Assembly (NCBI GenBank): GCA_038816475.1
Contig: JAWBAI010000003.1
Coordinates: 62,774 to 126,773 of the forward strand
Length of the DNA stretch: 64,000 bases
Source: Desulfurococcaceae archaeon
GTDB taxonomy: Archaea; Thermoproteota; Thermoprotei_A; Sulfolobales; Desulfurococcaceae
Direction of reading: 5' to 3'
Shown: in pieces, positions 1-64,000 of the stretch
Layout: each line of letters starts with the position of its first letter
Position numbering within the stretch: the first letter of the stretch is position 1
The notes under the pieces: generated by a model
What the model saw: only the letters and a program-made list of their open reading frames with translations
The model's database searches: none
Told to the model about the DNA's origin: nothing
Made by a program: the position numbers and the translations under genes

Positions 1-906
1 GAGCAAATAAGAATAAAGTACAAGTTTAACGCGCCATGGTACGAGCAGTTCGCGTTCCTTGTACATCAGCTACTGACAGGTCAATTAGAGGATCCAATAA
101 GACTCAGAAATGTTTTTACAGAGATCAGTTCAAGATTTGTTGTTACAGTTGAAGTTGCTATTATAGGTTTTCTCTTTCTCATAACGATAGGTATACCCTT
201 AGGGATCATCGCTGCCGTTAAAAAAGATACGTATGTGGACTTCGCTGTAAGAATACTTGCTCTAGTTGGAAGTTCTTTACCATCATTCGTACTGTACTAC
301 TTCCTAATACTCTTGCTCTTTGTATACCTAAGAACAACTTATTTAGCCGGTATACCTATGTATTCTAGAGAGTGCAGCGTTTTCTTATCTACTCTACCAA
401 ACTACATACCAATATTAGGTCACTTAGCCTCGATCGTAGGCTCTGTTCCAATGTTTGGTGCTATGATGTGCAACGAATGGGAGGTTGTAGTTGAAACATT
501 TAAGAGACTATACTTGCCGGGGCTCGCTCTAGGCTTACTCAATGGTGGTTTCATAGCTAGAATAGTGAGAAACAGTTTATTGGATGCTCTGAGTGCCGAG
601 TACGTATTGTTCGCTAAAGCACGCGGTCTCTCCAGGCTCTCTGTTTGGAAACACGCATTTAAAAACGCAATGGTTCCAGTAGTAACGGTGTTGGGGTTAA
701 ACTTCGGAGGATTACTCTCGGGTGCTATTATAGCTGAAACGGTATTCAATATACCGGGTCTCGGAAGGTACATGTACGAGGCTATAACTAGATTAAACTT
801 CCCAGTTATAATAGCTTGTACATTTGTTGTAGCAGTAATTTACGTGACGGTTAACCTCATTGTTGACATTCTATATGCTGTAATAGATCCTAGAATTAGG
901 TATTAA
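1..906 (+). CDS. dppB: Peptide/nickel ABC transporter permease, DppB/OppB family (5' end outside window)
   Basis: Frame is open from position 1 (EQIRIKYKFNAPWYEQF...); EAA-like loop 'FAKARGLS', C-terminal 'DILYAVIDPRIRY'. Confidence 0.92.
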   Translation, partial: EQIRIKYKFNAPWYEQFAFLVHQLLTGQLEDPIRLRNVFTEISSRFVVTVEVAIIGFLFLITIGIPLGIIAAVKKDTYVDFAVRILALVGSSLPSFVLYYFLILLLFVYLRTTYLAGIPMYSRECSVFLSTLPNYIPILGHLASIVGSVPMFGAMMCNEWEVVVETFKRLYLPGLALGLLNGGFIARIVRNSLLDALSAEYVLFAKARGLSRLSVWKHAFKNAMVPVVTVLGLNFGGLLSGAIIAETVFNIPGLGRYMYEAITRLNFPVIIACTFVVAVIYVTVNLIVDILYAVIDPRIRY

Positions 907-924
907 GGTGGTGAAGGAGAACCT

Positions 925-2031
925 ATGAGAGCTATTTACATAGCTCTTAAGAAAGCTATATGGGCATACGCAAGGTTTAGAGAAAAAATTTCTCCAGGCT
1001 GGGTACAGAGGAACTCGTCTAAGATTAAAGAATGGGAGCTTATGGCATATGCTTTTAGCAAGTCAAAGATAGGTGTAGTAGGAGGTATCATTGTCTTTAT
1101 AAACTTTATGATAGCGCTTGTGGGACCATTCGTATCATGGGAACCCTATTGGGAGTATAAGACCGTACATGATCTAAGCTTAATGTATCATCCCCCGTGT
1201 ATTCCACCATCCTGTAAGGAATACCCCTTGCTTGGTACTGATGAATGGGGTAGAGATATAATCGCAATGTCGCTTTATGGTTTCAGAATATCCTTTGTTA
1301 TATCCGTGGTAGTAGTGCTTTTGGGTGCACCCCTTGGAATATTGCTTGGACTAATTGCAGGTTACAAGGGTGGCATTGTAGATGAGGTTATCATGAGAAT
1401 AACCGATATATTCCTTGCATTTCCCGGTTTAGTACTCGCAATAGCATTCGCTTCTATACTACCGCAAAGAATAAGAGGAATGCTAGAAGAAACCCCTCCG
1501 CTCAGAGCGTTCTTCTCAGCACTATATGGTTTAAGGGAATTAGAGTACGGTCAGCTGGCATCTTTGTTATCTATTTGGTTTGCAATGGTGCTTGTATGGT
1601 GGCCTGCGTATGCTAGAATAGTACGTGGAAATGTTCTATCAGTTAGAGAAATGCCATTCGTGGAAGCGGCAAAGCTATCCGGTCTCTCTACCTGGAGCAT
1701 ACTCTTTAAGCACATACTACCAAACGTCTTATCACCAGTAATCGTCATGATGACGTTCGACCTTGCTACAGCAACGCTTTTCGCAGCTTCGCTTTCATTT
1801 CTGGGACTTGGTCCACAAGATCCTGTACCAGAGCTGGGTTTCATGATATCCAAGGCAGGAGCATACTTCCCCGAGAGAAGCTGGCATGTGGTAGTTTACC
1901 TAGGAACAATACTACTAATGTTGGCTTTAGGGTGGAACCTTCTCGGAGATGCTTTAAGAGATATTTTGGATCCAAGAACTAGAAGAGCCATTGAATACAA
2001 ACTAGAAGAGAAAGAAAAAAGTAGGAGGTAA
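925..2031 (+). CDS. dppC: Peptide/nickel ABC transporter permease, DppC/OppC family
   Basis: 'LGTDEWGRD', 'FVEAAKLSG', 'LGDALRDILDPR'; GGTGGTGA SD-like motif upstream. Confidence 0.93.
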   Translation: MRAIYIALKKAIWAYARFREKISPGWVQRNSSKIKEWELMAYAFSKSKIGVVGGIIVFINFMIALVGPFVSWEPYWEYKTVHDLSLMYHPPCIPPSCKEYPLLGTDEWGRDIIAMSLYGFRISFVISVVVVLLGAPLGILLGLIAGYKGGIVDEVIMRITDIFLAFPGLVLAIAFASILPQRIRGMLEETPPLRAFFSALYGLRELEYGQLASLLSIWFAMVLVWWPAYARIVRGNVLSVREMPFVEAAKLSGLSTWSILFKHILPNVLSPVIVMMTFDLATATLFAASLSFLGLGPQDPVPELGFMISKAGAYFPERSWHVVVYLGTILLMLALGWNLLGDALRDILDPRTRRAIEYKLEEKEKSRR

Positions 2032-2039
2032 CAACACTC

Positions 2040-3053
2040 ATGGAGTTCGAGACCCTGAAAATGCCGGAGGACGAAGTATTAAGAGTTGAAGATCTAGAAG
2101 TTAAATTCTACACCTATATGGGAGTCGTGCACGCCGTATCCAAGGTTTCATTTAATGTTAGAAAAGCTGAAACGATTGCTCTTGTTGGTGAAACAGGTTG
2201 TGGTAAAACTGTAACAACAAGAGCCATTACAAGACTCATTGAATCACCGGGTAGAATAGAAAATGGAAAGGTTCTCTTTAGACGTAGAGATGGTAGAGTA
2301 GTTGATCTGCTAAGAATAGATGACAAGAAATTACGTGAAATCAGAGGGAACGAGATAGCATATGTGTTTCAAGACCCCACGTCAGCTCTTGACCCGCTCT
2401 ACACTATTGGATACCATATATATGAAACCATTAAAGCACACAAACCAAATGTTACTAAGAAAAGCGCGTTAAAATACGCTATAAACTTACTAAGGCAAGT
2501 TTTAATACCAAGTCCCGAGTTGAGAATCAAGAACTATCCTCATGAAATGTCCGGTGGTATGAGACAGAGAAGTGTAATAGCTATAAGTTTATCGAACACA
2601 CCTAAGCTATTAATTGCTGATGAACCAACGACAAACCTGGATGTAACACTTCAAGCACAAATACTAAGCTTGCTTAAAAATCTCCAAGAAGAGTACAAGA
2701 TGAGTTTAATACTGATAACGCACAATCTCGGGGTAGTAGCAGAGATAGCGGATAGAGCATACGTAATGTACGCAGGTAAAATAGTCGAAGAAGGCCGCGT
2801 AGAGCAACTCTTTTACAACCCTCAACATCCTTACACAAAATTATTGCTGAGATCTGTTCCTAATCCTTTAAAGAAAATCGAGAAACTGGAGTCTATACCT
2901 GGAGTAGTACCTTCGTTGATAAACCCACCACCTGGTTGTAGATTTCATCCGCGTTGTCCCTATGCAATGGAGATATGCGGCAAGCGGGAACCACCAATGT
3001 TTAACGTAGAAGAGCAACATAGAGCAGCATGTTGGCTCTTGGATAAAAGGTGA
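2040..3053 (+). CDS. dppD: Peptide ABC transporter ATP-binding subunit, DppD
   Basis: Walker A GETGCGKT, signature MSGGMRQR, Walker B LIADEPT, C-terminal GCRFHPRC...C...C domain. Confidence 0.94.
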   Translation: MEFETLKMPEDEVLRVEDLEVKFYTYMGVVHAVSKVSFNVRKAETIALVGETGCGKTVTTRAITRLIESPGRIENGKVLFRRRDGRVVDLLRIDDKKLREIRGNEIAYVFQDPTSALDPLYTIGYHIYETIKAHKPNVTKKSALKYAINLLRQVLIPSPELRIKNYPHEMSGGMRQRSVIAISLSNTPKLLIADEPTTNLDVTLQAQILSLLKNLQEEYKMSLILITHNLGVVAEIADRAYVMYAGKIVEEGRVEQLFYNPQHPYTKLLLRSVPNPLKKIEKLESIPGVVPSLINPPPGCRFHPRCPYAMEICGKREPPMFNVEEQHRAACWLLDKR

Positions 3054-3059
3054 AAGGGC

Positions 3060-4034
3060 TTGTCAAAGGAAGTACTACTTGAGGTTATAGACTTAAAGAA
3101 GTACTTCAGAGTAAGAGGATCTTTAACAAAGAAAGTGAAAGCTGTAGATGGAGTAACGCTTAACATTAAACGTGGAGAAACACTAGGAGTAGTTGGCGAA
3201 AGTGGATGTGGGAAAACAACCCTAGGTAGACTCATCCTTAGACTAATCGATCCAACTTCGGGTAAAATACTATTCGAGGGTAGAGATGTATCAAAGGTTA
3301 AAGGTAAAGCTCTAAGGGAGTACTGGAGGAATGCTCAAATGGTATTCCAAGATCCTCATACAAGCTTGAACCCGAGAATGACGATTGCTAGCATACTTTT
3401 AGAGCCTGTTAGATATCATAAGCTAGATGTAGGGGATGAGGAAGAGTTTCTCGTTAAACAAATGGAGCTTGTAGGGCTCGGACGAGAACATCTGTATAGG
3501 TATCCTCATGAACTATCAGGTGGGCAAAAGCAACGTGTTGCGATCCTAAGAGCTATAATTACAAGACCTAAATTCATAGTACTCGATGAACCAACATCCT
3601 CACTAGATGTATCTGTTCAAGCACAGATTCTGGAGTTGTTAAAAGATCTTCAAAAGAAGTTCAACTTAACGTATCTATTCATATCACACGATATTGCAGT
3701 GGTGAAGTACATGAGTAATAGAATGGCTGTAATGTACCTCGGGAAAATAGTCGAGATAGGTCCATCTGACGTGGTTTTCGAAAACCCACATCACCCCTAC
3801 TCAAAGTTCCTACTTGCAGCAGTACCTGTACCTGACCCCGAAGTGGCTAGAAGTAAAGAAAGACTGCTTATAAAGGGAGAACCTCCATCACCTGTGAACC
3901 CACCACCTGGTTGTAGATTTCATCCGCGTTGTCCCTACGCAATGGAGATATGTAGTAAGCAGGAACCGCCTGCTATTGAAATTGGTAATAATCACGTTGT
4001 TTACTGCTGGCTTTACACTAAAAGAGGCTCATGA
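3060..4034 (+). CDS. dppF: Peptide ABC transporter ATP-binding subunit, DppF
   Basis: GESGCGKT, LSGGQKQR, IVLDEPT, C-terminal Cys-rich oligopeptide-ATPase domain. Confidence 0.94.
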   Translation: MSKEVLLEVIDLKKYFRVRGSLTKKVKAVDGVTLNIKRGETLGVVGESGCGKTTLGRLILRLIDPTSGKILFEGRDVSKVKGKALREYWRNAQMVFQDPHTSLNPRMTIASILLEPVRYHKLDVGDEEEFLVKQMELVGLGREHLYRYPHELSGGQKQRVAILRAIITRPKFIVLDEPTSSLDVSVQAQILELLKDLQKKFNLTYLFISHDIAVVKYMSNRMAVMYLGKIVEIGPSDVVFENPHHPYSKFLLAAVPVPDPEVARSKERLLIKGEPPSPVNPPPGCRFHPRCPYAMEICSKQEPPAIEIGNNHVVYCWLYTKRGS

Positions 4035-4360
4035 TATTTTCGACGCTTCCTTAGAATTCCCATGAATTCCTAATTAATTATTTAATCCTGGATTAACTGA
4101 TTATTATTTTATGTTACGACAGGGCCAACCTCCCTCCTTTATGAAGTGCTTACACTTACATGTAGCTCGCGCACCATCAAGAAACAACTAGCAATCTCAA
4201 CTGAATAAACAACAATAGAACATAGAACTTTTTACTAGTATTAATCATTGTACTTTTGACCGATTTAAATTTGTTATCAACGTACAGGAACAATTAAGGT
4301 TGTAAGGCATCAGTTATGGGTTCTTTTTAGCTTAAAAGCTGATTATTTTTAACTTTGGAT

Positions 4361-5620
4361 TCAAGCTTTTAATGCAAGGTATGCCATTACCTTGGCATCG
4401 TTAACTAAGTTGTCTATTTTGCAATACTCGTTAGGCATGTGTGCTGTTTCATCTATAGTTGACCAAACAGCAGTTGGTATACCGACTCTTCTAAATAAAG
4501 CAGCTACAGTACCACCACCAATACCTCCAATTCGCGGTTCGATACCTCTCAGTACTTTCAAAGCTTCCAATAGAACCTTGACAATAGGCGAATCTGCAGA
4601 TGTTGGTGGTGCGGCATCCGATCTCTCTAAGACCTCGTACTCGAGAACAGGGTAAATTCTCTCCTCGAACTTCTTCCTATAAACAATTCGTAGTCCCGCG
4701 AACATTCCAAGCATATCTTCTATCAGATCATCGACACTATATTCCGGTAGAACACGACAATCTATTACGACTTCGTGCTCGCTCGGGACAATATTCGGAG
4801 AACCACTGGAGTTCTTAACCATAGTAGGTTCGCAGGTCGTTGTCGGTGGATCAAACATTAAGTTTACCTTGCCATACTTTTCTTTTATTAACTTATCCAA
4901 TAATACTATGTATTCAGCCGCTATTTTATGAGCATTAAGGCCCCTGTGTGGTACGCTTGCATGTACCTGTAGTCCTTTAAATTTTAATTTAATCCATAGT
5001 ATGGATTTTTCAGCTACTTCAATGAAGTCACCATTACTAGAACCAGCATCGGGTACTAATGCTAGATCTTTTGGGTTAAACAACTCTGAATAGTTTTTAA
5101 TTAAATACTCAAGACCAAACTTAGAGCCGGCTTCTTCATCACTTACAAACGCTAAAACAAGTGTTCTTCGAGGTTTTACACCTTCTTCTAAAAGAGCCTT
5201 AGCTACGATCAACGATGCTACTAAAGCTTGCCCATTATCTTCGCTACCTCTACCGTAAACTTTTCCATTAAGAAATACCGGTTCAAATGGCTTAGTGATA
5301 GTCCAAGCAGAAACATCTCCAGGTGGTACGACATCAAGATGTGTTAGAATCCACAGCTTATCTTCAACTTCACCTTTAATTAAGGCTAATATGTTAGGTC
5401 GTACATTACCTTTAGCCCTCGGGTCTGGCACATTGATTACTTTTACATCCGTAAAGCCCCAGTCTTTTATCTCATCTAAAATGAACGTGGCTTTGTCGTA
5501 TTCACCGTCACCACCAAATGCAGGATTAACCCCTTGTCTCTTGATAATCTCCATGAGAAGTTTTACTGCGTAATCTCTCAAAAGGTCTATTCTCTCTAAA
5601 ACGCGCTTAAGCACAGACAT
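4361..5620 (-). CDS. M20 family metallohydrolase (ArgE/DapE-like)
   Basis: Metal-binding motifs THLDVVP, GRGSEDN, SDEE and C-terminal AHMPNE. Confidence 0.9.
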   Translation of the reverse strand: MSVLKRVLERIDLLRDYAVKLLMEIIKRQGVNPAFGGDGEYDKATFILDEIKDWGFTDVKVINVPDPRAKGNVRPNILALIKGEVEDKLWILTHLDVVPPGDVSAWTITKPFEPVFLNGKVYGRGSEDNGQALVASLIVAKALLEEGVKPRRTLVLAFVSDEEAGSKFGLEYLIKNYSELFNPKDLALVPDAGSSNGDFIEVAEKSILWIKLKFKGLQVHASVPHRGLNAHKIAAEYIVLLDKLIKEKYGKVNLMFDPPTTTCEPTMVKNSSGSPNIVPSEHEVVIDCRVLPEYSVDDLIEDMLGMFAGLRIVYRKKFEERIYPVLEYEVLERSDAAPPTSADSPIVKVLLEALKVLRGIEPRIGGIGGGTVAALFRRVGIPTAVWSTIDETAHMPNEYCKIDNLVNDAKVMAYLALKA

Positions 5621-5666
5621 TCTAAACGCCTAGGAATAATCTATGAGTCAGTCATGTATATATCTT

Positions 5667-6389
5667 CTAGATCATGTTAAGATTTTGCAGTCGAGGTGAT
5701 TTTATTTTACGATGTTTTAAGCTTAGTTTTAAAAGAGATTCTGCAACTTTCAATGTTACAAGTGTAGGGTCTATTACTGGAATACCTACAACTTTACTTA
5801 TAGTGTTCGCCAACCCTATAAATCCACTACACCCCAGTACAACAACATCTACCTCATGTTCCTTTACGGCTTTTTCAATTTCTTTAGTAAGTAAGCTTGT
5901 AATTCTTTCAATGTTTTTTCTTATCTCCAATATAGGTATTTCTATTCCTGATATGTAAACTACGCGTTTCTCGATACCTAGCTGAGCAACTCTGCGCTTA
6001 TACAATGTAGACCACTCTCTCCCGGCCGAAATTATGCCAATTTTATAACCCAAGAGTAACGCTATTGCTAGCGACGTTTCGCCAATACCAAAAACCGGTA
6101 TGTCTGATACTTCTCGCGAACCCTCTAACCCAGGGTCGTCAAAACAGTTTATGATAACGCCATGGAACCCTTCTTTGTCAGCCTTCACCACTTCTTTAAT
6201 AACCAGTGGCGCAACCAGCTCTTTTTCATATTCGGTCTCTATATAAGGTGGTGCTCCAGGTATGTTCCTTACCACAACCTCTACGTCAAATGAGAGAACT
6301 TGTTTAGCGTAACTTAGAGTAAGCTCATTCCATATATCCACACCTACTGGGTTTATAATAAGCAACTTCACCTTCAAGCTCATAACCAT
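5667..6389 (-). CDS. Asp/Glu/hydantoin racemase family protein (hydantoin/allantoin racemase-like)
   Basis: IINP at N-terminus, catalytic Cys pair in NCFDDPG and LGCSGF, 'PVIDP'. Confidence 0.88.
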   Translation of the reverse strand: MVMSLKVKLLIINPVGVDIWNELTLSYAKQVLSFDVEVVVRNIPGAPPYIETEYEKELVAPLVIKEVVKADKEGFHGVIINCFDDPGLEGSREVSDIPVFGIGETSLAIALLLGYKIGIISAGREWSTLYKRRVAQLGIEKRVVYISGIEIPILEIRKNIERITSLLTKEIEKAVKEHEVDVVVLGCSGFIGLANTISKVVGIPVIDPTLVTLKVAESLLKLSLKHRKIKSPRLQNLNMI

Positions 6390-6427
6390 GCGATTTGATA
6401 AACTTTCCTAACCTACATAACTCTAAA

Positions 6428-7387
6428 TTAGATGTAGAGCCAGCATGCTACAAGCCTATTTTTCACATTAACTAATAAAGGCTTTTTTTCATAGCAGATC
6501 TTAGTAGCATAGCGACATCTATGAGCTAGTTTACAACCGAGCGCTTCCGCATAAGCTTTATCCTCTTTTAACAATGAGTAATTGGTATGATAAGTTAAAC
6601 CCTTGATAGGATCAGGGAACGACGCCATTAGTGCTTGTGTATACGGATGAAGTGGTTCTTGAAAAACGGTGTCTACACTACCAACTTCCATAACGTTGCC
6701 GCGATACAATACTAGTATATTTTTAACTATGTAGCGTACAATTGATAAATCGTGTGTTACTAGAAGATATGTCATGTTAAATTTCTCACGTAACTCCTGC
6801 AGAAGATTAATTATTTGCGCCTGTATGGATACGTCTAAAGCTGATGTTGGTTCATCAAGAAGAATGAGCTCGGGGTTTACAGCTAGAGCTCGAGCTAATG
6901 CAACACGTTGAGCCTGTCCTCCACTTAGGTTTGAAGGATACTGGTTCATGGTAGATAAAGGTAATCCTACTAATTCTAATAATTCACTTACTTTTTTCCT
7001 GATATCTTTTTCTTCGAGTTTTTGATGTTTTCTTATAGGTTCAGCCACGATGTCGAATACCTTCATCCGAGGATTAAGTGATTGGAATGGGTTCTGAAAA
7101 ACAGCCTGAACACTCCTACGGTACCAGCTCTCTTCTTTTTTAGTCAACAAGAAAATATCCTTATTCTTAAAGAAAATTCTGCCCCGTGTGGGTTTTTCCA
7201 ACTTAAGTATAGTCCTTAATATTGTTGTTTTACCCGAGCCTGTTTCGCCGACTAAGGCAAGACCATCATAACTATTTACCGCAAATGACACCCCATTCAC
7301 GGCTTTTACGTATCCAATAACACGTCCGAAGAGACCTTTTTTAATAGGAAAATACACATGAAGGTCTTCAACTCTTAAGATCTCCAT
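6428..7387 (-). CDS. Peptide ABC transporter ATP-binding subunit (OppF-like)
   Basis: GETGSGKT, LSGGQAQR, LLDEPT; start set to ATG 7387 (MEILRVEDL), which overlaps the upstream stop as TAATG. Confidence 0.9.
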   Translation of the reverse strand: MEILRVEDLHVYFPIKKGLFGRVIGYVKAVNGVSFAVNSYDGLALVGETGSGKTTILRTILKLEKPTRGRIFFKNKDIFLLTKKEESWYRRSVQAVFQNPFQSLNPRMKVFDIVAEPIRKHQKLEEKDIRKKVSELLELVGLPLSTMNQYPSNLSGGQAQRVALARALAVNPELILLDEPTSALDVSIQAQIINLLQELREKFNMTYLLVTHDLSIVRYIVKNILVLYRGNVMEVGSVDTVFQEPLHPYTQALMASFPDPIKGLTYHTNYSLLKEDKAYAEALGCKLAHRCRYATKICYEKKPLLVNVKNRLVACWLYI

Positions 7388-8358
7388 TATGACCCCTGAT
7401 ACAAATGACATAGAACCATTCTTTTGTTGAAAGCTACACGTGGAGGTTTTTGTATTGCGCACACAGGTTTGTTACTATCGCATCTACTATGAAATGGACA
7501 GCCCTCGAAGTCTTTTCTAAGATCTGGAGGAGATCCTTGTATAGGTATTAGTGAACCATCAGTTGCACATAGCTTTGGCATAGCTCTTAGCAGTCCCTTT
7601 GTGTATGGATGTAATGGACTTTTTAAGACTTCTTCGATGAAGCCTTCCTCTACAATCGTTCCAGCGTACATTACTGCAACTTTATCACACATATGCGCTG
7701 CAATACCAAAATTATGTGTTATCATTATTAGGGTTAAATCATATTCTTTTTTAAGCGCTTTGATTAGGTTTAGTATCTCAGCTTGAGTAATTACATCTAG
7801 ATTCGTCGTCGGCTCATCTGCTATAAGAACTTTAGGTTTCTTAGCTAATGCTAATGCTATTGAAGCTCTCTGTAACATTCCACCTGATAGTTCGTGTGGG
7901 TACGAATTTAAAACACGGTCTATTTCGATAAGTCTAGCACTTTTAAGAGCTTCCTTAGATATTTCAATCGCTTCCTTTGGGGTTACTTTCAACACATCAA
8001 TTAGCACGTCTATGAACTGCTGTTTTATAGTGAAAAGTGGATTGAAAGCGGTGGCCGGATCTTGAAATACTACTCCAATTTCTCTTCTTATCTTAGATAA
8101 TATGCTCGGATTATTATTTCGTAGTACGTCAATGCCTTCGTATATTACAGAACCCCGCTCTACCACGGCATTTTTAGGTAAAATTAAAGCTAGTGCTTGT
8201 ACTAGTGTTGATTTACCTGATCCAGACTCGCCTACAATGCAAATAGCCTCACCACGCTCAATACGTAGATTCACACCTCTGAGAGCCTTGATCACCGCTC
8301 CAAAGGTGTAGTAATTAATTACGAGATCTTGTATTGCTATGAAGGCATTATTCGCCAT
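7387..8358 (-). CDS. Peptide ABC transporter ATP-binding subunit (OppD-like)
   Basis: GESGSGKS, LSGGMLQR, IADEPT, GCPFHSRC. Confidence 0.92.
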   Translation of the reverse strand: MANNAFIAIQDLVINYYTFGAVIKALRGVNLRIERGEAICIVGESGSGKSTLVQALALILPKNAVVERGSVIYEGIDVLRNNNPSILSKIRREIGVVFQDPATAFNPLFTIKQQFIDVLIDVLKVTPKEAIEISKEALKSARLIEIDRVLNSYPHELSGGMLQRASIALALAKKPKVLIADEPTTNLDVITQAEILNLIKALKKEYDLTLIMITHNFGIAAHMCDKVAVMYAGTIVEEGFIEEVLKSPLHPYTKGLLRAMPKLCATDGSLIPIQGSPPDLRKDFEGCPFHSRCDSNKPVCAIQKPPRVAFNKRMVLCHLYQGS

Positions 8359-9236
8359 GAACGTCGCCTCTTTATGATCATGAGATTTCTAACTCTCGGA
8401 TCCATGTATTCTTTTAGCGCATCACCAAGCAAGTTAAAGCCAAGCACGACTGTTAGTATAGCTAAACCGGGGAACAACGAAATCCACCATGCTATATTTA
8501 TATACTGCCATCCTTCACTAACAAGTAAACCCCATTCGGGGATTGGTGGAGGAACACCTACACCTAGAAAGCTCAGAGCCGACGCTTCTAGTATAGCTGA
8601 CCCTATATCCAATGTCGCCTGAGTAACCACGGGGGTAATCACATTCGGAAAAATATGCTTGAACATTATGACTACAGGACTCACACCTATTATTTTAGCT
8701 GAGTCTACGTATGCAAGAGATTTTACCGATGTTGTTTGAATGTAAACTAACCTAGTATACCACGGCCACCAGGATAGTGCTAATGCAATAATCGTGTTTA
8801 AAACGCCTCTTCCAAGTATAGATGCAAACGCTATTGCTAGAAGCAAGGGTGGAAAAGCTAAGAACATGTCTGCAATTCTCATTACTACGGTACCGACTTT
8901 GCCACCGAAGTAGCCTGCTACAAGACCTGTTGGTACACCTATTAGTAGTGCAATTACAACTACAGATACACCGATCACCAAGGAAAACCTAGTACCTAAA
9001 ATTACTCGGTTAAGCAGATCTCTGCCTAGAGCGTCTGTTCCTAGAGGGTGCTCTAGCGAAGGAGGATTAAACTTTTTTTCCGGGTGGTAAGCTATCCCCC
9101 ATGCATCTTCGGGCTTCGTTACAATATAGGGAGCTAAAACTCCTACTATGATAAAGATAGCAACTATACTAAAACCCACTAAATAAATCCTTCTCAGTAG
9201 AATAAACCTTAAGAAATCCTTGAACCACGCGTTCAT
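8337..9236 (-). CDS. Peptide ABC transporter permease (OppC-like)
   Basis: HPLGTDALGRD, PEWG, LGDAL...DPR. Confidence 0.92.
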   Translation of the reverse strand: MNAWFKDFLRFILLRRIYLVGFSIVAIFIIVGVLAPYIVTKPEDAWGIAYHPEKKFNPPSLEHPLGTDALGRDLLNRVILGTRFSLVIGVSVVVIALLIGVPTGLVAGYFGGKVGTVVMRIADMFLAFPPLLLAIAFASILGRGVLNTIIALALSWWPWYTRLVYIQTTSVKSLAYVDSAKIIGVSPVVIMFKHIFPNVITPVVTQATLDIGSAILEASALSFLGVGVPPPIPEWGLLVSEGWQYINIAWWISLFPGLAILTVVLGFNLLGDALKEYMDPRVRNLMIIKRRRSWRIMPS

Positions 9237-10255
9237 AGTTTCACTCTAGGATCTATCCAGGCATGAACAATGTCTACAACGAGGTTTATCGCGGAATAAA
9301 ACAAAGCTACAAATACTATCGAACCAAGCACAGCCGGGTAATCATGGCTTAAAAGAGACATACCTGCGTAATAACCTACACCGGGCCACACGAACACGAG
9401 TTCGACCATGAAGGCACCTATAATGGTGTAACCAAAACTCAAACCTAGTGAAGCTATTACTGGTGAAATAACGTTCTTTAAAACGTATTTGTAAATGAGT
9501 TTACTTCTACTTATTCCGTTAGCTTCTAAAAATCTTACGAAGTTTTCATTTAAAACTTCAATTGCAATGGATCTAACCATTCTAATCGTGAGACTTAACG
9601 GATAAAGAGATACTGTGATTGCGGGTAAAGCTATTCTTCTAAGCACATCAACGAACACTATCATATTGCCTTGCAATAGCGAATCTAACAGGTAGAAACC
9701 TGTTATTGGTCTAAAACCTGTCGCTAGTACTAAAACAGTATCTATACGCTTACCGGCTGGCAGTATTTTTAGCCATATTCCAAAAACTAACTGTAAAATT
9801 AATGCGGTCCAAAAAACAGGCATGGAAGCTCCTACTATAGCAATGGTTCGGATTATGTCATCCTTTATGCTTCCAATTCTTAAAGCCGAGTAAAAGCCTA
9901 AGGGAATGCCTAAAACCATTGCTATAGTAAACCCTACTACGACCAATTCTAGAGTTGCAGGTAAAGCCGATAGTATGTCCTGAAGAACTTGTTGTCGCGT
10001 TCTCCAGGATACACCCCAGTTACCTTTAAAAAAGTTTTCTAAATAGTAAATTAGCTGAATATGTATTGGTTCATCTAAATGGAGCTCTCGTCTAGCTCTC
10101 TCGATAGCTTCTAGGGGGGCATGAGGTCCTGCCCATAAAATCTCTGGTCGTGCAGGTATGACACGAGTTAGAATAAACGTGATAATGAGGACTCCAAATA
10201 CAACGAGTATAAGTGAAAAAAGTCTTTTCGTAATATATGAATATGTAACCGGCAT
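9233..10255 (-). CDS. Peptide ABC transporter permease (OppB-like)
   Basis: Multi-TM, 'VELVFVWPGVG', 'DIVHAWIDPRVK'. Confidence 0.92.
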   Translation of the reverse strand: MPVTYSYITKRLFSLILVVFGVLIITFILTRVIPARPEILWAGPHAPLEAIERARRELHLDEPIHIQLIYYLENFFKGNWGVSWRTRQQVLQDILSALPATLELVVVGFTIAMVLGIPLGFYSALRIGSIKDDIIRTIAIVGASMPVFWTALILQLVFGIWLKILPAGKRIDTVLVLATGFRPITGFYLLDSLLQGNMIVFVDVLRRIALPAITVSLYPLSLTIRMVRSIAIEVLNENFVRFLEANGISRSKLIYKYVLKNVISPVIASLGLSFGYTIIGAFMVELVFVWPGVGYYAGMSLLSHDYPAVLGSIVFVALFYSAINLVVDIVHAWIDPRVKL

Positions 10256-10270
10256 ACCTTAGTCAGCCAT

Positions 10271-11911
10271 TTACTCCACGACAAGTTTTTGAGCAAATAT
10301 AACGGTTGGATAGCAAGGATTAATAGCTTCATCAAGATTCTTAATACGAGTAGTAGCTACTCTAATATCGATCATATCCCATAGAGGTATGGCGGGAACA
10401 TCCATGTAAAGTATATACTGTGCCTTGTAGTATAGCTCAAGAGCTTTCGCGGGATTCAAGCCTTCGAGTCTATAAGCATCGATTATTATTGCATCAAAGG
10501 TCTGGTTTTCGTAGTAGCATAAATTAAAAGCCTTACTTTCACTATGAAACATGTTGTATAGGTATGTTATCGGTGAAAGAACATCGGGCCACCAGTAGAA
10601 TATGAACAAGTCTTGTACTTCCTCAGGCGTTTCCCATCCCTTTTGAGCTAAAGCCCACTGTTCTTCCCAGGACATAGGCTTTATTTCGACATTTATACCA
10701 ATCTTAGCAAGCGATGCCTTTATTATCTCAGCTGTTCGAGCTTCATAGATGTCACCAGCCGTATACACTAAGGTTAGTGTTCTTGGAATGCCATCCGGAT
10801 ATCCCGCTTCAGCTAGTAACCTCTTGGCAAGATCTAAATCGTAGGTATACGTTAAATTATCGAAGTGACCCCATAAACCGTATGGTATGGGACCACTAGC
10901 TACCCTAGCTAGACCCCCACGTGCTAATTTAACTATGTCTTCATATGGTATGGCATGCGCGATTGCTCTTCTCACGCGAGTGTCATTTAGCGGTGGCTTC
11001 CTGGTGTTTATCAACATTATCAAGTTCTGAAAGCTGGGTTTACGAACAACAACAAAATTCGGATCTCTTTCGAACAACTCAAGATCCTCGATTGGAACGT
11101 ACTGCGCAATATGTATCTCTCCGGCTCTCAGCATTCTACTCTGAGTTGCAGCATCTTTGATAACTTTAATAATGAATACGTCGGGTGCTTTATCAATAGA
11201 GGATCTCCATGGGTAATCAGGCTCTCTCCAACCCCACCACTCTTCCCATTTTTCAAGCACGACTTCAAATTCAGGGTCCCATTTAATTAGCTTATATGGT
11301 CCGCTGCCACACGCATTACCTCTATTAAACCACTCTGCAACTTTAGGATCAACAGAGTCGGTCGCATTGGCGTATTTTACCACGTTGGGGCAGAAGATGT
11401 ATGCAGAATAAGGAGATGCGGCAATTTTTAGTAATGGTGCGGGGTATTTGAGATAGAATCTAATAGTGTATTCGTCTATAACCTCAATTCTCTCCACAGG
11501 GTCCCATATATATGCTGCACCACCACCAAGTAATATTGTTCTGTTGATACTAAAAGCTACAGCTTCAGCATTAACAGGGGATCCATCGTGAAACTTGGCA
11601 CCCTTCCTGATATAGAAAGTCCAAACGGTACCCTCAGGATCGCTCTCCCACCTCTCAGCTAATCCTGGTATGAACTGATCTTTGAACGGATCATACCATA
11701 CTAATGTTTCATATACTAGCGGTAGCCACATTACTGAATTAGAGAACTCTGTACTGGGATCAGCTGTTGTCATTTCAGATAGAGAAGCGTAGATAACAGC
11801 TTTCTTTGGTAATGGTGAAGGCGCTCGAAGCCATATCATAAAGCCAGCTACTATACTAATTATCACAACTACTGCAATAACAGCTAGTAACAAACGCTTA
11901 AGTACGGTCAA
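10271..11911 (-). CDS. ABC transporter substrate-binding protein, family 5 (OppA/DppA-like), N-terminal membrane anchor
   Basis: Hydrophobic N-terminus, 'LVYETLV', 'PGLAERW', 'FHDGSP', 'GSGPYKL', 'RVRRAIAHAI'. Confidence 0.92.
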   Translation of the reverse strand: MTVLKRLLLAVIAVVVIISIVAGFMIWLRAPSPLPKKAVIYASLSEMTTADPSTEFSNSVMWLPLVYETLVWYDPFKDQFIPGLAERWESDPEGTVWTFYIRKGAKFHDGSPVNAEAVAFSINRTILLGGGAAYIWDPVERIEVIDEYTIRFYLKYPAPLLKIAASPYSAYIFCPNVVKYANATDSVDPKVAEWFNRGNACGSGPYKLIKWDPEFEVVLEKWEEWWGWREPDYPWRSSIDKAPDVFIIKVIKDAATQSRMLRAGEIHIAQYVPIEDLELFERDPNFVVVRKPSFQNLIMLINTRKPPLNDTRVRRAIAHAIPYEDIVKLARGGLARVASGPIPYGLWGHFDNLTYTYDLDLAKRLLAEAGYPDGIPRTLTLVYTAGDIYEARTAEIIKASLAKIGINVEIKPMSWEEQWALAQKGWETPEEVQDLFIFYWWPDVLSPITYLYNMFHSESKAFNLCYYENQTFDAIIIDAYRLEGLNPAKALELYYKAQYILYMDVPAIPLWDMIDIRVATTRIKNLDEAINPCYPTVIFAQKLVVE

Positions 11912-12071
11912 CGTGTGCCCTAAGTATGAGACTCTACTAAGGGTATTTAAATGTCATAAGAAAAGCATTAATAAAAGCATCAATAATGGAAGTTTCGAAA
12001 ACGATTAACAATGTAAAATCAAGCACCTCATTCACCAGATTAGTGCTATCATACGGTTTCATAACAATGTT

Positions 12072-13118
12072 TCATCTCATGCCTGTTCTTAAGAGCATGG
12101 CTAATTCCATGAGGTCTCCATGCACGTACTCGCCGTTTTCTATTATTAATTCACCATCGCATTCTACTGTTGGATTTAAGCAAACACCATCAGTATGAGA
12201 AGATGCAGGTCCTAGCTTTCCCCTAAATGTTGGAGACTGCGATCCAATACCCCATTCAACAACACCCCACACTCTTTCATCCTCCAGTATGTTACCAGAG
12301 AGCTTTGCTCCCGGGTTACAGCCATAGGATAAGTGAGCTATGTTTAGCATTTTCTCATCATTAAGCGACTTGATCCACTTTTCAAAGAGTCTTGCTTCAT
12401 AACCGCCTTCGATTTTTTTAATTTTACCTTCAATTACATGTAGCTTTATAGGAGTTTTTAAGATTCCAAGCTCTTCAGGAGGCCACACAGAACCATCAAA
12501 CACTATTACCCCATTTATACTATCTTCTACGGGCGCCCAATCCACCTGACCGAACAACATGTATTCACCAGGTCCATCTACTTCACCTTCCACGAGAACA
12601 GGTCGAGCTGGATCATTTTCGAATTCCACGTTCATACCAGCTGGACTTGTTATTCGCATTTTCTTGCATTTTTTTGTTATGCTTGATAACTTTCTCTGAA
12701 AGATGTACATGGCGTCCAAGTTCACTCTACCAATTGTTCTAACCATCATGTCACTGTACATACCCACAAGACACATATACTTTACCTTACCTGTTTCAAC
12801 AGCTTTCCAGTAGGGTGTTGAGTAGAGTAGCCAATTTCTGTTGTATTCTATCCAGACATCAGCTTCTCTTAGTATAGCTGTGAGCGTTTTTACTGGTAGA
12901 TACTTATCAGCAGCTATACCAACACCTATAGGTGTTTGGTGGAGCACTATAACTGGCTTAGCACCAACTATTGCTGTTGCTTCTGCCGTTGCTACAGCTA
13001 CATTCCAATCACCAGCTGTATCTATCGTTATTACAACTTCGTCTCCAGCAGACACTTTAAGTACGTCCTTCACTAATTTGTACGCAGCAGATAAAAGTTC
13101 GTAGTCTAGATACCTCAT
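12072..13118 (-). CDS. M29/aminopeptidase T-related metalloprotein (NicX-like / leucyl aminopeptidase-annotated family)
   Basis: 'ITSPAGM', 'GVIVFDGS', 'AHLSYGCNPGA', 'ILEDERVWG', 'SHTDG' match the thermophilic metalloprotease-like fold; true activity uncertain. Confidence 0.75.
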   Translation of the reverse strand: MRYLDYELLSAAYKLVKDVLKVSAGDEVVITIDTAGDWNVAVATAEATAIVGAKPVIVLHQTPIGVGIAADKYLPVKTLTAILREADVWIEYNRNWLLYSTPYWKAVETGKVKYMCLVGMYSDMMVRTIGRVNLDAMYIFQRKLSSITKKCKKMRITSPAGMNVEFENDPARPVLVEGEVDGPGEYMLFGQVDWAPVEDSINGVIVFDGSVWPPEELGILKTPIKLHVIEGKIKKIEGGYEARLFEKWIKSLNDEKMLNIAHLSYGCNPGAKLSGNILEDERVWGVVEWGIGSQSPTFRGKLGPASSHTDGVCLNPTVECDGELIIENGEYVHGDLMELAMLLRTGMR

Positions 13119-13157
13119 AGGATCGCCCCTATTTAATTAACGCGTTCTCCTTCTTTT

Positions 13158-13826
13158 CTAAGTATAGTGTTTTACGAGTTTTAATAAACTTACTATTAAA
13201 AGCGCACTTGCCTTAACCGGGTCTATTACTGGAACCTTAATTTCGTCCTCTAACTCTTCAGCCATACCACCAAAACCTGTACATCCAAGTACAAAAATAG
13301 CTCTACTTTCTTTAGAGAGAATGATCTTCATGGTATTTAGCAATAGCTCAGCTACTCTGTTTCTATCCTTATCAATATCTGTAACGCTAATAGGAATACT
13401 AACTATGTCGACTAAGTATTCTCTCAAATTGAGTCTATAAATTTTGTTCCACATCAGATCAAGGGCCTCTTTCATTAAGCTTACAGTTAAGACATATATT
13501 GGGCGTCCATATAATTTAGCTAATGTTAAAGAGGATTCACCAGCACCTAGCACTATACCTTTAGTTTCACGTCTTAACTCCTCTACCCCCGGATCTAGGA
13601 AGCAGTTAATGATTACACCATCATACTTGCTAACTACGGTTCTACCGACTTCTACAACTATGCGAGAAGCTTCTAGAAAAGCTTCGACTGTTTCAACAGC
13701 TGAAGGCCCTCTAGGGAGAGATATGACATCCACTTCCATGTATGAAGGTAAAAATCTCTTGTATAATGCTTTATCGGCTTCGTTCCACATGGAGTGCCCT
13801 ACAGGGTTTATAACAAGTATTCTCAT
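13158..13826 (-). CDS. Asp/Glu/hydantoin racemase family protein, second paralog
   Basis: VINP, NCFLDPG, LGCTGF, PVIDP. Confidence 0.87.
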   Translation of the reverse strand: MRILVINPVGHSMWNEADKALYKRFLPSYMEVDVISLPRGPSAVETVEAFLEASRIVVEVGRTVVSKYDGVIINCFLDPGVEELRRETKGIVLGAGESSLTLAKLYGRPIYVLTVSLMKEALDLMWNKIYRLNLREYLVDIVSIPISVTDIDKDRNRVAELLLNTMKIILSKESRAIFVLGCTGFGGMAEELEDEIKVPVIDPVKASALLIVSLLKLVKHYT

Positions 13827-14935
13827 TACGAAGGAACACCGAGTTCTTTCACTAGTTCTTCAACAGGTACATAGTCGTAATCAAACCCAAAACGCCTTGG
13901 TCCAAATAATTCAAGACCACGCGGAGTTCTCCAAACACTATGCGCTTTTGCCGCTATTCCATTAACAATCATACCTTCCTTGAGATCCGCGTTTGTTATG
14001 GGTGTGCCGTCGTCTGTTACTAGTATGAACAGATCTGGCGGCATTACGAGCGGTTTATCATCAAGCCATACCATGATATGTTCATTCATGATCCAGCTTC
14101 TAAGAACTCTATCTCTGTACACATTAATACCTCTTATAACAGCCTCGCCTTTTAAGAAACCCGCTTCATCACGCCATTTATAGCTTTCAACAATACCTTT
14201 AAATACAACCCAGCCTTCAAGTACTCTAGCAATTGTAGCTACAGGGTCACGTTTCCTAGCTCTAGCTCTTAACACCTTTGATCCGAGTCTAAAACACTTT
14301 GAGAGCGTAGCACTAATAACTGCCTTCTTAGCTTCCGTTTTCTTCATTGGTGTATCAACTACTGCTACGTATCTACCACTAAGTACTGAAAGATACCTGA
14401 CTATTGCCTCATAATCATCTATATCAGCATATTCCTTTACTAAGACTACATTGCCCGTTTCTGAGACTATTACTGAAGGATACATTGGAATCCCAAATAT
14501 GTGAACAGTACATTGATGCAACTCTGGAGCAGCTCTGCCAAGAAGATCTCCATCTACTGCTGGTATTCCTAGTTTAGCTGCAATGCTTAAAGCTACAGGG
14601 GTGTTAGCACCTCCAAGCTCGCTAGCTACAACTCCTGCTACTTTTACACCTAACTCTTTCTCCATAACTTCAAATGCTCTATTGATAGCGTTGGGTACCT
14701 TAATACTTTTCTTAGGCTTTAAACCCGGTGCTATTGATCCCACGTAGTATGGAACAACAATTACTCCATCATCTGGTAGCTCATCAAGGCTAACAATATT
14801 GATTACTTTGCCCTCTTCTAAAACACTCTTAAGTAGCAAGAGACCTTCTTTAGGATCACCTCCACCACCAGTGCCAAGGATTGTTGCTCCTAGAACAAGC
14901 TTCTCGGCATCATCAATACTGGTTATGGACCACAA
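13826..14935 (-). CDS. DUF917 family protein (S-methyl-thiohydantoin desulfurase-like fold)
   Basis: Signature LGTGGGG, ELGGAN, DGDLLGRAAPEL, NEH and PD motifs. Confidence 0.85.
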   Translation of the reverse strand: MWSITSIDDAEKLVLGATILGTGGGGDPKEGLLLLKSVLEEGKVINIVSLDELPDDGVIVVPYYVGSIAPGLKPKKSIKVPNAINRAFEVMEKELGVKVAGVVASELGGANTPVALSIAAKLGIPAVDGDLLGRAAPELHQCTVHIFGIPMYPSVIVSETGNVVLVKEYADIDDYEAIVRYLSVLSGRYVAVVDTPMKKTEAKKAVISATLSKCFRLGSKVLRARARKRDPVATIARVLEGWVVFKGIVESYKWRDEAGFLKGEAVIRGINVYRDRVLRSWIMNEHIMVWLDDKPLVMPPDLFILVTDDGTPITNADLKEGMIVNGIAAKAHSVWRTPRGLELFGPRRFGFDYDYVPVEELVKELGVPS

Positions 14936-15575
14936 AATTCACACCCATGTAAGAGTGGTTCAAGGTCTTTAAAATTTTGTAGAGGTGTACTTATTGAATT
15001 TACCATCACGTTAAACCATGCTAGGAAGGTAAAGGACTTAAGCGTACGCTAATGCTGATGTTCTGATGTGTTTACATCATGGAGATTTCTGAGAGCCGGT
15101 ATTTAACTGTTATCAACTTTCGCAGGGATCATACGAGATCTCAGCAAAGTTCCTAGAACACTAGCACGACTAGCACGGCAAAGAAGAATATACAATATCA
15201 AGGTCGGCTTCGGCATTTACGATTGTAACGTACTTAGGATAATGGCTATTAGCTATGTTCAATAAGTCCTCGTATCTTGTCTCGCTCGTTCTTAGTCAGA
15301 ACAACCCCTGGGCAAACACTACTGTTTTTCTCGAAGTTTTCATCATGAACTCCAAGGCAACCTACACATAGTTTTGAATACCGAAAACCCTAAGCTCAAG
15401 GAGAAACCGGAGATAGATGCTGGGGGATCAAAGCAAGACTACGAAGTCGTCATCACTCTACATGAATCACTATCAAGGCTGAACTTCTAACTGGGAGAGA
15501 TACGAAGACTCATAGTTTTTGATGATTGATTTTTAATATTTAGAGGACTCTAATATTTGAAGAAAAGGATAAGTC

Positions 15576-15970
15576 ATGCGGTTTAAACTATCATCTTACT
15601 TGTTCGTTGCCAGTGTTCTCACCCCCTTGCTGATGGTCACGTTTATCGGTGTTCTAGCTACTCGACCAGATCTACTACAAGAACTATCGCGGCTGGACGT
15701 TGTTGTGCTTGAACTCACGCTACCCTCTGATCTGAGGGAAAAGCTTACATCTACGTCTCGCCGATGTACCCTGAGGGTCTTAGGCAGGTGAGCAGAACGG
15801 TTGTAGACCCGGAGAACATGCCCGTGGAGAGGGCGATCCTCAGCCTCAGGGACCTCAGGGAAGCCTGGAGGAGGGAGTGGAAGAGAAGGGGGACATTCGC
15901 CGAGCCCCTTATTGTAATAACAGGGGTTCACGAGATCCAGCAAGGTTTTTGCACAGAGGGTCGAGTCTAG
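15576..15970 (+). pseudogene. Probable frameshifted, truncated fragment of a secreted/membrane protein gene
   Basis: ORF 15576-15791 begins with a signal-peptide-like segment; protein-like sequence continues in another frame (EGKAYIYVSPMYPEG...) and stops just before the tRNA 3' end. Family not recognised. Confidence 0.35.
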
Positions 15971-16003
15971 TGGGTCAAGGGCAATTAGGTGAGTGAAGAA
16001 TTG

Positions 16004-16078
16004 CGGGCCCGCCGGGATTTGAACCCGGGTCCTCCGGCTCCGAAGGCCGGCGCCCTTTCCAGGCTAGGCGACGGGCCC
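16004..16078 (-). tRNA. tRNA-Arg(TCG), no intron, CCA not encoded
   Basis: Reverse complement GGGCCCG...CCGGC-CTTCGGA-GCCGG...GGTTCAAATCC...CGGGCCC-G folds as a cloverleaf with anticodon TCG. Confidence 0.97.
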
Positions 16079-16163
16079 ATTGTTTTTACTTTAGCCTTTA
16101 AGGAGTAATAATTTAATCGATGATTCATTACTCAATTTTGGTAGCAAATTCGACGAGTGGTTT

Positions 16164-16763
16164 TTATGTGGTTTTGAACAAGTACTCCTTCGTAGTATAA
16201 CCCTCCTTTGTGAATACGAGTACGTCTACTCCATCACCGGAGAGAACATCTCTTTCTATAACGGTTTTTATGGCTTCTACGGCTATTTTCTCTGCTTCTG
16301 TGAGGTCAAGGTCTTCTTTGTACCTTGGTTCTATGTAGCCTAAGGCCAGCTGAGCCCCTGAACCGACAGCCGCGTACCTCTCTTCCAGTAGGCTTCCAAC
16401 AGGGTCTAGTACGAAGAGTGTTGGACCCTCTTCATCGTATCCTCCAACTATAACCTCAGTGAACATCGGGAAGAGCTTATAGCTGTAGAGTATTACTGAG
16501 AGTATCTTGGCTAAACTACGTGTTTTAAGCTCTTTTCCTTGTTGTAGCTCGTAGTGTTTTGCTTCCAGCTTAAGAATCTTGGTTAAGTAACCAATATCAC
16601 CTACTAATCCCGCAAAGGCAACTCCAGCTCTACTAGTAATTGGATACACCTTTCTTGCTTGTTTACTAAGTACGAAACCTTCATAAGCAACTCTTTTCTC
16701 ACTAGCTAATACCACACCATTTCTTGTTCTTATACCTATGGCTGTTCCTGGAATCGTTACCAA
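16164..16763 (-). CDS. psmB: Proteasome beta subunit (probably non-catalytic beta1 type)
   Basis: 'GVVLASEKR', 'AGLVGD', 'GSG', 'RDVLSGDG'; N-terminus PGTAIG lacks the usual TTT. Confidence 0.92.
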   Translation of the reverse strand: MVTIPGTAIGIRTRNGVVLASEKRVAYEGFVLSKQARKVYPITSRAGVAFAGLVGDIGYLTKILKLEAKHYELQQGKELKTRSLAKILSVILYSYKLFPMFTEVIVGGYDEEGPTLFVLDPVGSLLEERYAAVGSGAQLALGYIEPRYKEDLDLTEAEKIAVEAIKTVIERDVLSGDGVDVLVFTKEGYTTKEYLFKTT

Positions 16764-16903
16764 TTTAACCCCCAGGTCTTACAACGTGTTTAAAACTAAT
16801 AAAACTAATAAAACCCGCGTTATCTCTGAGAACAGCTTCACGATAAATACTTTCGCCGATCTCCCCGAGACTAGTTCGTTTCACACTCAGTATAAAGAAA
16901 ATC

Positions 16904-17548
16904 ATGGTGAAACATGGAATCGGTGAAAGAGTGAACTGTAGTGTATGTAAAGGACAACTGATATGGGACTACGAAAGAGGAGAAATAGTTTGCGCGAAGT
17001 GTGGTTTAATAGTGGATCAGCTGACTACATTGGAAGCTGAAGAGTACAGAGTACCAACAGCTACTCGAGACGACAACGTGATCAGGGGGTTGAAGAACGA
17101 GAAAAGAAGCGTAGTATCAAGCAAGCATAGGTACATGCTAAAGCTCTACAACGAGTGTAAAAGAATCGTTAAGAATAAACCATGGCTTGAGGTCGACTAC
17201 GATAAGGTGCTCAGAACAGGTAAGTTCGTTATGTCTATTCACGCTAAGGTTTCAACAGAAGTACGTAGAAACATAGAAATACTTGGGTATTGGGATATTC
17301 TTAGAAAAGGATTGGAATTCATAGGTTCTGTTAATCCAGCTTTTCTTGCAAGAACAGAGAGAAGCAAGTACGCGTTAGCCTACATTGTTGCTAGAAAACT
17401 AGAATCAGGAAAACACCCATCATGCGAGGAAGTAACAAGAATATTCAAGGTTAGTACTACGAGCTACAAAAGACTATGTGCACTAGCAAACAAGCTAATG
17501 GTAGCTGCTGATAAGCTACACGTAGGGCAATCTTTGAACAGCTCGTAG
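16904..17548 (+). CDS. TFIIB-type zinc-ribbon protein (short TFB-like)
   Basis: CSVC...WDYERGEIVCAKCGLIV zinc ribbon; helical C-terminal part. Confidence 0.75.
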   Translation: MVKHGIGERVNCSVCKGQLIWDYERGEIVCAKCGLIVDQLTTLEAEEYRVPTATRDDNVIRGLKNEKRSVVSSKHRYMLKLYNECKRIVKNKPWLEVDYDKVLRTGKFVMSIHAKVSTEVRRNIEILGYWDILRKGLEFIGSVNPAFLARTERSKYALAYIVARKLESGKHPSCEEVTRIFKVSTTSYKRLCALANKLMVAADKLHVGQSLNSS

Positions 17549-17622
17549 CAACTGCTCATGATAGATAATTAAAAGCACTGTAGAAGGTTACTTACCATTG
17601 AAGCATACTTCAGGTTCAGTGA

Positions 17623-18630
17623 ATGAAGCTGAAAACAAGCGTGAAAAACTACGAAGAGCTCTTTGCCTATGTAAATGAAAACCTGAAGAAGATGCGTAAA
17701 CGTGGTGAAGAGAGTTTTAGGGATTACATGGCTAGGAAACTGGATTACGTGTACCAGGTTGTAGTAAACGAGCTTAAGCACCTCGAGAGAATTTTGCGGA
17801 CCATTGAAGAATCCGGGGAATTCTACAGAGAGCTGTTCAAAGCGTACATAGGTGTAGAACCCGAGAACATCGTGTTAAAAACAAGAGTATACACTAGAAT
17901 AGCGCACCGAATATACAGAGAGGCTCAGCTTAAATTCAGGGAGATCGGAGAAAAGGAGGGTAGAAAAGCCTCTGAGGTGTTCAAGGAGAACGCGGGTAGA
18001 ATACTCTCACTCTACAAGAGACTTGCGAGAACATCACCACTAATCAACCAGTATCTAAGAGAGCTAGCTAAAATGCCCGATGTCAAAGGAGACTACGTAG
18101 TAGTAATAGCAGGTTTACCCCAGGTAGGAAAATCAACACTATTGTCGAAGCTGACTAGAGCTAAGCCCGAGATAGGAACTTACCCTTTTACCACTAAAAC
18201 ACTGATAGCAGGACACATGGATGTTGATGGCTATGGGAAGATAGTACTGCTGGATTCACCCGGTATTTTGGATACGCCGCTTGAGGATAAGAATCTTGTA
18301 GAGCTAAAGACTGTTCTAGCTATTAAGCATCTAGCGGATCACGTACTATACATCTTCGCGGTTTACCCCTACTTCTACTATACCCTTGATGAGCAACTAC
18401 GAGTCTATGAATCAATTACTAAAATCCTTGGGGACAAGCCCAAAACAATCGTTTTGAACAAGGTTGACTTAATGGAACCCCACTCTGTGGATGCTGTTGT
18501 AAAGAGAATAGAAGAACACACAGGAGTACCACCTATACTCATATCCGCTTTAACAGGGTTTAACCTGGAGCTCTTGAAGAAAAGTGTTCTCGAAGCTTTC
18601 ATGGCGAAAATCCAACGCCGGAAACAGTAA
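17623..18630 (+). CDS. NOG1/Obg-family GTP-binding protein
   Basis: G1 GLPQVGKS, G2 YPFTT, G3 DSPG, G4 NKVD, G5 ISA; helical N-terminal domain. Confidence 0.9.
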   Translation: MKLKTSVKNYEELFAYVNENLKKMRKRGEESFRDYMARKLDYVYQVVVNELKHLERILRTIEESGEFYRELFKAYIGVEPENIVLKTRVYTRIAHRIYREAQLKFREIGEKEGRKASEVFKENAGRILSLYKRLARTSPLINQYLRELAKMPDVKGDYVVVIAGLPQVGKSTLLSKLTRAKPEIGTYPFTTKTLIAGHMDVDGYGKIVLLDSPGILDTPLEDKNLVELKTVLAIKHLADHVLYIFAVYPYFYYTLDEQLRVYESITKILGDKPKTIVLNKVDLMEPHSVDAVVKRIEEHTGVPPILISALTGFNLELLKKSVLEAFMAKIQRRKQ

Positions 18631-19675
18631 CCACTCCAGGCTTATTTAGCTCTCCGTCGACTTTAACGCTGGCCTCGGGTAGAAACATTTTCGCGATCTC
18701 AATAGCTGTGAGCAAGTGCATGGTTATTCTAGCAACACCAGCTCTGCTAACTCCCTTTGCTAAGAACATGTAGGGTATCAGCATATCACCCATGTGCCTG
18801 TCGAAAGCCATACCTGTTTCGTAGTCTTCCACGAGGACTCTTGCAGCTTCTTCTCCTACAACCTCAGCTGGTTTTCCCTTTTCTCCTACAGCATCACCAC
18901 CGAGCCTAACGTGGTTAAAGGTTTCAACGTAGACTAGTATTCCGCTTCCAGGTCCAAGGTGAGGGTCTTTCTCGGGTGGATACGTTTCAATATCGACCTC
19001 GGGCTCTATACCGATAATCTTTCTGAGGATTTTAGCTGCAGCATCAGCTTGTCTTCTAGCTACGTGGTGTGGAAGCTTAACGCAGTGACTTATGATTCTC
19101 AGCGCTGTAGGTTTTGATCTCGATACTATATCAATTGGTTTCAGCGGTTGTTTTATGGGTTCTACGTAGAGTTCTACGAGACCTCCACCACGAGGATAGT
19201 GCCCACGTCTTTTTAGCTCTATGTCGAATTTAGCTCCAAAGAGCTCTAGATTGTACTTGAAAACGTGGATCATGTAGTCTACCGGGGGACTCATGGGAAC
19301 ATTTGTTCCACCTCTGATTGTTACATGCGAAGAGCAATCGCTCGCTAGCAGAACTGGTAGTATCGCTTGCACGACCAGCGATACACTCCCAGCGGTTCCT
19401 ATATCAAACGTGTAATCTCCACACAGTCTTGTACGAGGCTTAAAAACCAGTGACATGCTTCCAACTTCTGCGCCTTTAACCTCAGCGTTCGTGAGCACAG
19501 CAAGAGACCTAACGGCTGTAAGGTGCTGAGGGCGAAGCCCAGGGTTACCTCTTCGCGCTCTGATGTTGTATATTTCGAGAGGCTTAAGGGTTAGTGCTGA
19601 TAGTGCCAACGCGTATCTCAGTATTTGTCCTCCGCCTTCACCTATACTACCATCTACTCTTACTGGAGTGTTCAT
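18599..19675 (-). CDS. rtcA: RNA 3'-terminal phosphate cyclase
   Basis: GEGGGQILR, GLRPQH, RGHYPRGGG, catalytic His in 'ITMHL'. Confidence 0.95.
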   Translation of the reverse strand: MNTPVRVDGSIGEGGGQILRYALALSALTLKPLEIYNIRARRGNPGLRPQHLTAVRSLAVLTNAEVKGAEVGSMSLVFKPRTRLCGDYTFDIGTAGSVSLVVQAILPVLLASDCSSHVTIRGGTNVPMSPPVDYMIHVFKYNLELFGAKFDIELKRRGHYPRGGGLVELYVEPIKQPLKPIDIVSRSKPTALRIISHCVKLPHHVARRQADAAAKILRKIIGIEPEVDIETYPPEKDPHLGPGSGILVYVETFNHVRLGGDAVGEKGKPAEVVGEEAARVLVEDYETGMAFDRHMGDMLIPYMFLAKGVSRAGVARITMHLLTAIEIAKMFLPEASVKVDGELNKPGVVTVSGVGFSP

Positions 19676-20201
19676 CCGTGCACAACCTTCTTACTCTTTC
19701 AACACCTCTGATCTCGTCAATGAACTCCACTACCACGGATGGGACAAGCTCTTTCCATGCATCGTTACCCATTATCATGAGATCTCTTATTCTTGTTCCA
19801 TGGTACTTCTCAGGCTCCACTAGTCTGATCTTCTTTACTTTAAATCCCAACCACTCAAACAGGTACAATGTCTGAGGATTTCCTGATGCTACGGCTTCTA
19901 CTGGTGGAACCATCGATAAGACGTAGGCAGACCATGCTGGAGGCATGTTTATGTCTGGAATGGTAGTTATCCAAACTCTGTTCCTTATACCTTCGCGAAC
20001 TACGAATCTTGCTATCATCTCGAATCTTTCACCGGCTGTAAATGGGTTTTTGCAGGTGAACCCTTCTTGGGAACTACCAATAGCTACAATAACCTCGTCA
20101 AACTCTGATAGAAGCTGTTCTAGAGCAGCCTGATGCCCTAAGTGGAAAGGCTGAAATCTACCTGGGAAAAGCACTCTCCTAGTATTCATATTATCAGCCA
20201 T
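19647..20201 (-). CDS. nadM: Nicotinamide-nucleotide adenylyltransferase
   Basis: GRFQPFHLGH, NPFTAGER, 'GTRIR'. Confidence 0.93.
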   Translation of the reverse strand: MADNMNTRRVLFPGRFQPFHLGHQAALEQLLSEFDEVIVAIGSSQEGFTCKNPFTAGERFEMIARFVVREGIRNRVWITTIPDINMPPAWSAYVLSMVPPVEAVASGNPQTLYLFEWLGFKVKKIRLVEPEKYHGTRIRDLMIMGNDAWKELVPSVVVEFIDEIRGVERVRRLCTDEHSSKSRW

Positions 20202-20204
20202 GCA

Positions 20205-22139
20205 TCAGCTCATAGCTAAGCACAAGGAGTCTAGTAGTGACGGTGTTAAAATATCATCGGTGAACTGTCTTACTTCTTTCGTTTTTCTTAGAATAGTAGC
20301 TAGAGCTTCCACAGCACCTGGTTCACCGTGGTTGAGCAGTACCTTCTTGGGTTTAGGATTCATGGATTTAACATACGATACGAGCTCTCTTTGATCACTA
20401 TGTCCACTGAATCCGTCAATACTGTGCACTTCAAGCTCCACTTTTATTGTTTCTATCCTGTTGTCGACAACCATGGGCACCTCTCGAGCTCCGTCTTTTA
20501 CAGCTCTTCCAAGAGTCCCCTCAGCTTGATAACCCACAAATACTAGTGAACTGTTAGGATCACCCGCGATGAGTTTAAAGTAGTCTACAACGGGTCCACC
20601 ATTCAACATACCGTTTGTGGCAACGATTATTGAAGGTTTATCCTCGACGATATCCGTTCTTGACGCGGGTTTATCGATAACCACCACGTTATCACTCATG
20701 AACGGGTTTTCTCCCTCGAAGATTTTATCCCTAACTTTCTTGTTCAAGTACTCTGGGTACTGGAGATGTATGAGTGTTACCTCGTTAACAAGTCCTTCTA
20801 CGTAGATTGAGATCTTTGGTAGTAATCCTCTTTCGATAGCATCATTTAAAACGAGTAGTATTTCTTGTCCTCTTCCAGCGGCGAACACAGGTACTAAGAC
20901 TACACCTTTTCTCTCAATGGTTCTTTTAACTATCTGAACGAGCTTTTCTTCAGCTTGAGCTCTAGACTCCTGGAGAGAGGCACCATACGTGCTCTCCATT
21001 ATCAAGGTCTCTACTCGGGGGAACTCGGTGTGCGCCTTAACTAGGAGCCTAGTATCTGCGAATTTGAAATCACCTGTGTAGACTATGTTGTGAAGACCCA
21101 TTCCTACATGAAGGTGAACTATGGCTGAACCCAGGAGATGACCAGCGCTGTACATTGTCAGCTTCATGTCGGGTGCTACATCCGTGACTTCTTCGTAGTC
21201 AACAGTTATGGTGTGTGTAAGCATTGTAGCTAAGTCTTTTTCTCCGTAGGGTAGGTATTTTCCACTTCTCTTTACTACATCGATCATGTCCTTGATCATA
21301 ATTGTCATGAGATCGCGTGTAGGCTTAGTAACGTATACGGGGCCTCTGTAACCGTACTTGTAGAGTAGTGGAACAAGACCTACGTGGTCCAGGTGTGCAT
21401 GTGTAACTATAACAGCGTCTAGCTCGTCTACTCTGATCATGTCGATCAACGGGTATGCTTTGCTAGGGTTCTCGAGGGCTCCAACATTAACACCAAAATC
21501 CAGTAGCACTTTACTCTCGCGAGTTTCTACGAGCGTAGCTGATCTGCCCACCTCTCTGTAGCCTCCAAGTGCTGTGATCCTGACATAGTTGTTCTTGAAG
21601 ATAACATCTCTGTGTATCCTTTCCCCAAGGTTTTTCATGAACTCAGCTCTGTACTCGGATTGCTTGAGCACTATGTTGAGCACATCATTAATGATCTTGG
21701 ACTCCGAGCGTGTTCTGCGAAGAGGTACTATGCGCCAACCTGTTTCTGCGAGTACGTTGATCAGCAGGTTTCGACTGATGAGCAACCCCGGTTTTTCCAC
21801 CTTTAACCATACTTCTCCAGCGTGCTCATCGAAGTACATGTAGTTATGGTCCAATCCTACGTCTTTTGGTAACAGTTCAGCAATTTTAACCTTTGCCATT
21901 TCAGCTGGCAGTCTAGCTTCCTTTTGAACTTTAATAATGATCTTCTTGCGAACCTTCTTAGCTATATGCTGTGCTAGCTGTGGATATTTAACTAGAGCTT
22001 CTCTGTTGCTTACATATATGACTATGTATGGTCCTTCGAACTCTATGTTCGGGTAACCCAGTTCTGGTGGTATCTCCTCTAAAATGCTCTTAATTAAGCT
22101 CATTTTACCTCTATCTAGCACTACTCTACCGGATATCAA
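20205..22139 (-). CDS. fttA: Beta-CASP ribonuclease aCPSF1 / transcription termination factor FttA
   Basis: N-terminal KH domains, LGGYREVGRS, THAHLDH, AGHLLG, ESTYG, FSGHSD, NHGE; lies downstream of psmB as is typical. Confidence 0.95.
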   Translation of the reverse strand: MISGRVVLDRGKMSLIKSILEEIPPELGYPNIEFEGPYIVIYVSNREALVKYPQLAQHIAKKVRKKIIIKVQKEARLPAEMAKVKIAELLPKDVGLDHNYMYFDEHAGEVWLKVEKPGLLISRNLLINVLAETGWRIVPLRRTRSESKIINDVLNIVLKQSEYRAEFMKNLGERIHRDVIFKNNYVRITALGGYREVGRSATLVETRESKVLLDFGVNVGALENPSKAYPLIDMIRVDELDAVIVTHAHLDHVGLVPLLYKYGYRGPVYVTKPTRDLMTIMIKDMIDVVKRSGKYLPYGEKDLATMLTHTITVDYEEVTDVAPDMKLTMYSAGHLLGSAIVHLHVGMGLHNIVYTGDFKFADTRLLVKAHTEFPRVETLIMESTYGASLQESRAQAEEKLVQIVKRTIERKGVVLVPVFAAGRGQEILLVLNDAIERGLLPKISIYVEGLVNEVTLIHLQYPEYLNKKVRDKIFEGENPFMSDNVVVIDKPASRTDIVEDKPSIIVATNGMLNGGPVVDYFKLIAGDPNSSLVFVGYQAEGTLGRAVKDGAREVPMVVDNRIETIKVELEVHSIDGFSGHSDQRELVSYVKSMNPKPKKVLLNHGEPGAVEALATILRKTKEVRQFTDDILTPSLLDSLCLAMS

Positions 22140-22242
22140 GCATGTAACACCTTAAACTCCAAGGAGATAAGAACGCAACCGTGCTCCACGTAAGTATTGG
22201 ATTAAGGCTTTTAAAACCTTAGCTTTAACAACTGGAGTACGC

Positions 22243-22863
22243 TTAGGTTTTCTCGAGAGTTTTCTTGAGAGGAACAGTTTTTTCTAGCAATACACCATCG
22301 CGTCCGATAACTACCACGTCAACACCCTCCCCTGTAAAGCCGTCTCTCATAATAGCTGCCTTTACAGCTTTTACAGCAAGGTCTACTGCTGCATCTACGG
22401 AGAGATCGTCTTTGTACTCGGACTCTAGCACACCATAGGCTACCGGAGAACCGCTTCCCGTAGCCGTGTATTTTTCTTTTGATACTGTACCGTAGAGGTC
22501 TAAGTAGTACAGATGGGGACCTTCAGAATCGTAACCTCCTAGTATTAGCTGTACTAGGAAGGGGTAGTACCTTAAGTACGCAGAGAGTAGTAGTGATAGG
22601 TAGTTCGCGAGTGCACGAAGTCCTATGGGCTTACCTAGGATCACTTCGTATCTTCTTGAATAGTACCTTGCGTTTTCAACTAGAAACTGAGCATCAGCAA
22701 CGAGACCGGATATTGTAAGTGCAGCGTAGTCTGTTAACTTAGAGATCTTCTTAACCTGTTTATGGTACACCATTGTACCAGCAGATGCTCTCTTATCAGC
22801 TGCTAGAACAACGTGATCGCTGGCGATTAACCCCACAGTGGTGGTTTTGGTTTCGTACTTCAC
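22243..22863 (-). CDS. psmB: Proteasome beta subunit (catalytic type)
   Basis: TTTVG N-terminal nucleophile motif, AADKRAS, SGLVADAQ, TGSGS. Confidence 0.94.
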   Translation of the reverse strand: MKYETKTTTVGLIASDHVVLAADKRASAGTMVYHKQVKKISKLTDYAALTISGLVADAQFLVENARYYSRRYEVILGKPIGLRALANYLSLLLSAYLRYYPFLVQLILGGYDSEGPHLYYLDLYGTVSKEKYTATGSGSPVAYGVLESEYKDDLSVDAAVDLAVKAVKAAIMRDGFTGEGVDVVVIGRDGVLLEKTVPLKKTLEKT

Positions 22864-22974
22864 TTAGAGTACACCCTGATTGCTTATTCATCCATGGTTT
22901 ATTTATGGAGGTGTAGTACTTTTAAAGCAAAATTATCTATCTACTCAGAACTAGATTAAAGTTAGGTGCATTGA

Positions 22975-24030
22975 GTGAGTAGTATTCACAAAATCGACTT
23001 ACCAAAGAGAATCGTTATTGGAGATGGTGCACTGAATGAAATTCCATTGATATTGAAATTCGCCAAGAACAATGTTTCCAAGGTAGCCATAATCACCGGA
23101 GAACACACGTACAGTGTAGGGGGATTCATAGTAGAGAAAATGGTTAAAGACCAAGCAGATGTTGTAGTAGTTAAAGTGCAAGATGCTCACGTTAATACAG
23201 CGGAGAGGATCCTGGATAAGCTAAGGAATGAAAGTGTAGACACGATATTCGGTGTAGGTGGTGGTAAATCCATTGACATAGCTAAGTACGTTTCTTCGAA
23301 ACTCAAAGTACCCATGATAAGTGTTCCTTTAGCACCGAGTCACGATGGAATAGTAAGCCCCTTTGCAAGTCTTAAAGGTACCAGTAGACCTTACAGCGTA
23401 TACACAGAGGTTCCATACGCGATTGTAGCAGATACTAGCATTCTAGCTAGAGCGCCCCGAAGACTTATCCTATCAGGAATGGGTGATCTACTAGGCAAGC
23501 TTGTATCGGTGAAAGACTGGAGATTAGCGCATAGACTAAGAGGTGAGTACTACGGTGAATACGCTGCTCAGCTAGCTCTCATGAGTGCAAAGCATGTAAT
23601 AAAGTACCATGAGCTAATAGCGAGCGGCTCTGTTGAGGGCGTAAGAATACTCGTGGAGGCTCTTATCAGTAGTGGTGTTTCGATGTGCATAGCTGGATCC
23701 AGCAGACCTGCCAGTGGAAGTGAGCACTTATTCGCTCATGCAATTGAGTTATTGGCTCCCGGGAGAGTTCTTCACGGTGAAGCAGTAGCCTTGGGAACAG
23801 TTGTCATGCTGTACATATACGGTGATAAAAGATGGAGATCCGTGAAGGAGATCATGAGGAAAACCGGTCTTCCAACATCAGCCTACGAGCTAAACATAGA
23901 ACCAGAGGTACTAGTAAAGGCGCTTACAATAGCGCATACTATTAGACCAGAAAGATACACTATTCTGGGTGAAAGAGGTCTGTCGGAAGAAGCGGCTTTA
24001 AAGGTTCTCAAAGAAACTGGTATAGTGTAA
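22975..24030 (+). CDS. egsA: sn-glycerol-1-phosphate dehydrogenase
   Basis: GGGKSID, SHDGIVSP, GSSRPASGSEH, LHGE, RPERYTILG. Confidence 0.95.
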   Translation: MSSIHKIDLPKRIVIGDGALNEIPLILKFAKNNVSKVAIITGEHTYSVGGFIVEKMVKDQADVVVVKVQDAHVNTAERILDKLRNESVDTIFGVGGGKSIDIAKYVSSKLKVPMISVPLAPSHDGIVSPFASLKGTSRPYSVYTEVPYAIVADTSILARAPRRLILSGMGDLLGKLVSVKDWRLAHRLRGEYYGEYAAQLALMSAKHVIKYHELIASGSVEGVRILVEALISSGVSMCIAGSSRPASGSEHLFAHAIELLAPGRVLHGEAVALGTVVMLYIYGDKRWRSVKEIMRKTGLPTSAYELNIEPEVLVKALTIAHTIRPERYTILGERGLSEEAALKVLKETGIV

Positions 24031-24064
24031 AGGGAATAGTTATCTAAACCTTGAAAGTACCTGC

Positions 24065-24760
24065 CTAGCTTTGGCGCGAGATCTCTTCTTGGAACACCAG
24101 TTTGTTGACCAGGTCTTTGAAGTGCTCAAATATGTCTGCTGCAAGTGTTAACTTAGCGTAACCCAAGTGTTCTCTCGTTATGTATTTACCAGGTAGCACA
24201 ATGGTAAGTTTTTTCTCCTGTTCTTGGTAGATAGTGGTTATCTCGTTCGCTGGTATTTTAAGATGTCTTGAAGATAGTGTTTTTATCTTTTCCTCCGTGT
24301 CTTCTATCTTCTTAACAACCTTTACTCGGTATACGAGGGTTTTACCTGCTAATGGATGGTTAAAGTCTATTACTACCCTACCACCGCTGATCTGCTTTAC
24401 AATCCCTCTTAATCCTCCGATCTCAACGGTATCACCAACGTTTACTTCGTAACCACGTCTTTGAAAATCCCTGAGACTGAACACCTTGATTTTGCTTGGA
24501 TCTCTTTCCCCAAAGGCTTTCTCGGGTGGAACTTCAATTTCCTTTTCCTCGTTCTCGGACATCTTGGCAATTTCTTCTTCGACGAAGGGGTTTATCCAGT
24601 TCTTTCCGAGGATTAGCAAAACTGGTCCGTAGAGCTTATTGGGATCATATACATTCTCCTTCTTTGCAAGCTCAGCATCTGTTGTATCAATAACAACACC
24701 CGTTTCTTTTACACGTACGGTGAACTCTATGAGCAGAAAATCACCCTTGTTGAACGGCAT
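24065..24760 (-). CDS. slyD: Long-type FKBP peptidyl-prolyl isomerase (SlyD family)
   Basis: PPEKAFGER, DFNHPLAGK; start set to MPFNKGDF. Confidence 0.92.
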   Translation of the reverse strand: MPFNKGDFLLIEFTVRVKETGVVIDTTDAELAKKENVYDPNKLYGPVLLILGKNWINPFVEEEIAKMSENEEKEIEVPPEKAFGERDPSKIKVFSLRDFQRRGYEVNVGDTVEIGGLRGIVKQISGGRVVIDFNHPLAGKTLVYRVKVVKKIEDTEEKIKTLSSRHLKIPANEITTIYQEQEKKLTIVLPGKYITREHLGYAKLTLAADIFEHFKDLVNKLVFQEEISRQS

Positions 24761-24908
24761 GCTTATCACCAACAGGTGGTTTAACATAAGCTACTTCTTA
24801 AATCTCTAATTCTACACCAAGGTGGATAGTGATTTATAAAAGCCTTCAGTAGTGTATTAACAATGATGGTTGCATTAAGTAGTAATTGAGCTAATAGGGG
24901 GCTTTAGT

Positions 24909-25133
24909 TTGAGTGAAACTGCACACAAGATACTTGAGGAAAACCTAGGAAACATGGTACTAATTAAAACTCGTGATGGTGTAGCACTAAGAGGTGTTCT
25001 GAGAAGTTTTGATCAGCACTTGAACGTTGTACTAGAGAACGCTGAGGAACTCGGCAAAGAGAACATTAGAAAACTCGGCACAGTTGTTATAAGAGGAGAC
25101 AACATAATACTTATTTCGCCACTAACCGAGTAG
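24909..25133 (+). CDS. Sm-like archaeal protein (SmAP1)
   Basis: Sm1 '[14 protein letters not shown]', Sm2 'IRGDNI'; precedes rpl37e. Confidence 0.95.
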
Positions 25134-25149
25134 CAAAAGGTATGTTGGT

Positions 25150-25338
25150 ATGGTTAAGGGCACAACAAGCTTTGGTAAACATGGGCGTAGCAAAACGCAT
25201 ATTAGATGCCGTAGATGCGGTAGACACAGCTTCAACGTGGCAAAGGGTTACTGTGCAGCGTGCGGCTTTGGAAGAAGCAGAAGAATAAGAAGATACAGTT
25301 GGCAAAACAAAAAAGTTAATAGAGTTAGAGTAGTATAG
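25150..25338 (+). CDS. rpl37e: 50S ribosomal protein L37e
   Basis: [13 protein letters not shown]...CAACGF. Confidence 0.97.
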
Positions 25339-25458
25339 AGAATTTTAAGGCTAGTAAGCAGTATAAAAACTTGAAGACTAATAAACCCCTACACTTCAGA
25401 CTAGTCTTACAAGCGTGGTGAATTTTCGATTCACAGTTGATTCGATGGTGCATTACTA

Positions 25459-26661
25459 ATGGCCAAGTATTTGATCAGAGCACGTATAACTGTTGATGGT
25501 GTCGTGGATAAACACGATATAATAGGAGCTATATTTGGGCAAACAGAGGGTTTGCTAGGTGGAGAATTCGACCTTAAGGTTCTTCAGGATAAAGGCAGAG
25601 TTGGTAGAATACAGGTAAACATAAGAACGCAGAGTAACAAAACTATAGGTGAAATTCTGATTCCAAGCAATCTCGATAGAGTGGAAACAGCTCTACTAGC
25701 AGCTCTCACGGAGATCGTGGATAGAGTTGGACCTTACGATGCTGAAGTTAAAGTAGTAGACATCGTAGACCTCAGAGCCGAGCGTATAAGGAAAATAATT
25801 GAGAGAGCAGTTGAAATACTCAAAGTATGGGGGAAAGAGAAAACACCGGATCTCAAGGACATAATAAAAACTATTCAGGACAGGCTGAGAACACCGGAGC
25901 CAACATCCTATGGTCCTGACGAGCTTCCAGCCGGTCCTGACATCGATAAAGCTAGCACAATTATAGTAGTTGAGGGACGTGCAGACGTAATCAACTTACT
26001 AAGGTACGGTTACACTAACGTGATAGCGCTAGGAGGCGCGAGAAGAGTATCGGAAACGATCAAGAACCTATCGCAGAATAGGAAAATCATTCTTCTAGTT
26101 GACGGAGATCACGGAGGTGATCTGGTGATCAAAGAGGTTCTCAGGTCCATGAGAGTAGACTACATCGCGAGAGCACCACCAAACGTAGAGGTTGAAGAGC
26201 TCACAGGGAAAGAGATCGAAGAAGTACTATCTAAAGCGCAACCCGTTCTCGAATATCTTGAGCAGAAGGCCAAACAAGGTGACAAGGAATCCGAGATATT
26301 GCTTCAAACTCAGAGAAAGTTCCACAAGATTGTAGAGGAGAAAGTCGAGGAAACTCTGCTTATACCGCTGAAAGTTGCAGAGCTTATGAAATCGCTCCAG
26401 GGAACTCTAGAGTCTGTACTGTTTAATAGTGACTGGCAGGAAGTGAAGAAGATACCTGTAAGGGATCTCGTGGCTGAGATTGAGGGATTAGAGCCAGGTA
26501 AAGTGTATGCTGTAGTTATGGACGGAATTATAACACAGCGCTTACTGGATACAGCTTCCACCAAGGCTATAAAGCTGATAATTGGTGCTAGAGTTGGTAA
26601 AATACAGTACAAGAACCCTAGTTTAGTAGTTTTAACATTCAACGAGATCTTTACACAGTAG
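25459..26661 (+). CDS. dnaG: Archaeal DnaG (TOPRIM; exosome-associated)
   Basis: GAIFGQTEGLLG, VEGRADV, DGDHGG, DGIITQRL. Confidence 0.95.
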   Translation: MAKYLIRARITVDGVVDKHDIIGAIFGQTEGLLGGEFDLKVLQDKGRVGRIQVNIRTQSNKTIGEILIPSNLDRVETALLAALTEIVDRVGPYDAEVKVVDIVDLRAERIRKIIERAVEILKVWGKEKTPDLKDIIKTIQDRLRTPEPTSYGPDELPAGPDIDKASTIIVVEGRADVINLLRYGYTNVIALGGARRVSETIKNLSQNRKIILLVDGDHGGDLVIKEVLRSMRVDYIARAPPNVEVEELTGKEIEEVLSKAQPVLEYLEQKAKQGDKESEILLQTQRKFHKIVEEKVEETLLIPLKVAELMKSLQGTLESVLFNSDWQEVKKIPVRDLVAEIEGLEPGKVYAVVMDGIITQRLLDTASTKAIKLIIGARVGKIQYKNPSLVVLTFNEIFTQ

Positions 26662-26670
26662 ACTGAATTA

Positions 26671-29067
26671 CTACTCTTGTTTTTTACCGATATATTCAAA
26701 CAAGCTCTTTCTTGTTGTTGAAACACGCTTTAACTGAGTGTCAGTAACCCCGAAGTACTCTAGTATTCTGAGTACAGCAGGAATCACTTGGTGATCCACG
26801 TAGTAATTGTAGTCCAGGAGCTTGGAGTCTTTTACTAGCATATATGGTTCAGCTCTATCGGAGACCTTGCCTGAACCCTTCAGGATTACAAAGCCTATTT
26901 TATCACCTACGTCAACTTCGTAGCCCAGTTTAATCATCTTCTTAGCAGCTCTTACGTGAGGTGCTTCAACATCGTACTCCGATATGGGCTTCGTCAAGGT
27001 CTTCCATATAATTAGCTTTTCAACGGGTATTTTACCCTGTGCAAGGTCGAGCACTACGCTTCGAACATACTCAATAGCTTTGTTTACACTACCTTCTTTG
27101 AGTAGAATTTCGGTCACACGTTCTTGAACATCCTTTGCGATCTCCGCCCAGTCACCACGTGCAGCTTCAAAACCAACAATATCTATTCTACCATCCTCTA
27201 GAAGCCCTGCGTATCTCTTCTTAGCTTCGCTGAAAAACACTCTCTTGTAGACCTTGTCTACTTTGATCTCAAAGCCGAGCTCTTTTTCAACGAGCTCCAC
27301 GAACTTGCTGATTTTCTCCGGATGGTACGTTACGAACAGTGAGTCGGTGTCCCCGTAAATAACCTTGAGACCTAAGCTCTGAGCAAGCTCAATGGCTTTT
27401 CTTATTAGAGATCTACCCCAAGCAGTTACAGCTTCAGCGCATTGCTTGCAGTACCATCTTGCGCCAACCCAGCCCATGTACCCGTAGGTCGCATTTGCCA
27501 ATATCTTCACCGCTCGCTGTCTTTCGTCTAGTAACCTGTACTCGTAGGATTCAGGTGGGTACTTCTTCAGTTCTTCTTTTAGAGCTTTTCTCAGCTCAAT
27601 GAGCTTTGTTAAAACGCTCTTGAAGAAGCCTGGTGGTTCCTTCGCAAAGCAGTGTTCAACCTCAGGGGCGATGTTGTGCAGCTGTTCAACACACTCAGTG
27701 TGCTTTACAATGGTATCTGGACCAACGTTGTACTTGATCATGATGCTGGGATACATGCTTGTAAAGTCCAGTACAGCTATATTCTCGTGAACTCCGGGTA
27801 CTGGGCGAAGAACAACGGCTCCCTTGTAGGGTTCAGCTTCTCTCTCCTCTCTATTGGGTATTAGTTCTCCACGCTTGTATGCTTCGTACATTAAAAACCA
27901 TTCAAGCCTGTGCCCCACGCTAGCTGCTCCAACCTGGTCCAGCGGTAGTCTTGTTAAGTACGATAGTTGCATAGCAAAGGGTAGGAATTTCTCTCCAAGA
28001 CCCAGAGTTGATAGAACATCGTCTAGATTGTACTTTAGGAGAAGTTTTCTCTTCTCGGGGTTTTTCCAGTAGCTGGGGAACTCAGCGTAGTCTATTAGAA
28101 TCCTTTCTTCCCGCTTCATAACTCCTAGGTAATCAGCTACTATGTCGAGACTCTTCAGCTTTATCTCTGGTATTTCCTCCGCGAAGTGCAACAGGTCTAC
28201 ATTGAGTCTTCCAGGTATTGATATGTGTCCATAGGTGCTGGTAGAAGGTGCTGAACCCTTTCTACGGCCTACGTCAAGCTGTATTCCTAGAACTTTCGAT
28301 CTATCTATGAGGTATGGCCAATCAAACTTGTTCGAGTTATACCCTAGTATTATGTCTGGATCATAGCTGTTCACGTAGTTAACAAACTCTCTTAGAGCCT
28401 TCTCGTCATTAAACTCGTCTGCTGTGAACTGCATCACCTGCTTCTTGTCCGTAGTTACACCAATTACAATAACCGGGTCTCTAGCTGGTTTTGGAGAACC
28501 ATGCTCGGTGTACACTTCGATGTCAAATGCTAGAACCCTGAGATCTCTCGGAGGAGTAGAGTCCTCGAGTGAGCGTATCTCACCAACGATCTCGTACTCT
28601 TCGTCTACTCTATAGCCTGGTGCAGGTTTTATGGGTGAAACCTTTGCGATATGCCAACCACATGGACGCAGCTCTTTGTCTATGATGTACCTCATGCTGA
28701 ACCTAATGTCAGCTTCAACAACTTCAAAAACACCGGGTAGCGTTTTCACTTTTTCTCTATACTCTCTGACATACTCGGGTACAACAGTTGTTATCTTAAG
28801 AGCTTTCACTGGTTTACCATAGTACTTTTTGTCTACTACTTCCAGGTTTACTATAGGTGATTTTATTTCGGATAGAAGCTTAACCTTGTTAACGACGAAC
28901 AGGGGATCTGCGGCTTCCTTTAGTATAGCGTAGAAGTAGGGTCTAAATGTTCTATCACGTAGGATCACTCGACGACCATCTCTCGTGATAGCCCATAGAA
29001 TAATATGAGGTTCTCCTCCTACGACTTCATAAGTAGAGTCAAGCAGGTAGAACTCCAAATACTCCAT
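26671..29067 (-). CDS. polB: Family B DNA polymerase (PolB3 type)
   Basis: ExoI FDIE, ExoII YNSNKFD, ExoIII YNLDD, DFTSMYPS, KILANATYGY, YGDTDS, C-terminal PIP-like KSLFEY; no intein. Confidence 0.95.
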   Translation of the reverse strand: MEYLEFYLLDSTYEVVGGEPHIILWAITRDGRRVILRDRTFRPYFYAILKEAADPLFVVNKVKLLSEIKSPIVNLEVVDKKYYGKPVKALKITTVVPEYVREYREKVKTLPGVFEVVEADIRFSMRYIIDKELRPCGWHIAKVSPIKPAPGYRVDEEYEIVGEIRSLEDSTPPRDLRVLAFDIEVYTEHGSPKPARDPVIVIGVTTDKKQVMQFTADEFNDEKALREFVNYVNSYDPDIILGYNSNKFDWPYLIDRSKVLGIQLDVGRRKGSAPSTSTYGHISIPGRLNVDLLHFAEEIPEIKLKSLDIVADYLGVMKREERILIDYAEFPSYWKNPEKRKLLLKYNLDDVLSTLGLGEKFLPFAMQLSYLTRLPLDQVGAASVGHRLEWFLMYEAYKRGELIPNREEREAEPYKGAVVLRPVPGVHENIAVLDFTSMYPSIMIKYNVGPDTIVKHTECVEQLHNIAPEVEHCFAKEPPGFFKSVLTKLIELRKALKEELKKYPPESYEYRLLDERQRAVKILANATYGYMGWVGARWYCKQCAEAVTAWGRSLIRKAIELAQSLGLKVIYGDTDSLFVTYHPEKISKFVELVEKELGFEIKVDKVYKRVFFSEAKKRYAGLLEDGRIDIVGFEAARGDWAEIAKDVQERVTEILLKEGSVNKAIEYVRSVVLDLAQGKIPVEKLIIWKTLTKPISEYDVEAPHVRAAKKMIKLGYEVDVGDKIGFVILKGSGKVSDRAEPYMLVKDSKLLDYNYYVDHQVIPAVLRILEYFGVTDTQLKRVSTTRKSLFEYIGKKQE

Positions 29068-29139
29068 GTTTATCCTCACTAGACATTATACTATAAGAGA
29101 CTCAAAAACACAACTATAGCGGAGAACGGTGAACGCGCT

Positions 29140-30201
29140 GTGAAAGTGCTTGAGAAAAACACGAGAGAGAACAGTATAACAATACAGCTGGAAACAACGG
29201 ACGACCTCTGGGCGCTCTTTAACATAGTAAAAGAAGGCGACATTGTTTACGCTAGAACAACTAGAGAGGTAAAGGTTGGTGAAGGATCAGAGGGCAGAAG
29301 AATACCCATGGTTCTAGGTATCAGAGTTAAAGGCGTGGAGTTTCAGCAGTTTACCGATAAAATTAGAATTAAGGGTGTAGTAGTAGAAGGACCTGAAGAG
29401 TACGGTGTTAAAGGAAAGCATCACACTCTTACTGTAGGCACTGGAGACACTGTTAAAATAGTGAAGGAGCAGTGGAGCGACTTCGAACTACACTACATCA
29501 ACAAGTTTGCATTCAAAAGGCTGAAAGTGATGGTTGTATCAGTGGATCCCGAAGAAGCCTGCATAGGAATCCTCACTGAGCAAGGAGTAAAGTACGTATG
29601 GGAGTACACGTACAATTTACCAAGCAAAGCGTACACGGCTGATCACGAACACCTCCTCAGAGAGTACATAAGAGAAGTTGTCAACGCTATTACAAGCATA
29701 GCTCCACGTGAGGAAGTCAACGCATTAATAGTAGCTGGACCCGGTGAGGTGAAGAACATAGTCAAGCGAGCCGTTCTGGAAAAGCTGAACATAGTAACGT
29801 ACTCTGATACAACAGCATCTGGCGGTTGTCAAGGCGTTAGAGAGGTTCTCGGCAGAGACGTGGTTAAGAACGTTCTAAGAGACCTTGCAGTAGTAAAAGC
29901 AAAAACCGTGCTTGAAGAGTTCAAGGAGCTTTTAGTGAAAGAACCGAATCTCGTAACATACGGTGTTCAAGACGTCTACGAAGCTACGCTCATTGGAGCG
30001 GTTTCAAAGCTGGTTGTAGTAGACGAGCTTTTGAAAACCAGCGATGAAGAGGAGAGAAGAAAGATCTACGACGCACTGGACAATGCTGTTAAGAGAAATG
30101 CTGATATAACCATAGTCTCAGCTAAAAGCGATGTAGGAGTCGAAGTCAGTGGTTTCGGCGGTATAATCTCTATTCTTAGGTTTAAACTACAAAAGGTCTG
30201 A
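29140..30201 (+). CDS. pelA: mRNA surveillance protein Pelota (Dom34)
   Basis: 'DDLWAL', 'GKHHTL', 'AGPG', 'YG', 'FGGIISILRF'. Confidence 0.94.
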   Translation: MKVLEKNTRENSITIQLETTDDLWALFNIVKEGDIVYARTTREVKVGEGSEGRRIPMVLGIRVKGVEFQQFTDKIRIKGVVVEGPEEYGVKGKHHTLTVGTGDTVKIVKEQWSDFELHYINKFAFKRLKVMVVSVDPEEACIGILTEQGVKYVWEYTYNLPSKAYTADHEHLLREYIREVVNAITSIAPREEVNALIVAGPGEVKNIVKRAVLEKLNIVTYSDTTASGGCQGVREVLGRDVVKNVLRDLAVVKAKTVLEEFKELLVKEPNLVTYGVQDVYEATLIGAVSKLVVVDELLKTSDEEERRKIYDALDNAVKRNADITIVSAKSDVGVEVSGFGGIISILRFKLQKV

Positions 30202-30906
30202 GTACACCTTTCTTAGAAGTGGTCTACTCTTAAACAGCCTTTCCAGAGCTTCCTCGAAGTTTTCATTGGGTGCTAGTGGAAGCTTAGCGTAAACACCCGT
30301 TCGACCAACCTCGTCTCTCCTGGTGAGAACCTTCACTCTCTCTCTAACAATGTCTACACTAACACCTAGCACTTTAGCCACGTAATCCTCGTAGCCTATC
30401 ACAGGGAACTCTATGTGACCTGTTGAAGTAGGGATTATTAGAAGCAGGTTTTTGTTTACACCGGGAACACGCTTGTCTTTCAGAAGTTCTTCGTAAGTTA
30501 TATAGCCGCCGAACTTGTAAAACTCCAGCTCAAGAGGTTTGAAGTCGACTATTGGAAAATTCACAGAGACTCTCTCTTCTTCGTCGAGAACTATGTATGC
30601 TTTAGCAGTAGCTGTAGGTGTAGCTACAACAAGGTATCTTGCATACGGTTTAAAGCCCGCTTTCTCCAGTAGGTACTCAACTAGGTATCCCGAGGTTCTC
30701 TTTGGTATAACCACATCTACATCGCTTTTTCTCTGAACATCTCCTCTAGCAACACTACCATGAAGCCATACTTCAATTCCATGTTGCACAAAGACCTCCA
30801 TTACTTTCCTCGCGCAGGATCTCAGCTCTCTTAGTAGACTCCAGTGTTCTGCTGTGTACACAACCTCCCTATACTCTGGTGTAGGTTTTACTCTCGTTCT
30901 CGCCAA
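30187..30906 (-). CDS. Pol beta-superfamily nucleotidyltransferase (archaeal COG2413-like)
   Basis: GSVARGD...SDVD, EFYKFGG, RVPGV, RRDEVGRTG. Confidence 0.85.
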   Translation of the reverse strand: MARTRVKPTPEYREVVYTAEHWSLLRELRSCARKVMEVFVQHGIEVWLHGSVARGDVQRKSDVDVVIPKRTSGYLVEYLLEKAGFKPYARYLVVATPTATAKAYIVLDEEERVSVNFPIVDFKPLELEFYKFGGYITYEELLKDKRVPGVNKNLLLIIPTSTGHIEFPVIGYEDYVAKVLGVSVDIVRERVKVLTRRDEVGRTGVYAKLPLAPNENFEEALERLFKSRPLLRKVYSDLL

Positions 30907-31027
30907 ATCAGTACACCAAGGTCAAGTAGACCACCGGCTCTACCATGTTCTAAGCTATCAAAGAAGTGGAAATTATGCTTCTGAAATATTAAAACTCGAA
31001 AAACATATCGCTGAATGGGAGTTTAAC

Positions 31028-32104
31028 ATGGATACTTCAATTACGCTAGTACTGTTCATCGTTGCTTTATGGGCATCTATAAACCTTCTGTACAGAGCTG
31101 GTCTTCTTAGGAGATTCATGCCTAGCGCAGAAGTGCACTACGGGCTTGTAATGTTGATTAAGAAAAGTAAAAGCTTAAACCCGTCTTCAAAGAACAGAGC
31201 AAAGTTGCTTGGAATACTCGGATTACTGGTCTACGTTGCATCCCTTCTGATATCTGTGCTAACACTGCTAAGCACACTTTTGTATAGAGTACAATCAGGC
31301 GAAAGAGGTATAATTGTTCTCATACCTGGTCTCAACATCACAGGTGAAGACTTACTTTTCTTTCTCATAGGAGTATTCATAGCTGTAGGTCTACATGAGT
31401 ATATGCACGCTAAAGCAGCGGTTAAATCGGGAATTCCGGTAAAATCGTGGGGATTTATACTGGCTGTGATCATTCCAGCGGCCTTTGTTGAAGTGGATGA
31501 AGCGGTATTTAGAATATCTTCTAAACTAGCAAAAGTAGCAGTGCTCTCTGCTGGCATAATGGCGAACTTTGCTTTAATGCTTTTATCCATGTTCATACTG
31601 CAGTACGTGGTTAACCCTTATGGGTTAACCGTAGTATCCGTTGAACCCGAGAGTCTAGCATCGAGATCAGGGCTGAAACCTTACGATGTTATCTACGAAA
31701 TTAACGGTATGGAGGCATCAGTGAGTGTTCTTGAACAGCAATTAAGGAACCAAGAAGCATCAGTAATACACCTGCTTATCTACAGAGATAACGAAGGTTT
31801 TAAAGATGTAATTGTGTTCAAAAGTAAAAACGAAACTAAACTCGGTGTAACTCTGTACTCGTTGGCACCTCGCCGTAGCATAGTTGATCTCGTGAAACCC
31901 AGGTTCTTTACCCATTTATTCAAGGCTCTTCAGTGGAGCTTTGTGATAAACTTTAGCATAATGTTCATAAACACCCTGCCCCTGTTCATAACTGATGGTG
32001 GAAGAATAGTAAGTAGCTTACTCGGTGAGAAAACAGGAAAACTGGTGAACACGGCTGTAACAGCTCTTCTCGTGGTAACGATGCTACTTAGTGCAAGGTT
32101 CTAG
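31028..32104 (+). CDS. Site-2 (M50) intramembrane metalloprotease with PDZ-like domain
   Basis: HEYMH, AGIMAN, NTLPLFITDGG; start set to ATG 31028. Confidence 0.9.
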   Translation: MDTSITLVLFIVALWASINLLYRAGLLRRFMPSAEVHYGLVMLIKKSKSLNPSSKNRAKLLGILGLLVYVASLLISVLTLLSTLLYRVQSGERGIIVLIPGLNITGEDLLFFLIGVFIAVGLHEYMHAKAAVKSGIPVKSWGFILAVIIPAAFVEVDEAVFRISSKLAKVAVLSAGIMANFALMLLSMFILQYVVNPYGLTVVSVEPESLASRSGLKPYDVIYEINGMEASVSVLEQQLRNQEASVIHLLIYRDNEGFKDVIVFKSKNETKLGVTLYSLAPRRSIVDLVKPRFFTHLFKALQWSFVINFSIMFINTLPLFITDGGRIVSSLLGEKTGKLVNTAVTALLVVTMLLSARF

Positions 32105-32199
32105 ATCTTGCGCGTGCTTAAAGCTCGGATTTTCAAGAGAACATTTCCTATTATATGCATTGTTGTTATTGCATGGTACTTGATTTTTAGTGAGTTTAA

Positions 32200-32583
32200 T
32201 TACTCAGCTGTATCTATCATCTCCTTGACCATGTTTGGATAGAGAATAATGAAATCATTATCAATATTCAATATGTGTTTAGCACCTCTTTTCTTTTCTA
32301 AGAGAAAACCATAAGTTATCGCGAAGCTATTTCCAGGTCCTTACCAAATCTTTTGCTCTCAAATTTATAGACATTTCCTTCGATAATCTTGACCCGAGTT
32401 GGGCTCAGCTTCTCGTATGATCCATCAAAAGACGCATTATCTATTAAGTATTACCCGGCCATCTATGAAATCACCGAGTTTAGCCAATCCTTTTAAAGCA
32501 CTATATAAGCTAAGCATTGATATAGATAAATAATTATTTGAATTAAAGTTCTGTGTAACATTATTTACTTATACCTTACTCAT
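32200..32583 (-). pseudogene. Decayed GT2 (GT-A fold) glycosyltransferase, N-terminal half
   Basis: Manual translation: MSKV*VNNVTQNFNS...GRVIL / frameshift / IDNASFDGSYEKL ... GNSFAITYG...GAKHILNIDNDFII (DxD motif). Not in the ORF track. Confidence 0.7.
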
Positions 32584-32725
32584 CTGTATTACGCCTAATT
32601 AGATATCTTATCGCAGTAATCATCAAGATTATTATTAACTATTAGGTGAATAAGCCTTCTAGTATTCTGTATTGTGGTAAGCTTGCACACGATGTGAATT
32701 ACGGTGATTTTAACCAATGTTTAAG

Positions 32726-33520
32726 TTAATCATTAAATTGATCTTTACCTAGTATAATATCTACCTTCTCGAATACTCTTCCTTGTTTTAGTATAACCTT
32801 AAGCCATTCAAAGTATATTTGCTCTATATTTAAGTTTCGTAGTTTCAATAATACTTTATCAATATCGTATTTAATTCTGTGCTGTTCATATAGATTGTTT
32901 TCTATGTCCAGTACTGCGTAGGATGCCCTTGGATCCCCATCCCTTGGTTGCCCGCAACTACCTGGATTTAATAACCATATGTTACCTATTCTCATGTTCA
33001 ATGGTATATGAGTGTGCCCAGTGATAACTACATCTGCTTCAACCGGTTTGACTCCAAGTGGTTGTGGAGTTAGTTGTTGTATTAATTCATCATATGATAG
33101 ATTTGGTTTCAAGTAACCGTAGAGTGGGCTACGTGGACTACCGTGAACTACATATACGCGCTTCCCAGAGACCTTTAATTCAATTTTATGCGGCAGAGTC
33201 TTTAACCATGAAATTTGCTCCCGACTCAGGAGTTTCATTGATATGTTAAACCTGGTGTAAACACTGAGTTCATGCAAATCCTGAGCGCATTTACAGTCAA
33301 CACCGTATGCAACAGCGTAATCATGATTACCTGAAATAACGAGGTCTGGTTTCATTGATTTAATTAAATCCACAACAATGTGTGGTTCAGGACCATAATC
33401 AACTAGATCTCCTAAAATCCATAAATAATCCCATTTACCAGAACTTTCAAGAATAGCTTTCAAAGCATCAGCATTTCCATGAATATCTGAAATTAATAAA
33501 ACCCTCACGGGAAAACCCAA
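32726..33520 (-). CDS. Calcineurin-like metallophosphoesterase
   Basis: SDIHGN, GDLVDYG, GNHD, HGSP, GHTH, NPGSCGQPRDGDPRASY. Confidence 0.92.
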   Translation of the reverse strand: MGFPVRVLLISDIHGNADALKAILESSGKWDYLWILGDLVDYGPEPHIVVDLIKSMKPDLVISGNHDYAVAYGVDCKCAQDLHELSVYTRFNISMKLLSREQISWLKTLPHKIELKVSGKRVYVVHGSPRSPLYGYLKPNLSYDELIQQLTPQPLGVKPVEADVVITGHTHIPLNMRIGNIWLLNPGSCGQPRDGDPRASYAVLDIENNLYEQHRIKYDIDKVLLKLRNLNIEQIYFEWLKVILKQGRVFEKVDIILGKDQFND

Positions 33521-33696
33521 GTTTAAAAATACAGACCATGTTTAAAAACAAAAACATTACTTAAGTGTTGATCAACGAACATCGAGCTAAAGCTATCTTT
33601 TCTCGATGGATAAAATACTTTGTGTCTTGGTATATATCGTGAAGCAAATGTTTATTATTTATTCATTTATTATTAAAGGATTATCGAGGTTTAACC

Positions 33697-35050
33697 ATGG
33701 TTAAAAACCACTAATCGTATTCATATTGCTTTGGATTGATATCACTTCTAGCTGATACGGTTCATGAAGAAGCCAGATCTGCTAGTGGAGCATACTTAGA
33801 GTATCTAGCGCTTCTCCAATAGCATTATCAATCGTAGGTGCAGGTGAGCTTATTGGATACACATTAAGGTTTATTGGTGCACTACTTACAACATATTTTG
33901 GGTCGTCCACATCGCTCTGGGGGTTAATCACACTTGAGTACATTTTCAACGTCATGATTCTTCCGTTTCTCACCTTCACGAACAAGTGGATTATTGCTGT
34001 TTCACTATACCTGGTTGGAAGAGTGGGAAAAGGTTTTAGGGCTCCAATAAGAGACTTTGTCTTAGCTGAAGTTACTGAGGATGTTGTCAAAGGTAGGGGG
34101 CTCGCAACTGTTTTTGTGTGCTGGTTTTTGTGGGTTTCTCGTGGATGCTTAGAGCTCTTGACGTGATCATGTTTAGCAATGTTTATAGATCAATGAGTAG
34201 TAATTGCTCTCGGTGACCCTGGGTTTCCGAGACCCATGGCAGACCGTGGGGAGGGGACTCAGGGAAACCGGGATGACCCGCCTTAGGAAAACCTAGAGCG
34301 GGAAACGGTTTTGGATTACATGTATTAATGGATCAAGCTGGAGCATTACCTGCCCCTTGTTATTCGCCTACATGCTTGCAACCCGCGGGTACTCTGATGC
34401 ATACCCTGTTCTCATTATTCCCTGCTTGTTAGTTAAGTTATTCATACCGATAGCATGGTATCTCTACCCAAGAATAGGAAGTGTTGATACAGCTGGAGGG
34501 ATCATATCTATTAGTGGAATTGGTAAAGAATGTTGGTTGTATGTAGTATCAATGATGTTTCAATCACCTGGCTTCATACACTCGACAATAACATCTTATT
34601 TTCTAAAGTACTGGGGGTTCTAGAAGATGCTGAAATAGCATTGTTGTATGCAGTTGCAATGGGGTAGATGCAGTTATAGCTTTTCCAATAGGTTACCTAT
34701 ATGACTTAGTTAAATATAAAAGCCCGCATCTAGCTCCATTATTTACATAGCTACTCACCCCGTTACTAGTGACAAAAACCCGGTGGTAGCGCTATTAGTA
34801 GCTATTCTATGGGGCATAGTAATGGGTACCTCAAAAAACTATGAGAGCTCAATAGCAAATACCACCGGGAAGAATAATAGCTATATCTTATGAATTATTC
34901 GGAATGCTATACGGTGTTTCATGAACTATAGGTGGTTTTGTAACAACAATTCTTATTCAACTATCAGAAGTCACGATAATCGTGTATGTTATAATAACGC
35001 AGTTATTATCAATACTAATGTTGAAGAAGTTAAATGAGCGGGTGAAGTAG
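33697..35050 (+). pseudogene. MFS transporter pseudogene (paralog of 55028-56197) with frameshifts, stops and a 209-bp insertion
   Basis: Fragments FGLISLLADTVHEEARSASGAYL, RVGKGFRAPIRDFVLAEV and GFGLHVLMDQAGA align with LGLVSLLADAVYEGGRSVSGAYL, RIGKGLRAPTRDVILAEV and GFGIHELLDQVGA of the intact copy. Confidence 0.85.
34098..34306 (+). mobile_element. Non-autonomous mini insertion element (MITE-like; probable IS607-family derivative)
   Basis: Removing 34098-34306 restores the reading AAA GGT AGG GGT TTT GGA (KGRGFG). GG occurs at both junctions; no terminal inverted repeats; short direct repeats (GTTTTTGTG x2) at left end; subterminal hairpin at right end. Confidence 0.75.
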
Positions 35051-35106
35051 CGTTATCTAATCCAACGCACTTCAGAAAAATGTTAAGATTACTTAAAAAC
35101 CGGGAA

Positions 35107-36264
35107 CTATAGAGAACTCAACACTATGTCTCTTATTAAGCTCTCCGTGACAGTAAACGGCGTGTTTTCATGTAGATACCTGAGGCCTCCATGCATTAGG
35201 TAGTTAACAACGGTATTTACATCTTTTTCACTAAACCCATAGTCGCTTAGTCTCTGTGCGATTCCTAAAGATTCCTGGAAAACTTTAACCGCTTTTGCTG
35301 CTTTTTCAGCATCTTCACTTATGGGTTTTAGAGACGGATCCAGCGTTTTCAACAGAATCGCGGATTCAAGTGGTAATACCTTGTACACGTAGTATATAAA
35401 CCTGGGTCCTGTAATTGCTAAACCGAGTCCATGTGGTAGTTTCGGTTGCATACCGCTGAGAGCATGCTCTATTGCGTGGTTTAAGTGAGTTGAACTATTG
35501 TCTATTGTTATTCCAGCTATCATTGAAGCGTAAAGAAGCCTAGATCTCATTTCAATGTTCTGCAATTCACTCATTATTTTCGGAAGGGTAGTAACTATGA
35601 TATTTATCGAGTCACTTGCTAAGGTTTGAACAAAATAATTTCTCGAAGTTGCAGTACCAGCTTCAAATGAATGGTAAAAAGCATCCAGGGAAGTATAGAT
35701 CGTCTGCTCTTTAGATAGCGTAAGAGTATATCGGGGATCGTCGACGCTGACATCAGGGTATTTTATCGTTAATCCGTGTTTTTCAAGAGTGTCATCAAGT
35801 GTTACTACCGCGTATGGATCGATCTCCGTTCCAGTACCATGAGTCAAATTTACTGCGAGAAGGGGTAAAGTATGCCTTGGCTTATGTCCCTTCACTAATG
35901 CTTTAACATTCCTGCCACCTGTAGCTATTGCAGAAGCTACTTTCGCTACGTCTATAACGCTTCCTCCACCTATGGCTATAATTGCTTCAACACCCTCCTC
36001 CCACATTAACCTTCCGGCTTTTTCAGCTTGACTAGCCCATGGATTGGGGCTAATATCATCGTATGCTACGTATTCTACATCGTATTCTCGTAGCAATTTT
36101 AATACGTCACCTAGAGCACCTGATATTTTAGCTGATTGTTTGCCCGTAATCAACCCGATTTTTCTAAATTGCTTGATAAACCAAGAGGCCTCGCTTAATG
36201 CATTATCACCGAAGTATAATAATGTATCTTGGTATTTCAATGAAAATTTACCCATATCACTCAT
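35107..36264 (-). CDS. Iron-containing alcohol dehydrogenase
   Basis: GGGSVID, THGTGTE, DAFYH, HLNHAIEH, PHG. Confidence 0.92.
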   Translation of the reverse strand: MSDMGKFSLKYQDTLLYFGDNALSEASWFIKQFRKIGLITGKQSAKISGALGDVLKLLREYDVEYVAYDDISPNPWASQAEKAGRLMWEEGVEAIIAIGGGSVIDVAKVASAIATGGRNVKALVKGHKPRHTLPLLAVNLTHGTGTEIDPYAVVTLDDTLEKHGLTIKYPDVSVDDPRYTLTLSKEQTIYTSLDAFYHSFEAGTATSRNYFVQTLASDSINIIVTTLPKIMSELQNIEMRSRLLYASMIAGITIDNSSTHLNHAIEHALSGMQPKLPHGLGLAITGPRFIYYVYKVLPLESAILLKTLDPSLKPISEDAEKAAKAVKVFQESLGIAQRLSDYGFSEKDVNTVVNYLMHGGLRYLHENTPFTVTESLIRDIVLSSL

Positions 36265-36497
36265 TCTTCAATACACCAGATATTACTTCAATGACGTAAT
36301 TGTTATTAAATCTTTGCTAATTAAACACGCTGATGTAAAGTAGGTGTTTATAGTGTTGTTTTCAAATAAAAGAATAAGTTTGTTTCGATCAAATTCGATA
36401 CAATAAGCTAAGTAACTGTTAAAAATAGTTTTTAAATATTGAATTATGAAACTAAAACTATTATTCAGCTTCAACACTAATTCAAAGGTGAGGAACA

Positions 36498-36995
36498 ATG
36501 AAGGAAATAAACTCATTCCAAGCACTCGACAAGATCCCGTATCCGCTTATAATAATTACTGCCGGAGACCCCGAGAAACCTGGCAGGAGAGGTGGAATGA
36601 CGGCAGCATGGTTTACAAGGGTATCATGGGATCCGCCGCTCGTAGCCGTCTCCGTAGCTCCAAGTAGGTATACCTATGAATTAATCAAGGAGTATAAAGC
36701 TTTCGCAGTCCATGTCGTATCCAAAGACATGGAGAAACTAGCTATAGGGGTTTTTGGCAGTAAAAGCGGTAGGAACATGGATAAGTTCAAAGCAATCAAC
36801 ATGGAGCCTCTTAAGGCTAAAGCCGTGCTAGCACCCATTATTCCCAATGCACCAGTAATCCTTGAATGTAAAGTAATAGCAGAGTATTCTGCTGGCGACC
36901 ACGTGATTTTCATAGGTGAAGTAGTGGCTGCTTACACTGGCTCAACTGCAAATCCAATGGCATGGTTAGGTAATAAAGGTATCGAGGTAAAATAA
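36498..36995 (+). CDS. Flavin reductase family (FMN-binding split barrel) protein
   Basis: GGMTAAW, SWDPP, FGSKSGR, GDHVIFIGEV. Confidence 0.9.
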   Translation: MKEINSFQALDKIPYPLIIITAGDPEKPGRRGGMTAAWFTRVSWDPPLVAVSVAPSRYTYELIKEYKAFAVHVVSKDMEKLAIGVFGSKSGRNMDKFKAINMEPLKAKAVLAPIIPNAPVILECKVIAEYSAGDHVIFIGEVVAAYTGSTANPMAWLGNKGIEVK

Positions 36996-37189
36996 GTAAT
37001 ATCTATTTTATGCATTTGTTTATCTATGAAACATTGTTCCACACCGCCTTTAACCCGCTATCACTTAATTCGCGAAGATCTCTTCGAGCGCTTGTTAAAT
37101 CCGTTTGTTATCACCCTAGTTAGCGATTTACACATACAATACGCCAATGCGAAAATGTGTAATTGTCTTCGTTGAAAAGTTCTTGGCGA

Positions 37190-38491
37190 CTAGTGAAGAA
37201 TAATGTAGAATTCGAACTCCAGGAACGCTAGGTATATTAACGTATTCGCAATGGTCACTATTAAACCTAGCTCAAGAAACTCCTTGAATGTTATCGTAGT
37301 ATTCATCCTTGATTCAAGGTACTCTATAATAATGATATTTGATGCTGCGCCAAGTAGTGTTAGGTTCCCCGCAATAGTCGTAGCCATCGCAAGCGTTATC
37401 CATGCAAATTCGTCTCCTCCCGTGTAGCCAAGGTTCCTCATGTATTCTATTATTAAACGCGTGAAGGGAACGTTGCTGATCAACTGGCTACCTAGTAGCG
37501 AAAGTACTGTAATGGAGACTATGTCCACTGATATATCATGGTGTTTTCCGGGGAGAAATAGGTTCAAGAGAGCATCCAGTACGTGGCTTCTCCACACTCC
37601 CTCCATGGATATAAACATTGTAGTAAAGAAAATTATTGTACCCCAATCAACACCTGCTAGGATTTTTCGAGGTTCACTCGACAACATGTATAGAGCTGAT
37701 GCAATTATGAAGGGAATGAATCCTCTACGTGTTACGTGTGGAAGATTCATTAACTCTAGAAAGTCATTTATAATTAATAGTGATATAGATGAAACTATAC
37801 CTATTCCAGCTAGGATAGCGTTGCGCCTGTCTTTCAGTTGTTCATGTGGTATTATTAACACTCTCTTTGTATCATTGTACCTTACTTTGTGAAATTTAGT
37901 TACTAAAAACGGCGTTACCAATAGATTTACTATTGTGGGAATAGCTAAATACAGAGTGAATTTCAGAAAAGGCGCCGTCATACCGGATCTCTGAGCTATC
38001 AGCATGTTTTGAGGATTACCTATTGGAGTCATGATTGAACCTATTGTCAACGAGTATGCGAGTAGTAGAAAAATAGTTGTTGGATTTACTCCAAGAGCTT
38101 TAGCTATAGTGTAAGCAATTGGTGGACCAATGAACGCAACTGTATCATTCATAGTTACAGCCGCGAGAAGACCAAAAAGCAGTGATGAAGCGTAGATCAG
38201 CGACTTCGTTGATCTAAATAAGCCAATGAACCAGGCAGCTATACTGTTGAGTAATCCCGACGACTCGGCAAGGCTTACGATACTGAACATTCCTATGAGG
38301 AAAAATATTACATCAAGATCAATTACTGATTCAAACTCATCGAACTTCACTAATCCAGAAACAACTGTTATAACCGATGTAAAAGCCATTATGCTCCACA
38401 CCGGGATCTGTGGTTTACGACTTCTAATTACTAAGCCAGAGATCATTATTGATAGAATGATTGCACCAACCATGGCTTTGTAGTTCAACAT
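37190..38491 (-). CDS. ArsB/NhaD/SLC13-type anion permease
   Basis: MND, GSIMTPIGNPQN, SQLISNVP, AGNLTLLGAASN; start approximate. Confidence 0.88.
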   Translation of the reverse strand: MLNYKAMVGAIILSIMISGLVIRSRKPQIPVWSIMAFTSVITVVSGLVKFDEFESVIDLDVIFFLIGMFSIVSLAESSGLLNSIAAWFIGLFRSTKSLIYASSLLFGLLAAVTMNDTVAFIGPPIAYTIAKALGVNPTTIFLLLAYSLTIGSIMTPIGNPQNMLIAQRSGMTAPFLKFTLYLAIPTIVNLLVTPFLVTKFHKVRYNDTKRVLIIPHEQLKDRRNAILAGIGIVSSISLLIINDFLELMNLPHVTRRGFIPFIIASALYMLSSEPRKILAGVDWGTIIFFTTMFISMEGVWRSHVLDALLNLFLPGKHHDISVDIVSITVLSLLGSQLISNVPFTRLIIEYMRNLGYTGGDEFAWITLAMATTIAGNLTLLGAASNIIIIEYLESRMNTTITFKEFLELGLIVTIANTLIYLAFLEFEFYIILH

Positions 38492-38573
38492 GAGCATTCG
38501 CCAAAACCTTGTTAAAATACAATGAGAAAATTTAAGTAGCACTAGTTATTCTAGAAGAAGTTCTAGAAGAAGA

Positions 38574-38859
38574 CCCGTGGGCACGGCTTCGCTTGGAATG
38601 CACAACCACACACCAGAGCCATCTCACGCTAGCTCCCTCCGGTGACCCGTGAACGCTGGTGTCCGGGGTTAGGTTGCTCCCTCCCGGGCCTGGCCTGGTT
38701 CCCCCGGCTAAGACGGTTTACCCCCTCTCTACAGAGGGGGCTCCGTCTCCACCAGCCCCACGGGGCGGAGTTCATGGCATCGCGTGAGGGGTGATGTGTG
38801 GTTGTGCATTCCAAGCGATTACTGCCCCAGTACACTGGGGCCTACCCGTGCCCACGGGC
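38574..38859 (-). ncRNA. ffs: Archaeal signal recognition particle (7S) RNA
   Basis: Minus strand contains the helix-8 motif GCCAGGCCC-GGGA-GGGAGCAACC, helix 6 CCCCCTCT-GTAG-AGAGGGGG, a 13-bp terminal helix (38574-38586 with 38846-38858) and an AT-rich TATA-like element about 25 bp upstream. Confidence 0.92.
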
Positions 38860-38898
38860 ATTATCTACTATGTGGTATTAGTCTTAATATTTTTACCT

Positions 38899-39972
38899 TC
38901 AGAGGGTCTTCAGGCCGGAGCCTGTGAGCACCAGTAGTACACTACTATTTCTTGGTATTTCATGCTTGATTTTTTCATACGCAGCGTACACCGTTGCTGA
39001 CGTGGGTTCCACGGTGAAACCCATGCTCCACAGCGTGTCATGCGCTTTGGCTATATCGCTGTTGCCTACTAGAACTATTTTTCCACCGGTATCTCTAAGG
39101 TTCCTGACTATTTCGCTCGTTCTCGGAGGATTAACTACCATTATTCCATCAGCCAGCGTTGACTCTTCTCCTTCAACGTGTTCTCCGTACATAGCTTCGT
39201 ACACAGTCTGGCAACTGTACCCTTGAACACCTATGAAGACCGGCGTTCTCTTTGATAATCCAGCTGATTTTAGTGTTCTGAAACCGTGTATTAACGAGAG
39301 TATTAAACCACCCGATCCAATGGGAGCTATAACGTAGTCTGGAACGCCGTGCTCTTCGTAAACCTCGTACGCAATTGTCGCGTGTCCAACGATATAGAGA
39401 GGATTCCACAGGTGAGCAACATAGTATACATCCTCGCTTTTTACAAATTCATTAACCGCAGTAGTAGCTCCAACTCTGCCTTCAGCTTCAACTAGAACTC
39501 CTCCAAGCCGTTTAACAGCCTTCTTTTTACCCTCGGGAGCTTGCTTAGGCATAACAATAATTGGTTCAAGTCCATACAGTTTCGAAAACAAAGCAACAGA
39601 GATACCGGTGTTACCGCTGGTATCTACTACGGCTTTCTTAAACCCCATTTTATACCCGTAGTATATAGCAAGAGATGTTCCGCGATCCTTAAAGCTACCA
39701 CCGGGATTCAGGTACTCCAACTTAAACAAGAGTCTGTGCGAGCTTTGAACCTCCTCAACTAATGGGGTAAGACCTTCACCACGGGTCTTCTCGGGTTTGA
39801 ATGGAACAAACCCTCTATACCTCTCCCAGATGTTCCTAGAAGAGAGAACTTCACCGGTAATTTCGTAATCTACCGAAAGAGGATTTCCACAACGTGGACA
39901 CTTCCAGTAGTATGCCTTGAACGCGTGATCGCTGAAACCACAGGTGCTACATATCCACCTCAATAACACCAC
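38899..39972 (-). CDS. Threonine synthase-like PLP-dependent enzyme (fold type II)
   Basis: N-terminal CxxC...CxxC, GEGLTPL, NPGGSFKDRG, TSGNTG, GSGG, VEPTSA, LTGSGLK. Confidence 0.88.
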   Translation of the reverse strand: MVLLRWICSTCGFSDHAFKAYYWKCPRCGNPLSVDYEITGEVLSSRNIWERYRGFVPFKPEKTRGEGLTPLVEEVQSSHRLLFKLEYLNPGGSFKDRGTSLAIYYGYKMGFKKAVVDTSGNTGISVALFSKLYGLEPIIVMPKQAPEGKKKAVKRLGGVLVEAEGRVGATTAVNEFVKSEDVYYVAHLWNPLYIVGHATIAYEVYEEHGVPDYVIAPIGSGGLILSLIHGFRTLKSAGLSKRTPVFIGVQGYSCQTVYEAMYGEHVEGEESTLADGIMVVNPPRTSEIVRNLRDTGGKIVLVGNSDIAKAHDTLWSMGFTVEPTSATVYAAYEKIKHEIPRNSSVLLVLTGSGLKTL

Positions 39973-40059
39973 CAGGAATAGTTTCTGATCACCGGGATTA
40001 AATAGGTAAGGTTAATAAGCCACAAACTCGATGTGGAAACAGCGGGGTGAGTACACGGT

Positions 40060-43000
40060 ATGGTATTACTGCTTAGGCGGTTCTTCTCCATTGCAACGAT
40101 AGCGTGTTTAATCATACCACTGTTTCTCGCTAGTGTACCCCTAGCTGAGGGTCAAAAAATATACGTAGCGTTCATATGGCATTACCATCAACCCTGGTAC
40201 TACAGCATCGATGAAACATACTTTGAACTACCATGGGTTAGAATGCACAGTGTTGGTAATTACTATAAGATGGCGTACATACTCTCTAAGTACCCTGAAG
40301 TAAAAGCAACATTCACGTTCTCCGGATCCCTACTCACGCAGATAATAGACTACGTTGAAAACGGAAAAATGGACATTAGAGAGATCATATCTTGGAGAGT
40401 AGTAAACAGAACCGTAACCCGCAACGACGTATACTCTATGCTCAGAATACCAGGCGGATTCTTCGACATAAACTGGGCAAGGATAGTTGATAGATCACCT
40501 AGGTACAGAGAGCTTAGAGATCTAGCTCAGAGACTTCATAGCACCTGTTTAACAACGGCTAGAACTCCGGAGGAATACGTTGACTGCGTTGTAGACGGAT
40601 TCACAGGCGGTAATCCGCTGAACCAAACAGTAGTTGATCTCGCGGTTCTCTTCAACCTCCTGTGGATAGACCCACAGGTGGCTCAAGAAGAGTACCCTCT
40701 TGCATACAGCTTAATGCAGAAAGCGTACAACGAGCGTTACCCGAACTTCACACTCGATGACCTTAGGTACGTGCTATCAGTTCACAGAAGCATCATGTCG
40801 AAGGTCGTTTCAGCGTATAAAGAGCTGGTTGAAAGAAGACAAGTGGAGCTAATACCTGTACCCTACGGACACCCGATTGCTCCACTACTAGTAGACTTCG
40901 GCTTAGCCGACGATCTACACGTGCACGTCGTTAAGAGTGTAGAGGTGTTTCAGAGGTATTTCAACTACACGCCAAGAGGCATATGGCCAGCTGAGCAGGC
41001 TGTAAACGAGCACGCTGTACAGATCTTCAGAAGAGCTGGTATTTCCTGGACTACAACAGATAGCACAGTACTTTTACAAACAGGTGCTAACGTTGCCTCT
41101 ATAGAAGACCTGGGTGTTCCATGGTACATAGACTTTCCTGAGGGTAGAATCTACATCTTCTTCAGAGAAACCGAGATCAGCAATTTGATAAGCTTTCAGT
41201 ACTCAGGATGGGATCAAGACAGTGCTGTTAACGACCTGGTAAACAGGCTTCTTAGTTACTCAAGACAAGCTCAAGGACCTCGAGTGGTTGTAATAGCTCT
41301 CGATGGTGAGAACCCCTGGGAGCACTACCCAGAGTTCGGAACAGTATTTCTCAATAAGCTTTACTCGAGATTGCAGGAATTGCAGAGACAAGGTATTGTA
41401 GAAACCATTACACCAGGTGAATTCGTTGAAAGGTTCTCTAACGTAGCAAAACCACTACCACAACGAGAATACTTGTACTTGGACTTGGAGAAGAAGGATA
41501 TATCCAATTTGCCGTTGAACAGTTATGGTGATGCTTACGGTGATCTCCCAAGAAGAAGAGTTACTGCTAGATTACCAGAGGGTTCCTGGGGTGGAGACCT
41601 ATCAATCTGGATTGGTCATAGACAGGAAAACGTTGCGTGGATGTGGCTTATTAAAGCACGCGAGGATGTTCTCAGAAAGCTCAACGTTGAAAGCTTTCTG
41701 GAACTCTACGCTAGATTTCCTGAAGTAGCAGAGTACATTATGAGAGCGCAAACAAGCTGCTGGTTCTGGTGGTATGGAGGTGACGGCGGAGGCTCTCCAG
41801 CACCCTTCGATCCCCTCTACAAAAACTACCTGAGAAGAGCTTACGAGCTTGCGGGGATCAAGCCACCAGAGTATCTGCTTTCATACGCTTACCCGGATGG
41901 TACACCACGTGGTTTAATAAACCCCGTACCCCCCTCGATGCTTGATAAACCACCGGTTGTTGACGGTGTGCTAGAGGACCTCTGGAGAACAGCATCGAGA
42001 GAAGGTAAAGCCCTTGAGCTAGTTGTAGGAAGCATTGTTACAAGAGCATACGTAGGTGTAGACCGCGAAAAAGTGTACTTCGCGTTCGTTATTAGTGCTC
42101 AGAGATTAGACAACGTCAAGATCGCCGTGTACTTTGCAACACCAAGTGCAAGTTTATCCCCGTTTAACCCTGGCTACGTGTTATACCCGAGAAACGCAAC
42201 AGTGGATCTAGCTATATACCTTACACGTGAAGTACTGATCGACCTGGGCACCAGAAGAGCTCAGATCAGCAAAGCTGAGAACGGTACCTGGGTAGCTCTC
42301 GGAGAGGCTATACTAGCAATTGGTGGATCTCCAGGTAACTACGTTGTAGAGGTATCAGCTGGTATACTAGAACTGGATTTAGCAATGGGTCAACCAGCCT
42401 ACTTCGCAATAGCTGTTTACGTTAACGATGAACTCTACGAGTGGTCTTCGAGGTACGACATGGCTTACCAGCTATACATACCGATACCTTCACCACTGCT
42501 AATGGGTAGAGTGATCATAGATGTTAAGGACCCAGTAGGTGATGATGATGGTCCAGGAGGCTATGAGTATCCCTTGAACCCTGTATTCGCTAGAGGTGTG
42601 TTTGATCTAACAAGGTTTGTGGTAATAGACGCTGGTGATAGGCTCATCTTCATTACGTACTTCGTAACACTAGGTGGAAACCCCTGGAGTGGACCGAACG
42701 GTTGGAGTATGCAGCAAATACACATTTACATTAAAACAACTCTGCAAACTGAAGGAAAATACGAAGCTATAGCATTAAACATCATTGTAGAACACGGCTG
42801 GCACATGGCTCTACTTGTTGCACCTGGCTGGGGAACAGATCCGCTTCCCAGAGGTGAAAGAACAGCACTTTACTACTATGATAGAGACGAGCCTCTAGTT
42901 CAAAACGGCTTACTAAGAGCTTACGCAGATCACGCGGAGAACGCTATAATAGTAGAGGTTTCTAAAACAGTCATGTACGATGTTGACAACGTGGATAAAT

Positions 43001-43449
43001 GGATATTCGTAGTTGCAGTTACGAGTCACGATGGTTATGGTGTTAACAGAATTAGATCGTTTTCACCATCCAAGGGTGAATGGAACATCTATGTTCCAAC
43101 GGAGTACGCTATGGCGATTCTTCAGGATGTTCTTCCGTACGTAATGGACTTGCTTGCGCCTACTAAAGAAGACCAGTACAGTATGCTGAGAAGCTTTGAT
43201 CCAGCCACTAGAACACTAGCAAGAGTACGAGGAGTAGGTCTTCATGAACCAGTAACAACACCGATAGAAACTCCTCTTACCCCGTTGACAACACCCTCTC
43301 CAACGCAAACTACACCACTTGAGACTCCATTGACCACACCAGCAGTAACAACTCCATCACCTGAGTATCCATGGATTCCTGTAGTTGTAATCATCGCGAT
43401 TGCTGCAGTAGTAGCTATCGTGTTTGTTCTGTTAAAGCGCAGAAGGTAG
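40060..43449 (+). CDS. apu: GH57 amylopullulanase with glucodextranase/DOMON-like domain, Thr/Pro linker and C-terminal membrane anchor
   Basis: Signal peptide, WHYHQP, WPAEQ (nucleophile Glu), LDGENPWE (acid/base Asp), DPVGDDDGPG, TM helix followed by KRRR. Confidence 0.92.
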   Translation: MVLLLRRFFSIATIACLIIPLFLASVPLAEGQKIYVAFIWHYHQPWYYSIDETYFELPWVRMHSVGNYYKMAYILSKYPEVKATFTFSGSLLTQIIDYVENGKMDIREIISWRVVNRTVTRNDVYSMLRIPGGFFDINWARIVDRSPRYRELRDLAQRLHSTCLTTARTPEEYVDCVVDGFTGGNPLNQTVVDLAVLFNLLWIDPQVAQEEYPLAYSLMQKAYNERYPNFTLDDLRYVLSVHRSIMSKVVSAYKELVERRQVELIPVPYGHPIAPLLVDFGLADDLHVHVVKSVEVFQRYFNYTPRGIWPAEQAVNEHAVQIFRRAGISWTTTDSTVLLQTGANVASIEDLGVPWYIDFPEGRIYIFFRETEISNLISFQYSGWDQDSAVNDLVNRLLSYSRQAQGPRVVVIALDGENPWEHYPEFGTVFLNKLYSRLQELQRQGIVETITPGEFVERFSNVAKPLPQREYLYLDLEKKDISNLPLNSYGDAYGDLPRRRVTARLPEGSWGGDLSIWIGHRQENVAWMWLIKAREDVLRKLNVESFLELYARFPEVAEYIMRAQTSCWFWWYGGDGGGSPAPFDPLYKNYLRRAYELAGIKPPEYLLSYAYPDGTPRGLINPVPPSMLDKPPVVDGVLEDLWRTASREGKALELVVGSIVTRAYVGVDREKVYFAFVISAQRLDNVKIAVYFATPSASLSPFNPGYVLYPRNATVDLAIYLTREVLIDLGTRRAQISKAENGTWVALGEAILAIGGSPGNYVVEVSAGILELDLAMGQPAYFAIAVYVNDELYEWSSRYDMAYQLYIPIPSPLLMGRVIIDVKDPVGDDDGPGGYEYPLNPVFARGVFDLTRFVVIDAGDRLIFITYFVTLGGNPWSGPNGWSMQQIHIYIKTTLQTEGKYEAIALNIIVEHGWHMALLVAPGWGTDPLPRGERTALYYYDRDEPLVQNGLLRAYADHAENAIIVEVSKTVMYDVDNVDKWIFVVAVTSHDGYGVNRIRSFSPSKGEWNIYVPTEYAMAILQDVLPYVMDLLAPTKEDQYSMLRSFDPATRTLARVRGVGLHEPVTTPIETPLTPLTTPSPTQTTPLETPLTTPAVTTPSPEYPWIPVVVIIAIAAVVAIVFVLLKRRR

Positions 43450-43523
43450 TTTAATAATCGAGTAGCTAGTTTTTAGTTTTTAGTTCCTTTACCCCATTCT
43501 AACTTTTAGGGGTGTAAGAGTTA

Positions 43524-44675
43524 ATGGCAAAAGTTGAGCTAAGAAGTGTTACTAAGCGATTTGGTAAAGTCGTAGCTGTGGACCATGTGAGTCTTAAAGT
43601 AAACGATGGCGAGTTCTTTTCGCTACTAGGTCCATCGGGGTGTGGTAAAACAACAACTCTCAGAATAATAGCAGGTCTCGAGTTCCCGGATGAAGGGGAT
43701 GTTCTAATAGATGATAGAGTAGTCACGCATCTTCATCCCAAAGATAGAGATGTAGCAATGGTATTTCAGAACTACGCACTCTATCCACATATGACTGTTT
43801 ACGAAAACATTGCATTCCCGCTTGAAGTGAGAAGGAAGCAGTATGGGTTAACAGCTGAGGATATAAGAAAAAGAGTAGTTGAAGTAGCCAAACTTCTAGG
43901 GATAGAAGACCTACTAGATCGCCTGCCTTCCCAGCTTAGCGGTGGTCAACAGCAGAGAGTTGCGCTCGCGAGAGCTATTGTAAGAAAACCCAAAGTATGG
44001 CTCTTAGACGAGCCTCTGAGTAACCTCGACGCTAAGTTGAGAGTTCTAATGAGAGGAGAACTGAGAAAACTACAAAAGACGCTCGGTATTACGACGATAT
44101 ACGTTACACACGATCAGGTTGAAGCCATGAGTATGAGCGACAGAATCGCTGTTATGAACAAGGGGAAGGCCGTACAAATTGGTACACCCGACGAGCTTTA
44201 TCATAGGCCATCAGATACTTTCGTTGCAACCTTCATAGGTTCACCACCAATGAACATTATAAACTGTCAGCTAGAAGAACTTCGAGAAAACTACGAAGTT
44301 GTAGTTGAAGCGGAAAAATTCGTAACGAAATACCAGCTTAATTGCTACGATGTGATTAAACTACCACTGGCGCAGGATCTTGCCGAGGTCTTAGTAAATA
44401 AGGGAACAAAGGAGGTCCTGGTTGGAATTCGACCTGAGCACATTGAAGTCTCTAAAACACCGTTTGAAACTTCACTGGGTGTTATGAAGGTGAAGGTTGA
44501 CGTTATTGAAGCTCTAGGCTCTGAGAACATAGTAAACGTACTATTAGGGGAAGACCTAGTTAAGGTGAAAGCTCCACCGTCAATGAGACTTCAAACAGGA
44601 GACGAAATCTACCTCAAGGTTAACATCAACAAGATACTCGTCTTTGACAAGAAAACAGGCAAACTTATCATCTAG
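43524..44675 (+). CDS. malK: Sugar ABC transporter ATP-binding protein (MalK-like)
   Basis: GPSGCGKT, FQNYALYPHM, LSGGQQQR, DEPLSNLDAKLR, GIRPEH. Confidence 0.93.
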   Translation: MAKVELRSVTKRFGKVVAVDHVSLKVNDGEFFSLLGPSGCGKTTTLRIIAGLEFPDEGDVLIDDRVVTHLHPKDRDVAMVFQNYALYPHMTVYENIAFPLEVRRKQYGLTAEDIRKRVVEVAKLLGIEDLLDRLPSQLSGGQQQRVALARAIVRKPKVWLLDEPLSNLDAKLRVLMRGELRKLQKTLGITTIYVTHDQVEAMSMSDRIAVMNKGKAVQIGTPDELYHRPSDTFVATFIGSPPMNIINCQLEELRENYEVVVEAEKFVTKYQLNCYDVIKLPLAQDLAEVLVNKGTKEVLVGIRPEHIEVSKTPFETSLGVMKVKVDVIEALGSENIVNVLLGEDLVKVKAPPSMRLQTGDEIYLKVNINKILVFDKKTGKLII

Positions 44676-44811
44676 TTGAACTCCACAATTTAAGTTCTCA
44701 ATAGAAGCAGAACTTCGATCCCTGCCTCCAAGACCACGTAAGCTTATTAGATCAGTCTGACTGTAAGAAGCCGGGATTGAAGCTTTCCGTAGAGTTTGAT
44801 CATGTACTACG

Positions 44812-45693
44812 CTATTTGGACGAGCTTAGATCTTTGTAAAGCAGGTATTCGGCTTCAGATACTTTAAAACCGCATTCCTCGAGGATTCTAACTAGGTTTT
44901 TCTTCGTGGCGTCTACGGGTATTTCAACTGCCTTAGCTCTACTGTGAAGCGCGATTTGCTTTAATGCGTTGAGCAGAACAACGAGGTCTTCGTCGTTGTT
45001 GTATGATGACAGGTATATACTGTCCACGGTTAAATCATCGTTTATACTGTAAATAGCAATCGCTCTTGTTTTTCCGGATTTCTTTGTGATTAACGCTTTT
45101 TCCGTTTTATAGAGCTTCCTGTATATAGTCATATCCACGTTGTCAACTAGGTTACACCATTGAACGGTTGGTTTAACCCTACGCCATTTTACAAGCCCAG
45201 CTTCTACGACCTCTATCACGTAGTCATCTAGTTGCTCAGCTCTGATCTCACTTGGGTTTGCACGGAGGATCAAAACAACGCTCTTCACGCCATATCCGTT
45301 CCTGAGGTAAAAGTCGAGTGCTCGCACATTCCAGCTCTTTACGCTTAGAAATACCAACTTTACTCGTTTTTCAAGGAAAATTTTCTCGAGGTATTCTAGG
45401 ATAGCTCTTCCTATGCCCATGCCTCGGTAGTTTTTGTCCACAGCAATGCTGTCAATGTAGGCACGTTTTCCATTTCTATAGGCAATAGCAAACCCGACAA
45501 CAGCTCCATTGTACTTTGCAACAATAGCGATTATTCTTTTCGAGTTAGACTTAAGAACAGCTCTTATCCAGTCAATATCGTCTTTACCGAGTGCTTCTGC
45601 GGAGTCTGAGTATATTCTAGTGAGACTTTCAAGGTCTCTAAACTCCGCTTTCTCGATAACCAGGTTTCCAGGTACTCTATGTAGTTAAGTCAT
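44812..45693 (-). CDS. GNAT acetyltransferase (two GNAT-like domains); start problematic because of an in-frame TAA at codon 3
   Basis: YRGMGIG acetyl-CoA motif and 'NVRALDFY..NGY'. The frame stays open upstream of the listed ORF to 45684; the in-frame ATG at 45693 reads ATG ACT TAA. Confidence 0.7.
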
Positions 45694-45808
45694 AACCGAA
45701 TACTACACCTCTGGATTATTGATGGATGTTAGTACGGGTTTTTATAACTACTATAAATACCTGCAGTATTATTCTCTCTGTGTAGCTGATGAACGGGAAG
45801 AATTCACC

Positions 45809-46324
45809 ATGAAGAAAAGATGGTTGCTGGCCATAGACTTGGATGGAACACTGTGGGATTGTAAAGACATCTCTAGACTTGACCCACCCTTCGAGAAGAT
45901 CAACGAGTACTCCTTCAGAGACTCCAAGGGAAGAGTAGTGAATGTTTACAAAGAAATCGTAGAGCTGATCAAATGGGCCCGTGATCAGGGAGCTGTAACA
46001 GCGGTAATAAGCTGGAACAACGAAGGTATAGCTGTTGATGCACTAAGGACTATTGACCTTTTAAAACTGCTAGATTACTACGTCATAGAAGACCACCCTA
46101 GGAAAGACCTCATGGCTCGAAAACTCTACAATACGCTATTAGGGGACGGTCTGGGGGAAGCTTTATACTGCGTGATTTACATTGATGATGTAGAGGACTT
46201 CTTGCACCAGGTTTCACGAGTTTTTCCAAACATGTGCGCACTGAGAGCTTGGAGGGATTTCACTGATGCAGAGTCCCTTCGTAAACACTTATTCGAGTGC
46301 TTAGCTAAATGCTCTACCAAGTAG
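45809..46324 (+). CDS. HAD-superfamily magnesium-dependent phosphatase-1 (MDP-1)-like
   Basis: DLDGTLWD, SWN, HPRK, YIDD; start set to MKKRWLL. Confidence 0.87.
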   Translation: MKKRWLLAIDLDGTLWDCKDISRLDPPFEKINEYSFRDSKGRVVNVYKEIVELIKWARDQGAVTAVISWNNEGIAVDALRTIDLLKLLDYYVIEDHPRKDLMARKLYNTLLGDGLGEALYCVIYIDDVEDFLHQVSRVFPNMCALRAWRDFTDAESLRKHLFECLAKCSTK

Positions 46325-46347
46325 TTCACGAACCTTGAAGAAGGTGG

Positions 46348-47229
46348 TTGCCGTTGATAGATATTACAGTACCTGTGATTGCATCACTTCTATGGAGCTT
46401 GAACCCGGCTGTTATCTCGAAGTGGGCTAAGAACTCACCACCTCTACTATTCACCTCTATTAGAGCACTATTAGCAGCTTCCTTTCTACTAGTAGTGCTT
46501 GCATTGTTGAGAACGGCTGGATTAACCCTGGGAACGGTAGCTTATAATACAAACTCGCTAAACAATACGACTGTTCTACTGCTGATCGTACTATCAGCAA
46601 TAACTGGTCCCGCGATTGGCGATGCTTTCTACGTAAAAGCTATTCAGAAGCTAGGAGGTTCTTTGGCCGTTGTACTAAGCTATACGTACATATTCTTCAC
46701 AGGGCTTTTTGCGTTACTACTACACATAGAGTATCCAACAACATGGATGATTCTTGGCGGTGTACTAGCTTTCACAGGTGTAGTGGTTGCAGTATCCTCA
46801 AACAGCTTTACGTTCAGGATCACGGGTATAGCTTACGCTCTTCTTGCCGGTGTTAACTGGGGTTTAGCTACAGTTCTCATCAGGCTAGTACGCGATTACG
46901 TAGACCCGGTAACTCTGAGCATTATAAGACTAGCAATAGTGTTCTTAGTAATGATCCCTCTAAGCATTCTATTTCGTGAAGCACGCAGATTGAGCAGAGA
47001 TCTTCTAATAGCTACATCAATTACGGGTATTCTGGGATGGGGTGTTGGAATGGTCTTATTCATTTACTCTATATACAGGATAGGACCATCATTAACTGCA
47101 ATAGCAACTGCTTTAACCCCTGTTCTATCGCAGGTTACAACGAGGATCATAGCATCCGAAAAGATATCTCCCAGGGTTTTCCTGGGATCACTTCTGGTTA
47201 TGCTGGGAATAATCAGTGCTAGTCTCTAG
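46348..47229 (+). CDS. DMT/EamA family transporter
   Basis: About 10 TM helices in two repeats; 'YVKAIQKLG', 'SEKIS'. Confidence 0.85.
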   Translation: MPLIDITVPVIASLLWSLNPAVISKWAKNSPPLLFTSIRALLAASFLLVVLALLRTAGLTLGTVAYNTNSLNNTTVLLLIVLSAITGPAIGDAFYVKAIQKLGGSLAVVLSYTYIFFTGLFALLLHIEYPTTWMILGGVLAFTGVVVAVSSNSFTFRITGIAYALLAGVNWGLATVLIRLVRDYVDPVTLSIIRLAIVFLVMIPLSILFREARRLSRDLLIATSITGILGWGVGMVLFIYSIYRIGPSLTAIATALTPVLSQVTTRIIASEKISPRVFLGSLLVMLGIISASL

Positions 47230-47457
47230 AACAACGCTCATTCACTACTTCAAAGCAACTCTCCATCTAAGTCGATTGTTCAGCGAATTCCATAAACACA
47301 ACTACAGAAAGAACGATCTTAATCTCGTGTAGCAGTAACCATGGTTGACTCGAGGAATTATTAAGGAGCGATGAACGCTCCTTCAACAAGTAGAAGTAGT
47401 GCGGTTAAGTAGGGGCTAGAGTTATACCCGTCGCTTACTGGTTGCATCTGGGCAACG

Positions 47458-48135
47458 CTAGATCCTGGTCAAGTATATGTAGACAGCTAGTATTAGCATT
47501 ACAATAGCTGCAGCTACTTTAACTTGTTTTTCGTACTTGGTGAGTGCGGTGTAGACTCTTCTTCTTTTAACTAAACCTGCAATGCTAAGCATAATCAGGA
47601 TCAAGGGTAGCACAAAGATGAAGACGTAGAATAGGGTTAATGGTATCCAGAGCTCATACCCAAAGTTCCTAGTGGTGTAGTTGTAGAGGATGTATAGTCC
47701 AGCTGAGCAGGGTAATAGTGTAAAAGAGGCAATAAAGCCTACAATCCCTGCAGAAACAGCATTTACTGGGATGGTGTTTAACCTGAGCTTGTTAATAAGC
47801 CAACACGGTACATCGTTTTCTCTACATACAACCTCGGAGCTCTTTTCTCTTCTCAGCGTCATCGTCAACGTCGTTAACGCGTATAGAACCATTACGAGAA
47901 CAAGTAGATAAGCGGGTAGCGATAAAGCAGCGTACCTTAGCAATAGACCAAATATGACGTAGCCTATGTAAACGCTCAGTATGAAAGTGCACCCTATCTT
48001 CAGTGCATATTTGACGTTCACCAGAGCAGATGATGTAAGCATGGAAACAAATAACATGAAGATGCACGGATCTACCGAGTCTACAAGGGCAAACACCGCA
48101 ACCATGGCTAGTAGTGTAGCTATATCGCCAGCCAT
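47458..48135 (-). CDS. CcdA/DsbD-type thiol-disulfide membrane transporter
   Basis: Six TM helices with DSVDPC and LPCSAG Cys motifs. Confidence 0.75.
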   Translation of the reverse strand: MAGDIATLLAMVAVFALVDSVDPCIFMLFVSMLTSSALVNVKYALKIGCTFILSVYIGYVIFGLLLRYAALSLPAYLLVLVMVLYALTTLTMTLRREKSSEVVCRENDVPCWLINKLRLNTIPVNAVSAGIVGFIASFTLLPCSAGLYILYNYTTRNFGYELWIPLTLFYVFIFVLPLILIMLSIAGLVKRRRVYTALTKYEKQVKVAAAIVMLILAVYIYLTRI

Positions 48136-48269
48136 TTCTCCAAGAACCCCTAAACAACACTAATTACTTTGAGAGCTAAAATTTTGAGAAAACGATAAGC
48201 TTTCACAAGCTGCCTTATCATATACCATCGGTACTAGTTGATCGTCGTTGAATAGCGATCAGGATACCA

Positions 48270-48914
48270 CTAGGATGAACCTACTCTCTCTGTGTAAATT
48301 CTCTTTTGAAACTCTATGCTTGAAGGAGGTAGTGGTGAAACCGATCCAAGCATTCTCGACAACACGTAGATCTGTGCTGCACGCTCCACTAGAACTAACA
48401 CTTCGAGGGCTTCTTCGAGTGTTCTACCACAAGCAACTAATCCGTGATTAGCTAGCATTACGGCGCTTCTATCCTTTAACGCCTTCACCACGTTCTCAGC
48501 TAGAGTCCACGTTCCGGACAGAGCATACTCGGCTACCCTTACATCACCACCAGTGTATAGAACAAGCTCTTCTAGAATAGGTGGTAAGGGATTTCTGATC
48601 ACAGAGAGAACGGTCGAGTAAATGGTATGTGCATGAATAACAGCATTAAAGTGCTTGTATTCCCTGTAGATCGCTAGATGCAACGGAAGCTCTGAACTAG
48701 GTCTATGAAAACCCTCGATCACACGGCCCTCCAGGTCCGTCACAACAACGTCTTCAGGCTTCAGCTTCGACTTGTCTAATCCACTCGGAGTTATAACAAC
48801 ATGACCCTTACTCCTAACCAGTACACTTGCGTTCCCACTTTTACCGTAGTTTAAACCCTTCTCCTCCAGGAACTTCATAACCTCAACGATCTTAACCTTG
48901 AGCTCTTCGTACAT
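48270..48914 (-). CDS. Class II aldolase/adducin family (FucA-like)
   Basis: SGNAS, ITPSG, PSSE, HAH, LANHG. Confidence 0.9.
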   Translation of the reverse strand: MYEELKVKIVEVMKFLEEKGLNYGKSGNASVLVRSKGHVVITPSGLDKSKLKPEDVVVTDLEGRVIEGFHRPSSELPLHLAIYREYKHFNAVIHAHTIYSTVLSVIRNPLPPILEELVLYTGGDVRVAEYALSGTWTLAENVVKALKDRSAVMLANHGLVACGRTLEEALEVLVLVERAAQIYVLSRMLGSVSPLPPSSIEFQKRIYTERVGSS

Positions 48915-49088
48915 TTCAACAACACCTAGGTATTTAACTAAGAATACAAGACGATATAATAGCTCTGCTGAACACTACCATGGAAAACGCAGAACCATGA
49001 ACAACTATGGGAACGCACTCTACCATGTCGAAAACAGCGGGAAAGATTATACGAAACTGGTTTTATAGAGGGAAGTAGGTGAGATTCT

Positions 49089-49928
49089 GTGCACGCTTCC
49101 CGGAGAGCCTATGCTGTACTAGGGAAACTTCATATTATTGCTGGTGTTCTCCTGTCTCTCGCGATCATAGCGTACGTACTGCTCATGGTTCTCGAAAGAC
49201 CTTCCGCTCGTATAGGAGTACCAGGGCTTGAGCTACATGAGGATGTTATCTATTTACCACTTCCCACTAGGATGACGAACATTAGTGTTGAAGAGGCTAT
49301 TCTTCTGAGGAGAAGTATTAGAGAATACACAGATGACCCTATTAAACTCGAACATTTGGCTATGATCCTGTGGAGTGCGTATGGAATTACAGAGCCTAGA
49401 TGGGGTCTTCGCGCTTCACCTAGTGCTGGAGCTACGTATCCGTTAGAAGTATACGTTGTTGTAGGCGAAGAAGGGGTTTCTATAAATCAAACACACTACT
49501 TAAAACCCGGTGTCTACAAGTACGATGTTCACAAGCACGCTCTCATCCTGGTTAAAGAGGGTGATGTTCGCGATGAACTCGCAGCTGCAGCACTAGGTCA
49601 AAGATGGGTTAAAGAAGCTCCTGTTAGCCTAGTAGTCTGTGCAGTTTTCGAGCGAACTACGAGAATTTACGGTCAGAGAGGTAGAGTAAGGTATGTTCCA
49701 ATGGAAGTTGGTCACCTCGGACAAAACGTGTACCTGATGGCAACAGCGTTAGGTTACGGCACGGTGGTTGTAGGTGCATTCTACGATGAGAGTGTTCAGA
49801 GCATTGTAGGGGCTTTAAGAGAAGAGGTTCCAATGTACATAATACCTATTGGTGTCCCTAAAACCATGCATAGAGTCTCCTTTGAGGATGTATGGGTATA
49901 CATAGAGGGAGTAAGGCGTGGTCAGTAG
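49089..49928 (+). CDS. SagB/ThcOx-type nitroreductase-fold flavoprotein with N-terminal TM helix
   Basis: RRSIREY, RASPSAGATYPLE, EVGHLGQNVYL, VGAFYD. Confidence 0.88.
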   Translation: MHASRRAYAVLGKLHIIAGVLLSLAIIAYVLLMVLERPSARIGVPGLELHEDVIYLPLPTRMTNISVEEAILLRRSIREYTDDPIKLEHLAMILWSAYGITEPRWGLRASPSAGATYPLEVYVVVGEEGVSINQTHYLKPGVYKYDVHKHALILVKEGDVRDELAAAALGQRWVKEAPVSLVVCAVFERTTRIYGQRGRVRYVPMEVGHLGQNVYLMATALGYGTVVVGAFYDESVQSIVGALREEVPMYIIPIGVPKTMHRVSFEDVWVYIEGVRRGQ

Positions 49929-50277
49929 CCAGAGAAGGTCAACATTTAAACCAGCGATACTGAAACTATCACTAATGCTCGTGGAGTCAACGTCTATACC
50001 ATTGATAGTTTTAATGCTGCTCTACCTGGTAACAGGCTATGAAATGCTTGTTCCAAGCCGTATACTGATACCTAATGCACGCGCGATTCATACAGATAGA
50101 GTTTTAAGATTGATCCTAGTAGCTCTCGTTCTTATTCACGGTTACTTCGGAACTCTCATTCTATGCGAGAGAAGAATAAGAAACAACCTTGCGAGAGCTA
50201 TCATTGAGTTTTTGATTACAGTAGCGTTGATCTTTCTAGTCGCATTGGTAGTACTATATGAAGCAAGAATACGATAA
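49918..50277 (+). CDS. Small three-TM membrane protein with two His residues (cytochrome b-anchor-like)
   Basis: Overlaps the upstream gene; 'LYLVTGY', 'RAIHTD', 'LIHGYFG'. Confidence 0.6.
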   Translation: MVSSQRRSTFKPAILKLSLMLVESTSIPLIVLMLLYLVTGYEMLVPSRILIPNARAIHTDRVLRLILVALVLIHGYFGTLILCERRIRNNLARAIIEFLITVALIFLVALVVLYEARIR

Positions 50278-50330
50278 CAGGTTTTTGGTGAACGATTGTT
50301 CACGTTACCTAGTTTCCGAACTCTCGGTTG

Positions 50331-51857
50331 TTACAGTAACTTCGAAAGAAGCCCTAAGAGCCTCAAGTACAGGTACCCTAGGCTTCTAATAACGAATCCG
50401 ATGTAGGCTAGCTTCGAGGAGAATTCAACAATGTTCTCAATAGTACTTTTGTCTACGAGAAGTGGTAGTATCGCTAGGTAGACCACCGTGTATACAGTAC
50501 CAGAGGTTACAAAGTCGAGCAACACCAAGCTCTTGAAATACCTTAATACAGCTTGTGAAGCAACTATTCCAGCAATTACCGGTATGATCGCTTTAGTGAG
50601 AGAGACGAGTGATACGTTAATTGAGAACTCTTTCCTTGCTACAACGTGCATCACGGTAGCAGATGTAGCTAAACCAATGGTGTAGGATAAAGCGGCTCCA
50701 GATGCTTTAAACAACGGAATTAGCACTAGAGCGGATACTAATGTCGACAAGGCTCCTATGACTCCTGCAATGCTATTCCACTTGGTAAACCCTGTAACTA
50801 TGAAGTATCCACCTAAAACTCCACCGGTTAGAACAGCGTTTACAATGTGGCCTATTGCGAGCAGAAGAGCATACGTTGCTGCATCCCTGTATCCTGAGCC
50901 GTAGAGGATACGAACCAAGGGTGATAGAACAGCAGTGTATCCACCAATTAGAAAGGTTAGAATAAGTGAAGAGTAAACCACTAGTACTGCAACCCTGTTC
51001 CTAAGTTCTACTTTATCCTCTATAACAGGGAGCAACGAGAGTACCGAGGCTGTAATCGAGTACATTAGGACATTGATAGGTGAAAGAGCAGTAGATCCCA
51101 CATTGTAGTTACCAATGTCGTAGTTAGATGCGTGCTGAGCAAGCACGGTTCCAACGATCGGGCTAACAACGAGCCCAGCTAAAGATGCTAGGTACAGTGG
51201 GAAAGCTAGTGAGATTATATCAAGTAGCGCTGTTTTGGAAAAAGCGGGTTTTCTAGATGTTTTCAAGAACAGTGCAAAGTACAATGCGCACAGTAGTGCA
51301 TAAGCAAAGCTGTAGGAAACAGCTACTCCGAAAGCACCCCATCCAAGTAGAACAAGGTATACGGCTACAACGCCCTTAGCAACGTACTGAGCTATATTTA
51401 TTGAACCAGCAATCCTAAATCTTCCTAGTCCAATGAAAATTTGCCCGAGTGTGTTTAGAACACTAAGAGCAAGAACATAAACTGAGAGAACTCTTATGTA
51501 GTCTGCGATGTAGGGTCTAGCTAGTAGTTGTGCGAATACATCAGCTAAAGCGTAGGTTAAGGTGAAACCTATGAATCCAAGAACGGACCTTAAGCCTATG
51601 CTCGACCACGCGTATAGATCTCTTCTCGGGTTTGAAACCGATGTGAACTTTATTAACACATTTCCCATGCCAAGGTCTAGAATGCTTACGATCATCGTTG
51701 GGTACATGAGCGATACACCAACTAGTCCATAGTCTTCAGGTCCGAGAAGCCTAGCGATAACTACGCTGAACGCGACGCCCAGCAAAAGTGCAACTAGCTG
51801 ACTAGCACTAAGTACTAGTGTTCCAGAAGCTATTCTCAGCTCAACTTGATCAGACAT
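50331..51857 (-). CDS. Oligosaccharide flippase (Wzx/MOP family)
   Basis: 'ARLLGPEDYG', 'DLGM', 'LYGSGY', 'LIP.F...GAA'; many TM helices. Confidence 0.87.
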   Translation of the reverse strand: MSDQVELRIASGTLVLSASQLVALLLGVAFSVVIARLLGPEDYGLVGVSLMYPTMIVSILDLGMGNVLIKFTSVSNPRRDLYAWSSIGLRSVLGFIGFTLTYALADVFAQLLARPYIADYIRVLSVYVLALSVLNTLGQIFIGLGRFRIAGSINIAQYVAKGVVAVYLVLLGWGAFGVAVSYSFAYALLCALYFALFLKTSRKPAFSKTALLDIISLAFPLYLASLAGLVVSPIVGTVLAQHASNYDIGNYNVGSTALSPINVLMYSITASVLSLLPVIEDKVELRNRVAVLVVYSSLILTFLIGGYTAVLSPLVRILYGSGYRDAATYALLLAIGHIVNAVLTGGVLGGYFIVTGFTKWNSIAGVIGALSTLVSALVLIPLFKASGAALSYTIGLATSATVMHVVARKEFSINVSLVSLTKAIIPVIAGIVASQAVLRYFKSLVLLDFVTSGTVYTVVYLAILPLLVDKSTIENIVEFSSKLAYIGFVIRSLGYLYLRLLGLLSKLL

Positions 51858-51970
51858 AGCGCTTCTTCCCTGCTACCTGAATACTTAGCAAACTAGTTGA
51901 AACTATTAAGGATAGTACACGCTCTTTAACCTATGAAGAGCAGAAAGCCACCTGTTCGTAGGTCACATGT

Positions 51971-53104
51971 ATGAGCGAACGCTTAAACGGAGAAGCAGTC
52001 AAGCTACCCGTCATTGGCAAGTTCATGGATGGAAGATTAATCTACAGGGTTCCACAGGGGGTACCTGGCAGAGGCTACATAGCATTCGGGATGATAGATA
52101 GAGGTACTAATGTGCTACAGGTAAGACCAACGACGATATGTCCTCAGAACTGCGTATTCTGCAGTGTTGACGCTGGTTTAAGATCAAGAAGCAGATGGGC
52201 TGAATTCATAGTTGATCAACAGGTAATAGTTGAAGAGGTTACAAAGGCTGTTGAAGAAAAGGAGTGCAACGTAGAGGTTCTACTAGATACCGTAGGCGAT
52301 GTTCTCACGTACCCTGATCTACCGGGTTTAGTAAAATCGCTGAAGAGCATAAGAAGCGTTAAAACTGTAGCTTTGGAGACTCACGGCATGTTGCTAACCA
52401 GAACGCTCGTCGACAAGCTAGCAGAAGCCGGACTAGACAGAATAAACCTGAGTATTGAAACACTGAACCCGGATAAAGCCAAGGTCCTCTATGGAACTCC
52501 CGCTTACGATCTTAGAAGAGTGATCGACGTCATCGAGTACACCATTAGGGAAACACCAATAGATGTTCACGTAACACCTGTTCTTTTACCAGGTATTAAC
52601 GAAGACGACGTAGTTGAAGTCATCAAGTGGGCAATAAGAGTAGGTGCAGGAAAGAAATGGCCGCCAGTTACTGTTCAAAAATTCATTAAGCATAAGTATG
52701 GCCGTGGAAGGAGAATAGCTGAAATGACTTGGAGTGCATTCTGGAATTACGTTGAAAAGTTGGAGCGTGAACTAGGAGTTAAACTCAGGTGGACAATGAA
52801 CGAGTGGGGAATGCACTACGCTAAGAGGATCAGCAAGATCTTAATGAAAGGCGATCTAGTAACAGTCCACATAATAGCCCGCGGCTGGCTCAGAGGAGAG
52901 TACCTAGGACTATACGATAGTAAAACACTACTAGCTGTAAACCCAGGTAAATACAGAGTTAAGATCCAGGATTCGTACGTTGTACGCGTCGTTGAAGACA
53001 AAGACGAACTATACATAGCTGAGATTGTTGGTAAACCTCAGCGTTCCACCTCAGAAGTTTTACCGAATAGAATGGTTGATGGATCACTCTCATTGGGAGA
53101 CTAA
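51971..53104 (+). CDS. Radical SAM protein (archaeal COG2100-like) with C-terminal TRAM-like domain
   Basis: CPQNCVFC, FGMIDRGTN, ETHG, GLDRINLS. Confidence 0.87.
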   Translation: MSERLNGEAVKLPVIGKFMDGRLIYRVPQGVPGRGYIAFGMIDRGTNVLQVRPTTICPQNCVFCSVDAGLRSRSRWAEFIVDQQVIVEEVTKAVEEKECNVEVLLDTVGDVLTYPDLPGLVKSLKSIRSVKTVALETHGMLLTRTLVDKLAEAGLDRINLSIETLNPDKAKVLYGTPAYDLRRVIDVIEYTIRETPIDVHVTPVLLPGINEDDVVEVIKWAIRVGAGKKWPPVTVQKFIKHKYGRGRRIAEMTWSAFWNYVEKLERELGVKLRWTMNEWGMHYAKRISKILMKGDLVTVHIIARGWLRGEYLGLYDSKTLLAVNPGKYRVKIQDSYVVRVVEDKDELYIAEIVGKPQRSTSEVLPNRMVDGSLSLGD

Positions 53105-53144
53105 GTAGTGAACGCTACTTGGTTTTTAACTAGTATCGAGAAGT

Positions 53145-53807
53145 TCACCTCAATAGCACTATGGATCTTAAGACGTCTGCGACGTCTTCACAATCATCAG
53201 CAGCTTCTTCGATGATGTCAACTATCTCCTTGATCAGAATACAGGATGACACTTTAGCTGTGCTACAGTACGATAGGACCTTCTCGAGGATGCTAGCTCT
53301 AGCCTCGTCTACTCTTTCCTCGACGTGTTCAACCTCTTCTGCGATCTCTAAAACTCGCTTCCTGTCGCCTTCAATAAGTCTTCTGGAAGCCTCAGTTAGC
53401 AAACTGACTGCTTCACGAACATTGGATGCTATCTCAATAGCCATGTTGACGATATCTAGAGGTAGATCCTCGTGAACTGCGTATGTAAGTCTTCTTGTCC
53501 ATGCTTTAGCCTTAGACGCTATGTCATCACTTGTTATAACCAGTCTTATTACCTCTTCTCTATCAATAGGGTGCAGTAGTCCTTTGGATAACTCCTCGAT
53601 TATCTTTCTCTTCACAACATCTGCTTCTCTCTCTAGCTCAAAGACCCTTCTCCACTCTTCAGCAAGCTTCTCGTAGTTTGTAGATGAGTACGCTTTTAAA
53701 GCTTCTACAGCGTGTTCAACAACCATGTAGATCTTCTCGAGGAGATTAACGTAGAGTTCTAGTGCTATGTTTTCACGAGTTCTCGAAATCCAGCTCCAGG
53801 TAGACAT
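53145..53807 (-). CDS. DUF47 / PhoU-like phosphate transport regulator
   Basis: LEREAD, PIDRE, DDIA, ADDCED; start set to MSTWSW; follows the PiT gene. Confidence 0.88.
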   Translation of the reverse strand: MSTWSWISRTRENIALELYVNLLEKIYMVVEHAVEALKAYSSTNYEKLAEEWRRVFELEREADVVKRKIIEELSKGLLHPIDREEVIRLVITSDDIASKAKAWTRRLTYAVHEDLPLDIVNMAIEIASNVREAVSLLTEASRRLIEGDRKRVLEIAEEVEHVEERVDEARASILEKVLSYCSTAKVSSCILIKEIVDIIEEAADDCEDVADVLRSIVLLR

Positions 53808-53809
53808 GG

Positions 53810-54841
53810 TTATGCACCCCTGAGTGATACTAATGCAATGTAGGTTGTTAAACCAATTACTGCAGCAACTGGTAGAGTCAGGACCCATGATAGCAGAATC
53901 ATGGCTATAACCTTCAGGTCAACGCCTTTTATACTCCTGTGCTTAGCTATACCCGCACCAATGACAGTAGCTACTGTTATGTAGGTTGTTGAAACAGGCA
54001 TTCCGTAGCCGAACAGCATGTACGGAATTGTAGTGAAAATCCACGTTGATGTAGCGGATACTAGTGAAGAAGTCATAGAACCCACTGGGTCTAACCTGGT
54101 GATTCTATAGCCAACGGTCTCAGTCACCTTTCTTCCCAGTACTGCACCACCAAGAGCTATGAATACAGCACCGTACAAAGCCAGAAGAAGCGAGCTCCCT
54201 GCTCCTAGCGCGTAAGAACCCGCGATCGAAGCCCCGATGACCGCTAAGTATACGCCCGTAGCGTTTGCTACGTCGTTAGCACCAAAGGCATAGCCATCGA
54301 AGCCTGCGAAAAACAGTGCTAACGCTTTTACAATCTTCTCGCTCGTGTGAATGGCTCTATGAGCTCTTTCAAGAACTAAGTATAACCCTGCGCTCAGAGC
54401 TATTGCTAGTACTGGAGATGTAACCCAGCTAAGCACTATTCTCTCAACAACCTTGAAGTTCACGAGTGACCAGTCACCGGTTGTAAGAATGTAAGCTAAG
54501 CCAACACCGAGTACACCGGAAACAGCGCTCTGGGATGTAGAAACCGGTAGACCGAACAGTGAGGCGAGAAGAACCCATGATATAGCGGCAATGGATGCTG
54601 CAACAGCCCCGTAGACATCAAGTGATGTGACAACACCGCGACCAAGAGTTTTCATAACCATGTATCCCTGAAGAAGAGCACCCAGTATAACACTGGTAGC
54701 GAACAGTATCACGGCAACCCTGTATCTTACCAGCCTACTGCCAACGACAACTCCTATGATATTAGCCATGTCGTTGCTTCCAATAGCAATAGCGTATGCT
54801 CCAGCAAGCCCTAGACCAATAATAAGCAGAGCAAGCTCCAC
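53810..54841 (-). CDS. PiT family inorganic phosphate transporter
   Basis: GSNDMAN and GANDVAN signatures, PVSTS/PVSTT; start set to GTG 54841. Confidence 0.92.
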   Translation of the reverse strand: MELALLIIGLGLAGAYAIAIGSNDMANIIGVVVGSRLVRYRVAVILFATSVILGALLQGYMVMKTLGRGVVTSLDVYGAVAASIAAISWVLLASLFGLPVSTSQSAVSGVLGVGLAYILTTGDWSLVNFKVVERIVLSWVTSPVLAIALSAGLYLVLERAHRAIHTSEKIVKALALFFAGFDGYAFGANDVANATGVYLAVIGASIAGSYALGAGSSLLLALYGAVFIALGGAVLGRKVTETVGYRITRLDPVGSMTSSLVSATSTWIFTTIPYMLFGYGMPVSTTYITVATVIGAGIAKHRSIKGVDLKVIAMILLSWVLTLPVAAVIGLTTYIALVSLRGA

Positions 54842-55027
54842 ATGAACCCCTATACAGCAAAACGTCCAACGAGCATTATATTCGCTATCTAAAGACACTA
54901 TATTCAACTATATACTGCTCGCGAATTCGGTGCTCTCAAGTGTTCTCGCATCTTCAGCTGTAAGTGCTGTACTACTCGCGATGATGATGATCTGAAAGGG
55001 AGCTTGCAAAGGTCGGTTTAGCGGTGC

Positions 55028-56197
55028 TCACTTTGACATGAGATAAAGGTATAGTACGAGCGACACCATGTTCGAAGTCAGTCCGTAGGAGAGAGCTATA
55101 GTGGGCGTGCTCAGTAGAGTAGTGTAGATGTAGCCTCCTACAGCCCAGAACGCACCGAACGTTACACTGAAAACTCCATACGCTATGGGTCTATTGGATG
55201 GTTCAACTATCCTAGCCAGTGCAGCCCTCATAACGCTCTCCTCTGAGCACATTACGATACCCCATGGTAGAGCTAGTACGTAGACGAAAAACCTCGGTAA
55301 AGCTGGCAGCGCGAAGATCAGTGAGAGAAAAGCGAAGGATAGTAAGGGTAGTGCTATGAACACTTTAAACCCTGCTTTATCGTAGAGAATACCTAGTGGA
55401 ACAGCTACAGCTGCGTCAACAAGCATCGCAGCAGCGTATATTAAGCCGATCTCGTAGTCACTAGCAATGTTCATGGACTTTAAGTAGTACGATGCTATAG
55501 CCCAGTGCATGAACCCCAACGCAAGAAACCCTGAAGCTACTACGTAAATCCAGTAAGCTTTATCTATTCTACGTAGAGTTGATGTGGGCTTTTTCATTGA
55601 AACGCTCCTGAGCGTAGGGTACAACCTGTAAGAAAACACCACTAGAGCTAAAGAGGCTACACCGGGTACTAGTAACAGTATGAAAGCCCATCTATAGCCA
55701 AAGTACGCTACTGCGAAAGCTACCATGAGTGGTCCTATGAAAGCACCAACCTGGTCCAATAGCTCGTGTATTCCGAAACCCTTACCTAACCCCATATCTT
55801 CTGAAACTTCAGCTAGAATAACATCTCTTGTTGGTGCTCTCAACCCCTTACCAATTCTTTCTGCTATGTATAGTGCAACAGCGTAACCCCATGCTGGTGC
55901 AAATGCTAACATTGGTATACCAAAAGCTGTTAATGCGTAGCCAGCTATTGTAAAACCCCATATGATTCCAGATGATTGGTAAATTGTAGCTAAGTAGCCG
56001 GAGAGAAGCCTGAACAAGTGTCCAACGAATTCCCCTAACCCAACGAGTGCAGCACCATAAGCTGGAGCGTTAAGCTCCTTTAAATAAGCACCACTAACAG
56101 ACCTACCACCTTCGTAAACAGCGTCGGCTAAAAGTGATACTAAACCAAGCATGTAGAAAACTATTAACGTCGTGCTCAGCTTGCCGAGTTTACGCAA
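55028..56197 (-). CDS. MFS transporter
   Basis: About 12 TM helices; ADAVYEGGRS, ERIGKGLRAP.RD, LDQVGA. Confidence 0.88.
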   Translation of the reverse strand: MRKLGKLSTTLIVFYMLGLVSLLADAVYEGGRSVSGAYLKELNAPAYGAALVGLGEFVGHLFRLLSGYLATIYQSSGIIWGFTIAGYALTAFGIPMLAFAPAWGYAVALYIAERIGKGLRAPTRDVILAEVSEDMGLGKGFGIHELLDQVGAFIGPLMVAFAVAYFGYRWAFILLLVPGVASLALVVFSYRLYPTLRSVSMKKPTSTLRRIDKAYWIYVVASGFLALGFMHWAIASYYLKSMNIASDYEIGLIYAAAMLVDAAVAVPLGILYDKAGFKVFIALPLLSFAFLSLIFALPALPRFFVYVLALPWGIVMCSEESVMRAALARIVEPSNRPIAYGVFSVTFGAFWAVGGYIYTTLLSTPTIALSYGLTSNMVSLVLYLYLMSK

Positions 56198-56289
56198 ACC
56201 CCATGCACCGCGTTAGTATCTATGTCATTGTCAAGTATTTAAGAAGGTTTCATACTATGAGTAGTGCTTCGGTACCTAGGTGTGCTTTC

Positions 56290-56892
56290 ATGAGTACTGA
56301 AGTAACAGTATCTCTAGGGAAGCTTGCTGAGGTTTTAAAGAAAAACGAGATTCAACAGTTAAGAGAAGAGCTTAGCAAAGCTAAACGAGTGGTGTTTCTA
56401 GCCTACAGAGTACCCAGGTTCAAACCACTCAAGGTAAGAGCACCCGATAAAAGACTGGTTGAGTTAAATAACGGGATTTTCAATAGACTCGAATACGCTC
56501 TGTTTAAAATCATGATAGACTCTGCTAGAAACGGTAGGTTACCGGTATTCAAGGACATAGCTGATATAGCAAGTGATTACAAGGCAACTGCAAAGTACTT
56601 AACACTACTAGCAGAATGGGGGCTAGTAGTCTTCCCGGACCCCGAGAGAGCGGCAAAGCTAAGTGATGCCATAAAAGTGATGTCAGAGAGCAAGTATCTG
56701 AGAAGAATACGCAAGGTTCTTGACCTATCTTTCGTATTGAACATTAAAGCACTTGAAGAAAACGCGTCTAGGTTGAACTGCGTATACAGAGATGAAAGAC
56801 TAGTGTGTAATTACTACTCTGAGGATCACGAGAGGGAGCAGGAGAAGATTCAGGTTAACCTCTTCAACGAGTACCTGGGAACGTTAAAGTAG
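56290..56892 (+). CDS. Hypothetical protein with possible winged-helix segment
   Basis: Protein-like ORF with AGGTG SD-like motif before ATG 56290; 'FKDIADIASDYKATAKYLTLLAEWGLV' is HTH-like. Confidence 0.6.
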   Translation: MSTEVTVSLGKLAEVLKKNEIQQLREELSKAKRVVFLAYRVPRFKPLKVRAPDKRLVELNNGIFNRLEYALFKIMIDSARNGRLPVFKDIADIASDYKATAKYLTLLAEWGLVVFPDPERAAKLSDAIKVMSESKYLRRIRKVLDLSFVLNIKALEENASRLNCVYRDERLVCNYYSEDHEREQEKIQVNLFNEYLGTLK

Positions 56893-56902
56893 GTTCACCG
56901 GA

Positions 56903-57772
56903 TCAACTGTTCAACCGGTGTTTTTCAAGCAGAATCTTCATGAAATCGAAATGAACTTTCTTCGGTGAGGGTTTGAGGCTGAGTCCTGTTTCGAACACAT
57001 AGTCGGGCTTTAGCTCTTTTACAACGTAGCGTGTTCTGAACCCCTCATAGCCTAGTTTGCTAGTAGCTTTGTTTATGACTTCTCTAACGTGGTCCATGTT
57101 TTCGTACACTAGTACCTTACTGGGTGCTACTACGACCAGCACGTTAGCTGTGTTCAGCAACTTTAGGTAGGGGGTTACGGTATCGTTGAATCCTTCTACG
57201 AAAACGAAGTCCTTCCCTGTGCTGATGGTCTTCAAGCAGTAATCTAGGTCTTCTTCAACCAGCGACGAGGTTAAGTACCTTGAGACATCACTAAAAGGTT
57301 TTGACTTGGCATTTAAACTTTCCTGTAGTTTTTCAACTATGCGTTTGCACTTTTTGCTTACTTTCTCGGTGTTCTCGGGGTGAACGTAGTGTTCTATAAA
57401 CCTCTGTTTACAGTTGTATATTCTTGTGAGAACAGATATGCTTTCTACATTTTCAAAGTTCTCCATGTAGTCTTCAACTCTCGTATACTTCAAGGGATCC
57501 GGAGGTAGTGCTGCGATAGCAATTGGATTAGATGTTGGTATGTCGTCCACGAGCATAGTCCTATAGTAAGCTAGAATATCGTTTCCAACGAGAATACCCA
57601 GTTTAATACTCTCCAGGAAGGTTCTTGGACTATACCAGATGTTATGACCAGCTACTGGTTTAAAGACACTTACACTGTAACCAGCTTTCCTAAGAGCTAA
57701 TCCCACTGAAACCGTGAACCAGGTTTTACCGGATTCATATGGTAGCAGCCCGGAGACTATCGTAATAACCAA
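56903..57772 (-). CDS. Predicted P-loop ATPase (archaeal COG4028-like; BioD/CobQ-like fold)
   Basis: GLLPYESGKT, FKPVAGHN.WY, VEGFND. Confidence 0.8.
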   Translation of the reverse strand: MVITIVSGLLPYESGKTWFTVSVGLALRKAGYSVSVFKPVAGHNIWYSPRTFLESIKLGILVGNDILAYYRTMLVDDIPTSNPIAIAALPPDPLKYTRVEDYMENFENVESISVLTRIYNCKQRFIEHYVHPENTEKVSKKCKRIVEKLQESLNAKSKPFSDVSRYLTSSLVEEDLDYCLKTISTGKDFVFVEGFNDTVTPYLKLLNTANVLVVVAPSKVLVYENMDHVREVINKATSKLGYEGFRTRYVVKELKPDYVFETGLSLKPSPKKVHFDFMKILLEKHRLNS

Positions 57773-58187
57773 TTCGTAAACCCCTTTAGTATATTCCGAA
57801 GACAGGGTTAAGGGTTTTTGGTACTGGGCAAAACATGAACTCTATATTCTAGAGCGCACTCTATATAGGTGGTTGCCCGTGTTGTTTGTTTGGGTTTGTT
57901 TAGGTGTTTCTGGTTGTCTCGGGTATTGCCGATACGGGCTTCTCCCTCAGCACCTGTTCATTGTTCGCAGGGTCATCGGGAGCTACATTGACGGGCACCA
58001 CAGAGCCCGCCTCAAGGTACACAAGTATCCTCCCGCCTCTGATGACTACCCAGCCGTCATCGAGGCGGGATACATCCACCAAGAACCTGTGGTAGCTAAA
58101 ACAGCTTAAAAACTCTTACAGAAGACACAGTCTTCAAACAGATTCTCAAATAAGATGCAATCCGATATAATGGTATCGGAGATCTGC

Positions 58188-59183
58188 ATGCGTGCCATGG
58201 TTTTGTACAGGCATAATAGCGTAGAGAAGGATCCTCTGGTGCTCTCAGAGATCGAGACTCCAACTATAGGTGAAGACGATGTTCTCATTAAAGTTTCAAA
58301 GTGCGGAGTTTGTAGAACTGATCTTCACATTGTTGAAGGTGAGTTGAAACCACCTAGACTTCCAATAGTACCTGGTCACCAGGTAGTAGGTACTGTTGTT
58401 GATGCTGGAAAGAACGTTTCAGGAGTCGCTGTTGGTGAGAGAGTAGGAGTTCCATGGCTTTACTACGCCTGTGGTAAGTGTAAGTACTGTACGAGGGGTC
58501 TAGAGAACCTGTGCTTAAACGCGCTCTTCACAGGTTACAACGTCAATGGTGGTTATGCTGAGTACATTGTAGCTAAAGCGGATTTCGTTCACAAAATACC
58601 AGAGAATATTGACGATTTACATGTAGCACCACTGCTGTGCGCGGGTGCAATAGGCTATAGAGCATTAAGGCTCAGTGGAGTCGGGGAAAACGATCTGCTC
58701 GGATTGTTCGGCTACGGTTCCTCAGCTCACCTGGTTCTTCAAATAGCCGTGAAAATGGGTATTAAGGTGTACGTGTACACCAGTAGTCCGTGGAAAGTTG
58801 AGCACGCGATTAAGCATGGTGCGGAGTGGGCTGGTCTTCCCAGCGAGGCACCACCCGTTGAACTGGATGCAGCAATAGTGTTTGCACCGGCTTCTACGGT
58901 GTTCATTGAAGCTCTCAAGAGACTTAGAGGTGGAGGTAGAGTTGTTCTAGCGGAGATATACATGACGCCAATTGAGCATCTGGACTACTCGTTACTATGG
59001 CGTGAAAGAGAAGTGAAAACCGTTGCTAATGTAACTAGAAAGGACGTAAGAGAAGTACTTGAACTAGCATCTACGCTTGGAGTAAAACCCGATGTAACAG
59101 TGTTCGAGCTTAGTAGAGCCAACGATGCACTCAAAGTTCTCAAGAGGGGTCATCTAGGACAAATAGTCCTGGATATTACCTAG
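58188..59183 (+). CDS. Zinc-dependent alcohol dehydrogenase (MDR family)
   Basis: CGVCRTDLH, PGHQ, CGKCKYC...ENLC, LLCAG, GLFGYG. Confidence 0.92.
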   Translation: MRAMVLYRHNSVEKDPLVLSEIETPTIGEDDVLIKVSKCGVCRTDLHIVEGELKPPRLPIVPGHQVVGTVVDAGKNVSGVAVGERVGVPWLYYACGKCKYCTRGLENLCLNALFTGYNVNGGYAEYIVAKADFVHKIPENIDDLHVAPLLCAGAIGYRALRLSGVGENDLLGLFGYGSSAHLVLQIAVKMGIKVYVYTSSPWKVEHAIKHGAEWAGLPSEAPPVELDAAIVFAPASTVFIEALKRLRGGGRVVLAEIYMTPIEHLDYSLLWREREVKTVANVTRKDVREVLELASTLGVKPDVTVFELSRANDALKVLKRGHLGQIVLDIT

Positions 59184-62100
59184 TCTAAGGATCTCGTTGA
59201 TGACAAGGTATGCTATGTACTGCAGTTTCGCCTTGTCCTCCATGTACTTTAACATCAATTCCTCTGCTTTCTGTGAAACTCGTTTATCTTCGTTAACCCG
59301 TTTTAGGACTTCTCGAACACTCGTGTAGTCCACGGTTGGCTTCACGTTTACCAAACTAGCTAGGTTCTCTGTGCTTAAGGTGTTAATACCAGCTCTGCTG
59401 GCAAGCTCCGAGAGGTCCAGTACTAGGGTTTTTTCTTTCTCGAGAAGAGATGAGAGTCTTCTCAAGTTAGCTTGCTTCAACTGCTGAATCAGCGCTTCTC
59501 TGTTCTCAACTAGTAGATGGTAATCCTCGTAGTAAATCTTGTCTAGAACGACGTTTTCTAGGTCTAGCAGTTCCTTGGGAGGCTTTATTAGGGGGATAGG
59601 AGGGTAGAGCTTTACGGCTCCATTGAAAGTATCACCGTCGTAGAAGCCATGACCAGCTACTAGGGCTGGTATTGCGGAATCTTCTCCCAGAACCTCGCTG
59701 AAAGCAACATACGAGATTATTCTCAAAGCAGGACTAGGTCGTGGAATGTACAGCTCCTTCCCCTTTACTATGGTTTTAACTCTGTCTCTTAGCAGTATGT
59801 AGTCTACTACTCGAAGCGCTTGCTCCTTTACTACATCCCAGTTGAAATCTACTGTGATAAGAGTGGAGTAGGCTAGATCATCGATTTCCGATATAAGTAT
59901 TCTGTCGAGGTCGCATGGTCTATGGGACTCTATCCAGTTGCGAACGCGAAGCCAATCTAGCTTGTCTATTATTCCAGCAGCTTCTGGTTCGTATATAGCA
60001 AAGTACTTGTATTCTCCAATTTTGGTTACATCGTACATTATCGTTTTGAAGGCTAATCCGTAGTACCTTCTCAAGATCACCACTATGTACGCTAGTGCAA
60101 GCCTCATGAGGTCAGCGTTTTCGCGTGGATCAACCGAGTAGCGATAACCGTATGTGAAATCCCTGTATTCGCCTCCGGTTGGCATAGGTACATATATGTT
60201 TGTTTTCTCGTAGTATACAACGGGTTTAGAACTGGACCACAGTATTCTTGGCTTCTCGGATTTCAGAGTCCAGATGCATCTTTCAGGTACTTTAACGTAC
60301 TTACCGAACCCGTTTTCGGGGACACGTACGATGCAGAGTACATCGCTGGTGATCTTTCCTCCTAGAATGTCCTTTACTATCTGCGGCTTCTCTCCCCATC
60401 GAAGCTTCGTATACCTGTACTCTTCGAGTGCTAGTGATAGTCCATCATACTGCTTAAAGTCCACGTTTCTAATGTCTTTTTCCAATACAGCACTCACGTA
60501 GCGGGATGTTTTACCTAGTTCTAACGATATTACCAAAGCTTCCTCGCTGTAGTCTATGCAACCTGGTTGAAACTTTTCCACGAGATCGCAGTGTCCTATG
60601 GGTTCAAGCGGTACTAGTCGATCCTCTTTCTCAATGTACCTTTTTATACCGTATGGTGGAGCATACTCGTAGAAGTTTATTCGTTCAAAAACGGCGTTTA
60701 AAGCTTTTTCGTTTAAACTATTGTCGGGACCAAGTACACCTGTTCTTCTCAGTGCTTCCTTCTCTTTCTCATTTAATCCCGTCTTAAACCACGGTGATTT
60801 CAGCTTAATAACACCTGTGAAGAGGTAAATGTACAGATTATCCGGGTTTACCAGTGTTTTTTCTAGTCCAAGTTCAAGCCAGGACCTTAGAACATCGTGT
60901 CCACTGCTCAGTAGTTCTTTGTCCCATCTCGAGAAGGGTATTATCACGGACTCGGAGAACTCTAGTTCTCTTCTACGTCCTTTCCTACCTTCTCTCTGGT
61001 AGAACTCTCTTACGCTATCTGGTAAACCCAAGTGCACTGTTCGCGAGATTAAGCCTATATCCACGCCTTGTGATAGTGTTCTCGGTGAGACTATGACCTT
61101 GATTTCACCTCTTCTTGCTTTCTCTTCAATCTCTTCTCTAAGTTTCTTCGAGATTAGGTGATGGTGAGATGCTATTGGTGCTTCTTGACCGTGCTTGAGT
61201 TTTATGCTTCTAACTAGTTCTTCGGCTGTACCAATGCTTCTCGTAAATACCAACGTTACGTATGGGTCGTTGAAGTACTCGGAGATGAGCTCGGAAACAT
61301 CGATCCCTAGGGATGGAACACTGTAGCCAAGACTCTCGATAGTCGATATTACGTAGTAGGCGTTTGATTTGAACTTCTCGAAGTCGTCTACTAAGTCCTT
61401 TAAGCTGGTAATTTGCGGGTGTTTTGACTGAGCATCACTCCAGAGTCTTCTGATCTCCATCCACACATCGTGCAGATTCTTACCTAGAACTATGTAAACA
61501 CGGTTCTCTACTCTAAACGGCTTACCTGCTATAGTACTACATGGTCTACTCGTTGTATTTTCAAGGTATGAGCAGAGATCCTCGGGGTTGGAGATTCCAG
61601 CGGAGAGAACAGCCACTTGTAGCTTCTTCTCGGAGATCATGGATAAGAGCTGGATCATTGCTAGCAGAAGAGCTATGCTTCTGGGACTGTAGAAATCCAG
61701 CTCATCTACTACCAGTAGATCTACTCTGTGGTATACAGATGCAAGCAATGCACTACTTTTACTAACAAAGTACTTTTTGATGTCGTGTAGTAGAAATGCT
61801 GGATTGGTAACAATTAGATTCGAAGAGGCGATCATGGTTCTTAGTAGCTGGCTTCCGTGACGTTTAACAAGTTCCTCTTTTTTAACACTATCAAGTTGAA
61901 TAAGGTTCCTCTTGACAAGGGACATATACTGCAAAAGTCTTTTAACCTGGTCATTAGCTAGTGCTAGAGTTGGGTATACTGCAATAGCTAGTGTACTGGG
62001 CTCGTTCTTCAACCTCTTAGCCAAGTAGATGAACCATGCTTCGGTTTTACCACTACCTGTTCCAGCTACTAGTACAATGTTGTGTCCTTTCGAGAGCTCT

Positions 62101-62282
62101 AGGTAGGCCTCGTACTGATGCTTGTAGAGCCTCTGAGAACCAATGTCTATTTCCGAGAACTCTTCAACTATGTCCTTGAAAAGAACATCCACGTATTCAG
62201 GTTCTACGGCTGGCTCGGAGTACTTGATGTAGCTGTAGCCTTTGGATTTGAGCAGTTCCTCCGTGTCTACTCTCTTTGCCAT
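59154..62282 (-). CDS. Large SF2 DEAD/DEAH-box helicase (Hrq1/SftH/MrfA-like)
   Basis: Q motif LYKHQ, GTGSGKT, YPTLALANDQ, TNP, DELD, LSA, LSQGVDIG, QREGRKGRR. Confidence 0.88.
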   Translation of the reverse strand: MAKRVDTEELLKSKGYSYIKYSEPAVEPEYVDVLFKDIVEEFSEIDIGSQRLYKHQYEAYLELSKGHNIVLVAGTGSGKTEAWFIYLAKRLKNEPSTLAIAVYPTLALANDQVKRLLQYMSLVKRNLIQLDSVKKEELVKRHGSQLLRTMIASSNLIVTNPAFLLHDIKKYFVSKSSALLASVYHRVDLLVVDELDFYSPRSIALLLAMIQLLSMISEKKLQVAVLSAGISNPEDLCSYLENTTSRPCSTIAGKPFRVENRVYIVLGKNLHDVWMEIRRLWSDAQSKHPQITSLKDLVDDFEKFKSNAYYVISTIESLGYSVPSLGIDVSELISEYFNDPYVTLVFTRSIGTAEELVRSIKLKHGQEAPIASHHHLISKKLREEIEEKARRGEIKVIVSPRTLSQGVDIGLISRTVHLGLPDSVREFYQREGRKGRRRELEFSESVIIPFSRWDKELLSSGHDVLRSWLELGLEKTLVNPDNLYIYLFTGVIKLKSPWFKTGLNEKEKEALRRTGVLGPDNSLNEKALNAVFERINFYEYAPPYGIKRYIEKEDRLVPLEPIGHCDLVEKFQPGCIDYSEEALVISLELGKTSRYVSAVLEKDIRNVDFKQYDGLSLALEEYRYTKLRWGEKPQIVKDILGGKITSDVLCIVRVPENGFGKYVKVPERCIWTLKSEKPRILWSSSKPVVYYEKTNIYVPMPTGGEYRDFTYGYRYSVDPRENADLMRLALAYIVVILRRYYGLAFKTIMYDVTKIGEYKYFAIYEPEAAGIIDKLDWLRVRNWIESHRPCDLDRILISEIDDLAYSTLITVDFNWDVVKEQALRVVDYILLRDRVKTIVKGKELYIPRPSPALRIISYVAFSEVLGEDSAIPALVAGHGFYDGDTFNGAVKLYPPIPLIKPPKELLDLENVVLDKIYYEDYHLLVENREALIQQLKQANLRRLSSLLEKEKTLVLDLSELASRAGINTLSTENLASLVNVKPTVDYTSVREVLKRVNEDKRVSQKAEELMLKYMEDKAKLQYIAYLVINEILRLGNIQDYLS

Positions 62283-62445
62283 TTCTTACTTAACCTCTCC
62301 GTTAATATTACACTCCTGATCTAGCCAAAAAGCTCGTTGCTTCTTCAGGTGAACTCTGGAATTGCTGCATTATTGATGAATTCAAGCATTGTACTACTCC
62401 GGGTTAGCAGAGTATATAATTCGGAAACACCTAGGGTTATTCTAG

Positions 62446-62823
62446 GTGAAAAGCATGAATATTACGCTAGTTATGCAACAACTGGTAGCTGTACTTATCT
62501 TAATTGTAGTAGTTGTTTTCTCGTTGTTTAAACCAACCAGAACCGTGAAGGTAGCTCTAACGATTCTCCTCGTGATCTTAGCCTTGGTAAACTACGCGCT
62601 GCTTTTAGAGATGTCAAACTACGTGGAGATCAGGATTCTCCCCTTCTTCGTAGTAGAAAGTAAGTACATTGAAGCTACCGGTAGGTACGAGAGCACATTT
62701 TACCCGGATTTCTCGCAGCTTTCAATTGTATCTCTGCTGGTAATGTGGCGTAGTGAAATTGCACCGTTAGTACGTAGGTGGTTTAAGTGTGAATGCCTTG
62801 ATTCCTCTTCTGAAGCTCGATGA
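62446..62823 (+). CDS. Hypothetical small membrane protein
   Basis: Two to three hydrophobic helices; overlaps the sfsA start. Confidence 0.6.
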   Translation: MKSMNITLVMQQLVAVLILIVVVVFSLFKPTRTVKVALTILLVILALVNYALLLEMSNYVEIRILPFFVVESKYIEATGRYESTFYPDFSQLSIVSLLVMWRSEIAPLVRRWFKCECLDSSSEAR

Positions 62824-63523
62824 GGTAGTAGAGTGTAGGATTGTGGAAAGAACCTCGCGGTTCACGCTCACAGTAGAGGTAGGCGATAAGCGTGAAACAG
62901 CTTACACAAATAACACAGGGAGATTGAGGAACTACATTGTTCCCGGTAGAACGGGGCATTGTCTAGAGAGCAAGCGGGGAAAGCTCAAGCTCAGAATTGT
63001 TGGTGTTGAAGACGGAGAATACGCTGCACTCATTGACACGAGGCTTCAAGAAGAATCGCTTTTAGCTGCATGGAGACATGGATTAGTGTACTGGCTTACC
63101 AATTGCACCCTGTACAAGCGGAACTACAGACTTGACAACGTAGTTGTTGATTTCGCGTTCAAGTGCAACAATGGTGATCTCAGGTTGGTAGAGGTCAAGA
63201 GCGCGGTCATGAAGATCAGCGAATCCGTAGCCGGATACCCTGATGCTCCTACGGCTAGAGGTAGACGCCAGCTGATTAAACTAGCAGAGCACGCGGCTTC
63301 AGGTGGTAGCGCGTACGTAGTCTTCATCGCGGGAATACCGTTGGCTAGAAAGTTTAAACTGTACTGTGGAGAAGACAAGGAGATCAAGAGATGTGTTGAG
63401 GTAGCAGCTAGCTCTGGAGTTGTGTTCAAAGCCATAAACTTGTTCCTGGATTCACACTCGAGAACGGTAGTACTAGGTGGAGTCGATATACCAGTAGACC
63501 TATCATGCGAAAGCGAATCCTGA
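62789..63523 (+). CDS. sfsA: SfsA-family PD-(D/E)xK nuclease
   Basis: NTGRL, DF...VEVKS, YPDAPTARGRRQL. Confidence 0.9.
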   Translation: MNALIPLLKLDEVVECRIVERTSRFTLTVEVGDKRETAYTNNTGRLRNYIVPGRTGHCLESKRGKLKLRIVGVEDGEYAALIDTRLQEESLLAAWRHGLVYWLTNCTLYKRNYRLDNVVVDFAFKCNNGDLRLVEVKSAVMKISESVAGYPDAPTARGRRQLIKLAEHAASGGSAYVVFIAGIPLARKFKLYCGEDKEIKRCVEVAASSGVVFKAINLFLDSHSRTVVLGGVDIPVDLSCESES

Positions 63524-63564
63524 AAAACTTAAAAAGACCATAACTGTAATTACTCACTATGGAC

Positions 63565-63672
63565 GCCGCCGTAGTATAGCCCGGTCAAGTATGCGGGCCT
63601 CTCGAGCCCGTGACACCCTTATAGGTCCGTAGCAGGGTGCGGGACACCCGGGTTCAAATCCCGGCGGCGGCA
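63565..63672 (+). tRNA. tRNA-Glu(CTC) with a 33-nt intron at non-canonical position 45/46 (63613-63645)
   Basis: GCCGCCG acceptor stem, CGGGC-CTCTCGA-GCCCG anticodon arm, CCGGG-TTCAAAT-CCCGG T arm; the extra segment forms a bulge-helix-bulge. Confidence 0.95.
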
Positions 63673-63746
63673 CTTCCCTACTTTCACCTTAAGGAGTGAG
63701 CATGCTGCTTGAACAAGCACGAAGGGTTTAACGTCTGCTTACGAGT

Positions 63747-64000
63747 TTAATCTGGTTTTGGTGGTGTTACGTTTACTTGTCCTTGGTATTTTCCTGTGTA
63801 GGGTTTGTATACTGGGCTACTCGTTCGCAGGAACACTACGTGGAGGAACCTCTGCTTCGGGTACAGTTTAACCGGGTGTGGTCCACCGATGAGCTCAATG
63901 GTGATGTTCCCCTTGAAGCCAGCGTCTATGACTGTTGGAGGTATGTAGATTCCTGCTCTCGCAAAGCTACTCCTAAGGTTCACCAGTCCCACCAGGTCGT
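63747..64000 (-). CDS. dcd: dCTP deaminase (3' part; 5' end outside window)
   Basis: LRSSFARAG, IDAGFKGNITIE, YTGKYQGQ. Confidence 0.92.
   Translation of the reverse strand, partial: DLVGLVNLRSSFARAGIYIPPTVIDAGFKGNITIELIGGPHPVKLYPKQRFLHVVFLRTSSPVYKPYTGKYQGQVNVTPPKPD

Follow-up and report, generated by a model that had tools for sequence, protein, structure and literature searches.

A conserved ten-gene archaeal cluster that may import and break down cyclic dipeptides

The window analysed here, a stretch of 64,000 nt from a Desulfurococcaceae archaeon (assembly GCA_038816475.1, contig JAWBAI010000003.1, positions 62,774 to 126,773 of the forward strand), carries ten genes at 4361-14935 (Table 1), and the ORF check of the window placed all ten on the minus strand, at the coordinates given in a sequence-only reading of this DNA that had described them as co-oriented. 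Their products, annotated with Pfam and NCBIfam, are a DUF917 protein, two racemases (RacA and RacB), a NicX-like protein, a substrate-binding protein, two permeases, two ATPases and an M20 hydrolase. The same reading had pointed out the lack of a hydantoinase; indeed, none was found among the ten products with either collection, and Hydantoinase_A and Hydantoinase_B (HyuA/HyuB) gave no match in the 1.15-Mb genome, which is 92% complete. It had also called the cluster AT-richer than the 16-32 kb region, which is true (40.2% against 43.6% GC; 42.8% in the whole window), but the difference is small and unspecific, GC being 40.6% at positions 1-4360 and 38.5% at 32-38 kb, and the AT-richness carries no weight. 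A second Opp-type system adjoins the cluster.

Table 1. Genes and putative promoter elements of the cluster (positions in the window).
Feature	Position	Strand	Length (aa)	Basis
TATA-like TTTTAAAG, putative main promoter	14967..14974	-		by eye; 32-39 nt upstream of DUF917 start
DUF917 / S-Me-THD-like protein, first gene	13826..14935	-	369	Pfam PF06032 + PF20906
RacA, hydantoin-racemase-type two-Cys racemase/epimerase	13158..13826	-	222	Pfam PF01177 Asp_Glu_race, E 9.2e-28
NicX-like M29-fold metalloprotein (P0001)	12072..13118	-	348	match to NicX 7cn3
TATA-like TTTAAATA, putative internal promoter	11944..11951	-		by eye; 33-40 nt upstream of binding-protein start
Substrate-binding protein, family 5 (Dpp/Gsi type), extracellular	10271..11911	-	546	Pfam SBP_bac_5, E 1.4e-93
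ABC permease, DppB-type	9233..10255	-		Pfam BPD_transp_1 + BPD_transp_1_N
ABC permease, DppC-type	8337..9236	-		Pfam BPD_transp_1
ABC ATPase, DppD/OppD-type	7387..8358	-		Pfam ABC_tran + oligo_HPY
ABC ATPase, DppF/OppF-type	6428..7462	-		Pfam ABC_tran + oligo_HPY
RacB, second hydantoin-racemase-type two-Cys racemase/epimerase	5667..6389	-	240	Pfam PF01177, E 2.6e-40
M20 metallohydrolase, ArgE/DapE type	4361..5620	-	419	NCBIfam PRK13983

From the first gene onwards, the intergenic spacings are -1, 39, 160, 15, -4, -22, -76, 38 and 46 nt; 1 nt is shared by the DUF917 stop and the start of racA, and 4 nt by the DppC-type permease gene and the gene before it. The family alignments of the DppF-type ATPase begin at residues 26-28 (NCBIfam), and the ATG at 7387, as the probable true start of its gene, would turn the -76 spacing into a 1-nt TAATG overlap with the preceding stop. 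As read by eye, TTTTAAAG is a possible main promoter and TTTAAATA, which lies within the 160-nt gap between the NicX-like and binding-protein genes, a possible internal one.

The binding protein, which bears an N-terminal hydrophobic stretch as an anchor, has 5u4o, HbpA (6ofq), AapF, DppA, YliB and AgaA as its nearest solved relatives, and these bind dipeptide-sized ligands. Among NCBIfam models, that of the glutathione binder GsiB fits it best, at E 9e-41 and far under the cut-off. In a low-identity alignment of 32 orthologues, the position of DppA Arg355, which we take to hold the C-terminal carboxylate of the ligand in Escherichia coli DppA, is Thr in all 32, and that of Asp408 is Asp in 13, this protein included.

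The DUF917 protein, the only one of its family in this genome, matches S-Me-THD_N (E 2.8e-47) and S-Me-THD_C (E 4.5e-54) in Pfam, and 2o3i is its sole fold relative with a solved structure. The protein shares its two-domain family with the thiohydantoin and S-methyl-thiohydantoin desulfurases (NCBIfam equivalogs NF058529 and NF058532) and aligns with both over its full length. Nevertheless, its scores are only 69 bits (cut-off 440) and 75 bits (cut-off 450), respectively, and no ergothioneine-pathway partner genes were found in the cluster (Pfam). E106, D128, R134, N284, E285 and D301 are invariant even across paralogues at 25-39% identity. We propose that the protein is a ring-acting hydrolase.

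RacA and RacB represent separate old lineages, each with a fixed gene position and a full Cys pair, which are newly described here. The RacA clade (support 0.996) contains all 31 racemase genes sited between the DUF917 and NicX-like genes, and the RacB clade (support 0.88) all 21 on the transporter/M20 side. Cys75 is kept in 41 and Cys182 in 40 of the 41 members of the former, and both Cys82 and Cys187 in all 34 members of the latter. Two such lineages with intact Cys pairs fit a substrate with two stereocentres. The relatives in the PDB are 2eq5 (8.8e-14), 3qvj (9.7e-13) and OpaE 9qbx (5.3e-10) for RacA, and 3qvj (2e-22), allantoin racemase 5lfd (3.1e-21) and OpaE (2.6e-13) for RacB.

The product of 12072-13118 gave no match in the local copy of Pfam up to E 10, M29 included. 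The label NicX/M29-like given to it earlier nevertheless proved correct: the product matches NicX 7cn3 at E 1.6e-7 by sequence and 1.8e-17 by profile, its close homologues carry the precomputed PF26233 (named NicX in Pfam 38.1), and its structure model (pLDDT 95.1) retrieved NicX first in Foldseek (TM 0.75), followed by the M29 peptidases PepS, AmpS and AmpT (TM 0.64-0.68) and by CgnB/CgnE. An hhalign comparison with archaeal M29 gave a probability of 97.3%. A His-x-Asp pair and the Asp-Glu-Arg/Lys motif common to M29 peptidases are shared by the protein, NicX and M29, and His262 aligns with NicX His265; the identity to NicX is 20%. The ligand positions are Q191/H262/E288/H308/D310, that is, Gln/His/Glu/His/Asp against Glu/Glu/His/His/Asp in M29, suggesting one metal rather than two. 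The protein thus retains the residues of one metal site (His, Glu, His and Asp) without the second-metal Glu of M29 peptidases, a feature newly described here, and we propose that it is a single-metal hydrolase partnering DUF917. The substrate of NicX, its nearest characterised relative, is a six-membered 2,5-dioxygenated N-heterocycle according to the title of the structure entry, and this compound would resemble a diketopiperazine in shape. The hosts of the gene set include groups known as strict anaerobes, which makes a dioxygenase role for the NicX-like protein unlikely.

The M20 product scores 520 bits with PRK13983 (cut-off 333) and 239 bits with TIGR01910, the best 25 of its 53 NCBIfam matches include no carbamoylase model, and its relatives in the PDB are DapE (2e-20) and the carboxypeptidase Sso-CP2 (1.5e-13). 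Of 58 related loci, 16 contain a relative at 40% identity or more, and in L019 an M20 relative adjoins a paralogue of the NicX-like gene. We propose a dipeptidase or deacylase for the final step.

The genes of the ten-gene set do not lie together by chance. Of the related loci, 51 have a NicX-like gene flanked by 2.5 kb or more; DUF917 lies within 3 kb of that gene in 39 of these, and a racemase gene is present as well in 35. Where 8 kb of flank or more is available (39 loci), the binding protein and permeases occur in 31 loci and two racemase genes in 28. The loci with the set come from Desulfurococcales, Aigarchaeota, Korarchaeota, Thermococci and Thermoplasmata, and the hosts are thermophiles of hot springs. 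The sequence-only reading had made conservation of the combination elsewhere a test of its proposal, and the combination recurs in several archaeal phyla. Beside the set, other gene families each recur in 5 of 58 loci at most.

In at least seven loci, genes closely related to the NicX-like gene immediately precede those of cyclodipeptide oxidase (CDO), a link newly described here. In five (L050, L058, L098, L099 and L103), a gene whose product is 62-68% identical to P0001 is directly followed by CDOA, of the nitroreductase family, and by CDOB (PF19585), and in two (L055 and L061) by CDOA alone before the record ends; L050 otherwise holds the same set as the present cluster without the M20 gene. 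In parallel modules made of paralogues, DUF917 and a protein of the M29 superfamily occur along with OPT oligopeptide transporters, AroM, DUF1177, an M24 enzyme of the prolidase type and a gamma-glutamyltranspeptidase, several such modules use NCS1 permeases (cytosine/purine/allantoin family), and one CDO pair adjoins an M19 dipeptidase gene. The link rests on a minority of loci: CDOA lies within 600 bp in just 3 of 47 related loci with at least 500 bp downstream, and of 18 CDO loci of the order, five have a NicX-like gene and four DUF917. No CDOA-like gene was found near this cluster, and CDOB gave no match in the window and its genome, nor in a control search of 14 genomes. We know of no characterised CDO from archaea. 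PF19585 is identified as CDOB in PMC11055893, in whose relevant passages cyclic dipeptides are the sole named substrates of the studied CDOs, and CDO clusters without a cyclodipeptide synthase are enriched in hydantoin racemases, DUF917, AroM, peptidases, ABC dipeptide transporters and OPT transporters.

The earlier proposal that the cluster encodes an uncharacterised route for the uptake and degradation of cyclic or racemised amino-acid derivatives is consistent with all these findings, and among such compounds cyclic dipeptides gain support because NicX-like relatives adjoin CDO genes and the parallel modules carry OPT transporters and peptidases. Starting from the observed gene content, conservation, active-site residues and CDO link, we infer, tentatively and with somewhat less than even confidence, a self-contained module by which a peptide-eating archaeon imports, epimerises and hydrolyses 2,5-diketopiperazines. 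The Dpp-type binding protein and ABC importer would bring the ring compound in, and RacA and RacB would epimerise both alpha-carbons, funnelling D-containing stereoisomers to the hydrolysable form. DUF917 may then open the ring hydrolytically, and the NicX-like protein, as a single-metal M29 derivative, may cleave the freed dipeptide immediately, pulling an otherwise unfavourable ring opening forward; the two roles could be swapped. The M20 hydrolase would deal with leftover dipeptides or blocked products. The conserved set, the CDO neighbours and the literature on CDO clusters, the two Cys-pair racemases, the kinship to NicX, the Thr in place of DppA Arg355 and the dipeptide-sized ligands of the binding protein's relatives all count for this reading. 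Against it count the lack of CDOB in the genome and the minority of CDO-linked loci, as well as the named activities of DUF917, which are on thiohydantoins only, and the solved relatives of the racemases, which are hydantoin and allantoin racemases; together with the NCS1 permeases, the latter two favour five-membered ureide rings. If the diketopiperazine reading is true, the cluster represents a widely conserved and so far undefined archaeal route, made of an importer and five enzymes of poorly known families.

Five-membered rings are central to a hydantoinase-free hydantoin pathway, which we regard as rather unlikely: 5-substituted hydantoins or ureides would be imported, racemised by RacA and RacB and converted by DUF917 to N-carbamoyl amino acids, from which the NicX-like protein and/or M20 would take off the carbamoyl group. 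The M20 family does include carbamoylases, but the present member is of ArgE/DapE type with the match list given above, and DUF917, whose weak match to the desulfurase models speaks for hydantoins, falls far below both cut-offs. To the racemase relatives can be added two loci (L045 and L052) in which a DUF917 paralogue, about 2.6 kb from a NicX-like gene, is flanked by an NCS1 permease on one side and a Hydantoinase_A-only gene on the other, and three others with NCS1 permeases (L020, L024 and L068). Also in its favour, the authors of PMC11055893, in the passages concerned, take DUF917 as a hydantoinase. Nevertheless, the importer belongs to the dipeptide/glutathione size class and is no small-ring permease, the extra genes of the sister modules are CDO, OPT peptide transporters and peptidases, and an obvious source of hydantoins in hot springs is not known to us.

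An ordinary peptide-use operon appears unlikely. Here, the Dpp importer would take up linear di- or tripeptides, possibly with D-residues, for M29-like and M20 peptidases, with the racemases acting on released amino acids and DUF917 as an accessory. Every transporter part is of Dpp/Opp type, another Opp-type system adjoins the cluster, M29 and M20 are families of peptidases, which suit plain peptides as well, and the Asp that holds the free amino group of the peptide in DppA is conserved in this binding protein; the latter two points also count against diketopiperazines. On the other hand, generic peptide use would not lead one to expect DUF917 and two racemase lineages to be linked so strictly with the importer across phyla, the second-metal Glu of canonical M29 aminopeptidases is missing from the NicX-like protein, and the racemases group with the hydantoin type, not with Asp/Glu racemases (glutamate racemase models give 30 bits against a cut-off of 147; NCBIfam).

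We consider it quite improbable that the cluster salvages other heat-damaged, dipeptide-sized products that contain a ring or an unusual bond, such as succinimide/isoaspartyl, pyroglutamyl or gamma-glutamyl dipeptides, with the racemases resetting D-centres and DUF917 acting as an imidase or lactamase. The hot-spring hosts, the GsiB match, the gamma-glutamyltranspeptidase within one module (L068) and the acidified alpha-proton that Cys-pair racemases would need, and that imides have, are in its favour, but isoaspartyl dipeptidase, pyroglutamyl peptidase and 5-oxoprolinase families were not found in the set (Pfam, NCBIfam and recurrent neighbours), and nothing ties CDO to such substrates. A tailoring or biosynthetic set for a peptide-derived secondary metabolite, a possibility raised in passages of PMC11055893, would fit the fold likeness of the NicX-like protein to the crocagin proteins CgnB/CgnE (E about 1e-8, Foldseek) and the resemblance of the racemases to OpaE. 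This reading is very improbable, as the set includes a binding-protein-dependent importer, cyclodipeptide synthase and NRPS families were not found among the ten products or recurrent neighbours, and the genomes are small.

The CDO clusters described in PMC11055893 (Nat Commun 2024, bioinformatic) have racemases of the hydantoin type, DUF917, ABC dipeptide transporters and peptidases in common with the present cluster, but a CDOA/CDOB pair is absent from the latter and its genome. The passages concerned single out neither the NicX/M29-like family nor M20, and propose purine/hydantoin metabolism or biosynthesis rather than catabolism of cyclic dipeptides. OpaE, a member of the same superfamily as RacA and RacB, epimerises a cyclic peptide derivative, and what is described of it indicates that the fold is able to epimerise a residue within a cyclic peptide scaffold. 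Nevertheless, OpaE is distant from both, biosynthetic and almost unidirectional by that description, and hydantoin racemase 3qvj is closer to both proteins, as is 2eq5 to RacA.

Bacterial hyu clusters for hydantoin utilisation comprise a permease, a hydantoin racemase, a hydantoinase and an L-carbamoylase. The present cluster follows the same logic of a transporter, a Cys-pair racemase, a ring opener and an M20-family hydrolase, but it carries no hydantoinase of the cyclic-amidohydrolase or HyuA/HyuB type, its transporter is a Dpp-type ABC system, its racemases are of two lineages, and DUF917 and the NicX-like protein occupy the place of the hydantoinase.

The ten products of the cluster comprise a DUF917 protein, two hydantoin-racemase-type proteins (RacA and RacB), a 348-aa NicX-like protein, an M20 hydrolase and a complete Dpp/Opp-type importer, the last consisting of a family-5 binding protein, two permeases and two oligo_HPY-tailed ATPases. 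The combination is not a peculiarity of a single genome. Among species-representative genomes we obtained 58 related loci, of which 57 have a clear NicX-like gene, in hosts assigned by record title to Desulfurococcales, Ignisphaera, Pyrodictiaceae, Acidilobaceae, Vulcanisaeta, Aigarchaeota/Caldarchaeales, Methanodesulfokora, Thermococci and Thermoplasmata. DUF917 and racemase genes were found within 3 kb in 39 and 37, respectively, of the 51 loci that extend 2.5 kb or more to one side, and both in 35. In the 39 loci that extend 8 kb or more to one side, DUF917 was detected in 35, the binding protein plus both permeases in 31, two racemase genes in 28 and the M20 gene in 12; these counts are based on tblastn (at least 100 residues, E 1e-5) and may include paralogues. 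The M20 gene, present in 16 of the 58 loci overall, is undercounted because many loci stop at the transporter. When 669 ORFs of the related loci were clustered, no other family appeared in more than five loci, so that nothing beyond the ten genes belongs to the recurrent set. As the combination recurs in several archaeal groups, we reject the non-conservation that the sequence-only reading had named as grounds for abandoning its pathway.

One locus of a different kind (L117, on G034:C1, ~5040-6705) was noticed in a complete 1.32-Mb genome that belongs to the same taxonomic order as the window; there, a 62% identical DUF917 gene adjoins a racemase gene. The racemase gene aligns as two pieces (residues 2-107 and 132-199), and a look at 17 kb revealed neither a NicX-like gene nor an importer matching that of the cluster. 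The module appears to have decayed here, leaving a remnant.

Genes of the cluster and neighbouring or related features. Positions refer to the window, except those following an L number, which belong to that related-genome locus.
Feature	Position	Strand	Remark
Ten cluster genes	4361-14935	minus	Transcription order: DUF917, RacA, 348-aa protein, binding protein, two permeases, two ATPases, RacB, M20
DUF917 gene		minus	First in cluster; S-Me-THD_N and S-Me-THD_C domains
RacA gene	13158-13826	minus	
NicX-like gene	12072-13118	minus	
Binding-protein gene	10271-11911	minus	
Second ATPase gene	6428-7462	minus	Longest ORF; 76-nt overlap with first ATPase
RacB gene	5667-6389	minus	
M20 hydrolase gene		minus	Last in cluster; meets NCBIfam model PRK13983
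Second Opp/Dpp-type ABC system (two permeases, two ATPases)	1-4034	plus	Separate; convergent with cluster, on its left
Family-5 binding protein, 722 aa, of left-hand Opp-type system	L097:10360-12528		Just upstream of window
115-aa ORF	15596-15943	minus	Between cluster and proteasome beta gene
Proteasome beta subunit gene	16164-16763		Right-hand neighbour, beyond 115-aa ORF
Short M29-like paralogues, 323-333 aa	L023:4987-5964, L024:9924-10925, L077:14034-15005		In DUF917/DUF1177/AroM/CDO modules

The intergenic distances down the cluster are -1, 39, 160, 15, -4, -22, -76, 38 and 46 nt, and TATA-like octamers, found by eye, lie 32-40 nt upstream of the DUF917 and binding-protein starts. Given this spacing and the two octamers, the cluster may be transcribed as one or two units. 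For the second ATPase, the form starting at ATG 7387 (319 aa) is likelier to be the gene than the longest ORF, as it gives a one-base TAATG stop-start overlap and agrees with the starts in the family alignment. Beyond the cluster, the genes before the 722-aa binding protein of the left-hand system are housekeeping genes (tRNA ligases, RtcB and tRNA intron endonuclease), and the 115-aa ORF on the right has no Pfam or NCBIfam match and is absent from the cluster's recurrent neighbours elsewhere. The cluster had been described as AT-richer than the 16-32 kb region; its GC content (40.2%) is indeed 3 points lower, but the window has other stretches with as little GC, and for this reason the gap was given no weight and was rejected as a signal of horizontal transfer. 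The source genome (1.15 Mb in 18 contigs, completeness 92%) has metagenome-assembled Desulfurococcus and Desulfurococcaceae as its closest named relatives. Hot-spring metagenomes contain DNA near-identical to the window, and at least 72% of the sampled words of the window were present in eleven DNA sequencing runs, among which the source sample may be represented; no RNA run was among the matches listed.

The NicX-like protein yielded no Pfam match in a library version without PF26233, the family named NicX in Pfam 38.1. Precomputed PF26233 assignments were found on all 120 homologues among the matches listed, including one 92% identical. The protein matches the dioxygenase NicX (PDB entry 7cn3) by sequence (phmmer E 1.6e-7; family profile E 1.8e-17), and NicX is also the best structural match of its confident predicted structure (pLDDT 95.1; Foldseek E 3.4e-27, TM 0.75), followed by M29 aminopeptidases and then by the crocagin proteins CgnB/CgnE. 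The M29 family model PF02073, which archaeal M29 relatives match at E 1e-101, does not match the NicX-like protein at E up to 10; a profile-profile alignment against six archaeal M29 aminopeptidases covers 314 columns with a probability of 97.3%. Glu, Glu, His, His and Asp, presumably the ligands of two metals, are invariant in an alignment of six archaeal M29 aminopeptidases (A3). At these positions the NicX-like protein has Gln191, His262, Glu288, His308 and Asp310, as do its 61-69% identical relatives, and the M29 motif Asp-Glu-Lys is Asp-Glu-Arg. Glu281, His308 and Asp310 are invariant in the alignment of the protein with its paralogues. His262 aligns with His265 of NicX, the iron ligands of which we take to be His265, Ser302, His318 and Asp320. 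The HMMER alignments with NicX end at residue 282, and Glu288, His308 and Asp310 were mapped via M29 only; on that mapping, Glu288 would stand at the position of Ser302 in NicX.

Judging from these residues, the NicX-like protein looks like an M29 derivative with one His/Glu/His/Asp metal site, predicted to differ from the site of M29 peptidases and probably from that of NicX as well. Many of the host lineages are anaerobes, and we therefore take the protein as a putative hydrolase; with the changed ligand set in addition, a dioxygenase role is unlikely. No nic genes were found among the cluster products or the recurrent neighbours. Paralogues of ~30% identity in sister modules (L023, L024 and L077) retain the full Glu/Glu/His/His/Asp set, and the sister modules appear to share one fold with two active-site types, namely Glu/Glu/His/His/Asp and Gln/His/Glu/His/Asp. 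Since 61-63% identical homologues occur in the cultured strains Thermococcus barophilus, Pyrococcus sp. NA2 and Caldisphaera lagunensis DSM 15908, the module is open to experimental tests.

RacA and RacB both match PF01177, and their best solved relatives are hydantoin racemases, others being allantoin racemase and the cyclic-peptide epimerase OpaE. The Cys pair of each protein aligns with the two positions changed from Cys to Ser in PDB entry 3qvk relative to 3qvj. In a tree of 75 racemase-type proteins from the related loci, two clades separate. All 31 genes located between DUF917 and the NicX-like gene fall into the RacA clade (41 members, support 0.996), and the 21 genes found on the transporter or M20 side all fall into the RacB clade (34 members, support 0.88). 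In the RacA clade one Cys is conserved in 41/41 members and the other in 40/41; in the RacB clade each of the two is conserved in 34/34. RacA and RacB thus represent two old, separately kept lineages with a complete predicted catalytic Cys pair.

The genome has one DUF917 gene and two racemase-type genes, all of which are in the cluster. The DUF917 model is confident (pLDDT 91.2), and its sole solved relative is the uncharacterised 2o3i. Fold searches gave no functional lead, as the E-value next to 2o3i was 0.03 in Foldseek and VIA-align found, after 2o3i (Z 37), matches of Z at most 5.8 over part of the C-terminal domain. Against the thiohydantoin desulfurase equivalogs NF058529 and NF058532 the protein reached 69 and 75 bits, far below their cut-offs of 440 and 450, and its membership is limited to the wider DUF917 family. 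Glu106, Asp128, Arg134, Asn284, Glu285 and Asp301 are the invariant polar residues across paralogues of 25-39% identity, and a Gly-rich loop at residues 21-26 is nearly invariant.

All NCBIfam equivalog scores of the importer components fell under the cut-off, so that the substrate cannot be named from them. In a low-identity alignment of 32 binding-protein orthologues, all 32 have Thr where DppA has Arg355, and 13, including the protein of the window, have Asp where DppA has Asp408; assuming that these two residues hold the ligand in DppA, the comparison may offer a weak hint on the ligand of the binding protein. The earlier statement that the cluster carries no hydantoinase was borne out: neither a cyclic amidohydrolase nor HyuA/HyuB is among the ten products, the Amidohydro-type having been looked for there, and the 92% complete genome gave no match to Hydantoinase_A or Hydantoinase_B.

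Related genomes also contain paralogous modules, in which DUF917 and an M29-superfamily gene are joined by varied extra parts, i.e., AroM, DUF1177, OPT oligopeptide transporters, NCS1 permeases, an M24 prolidase-type enzyme, gamma-glutamyltranspeptidase and an AsnC regulator. A pair that recurs among these extras comprises a nitroreductase-family gene and, after it, a small PF19585 gene. The accessible part of PMC11055893 identifies such a pair (PF00881 and PF19585) as CDOA and CDOB, the subunits of cyclodipeptide oxidase (CDO). Of the 274 CDO clusters treated in the same part of that paper, 88% have no cyclodipeptide synthase. The paper describes these synthase-less clusters as being of unknown function and as enriched in DUF917, AroM, hydantoin racemases, peptidases and transporters of the ABC dipeptide and OPT types. 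In our sample, CDOA and CDOB directly follow NicX-like genes 62-68% identical to that of the window at five loci (L050, L058, L098, L099 and L103), one of which, L050, has the CDO pair plus the gene set of the window except M20. At two cut loci (L055 and L061), CDOA only is seen after such a gene. The CDO link is found in a minority of loci: CDOA lies within 600 bp in 3 of the 47 loci of the species-representative scan having at least 500 bp downstream, and among 121 genomes of the order 19 have CDOB. Eighteen CDO loci fetched from those 19 genomes contain NicX-like genes in five cases, DUF917 in four, and AroM and DUF1177 in three each.

Other archaeal CDO pairs adjoin an M19 dipeptidase, a formamidase-family amidase with TldD/PmbA, an NCS1 permease or an Ntn-type hydrolase, surroundings that are also degradative. 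At L104:8559-10480, for instance, a CDOA/CDOB pair is divergent beside an M19 dipeptidase gene; the M19 family includes dehydropeptidases, and cleavage of dehydro-dipeptides made after CDO action would fit this arrangement. In a Thermococci genome, an AsnC/Lrp-type gene (L077:10066-10545), the only regulator found adjoining any such module, lies between the orthologous module and a second one of the DUF917/DUF1177/AroM/M29-like/OPT/CDO type. In two further loci (L045:2125-6398 and L052), a Hydantoinase_A-only gene, with no Hydantoinase_B, is grouped with an NCS1 permease and a 33% identical DUF917 paralogue; the group precedes a 68% identical NicX-like gene by ~2.6 kb. This grouping suggests that DUF917 is able to pair with the ATP-using half of hydantoinase/oxoprolinase.

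What the cluster does can be proposed only tentatively, and the role we favour is the uptake and catabolism of 2,5-diketopiperazines. We base this reading on five points: the studied CDO substrates named in the accessible part of PMC11055893 are cyclic dipeptides; the importer belongs to the dipeptide size class; two epimerase lineages match two stereocentres; the nearest characterised relative of the peptidase-derived enzyme acts on a six-membered 2,5-dioxygenated N-heterocycle; and the hosts are peptide-living thermophiles. In this scheme DUF917 would open the ring, the NicX-like protein would immediately cleave the resulting dipeptide, and M20 would act as an additional dipeptidase. It is nearly as likely that the roles are reversed, the NicX-like protein opening the ring and DUF917 cleaving the dipeptide. 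It is attractive, albeit doubtful, to speculate further that DUF917 and the NicX-like single-metal M29 derivative constitute the first genetically defined 2,5-diketopiperazine ring-opening system, that with the importer and two dedicated epimerases hyperthermophilic archaea feed on heat-made cyclic dipeptides, and that the aerobic NicX descended from such a ring-binding hydrolase.

If the family names of the racemases and DUF917, as well as the NCS1 and Hydantoinase_A contexts, are taken as the guide, the cluster could encode a hydantoin pathway free of hydantoinase. We regard this as unlikely; even with hydantoin as the substrate, the cluster would represent a pathway without a classical hydantoinase. 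That the ten genes serve plain peptide use appears quite unlikely, and that they act on other damaged dipeptides, ring-bearing or unusually bonded, is improbable. A biosynthetic role can be given hardly any weight.

Cyclic dipeptides are chemically very stable, form readily on heating peptides, and are widespread as signals and natural-product scaffolds. No named gene family for their hydrolysis was found in the literature searched. If the diketopiperazine reading is true, a function could be assigned to DUF917, to the archaeal NicX-like proteins and to the AroM/hydantoin-racemase paralogues, the many synthase-less CDO clusters would be explained, and biocatalysis would gain heat-stable enzymes for ring opening and epimerisation.

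A search on thiohydantoin desulfurase with ergothioneine returned no papers, one on thiourocanate/thiohydantoin only chemistry papers among the matches listed, one on PF06032 PMC11055893 alone, and one on DUF1177 nothing related. The words hydantoin, archaea, catabol-, aminopeptidase and racemase are all absent from the text of PMC11760959. That DUF917 and racemase-type genes are associated with CDO clusters has already been published, in the accessible part of PMC11055893. The literature searched, including that part, did not yield the ten-gene form without CDO, the M20 partner, the division of the racemases into two fixed lineages, the catabolic cyclic-dipeptide reading, or the constant NicX/M29-like partner with its altered metal site, albeit Supplementary Fig. 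1 of PMC11055893 (cluster types) may depict NicX/M29-like genes.

Unlike CDO clusters, the cluster of the window does not contain the CDOA (PF00881) and CDOB (PF19585) pair: no CDOA-like match was found inside it, and CDOB gave no match in its genome, nor in the control genomes. It shares with the synthase-less CDO clusters, as these are described in the accessible part of PMC11055893, a hydantoin racemase, DUF917, an ABC dipeptide transporter and peptidases.

Follow-up and report, generated by a model that had tools for sequence, protein, structure and literature searches.

A candidate miniature IS607-like element with a putative guide-RNA gene in an archaeal MFS pseudogene

Results

The insertion and the gene that it interrupts

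The window, by which is meant the whole 64-kb stretch of DNA that was analysed, contains at 34100-34308 a 209-bp insertion that lies within a decayed MFS gene. The limits of the insertion follow from comparison with an intact MFS paralog at 55028-56197 on the minus strand (PF07690, E 6e-26), which is also the basis of the rebuilt empty site. In a tblastn search with the paralog the match ends at 34100 (..VKGRG) and restarts at 34301-34309 (GFGLHVLMDQ), and when 34099 is joined to 34309 the MFS frame is regained as V K G R G F G L H V L M D Q, which is colinear with G K G F G I H E L L D Q in the paralog. The insertion therefore spans 34100-34308, and excising these 209 bp recovers the MFS reading frame exactly. 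The same search places the 5' part of the host gene at 33724-34099 (plus strand), in two frames and ending in ..K G R G, and its 3' continuation at 34309-34620 (plus strand); the host gene is a pseudogene, with at least three further frame changes as well as stops. The initial annotation had described an insertion which splits an MFS gene and has GG at each junction, and both the tblastn matches and the restored frame bear this out; its figure of five mismatches in the 16 positions of the paralog that are equivalent to the proposed guide was obtained again by eye. Given the frame restoration and the existence of homologous copies (a short one, L003, and a 1.3-kb one, L007), the segment, read on the plus strand, is classed as a non-autonomous element (MITE).

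Junctions and element ends

The left junction carries a GG at 34098-34099 (plus strand), the target or crossover dinucleotide, and the same GG is found at the left junctions of L003 and L007, while the right junction carries a GG at 34307-34308 (plus strand) that forms the final bases of the element (..ACGG) and is identical in both relatives. All three DNA copies consequently have GG at both junctions, and GG(G) is present in both of the empty sites that can be rebuilt, those of the window copy and of L007. No target duplication beyond the exchanged GG is seen at the window copy; the string common to the L007 junctions is GGTT, the two extra bases of which are ambiguous with respect to target duplication.

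The tandem repeats that had been reported at the left end are present as two 9-nt direct repeats at 34110-34118 and 34124-34132 (34110-34132 on the plus strand), spaced 14 bp apart. A motif count of GTTTTTGTG over the 64 kb gives these two matches (34110 and 34124) and no other, compared to 0.62 matches expected by chance per whole window. The repeats are kept in L007 and partly in L003, and they are probably transposase-binding motifs. The right end contains degenerate GGTTTCC-like motifs only. The statement in the initial annotation that terminal inverted repeats are absent holds for the window copy. Its relatives carry an imperfect subterminal inverted repeat, of whose right arm 11 nt are missing in the window copy. 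In L007 this repeat is 15 nt long at 93%, its arms lying 20-34 nt (left) and 12-26 nt (right) in from the respective ends, and one internal pair matches equally well by chance; in L003 it can be drawn as 37 nt at 73% or as 14 nt at 93%.

IS607 elements, in the passages of PMC6188088 that treat their ends, have GG termini and a GG target, termini that are otherwise unrelated, short direct repeats, and an inverted repeat that is imperfect and whose arms stand at different distances from the two ends. Because the serine-recombinase TnpA is encoded in none of the three copies, the element is at most a non-autonomous relative of the IS607 family.

Copies of the element and the longer relative

A genome scan by 18-mer returned nine loci, of which seven are bacterial matches of 18-20 nt only and two are genuine copies, both from one Ignisphaera MAG. 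The short copy (L003:9873-10066) is 83% identical to the window element. The other, L007, has both ends of the window element about 1.13 kb apart, flanking one ORF, and it disrupts an IS607 tnpA whose frame is recovered on excision. This disrupted IS607 was considered as a parent or end-sharing element and rejected, since comparison with the element ends gave only 8-11-mer matches at chance level and no common ends. The RNA block described below has also been mistranslated into five database proteins, which are spurious; their flanks match that of L003 in two cases and differ in three, which brings the distinct insertion sites or flanks to six in total, and P0125 has an upstream sequence of the short-copy type.

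No second copy was detected within the 64-kb window by homology or by covariance-model search, and covariance model R1, run over 236 kb of sequence, recovered the three known copies and no others. The element gave no blastn match in phage and plasmid collections, nor did the ORF of the longer copy by tblastn. Further copies with the same ends at GG sites, which the initial annotation had expected, are thus represented by L003 and L007. Its prediction of a parent with both tnpA and tnpB is borne out in part, in that L007 has both ends and a gene of TnpB fold, but it has no tnpA. L007 is the only parent observed: the searches found no full tnpA/tnpB parent with matching ends, no serine recombinase associated with these ends, and no end-matched element bearing tnpA. 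The short types (window, L003, P0125) and the six flanks describe elements that are protein-free, occupy multiple sites and keep the ends of the parent, a pattern of sequence that supports the reading of the 209-bp element as the product of deletion within a longer mobile element, now without a protein gene.

A conserved, structured block at the right end

The stretch of the element with the highest GC content is a block at 34212-34308 (plus strand), delimited by its fold, its conservation and a covariance model, which is a putative omega-RNA-like scaffold. Its predicted fold on the plus strand comprises an outer stem (34208-34214/34267-34273), a long stem (34217-34228/34253-34264), an apex hairpin (34233-34250), a second hairpin (34277-34302) and the tail AAACGG (34303-34308), and the three hairpins named in the initial annotation all occur in the minimum-energy structure. 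The plus strand of 34205-34310 folds at -60.5 kcal/mol (z -6.35), with 0/200 shuffles folding as well, while the minus strand folds at -42.9 (z -2.99); across the three copies the z values of the block are -6.35, -4.99 and -3.56. Plus-strand folding exceeds minus-strand folding, RNA folding exceeds DNA folding, and in 3/3 copies the putative scaffold ends at the ..ACGG terminus of the element.

Between the window copy and L003, identity is 92/97 (95%) in the RNA block and 75/112 (67%) in the left part (Fisher p 2e-7), and the covariance model recovers the block in 3/3 copies. The single stem substitution, A/G at 34257, retains U-A or U.G pairing; covariation is practically nil in three sequences that are nearly identical, and in two of the spurious ORF variants, P0121 and P0122, an implied G-to-A change, in nucleotides deduced from amino acids, would break a pair of hairpin 2. 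The TATA-like box that had been noted ahead of the GC-rich block is present as TTTATAGA at 34182-34189 (plus strand), 22 nt 5' of the start of the block at 34212, and in L003 and L007 alike such a box stands 24 nt 5' of the block.

A search of the whole window with Rfam 15 at gathering score gave no match, and at E<10 the region 33900-34500 gave sX5 alone (E 9.3), which is not relevant. A scan for bacterial promoters and terminators found 0 sites with bacterial models that are inapplicable to an archaeon, and no bulge-helix-bulge motif, which would point to excision at the RNA level, is evident in the fold. The block was also considered as coding sequence and rejected: the frame open in L003 is interrupted by a stop in the window copy, and an 11-nt indel separates the copies. 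Likewise rejected was an omega-RNA in the canonical place, on the sense strand at the ORF 3' end, since this region together with the adjacent element end is unstructured (z 0.03) and poorly conserved.

The protein of the longer copy

The sole gene of the L007 element encodes a protein of 376 aa with a TnpB/Cas12f fold and without a zinc finger. It belongs to PF27229 (SSO2105_N) and has 491 homologs among hyperthermophilic archaea and 310 cluster representatives. The AF2 model has a pLDDT of 89.6, and its best Foldseek matches in the PDB are Cas12k, Cas12f and ISDra2 TnpB (E 1e-9 to 1e-6, TMq 0.5-0.6, probability 1.00). At the level of sequence, the ORF and the family profile give 0 hits against PDB sequences, profile matches to the protein lie only under threshold, and hhalign of the PF27229-family profile against the canonical TnpB adjacent in L007 gives no match. 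In the family alignment E280 and H355 are invariant and D216 and D353 nearly so; in the third RuvC motif H355 stands, as read from the alignment, where DRD has its second Asp. From this sequence evidence the third catalytic position may be His rather than Asp, and nuclease activity is for that reason uncertain.

In L007 the 376-aa gene lies on the strand opposite to the RNA block, and both diverge from one TATA box. A remnant of the last 16 codons of this gene is recognisable in the window at 34123-34170 on the minus strand (tblastn, 10/16 identical, E 0.41), a match which is not significant alone and which is colinear with the left-end DNA alignment. Among the 54 ORFs scanned in the window there is no TnpB-like gene or transposase. 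Literature searches on PF27229 and SSO2105 found nothing, and a search on ISC1316 found nothing relevant by title.

Discussion

The proposed element and its mechanism

We assign a probability of roughly 0.55 to the interpretation that 34100-34308 is a miniature element derived from an IS607-like parent of about 1.3 kb with a guide-RNA gene, operating by the following mechanism. The archaeal parent would combine a gene for a 376-aa protein of TnpB/Cas12f fold with a gene for a structured RNA of about 97 nt, the two diverging from a common TATA region, and internal deletion would have produced the window mini element, in which the protein gene is lost while both ends are retained, the left one with its repeats and the 16 terminal codons, together with the TATA box and the RNA gene. 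An IS607-type serine recombinase would mobilise the element in trans through GG exchange. The RNA would begin near 34212 and cross the right junction, so that the flank becomes a 3' guide, and it would be loaded by the TnpB-like nuclease of a full-length copy; the nuclease would then cut empty sites (..GGG plus flank) and spare occupied ones (..CGG plus flank), with the result that the element is retained.

What the analysis establishes is the insertion and its family, the common ends, the fold of the L007 protein, and the strand-specific structure and exceptional conservation of the RNA block. We infer the guide function of the RNA; by analogy with known systems, the structured RNA probably guides the TnpB-like nuclease of the 1.3-kb parent. 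Again by analogy, in this case with the omega-RNAs of IS607 TnpBs, the would-be guide is the right flank at 34309-34328 (plus strand), if read-through occurs. This flank begins with TTTT, which may halt archaeal RNA polymerase before the guide is synthesised. The bases that precede the flank are GGGG and CGGG in the empty sites (n=2) and ACGG at the right end of the element. The tested IS607 TnpB of CboIStron has, in the passages of PMC10690162 that report it, the TAM TGGG and the scaffold end UCGG; the contrast of GGG (empty) with CGG (occupied), drawn here from two sites, resembles the discrimination of that system. Several observations weigh against the guide interpretation. The linkage of protein and RNA is known from one full-length copy; the RNA is opposite in strand to the nuclease gene and 5' of it, and an omega-RNA is normally downstream of tnpB (PMC10691335, in its description of these loci); and the window copy lies in a decayed pseudogene, has the TTTT flank, is missing 11 nt of the right arm and is accompanied by no TnpB-like gene in the window. 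Also on this side are the lack of an Rfam match, the near-absence of covariation, the G-to-A change implied by P0121 and P0122, the searches that found no serine recombinase with these ends, and the uncertain third catalytic position of the protein.

A broader proposal, which is tentative and which we hold at somewhat below even odds, is that the zinc-finger-less D-E-H family of TnpB proteins in hyperthermophilic archaea uses a stand-alone guide-RNA gene with its own promoter, which would be separate from the tnpB transcript, diverge from the nuclease gene at a common TATA box and be read outward through the right end of an IS607-like element, and that deletion derivatives are guide-only hyperparasites, which would borrow transposase and nuclease from other elements. 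Under this proposal the guide gene would be self-contained, and derivatives such as 34100-34308 would for that reason persist.

Alternative explanations

The GC-rich block might instead serve only as the recombination site of the right end: it would be bound as DNA by the transposase and conserved through mobility, with no functional RNA. The block does include the subterminal inverted repeat's right arm and several GGTTTCC-like motifs in both orientations, and the IS607 transposase covers up to about 80 bp of the end according to the relevant passage of PMC6188088. This explanation is nevertheless unlikely. Variation is greatest in hairpin 2, the part that bears the inverted repeat, where there are indels of 11-12 nt, and the segment that hardly varies is found 40-97 nt in from the end; the left end, which the transposase also needs, is just ~67-73% conserved. 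The near-constant TATA spacing in 3/3 copies and the strand-asymmetric folding with its use of G.U pairs also speak for an RNA. If an RNA is made, its role could be that of a small regulatory or structural RNA and not of a guide, for instance in control of the nuclease gene or of transposition, or through a K-turn-like GAUGA bound by L7Ae. The RNA has its own TATA box in a promoter region held in common with the L007 ORF, and L003 and L007 contain a C-box-like GUGAUGA, which may form a K-turn. Yet the RNA does not overlap the ORF, which argues that it is no antisense RNA, it extends precisely to the transposon end with the ..CGG of IS607 omega-RNA scaffolds, and the sole protein of the parent has the fold of an RNA-guided nuclease; such a role is accordingly considered rather improbable.

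Two further alternatives concern the mode of transposition. The element might be a PATE of IS200/IS605 type, transposing in single-stranded form by means of a Y1 (HUH) transposase that recognises hairpins at the element ends, and it is true that the parent is tnpB-only as in the IS1341 group, that omega-RNA-carrying PATEs are known for IS200/IS605 (the pertinent part of PMC10055086), and that the right end also folds as DNA (z -3.3). What makes this very unlikely is that the left end has no conserved hairpin (z -0.08), the DNA fold is far weaker than the RNA fold, there is no conserved target of 4-5 nt besides GG, and the GG at both junctions in 3/3 copies and the unequal subterminal inverted repeat fit IS607. 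The TnpB-like protein and the RNA might alternatively be all that mobility requires, with RNA-guided homing or copying in place of a dedicated transposase, as the lack of a transposase in any copy seen and of any tnpA-bearing element with matching ends could suggest. The sample, however, consists of three DNA copies only, six unrelated sites require an integration step beyond homing, and the ends have classic IS607 features, so that little credence is given to this possibility either.

Relation to known systems

The miniature IS607-like element proposed here resembles the IS607 family (IS607, IS1535, ISC1926; CboIStron), as far as the published passages on these elements go, in its GG termini and target and lack of terminal inverted repeats, in the imperfect inverted repeat at unequal distances and the short direct repeats of the left end, and, for CboIStron, in a putative scaffold that ends ..CGG at the right end where the empty site has ..GGG. 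Unlike the family, the present copies have no serine recombinase gene, the TnpB-like gene runs in the opposite orientation to the RNA and the right end, and the RNA, with a TATA box of its own, lies outside the nuclease ORF. PATEs, which the corresponding passages of PMC10055086 describe as derivatives of IS200/IS605 that have no protein gene and frequently encode omega-RNAs for use in trans, are alike in being protein-free, in having both ends and a gene like that of a guide RNA, and in a need for nuclease from elsewhere; the present ends are of IS607 type (GG) and not of hairpin/Y1 type, the host is an archaeal hyperthermophile, and the RNA would come from an internal archaeal promoter. The IS1341 group (tnpB-only) shares the length of about 1.3 kb and the single TnpB-fold gene without a transposase, but the present junctions and ends are IS607-like and the guide-like RNA is upstream and antisense of the gene.

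The omega-RNAs of IscB and IsrB carry the guide at the 5' end. At those loci the RNA gene is 5' of the nuclease gene, as here, according to the passages of PMC10691335 that describe them; there, however, RNA and gene share a strand, whereas the present RNA is divergent with a putative 3' guide, and the present protein has the TnpB fold and is not an IscB. The 2023 TnpB/Cas12 classification (PMC10691335, in the section concerned) defines a TnpB clade, RIIIr-4, which is zinc-finger-less and has His for the RuvC-III Asp. The 376-aa family is similar at the level of motifs, as it has no C4 zinc finger, D-R/K-H for DRD, and an invariant H355, but it differs from the clade as described there in being small (310 representatives) and archaeal and in having no RHH/MazE partner gene. 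No description of an omega-RNA in inverted arrangement or with its own promoter was found in the portions of the literature that were searched, and the portions of PMC12558985 and PMC13565253 that were covered contain nothing on such elements.

If the RNA is a guide, it would provide a first handle on an uncharacterised, compact and thermostable branch of TnpB proteins (376 aa, with a scaffold of about 97 nt), and the guide gene would be separable from the nuclease gene in strand and promoter, a separation that would explain both the origin and the survival of protein-free, guide-only elements. Should the proposal of a stand-alone guide be true, this would be the first guide assigned to the zinc-finger-less D-E-H clade and the first omega-RNA decoupled from its nuclease gene in strand and promoter. 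The idea of mini elements that carry guides would also reach beyond bacterial IS200/IS605 and take in archaeal elements of IS607-like type. For the annotation of such elements the conserved block can serve directly as a search model; in current MAG annotations, RNA blocks of this kind are mis-called as small hypothetical proteins.

Results and discussion

The interrupted gene and its setting

The MFS transporter gene spanning 33724-34620 (about 33.72-34.62 kb) is a pseudogene, which an intact paralog (55028-56197, minus strand) tracks across several frames in tblastn. The paralog match ends at 34100 past ..VKGRG and restarts at 34301-34309 with GFGLHVLMDQ, and joining 34099 to 34309 gives K-G-R-G-F-G-L-H, colinear with the paralog. 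Since this join restores the reading frame, the insertion is 34100-34308. Its length of 209 bp, a rebuildable empty site and GG at both junctions had been given in the initial annotation, and the GG dinucleotides indeed lie at 34098-99 and 34307-08. Insertion aside, the pseudogene carries at least three further frame changes, plus stops, and the 102-aa ORF running antisense within it (33782-34090, minus strand) is an artefact.

The window belongs to a housekeeping part of a chromosome of crenarchaeal type (G+C 36-47% in 2-kb windows) and encodes a family-B DNA polymerase, proteasome subunits, an FttA-like beta-CASP/KH termination factor, ABC transporters, two tRNAs and an archaeal SRP RNA (38580-38852). 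Neither a transposase nor a TnpB was found among the 54 window ORFs scanned, and there is no second copy of the element within the 64 kb. A 108-nt tRNA at 63565-63672, reported by Rfam (51 bits) and not by ARAGORN, is probably an intron-containing archaeal tRNA.

Copies and ends of the element

A genome scan with an 18-mer from the apex hairpin of the RNA block (the structured segment 34212-34308) returned nine loci, seven of which are chance bacterial matches of only 18-20 nt. The remaining two come from a single Ignisphaera sp. MAG, each on its own scaffold. L003 is a short intergenic copy with 83% identity across 34108-34295 of the window, and it shares the internal deletion structure of the window copy; in L007 the left and right ends are separated by about 1.13 kb, and the whole element, of about 1.31 kb, contains a single ORF of 376 codons. 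The initial annotation had envisaged copies with the same ends at GG sites, which these two loci supply, and a tnpA/tnpB parent, of which only the TnpB-bearing part was recovered, in L007; no tnpA-bearing parent was found.

The L007 element has landed in an IS607-type element (8411-11844, minus strand), within its serine-recombinase gene. This split tnpA (pieces 11218-11844 and 9732-9890) matches NF033518 at E 8e-45 and is followed by a canonical TnpB of 445 aa (8411-9748), and taking out the insert regains the tnpA frame ..R-F-G-F-K-T-L..; one TnpB-type element has thus knocked out the transposase of another. All five candidate proteins found with the spurious L003 ORF over the RNA block are translations of that block, and their sources are other Ignisphaera and Desulfurococcaceae MAGs; two have the L003 flank, three have other flanks, and one (P0125) has a short-type left part upstream. 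With three DNA copies and three new flanks, the known insertion sites number six. The L003 insertion recurs with the same flank in the MAG-derived P0121 and P0122 and is therefore old; at its right junction P0122 has D and L003 has G, implying GG -> GA there.

According to PMC6188088, IS607-family elements have GG at termini and target, short direct repeats and an imperfect inverted repeat whose arms lie at different distances from the two termini, without terminal inverted repeats or target duplication. The ends of the present element are of this type: in all three copies GG precedes the element start and ..AAACGG closes it, and the left-end tandem repeats noted initially correspond to a direct repeat of a 9-mer found in the 64 kb only at 34110 and 34124. 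Unlike autonomous IS607 elements, none of the three copies has a transposase gene, and no end sequence above chance is common to the element and the IS607 element interrupted in L007. In L007 an inverted repeat (15 nt, 93%) has its arms at 20-34 nt from the left terminus and 12-26 nt from the right one; one internal pair equals it, which sets its chance level. The counterpart of this repeat in L003 has 14 nt at 93% and reaches 37 nt at 73%. In the window copy 11 nt of the right arm are missing, a loss that may have left it unable to move.

The structured RNA block

On the plus strand, 34212-34308 folds into a long hairpin in two parts, followed by a second hairpin and the tail AAACGG, and the three hairpins named initially are those of this minimum-energy fold (-60.5 kcal/mol, z -6.35; L007 z -4.99, L003 z -3.56). 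Folding is much weaker on the opposite strand and with DNA parameters. G+C peaks here (0.63-0.65 versus 0.38-0.57 in the remaining element), as does window-L003 identity (92/97 versus 75/112; Fisher p 2e-7). The sole long-stem substitution, A or G at 34257, still pairs with U34224; the copies are essentially without covariation, and two variants deduced from amino acids would make hairpin 2 less stable. A coding role for the block is ruled out by a stop in the relevant frame of the window copy and an 11-nt indel between copies.

The TATA-like octamer initially reported at 34182-34189 is present, and such a box lies 22-24 nt upstream of the block in all three copies. Since in L007 this box has the RNA start on one side and the ATG of the divergent ORF on the other, a single bidirectional promoter for both is possible. 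Just before the second hairpin the motif GUGAUGA (L003 10036-10042, L007 9976-9982) or GGGAUGA (window 34270-34276) occurs, similar to a box C or K-turn motif and a candidate for L7Ae binding.

The protein of the full-length copy

The 376-aa ORF matches Pfam and NCBIfam TnpB models below threshold only (residues ~313-343), and neither it nor its profile has a PDB sequence match. Of 3429 candidates scored, 491 are homologs of it at E<=1e-3; they carry the label PF27229 (SSO2105_N), with named sources in Ignisphaera, Zestosphaera, Staphylothermus, Sulfolobales, Vulcanisaeta, Pyrococcus and Thermococcus. Against 1.84 billion representatives the family profile found 310 at E<=1e-3, 144 at <=1e-10 and 38 at <=1e-30. 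Fragments are frequent among them, many of 50-120 aa covering only the last ~50-100 residues, which could be further deletion derivatives retaining the left end or contig-end fragments.

The AlphaFold model (44 sequences; pLDDT 89.6, pTM 0.83) has Cas12k, Cas12f and ISDra2 TnpB as its closest PDB folds (E 1.7e-9 to 1.2e-6, TMq 0.5-0.6). The protein is without a zinc finger; within the family E280 is invariant, D216 nearly so, and the third motif is D353-x-H355, in place of the DRD of typical TnpBs. To judge from its sequence, the family resembles TnpB clade RIIIr-4 in exactly the two features for which that clade is described in the accessible part of PMC10691335, the missing zinc finger and a His-type third motif.

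A putative guide RNA

In the IS607-family element described in PMC10690162, transposase and TnpB both favour TGGG, the omega-RNA scaffold ends in ..UCGG, and the occupied site is protected by the G/C difference at -3. Here the bases before the flank are GGGG and CGGG in the rebuilt empty sites (n=2) and ACGG at the element right end, so that by analogy the likeliest reading of the block and its right flank is an omega-RNA-like guide, in which they would serve as scaffold and guide respectively. This RNA would act with the 376-aa nuclease that full-length copies encode, a link based on one such copy (L007). The window element, as a putative guide-only derivative, would parallel the IS200/IS605 mini elements (PATEs) that, according to PMC10055086, "often encode" omega-RNAs used in trans. 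No structure is seen at the canonical omega-RNA site, the 3' end of the ORF on its sense strand (z 0.03), which rules that site out.

The IS607/TnpB guide-cassette reading of the initial annotation was right in kind and needs amending as to the tnpA-bearing parent, which was not found, and as to the nuclease, which is of a distant, zinc-finger-less type with its gene divergent from the RNA. No TnpB locus with such a strand arrangement was found in the literature as far as it was accessible, and those described there have the opposite one. The insertion is an IS607-like mini element with a guide-RNA-like cassette, whose guide function is putative.

Relative to the putative guide of the window copy, the MFS paralog is mismatched at 5 of 16 positions by eye, the same count as reported initially. 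The right flank of the window copy begins with TTTT, a possible archaeal terminator. In several MAGs the RNA block has been mistaken for small hypothetical proteins (L003:9963-10175; P0121-P0125), and an RNA model of the block would clear these false genes from annotations.
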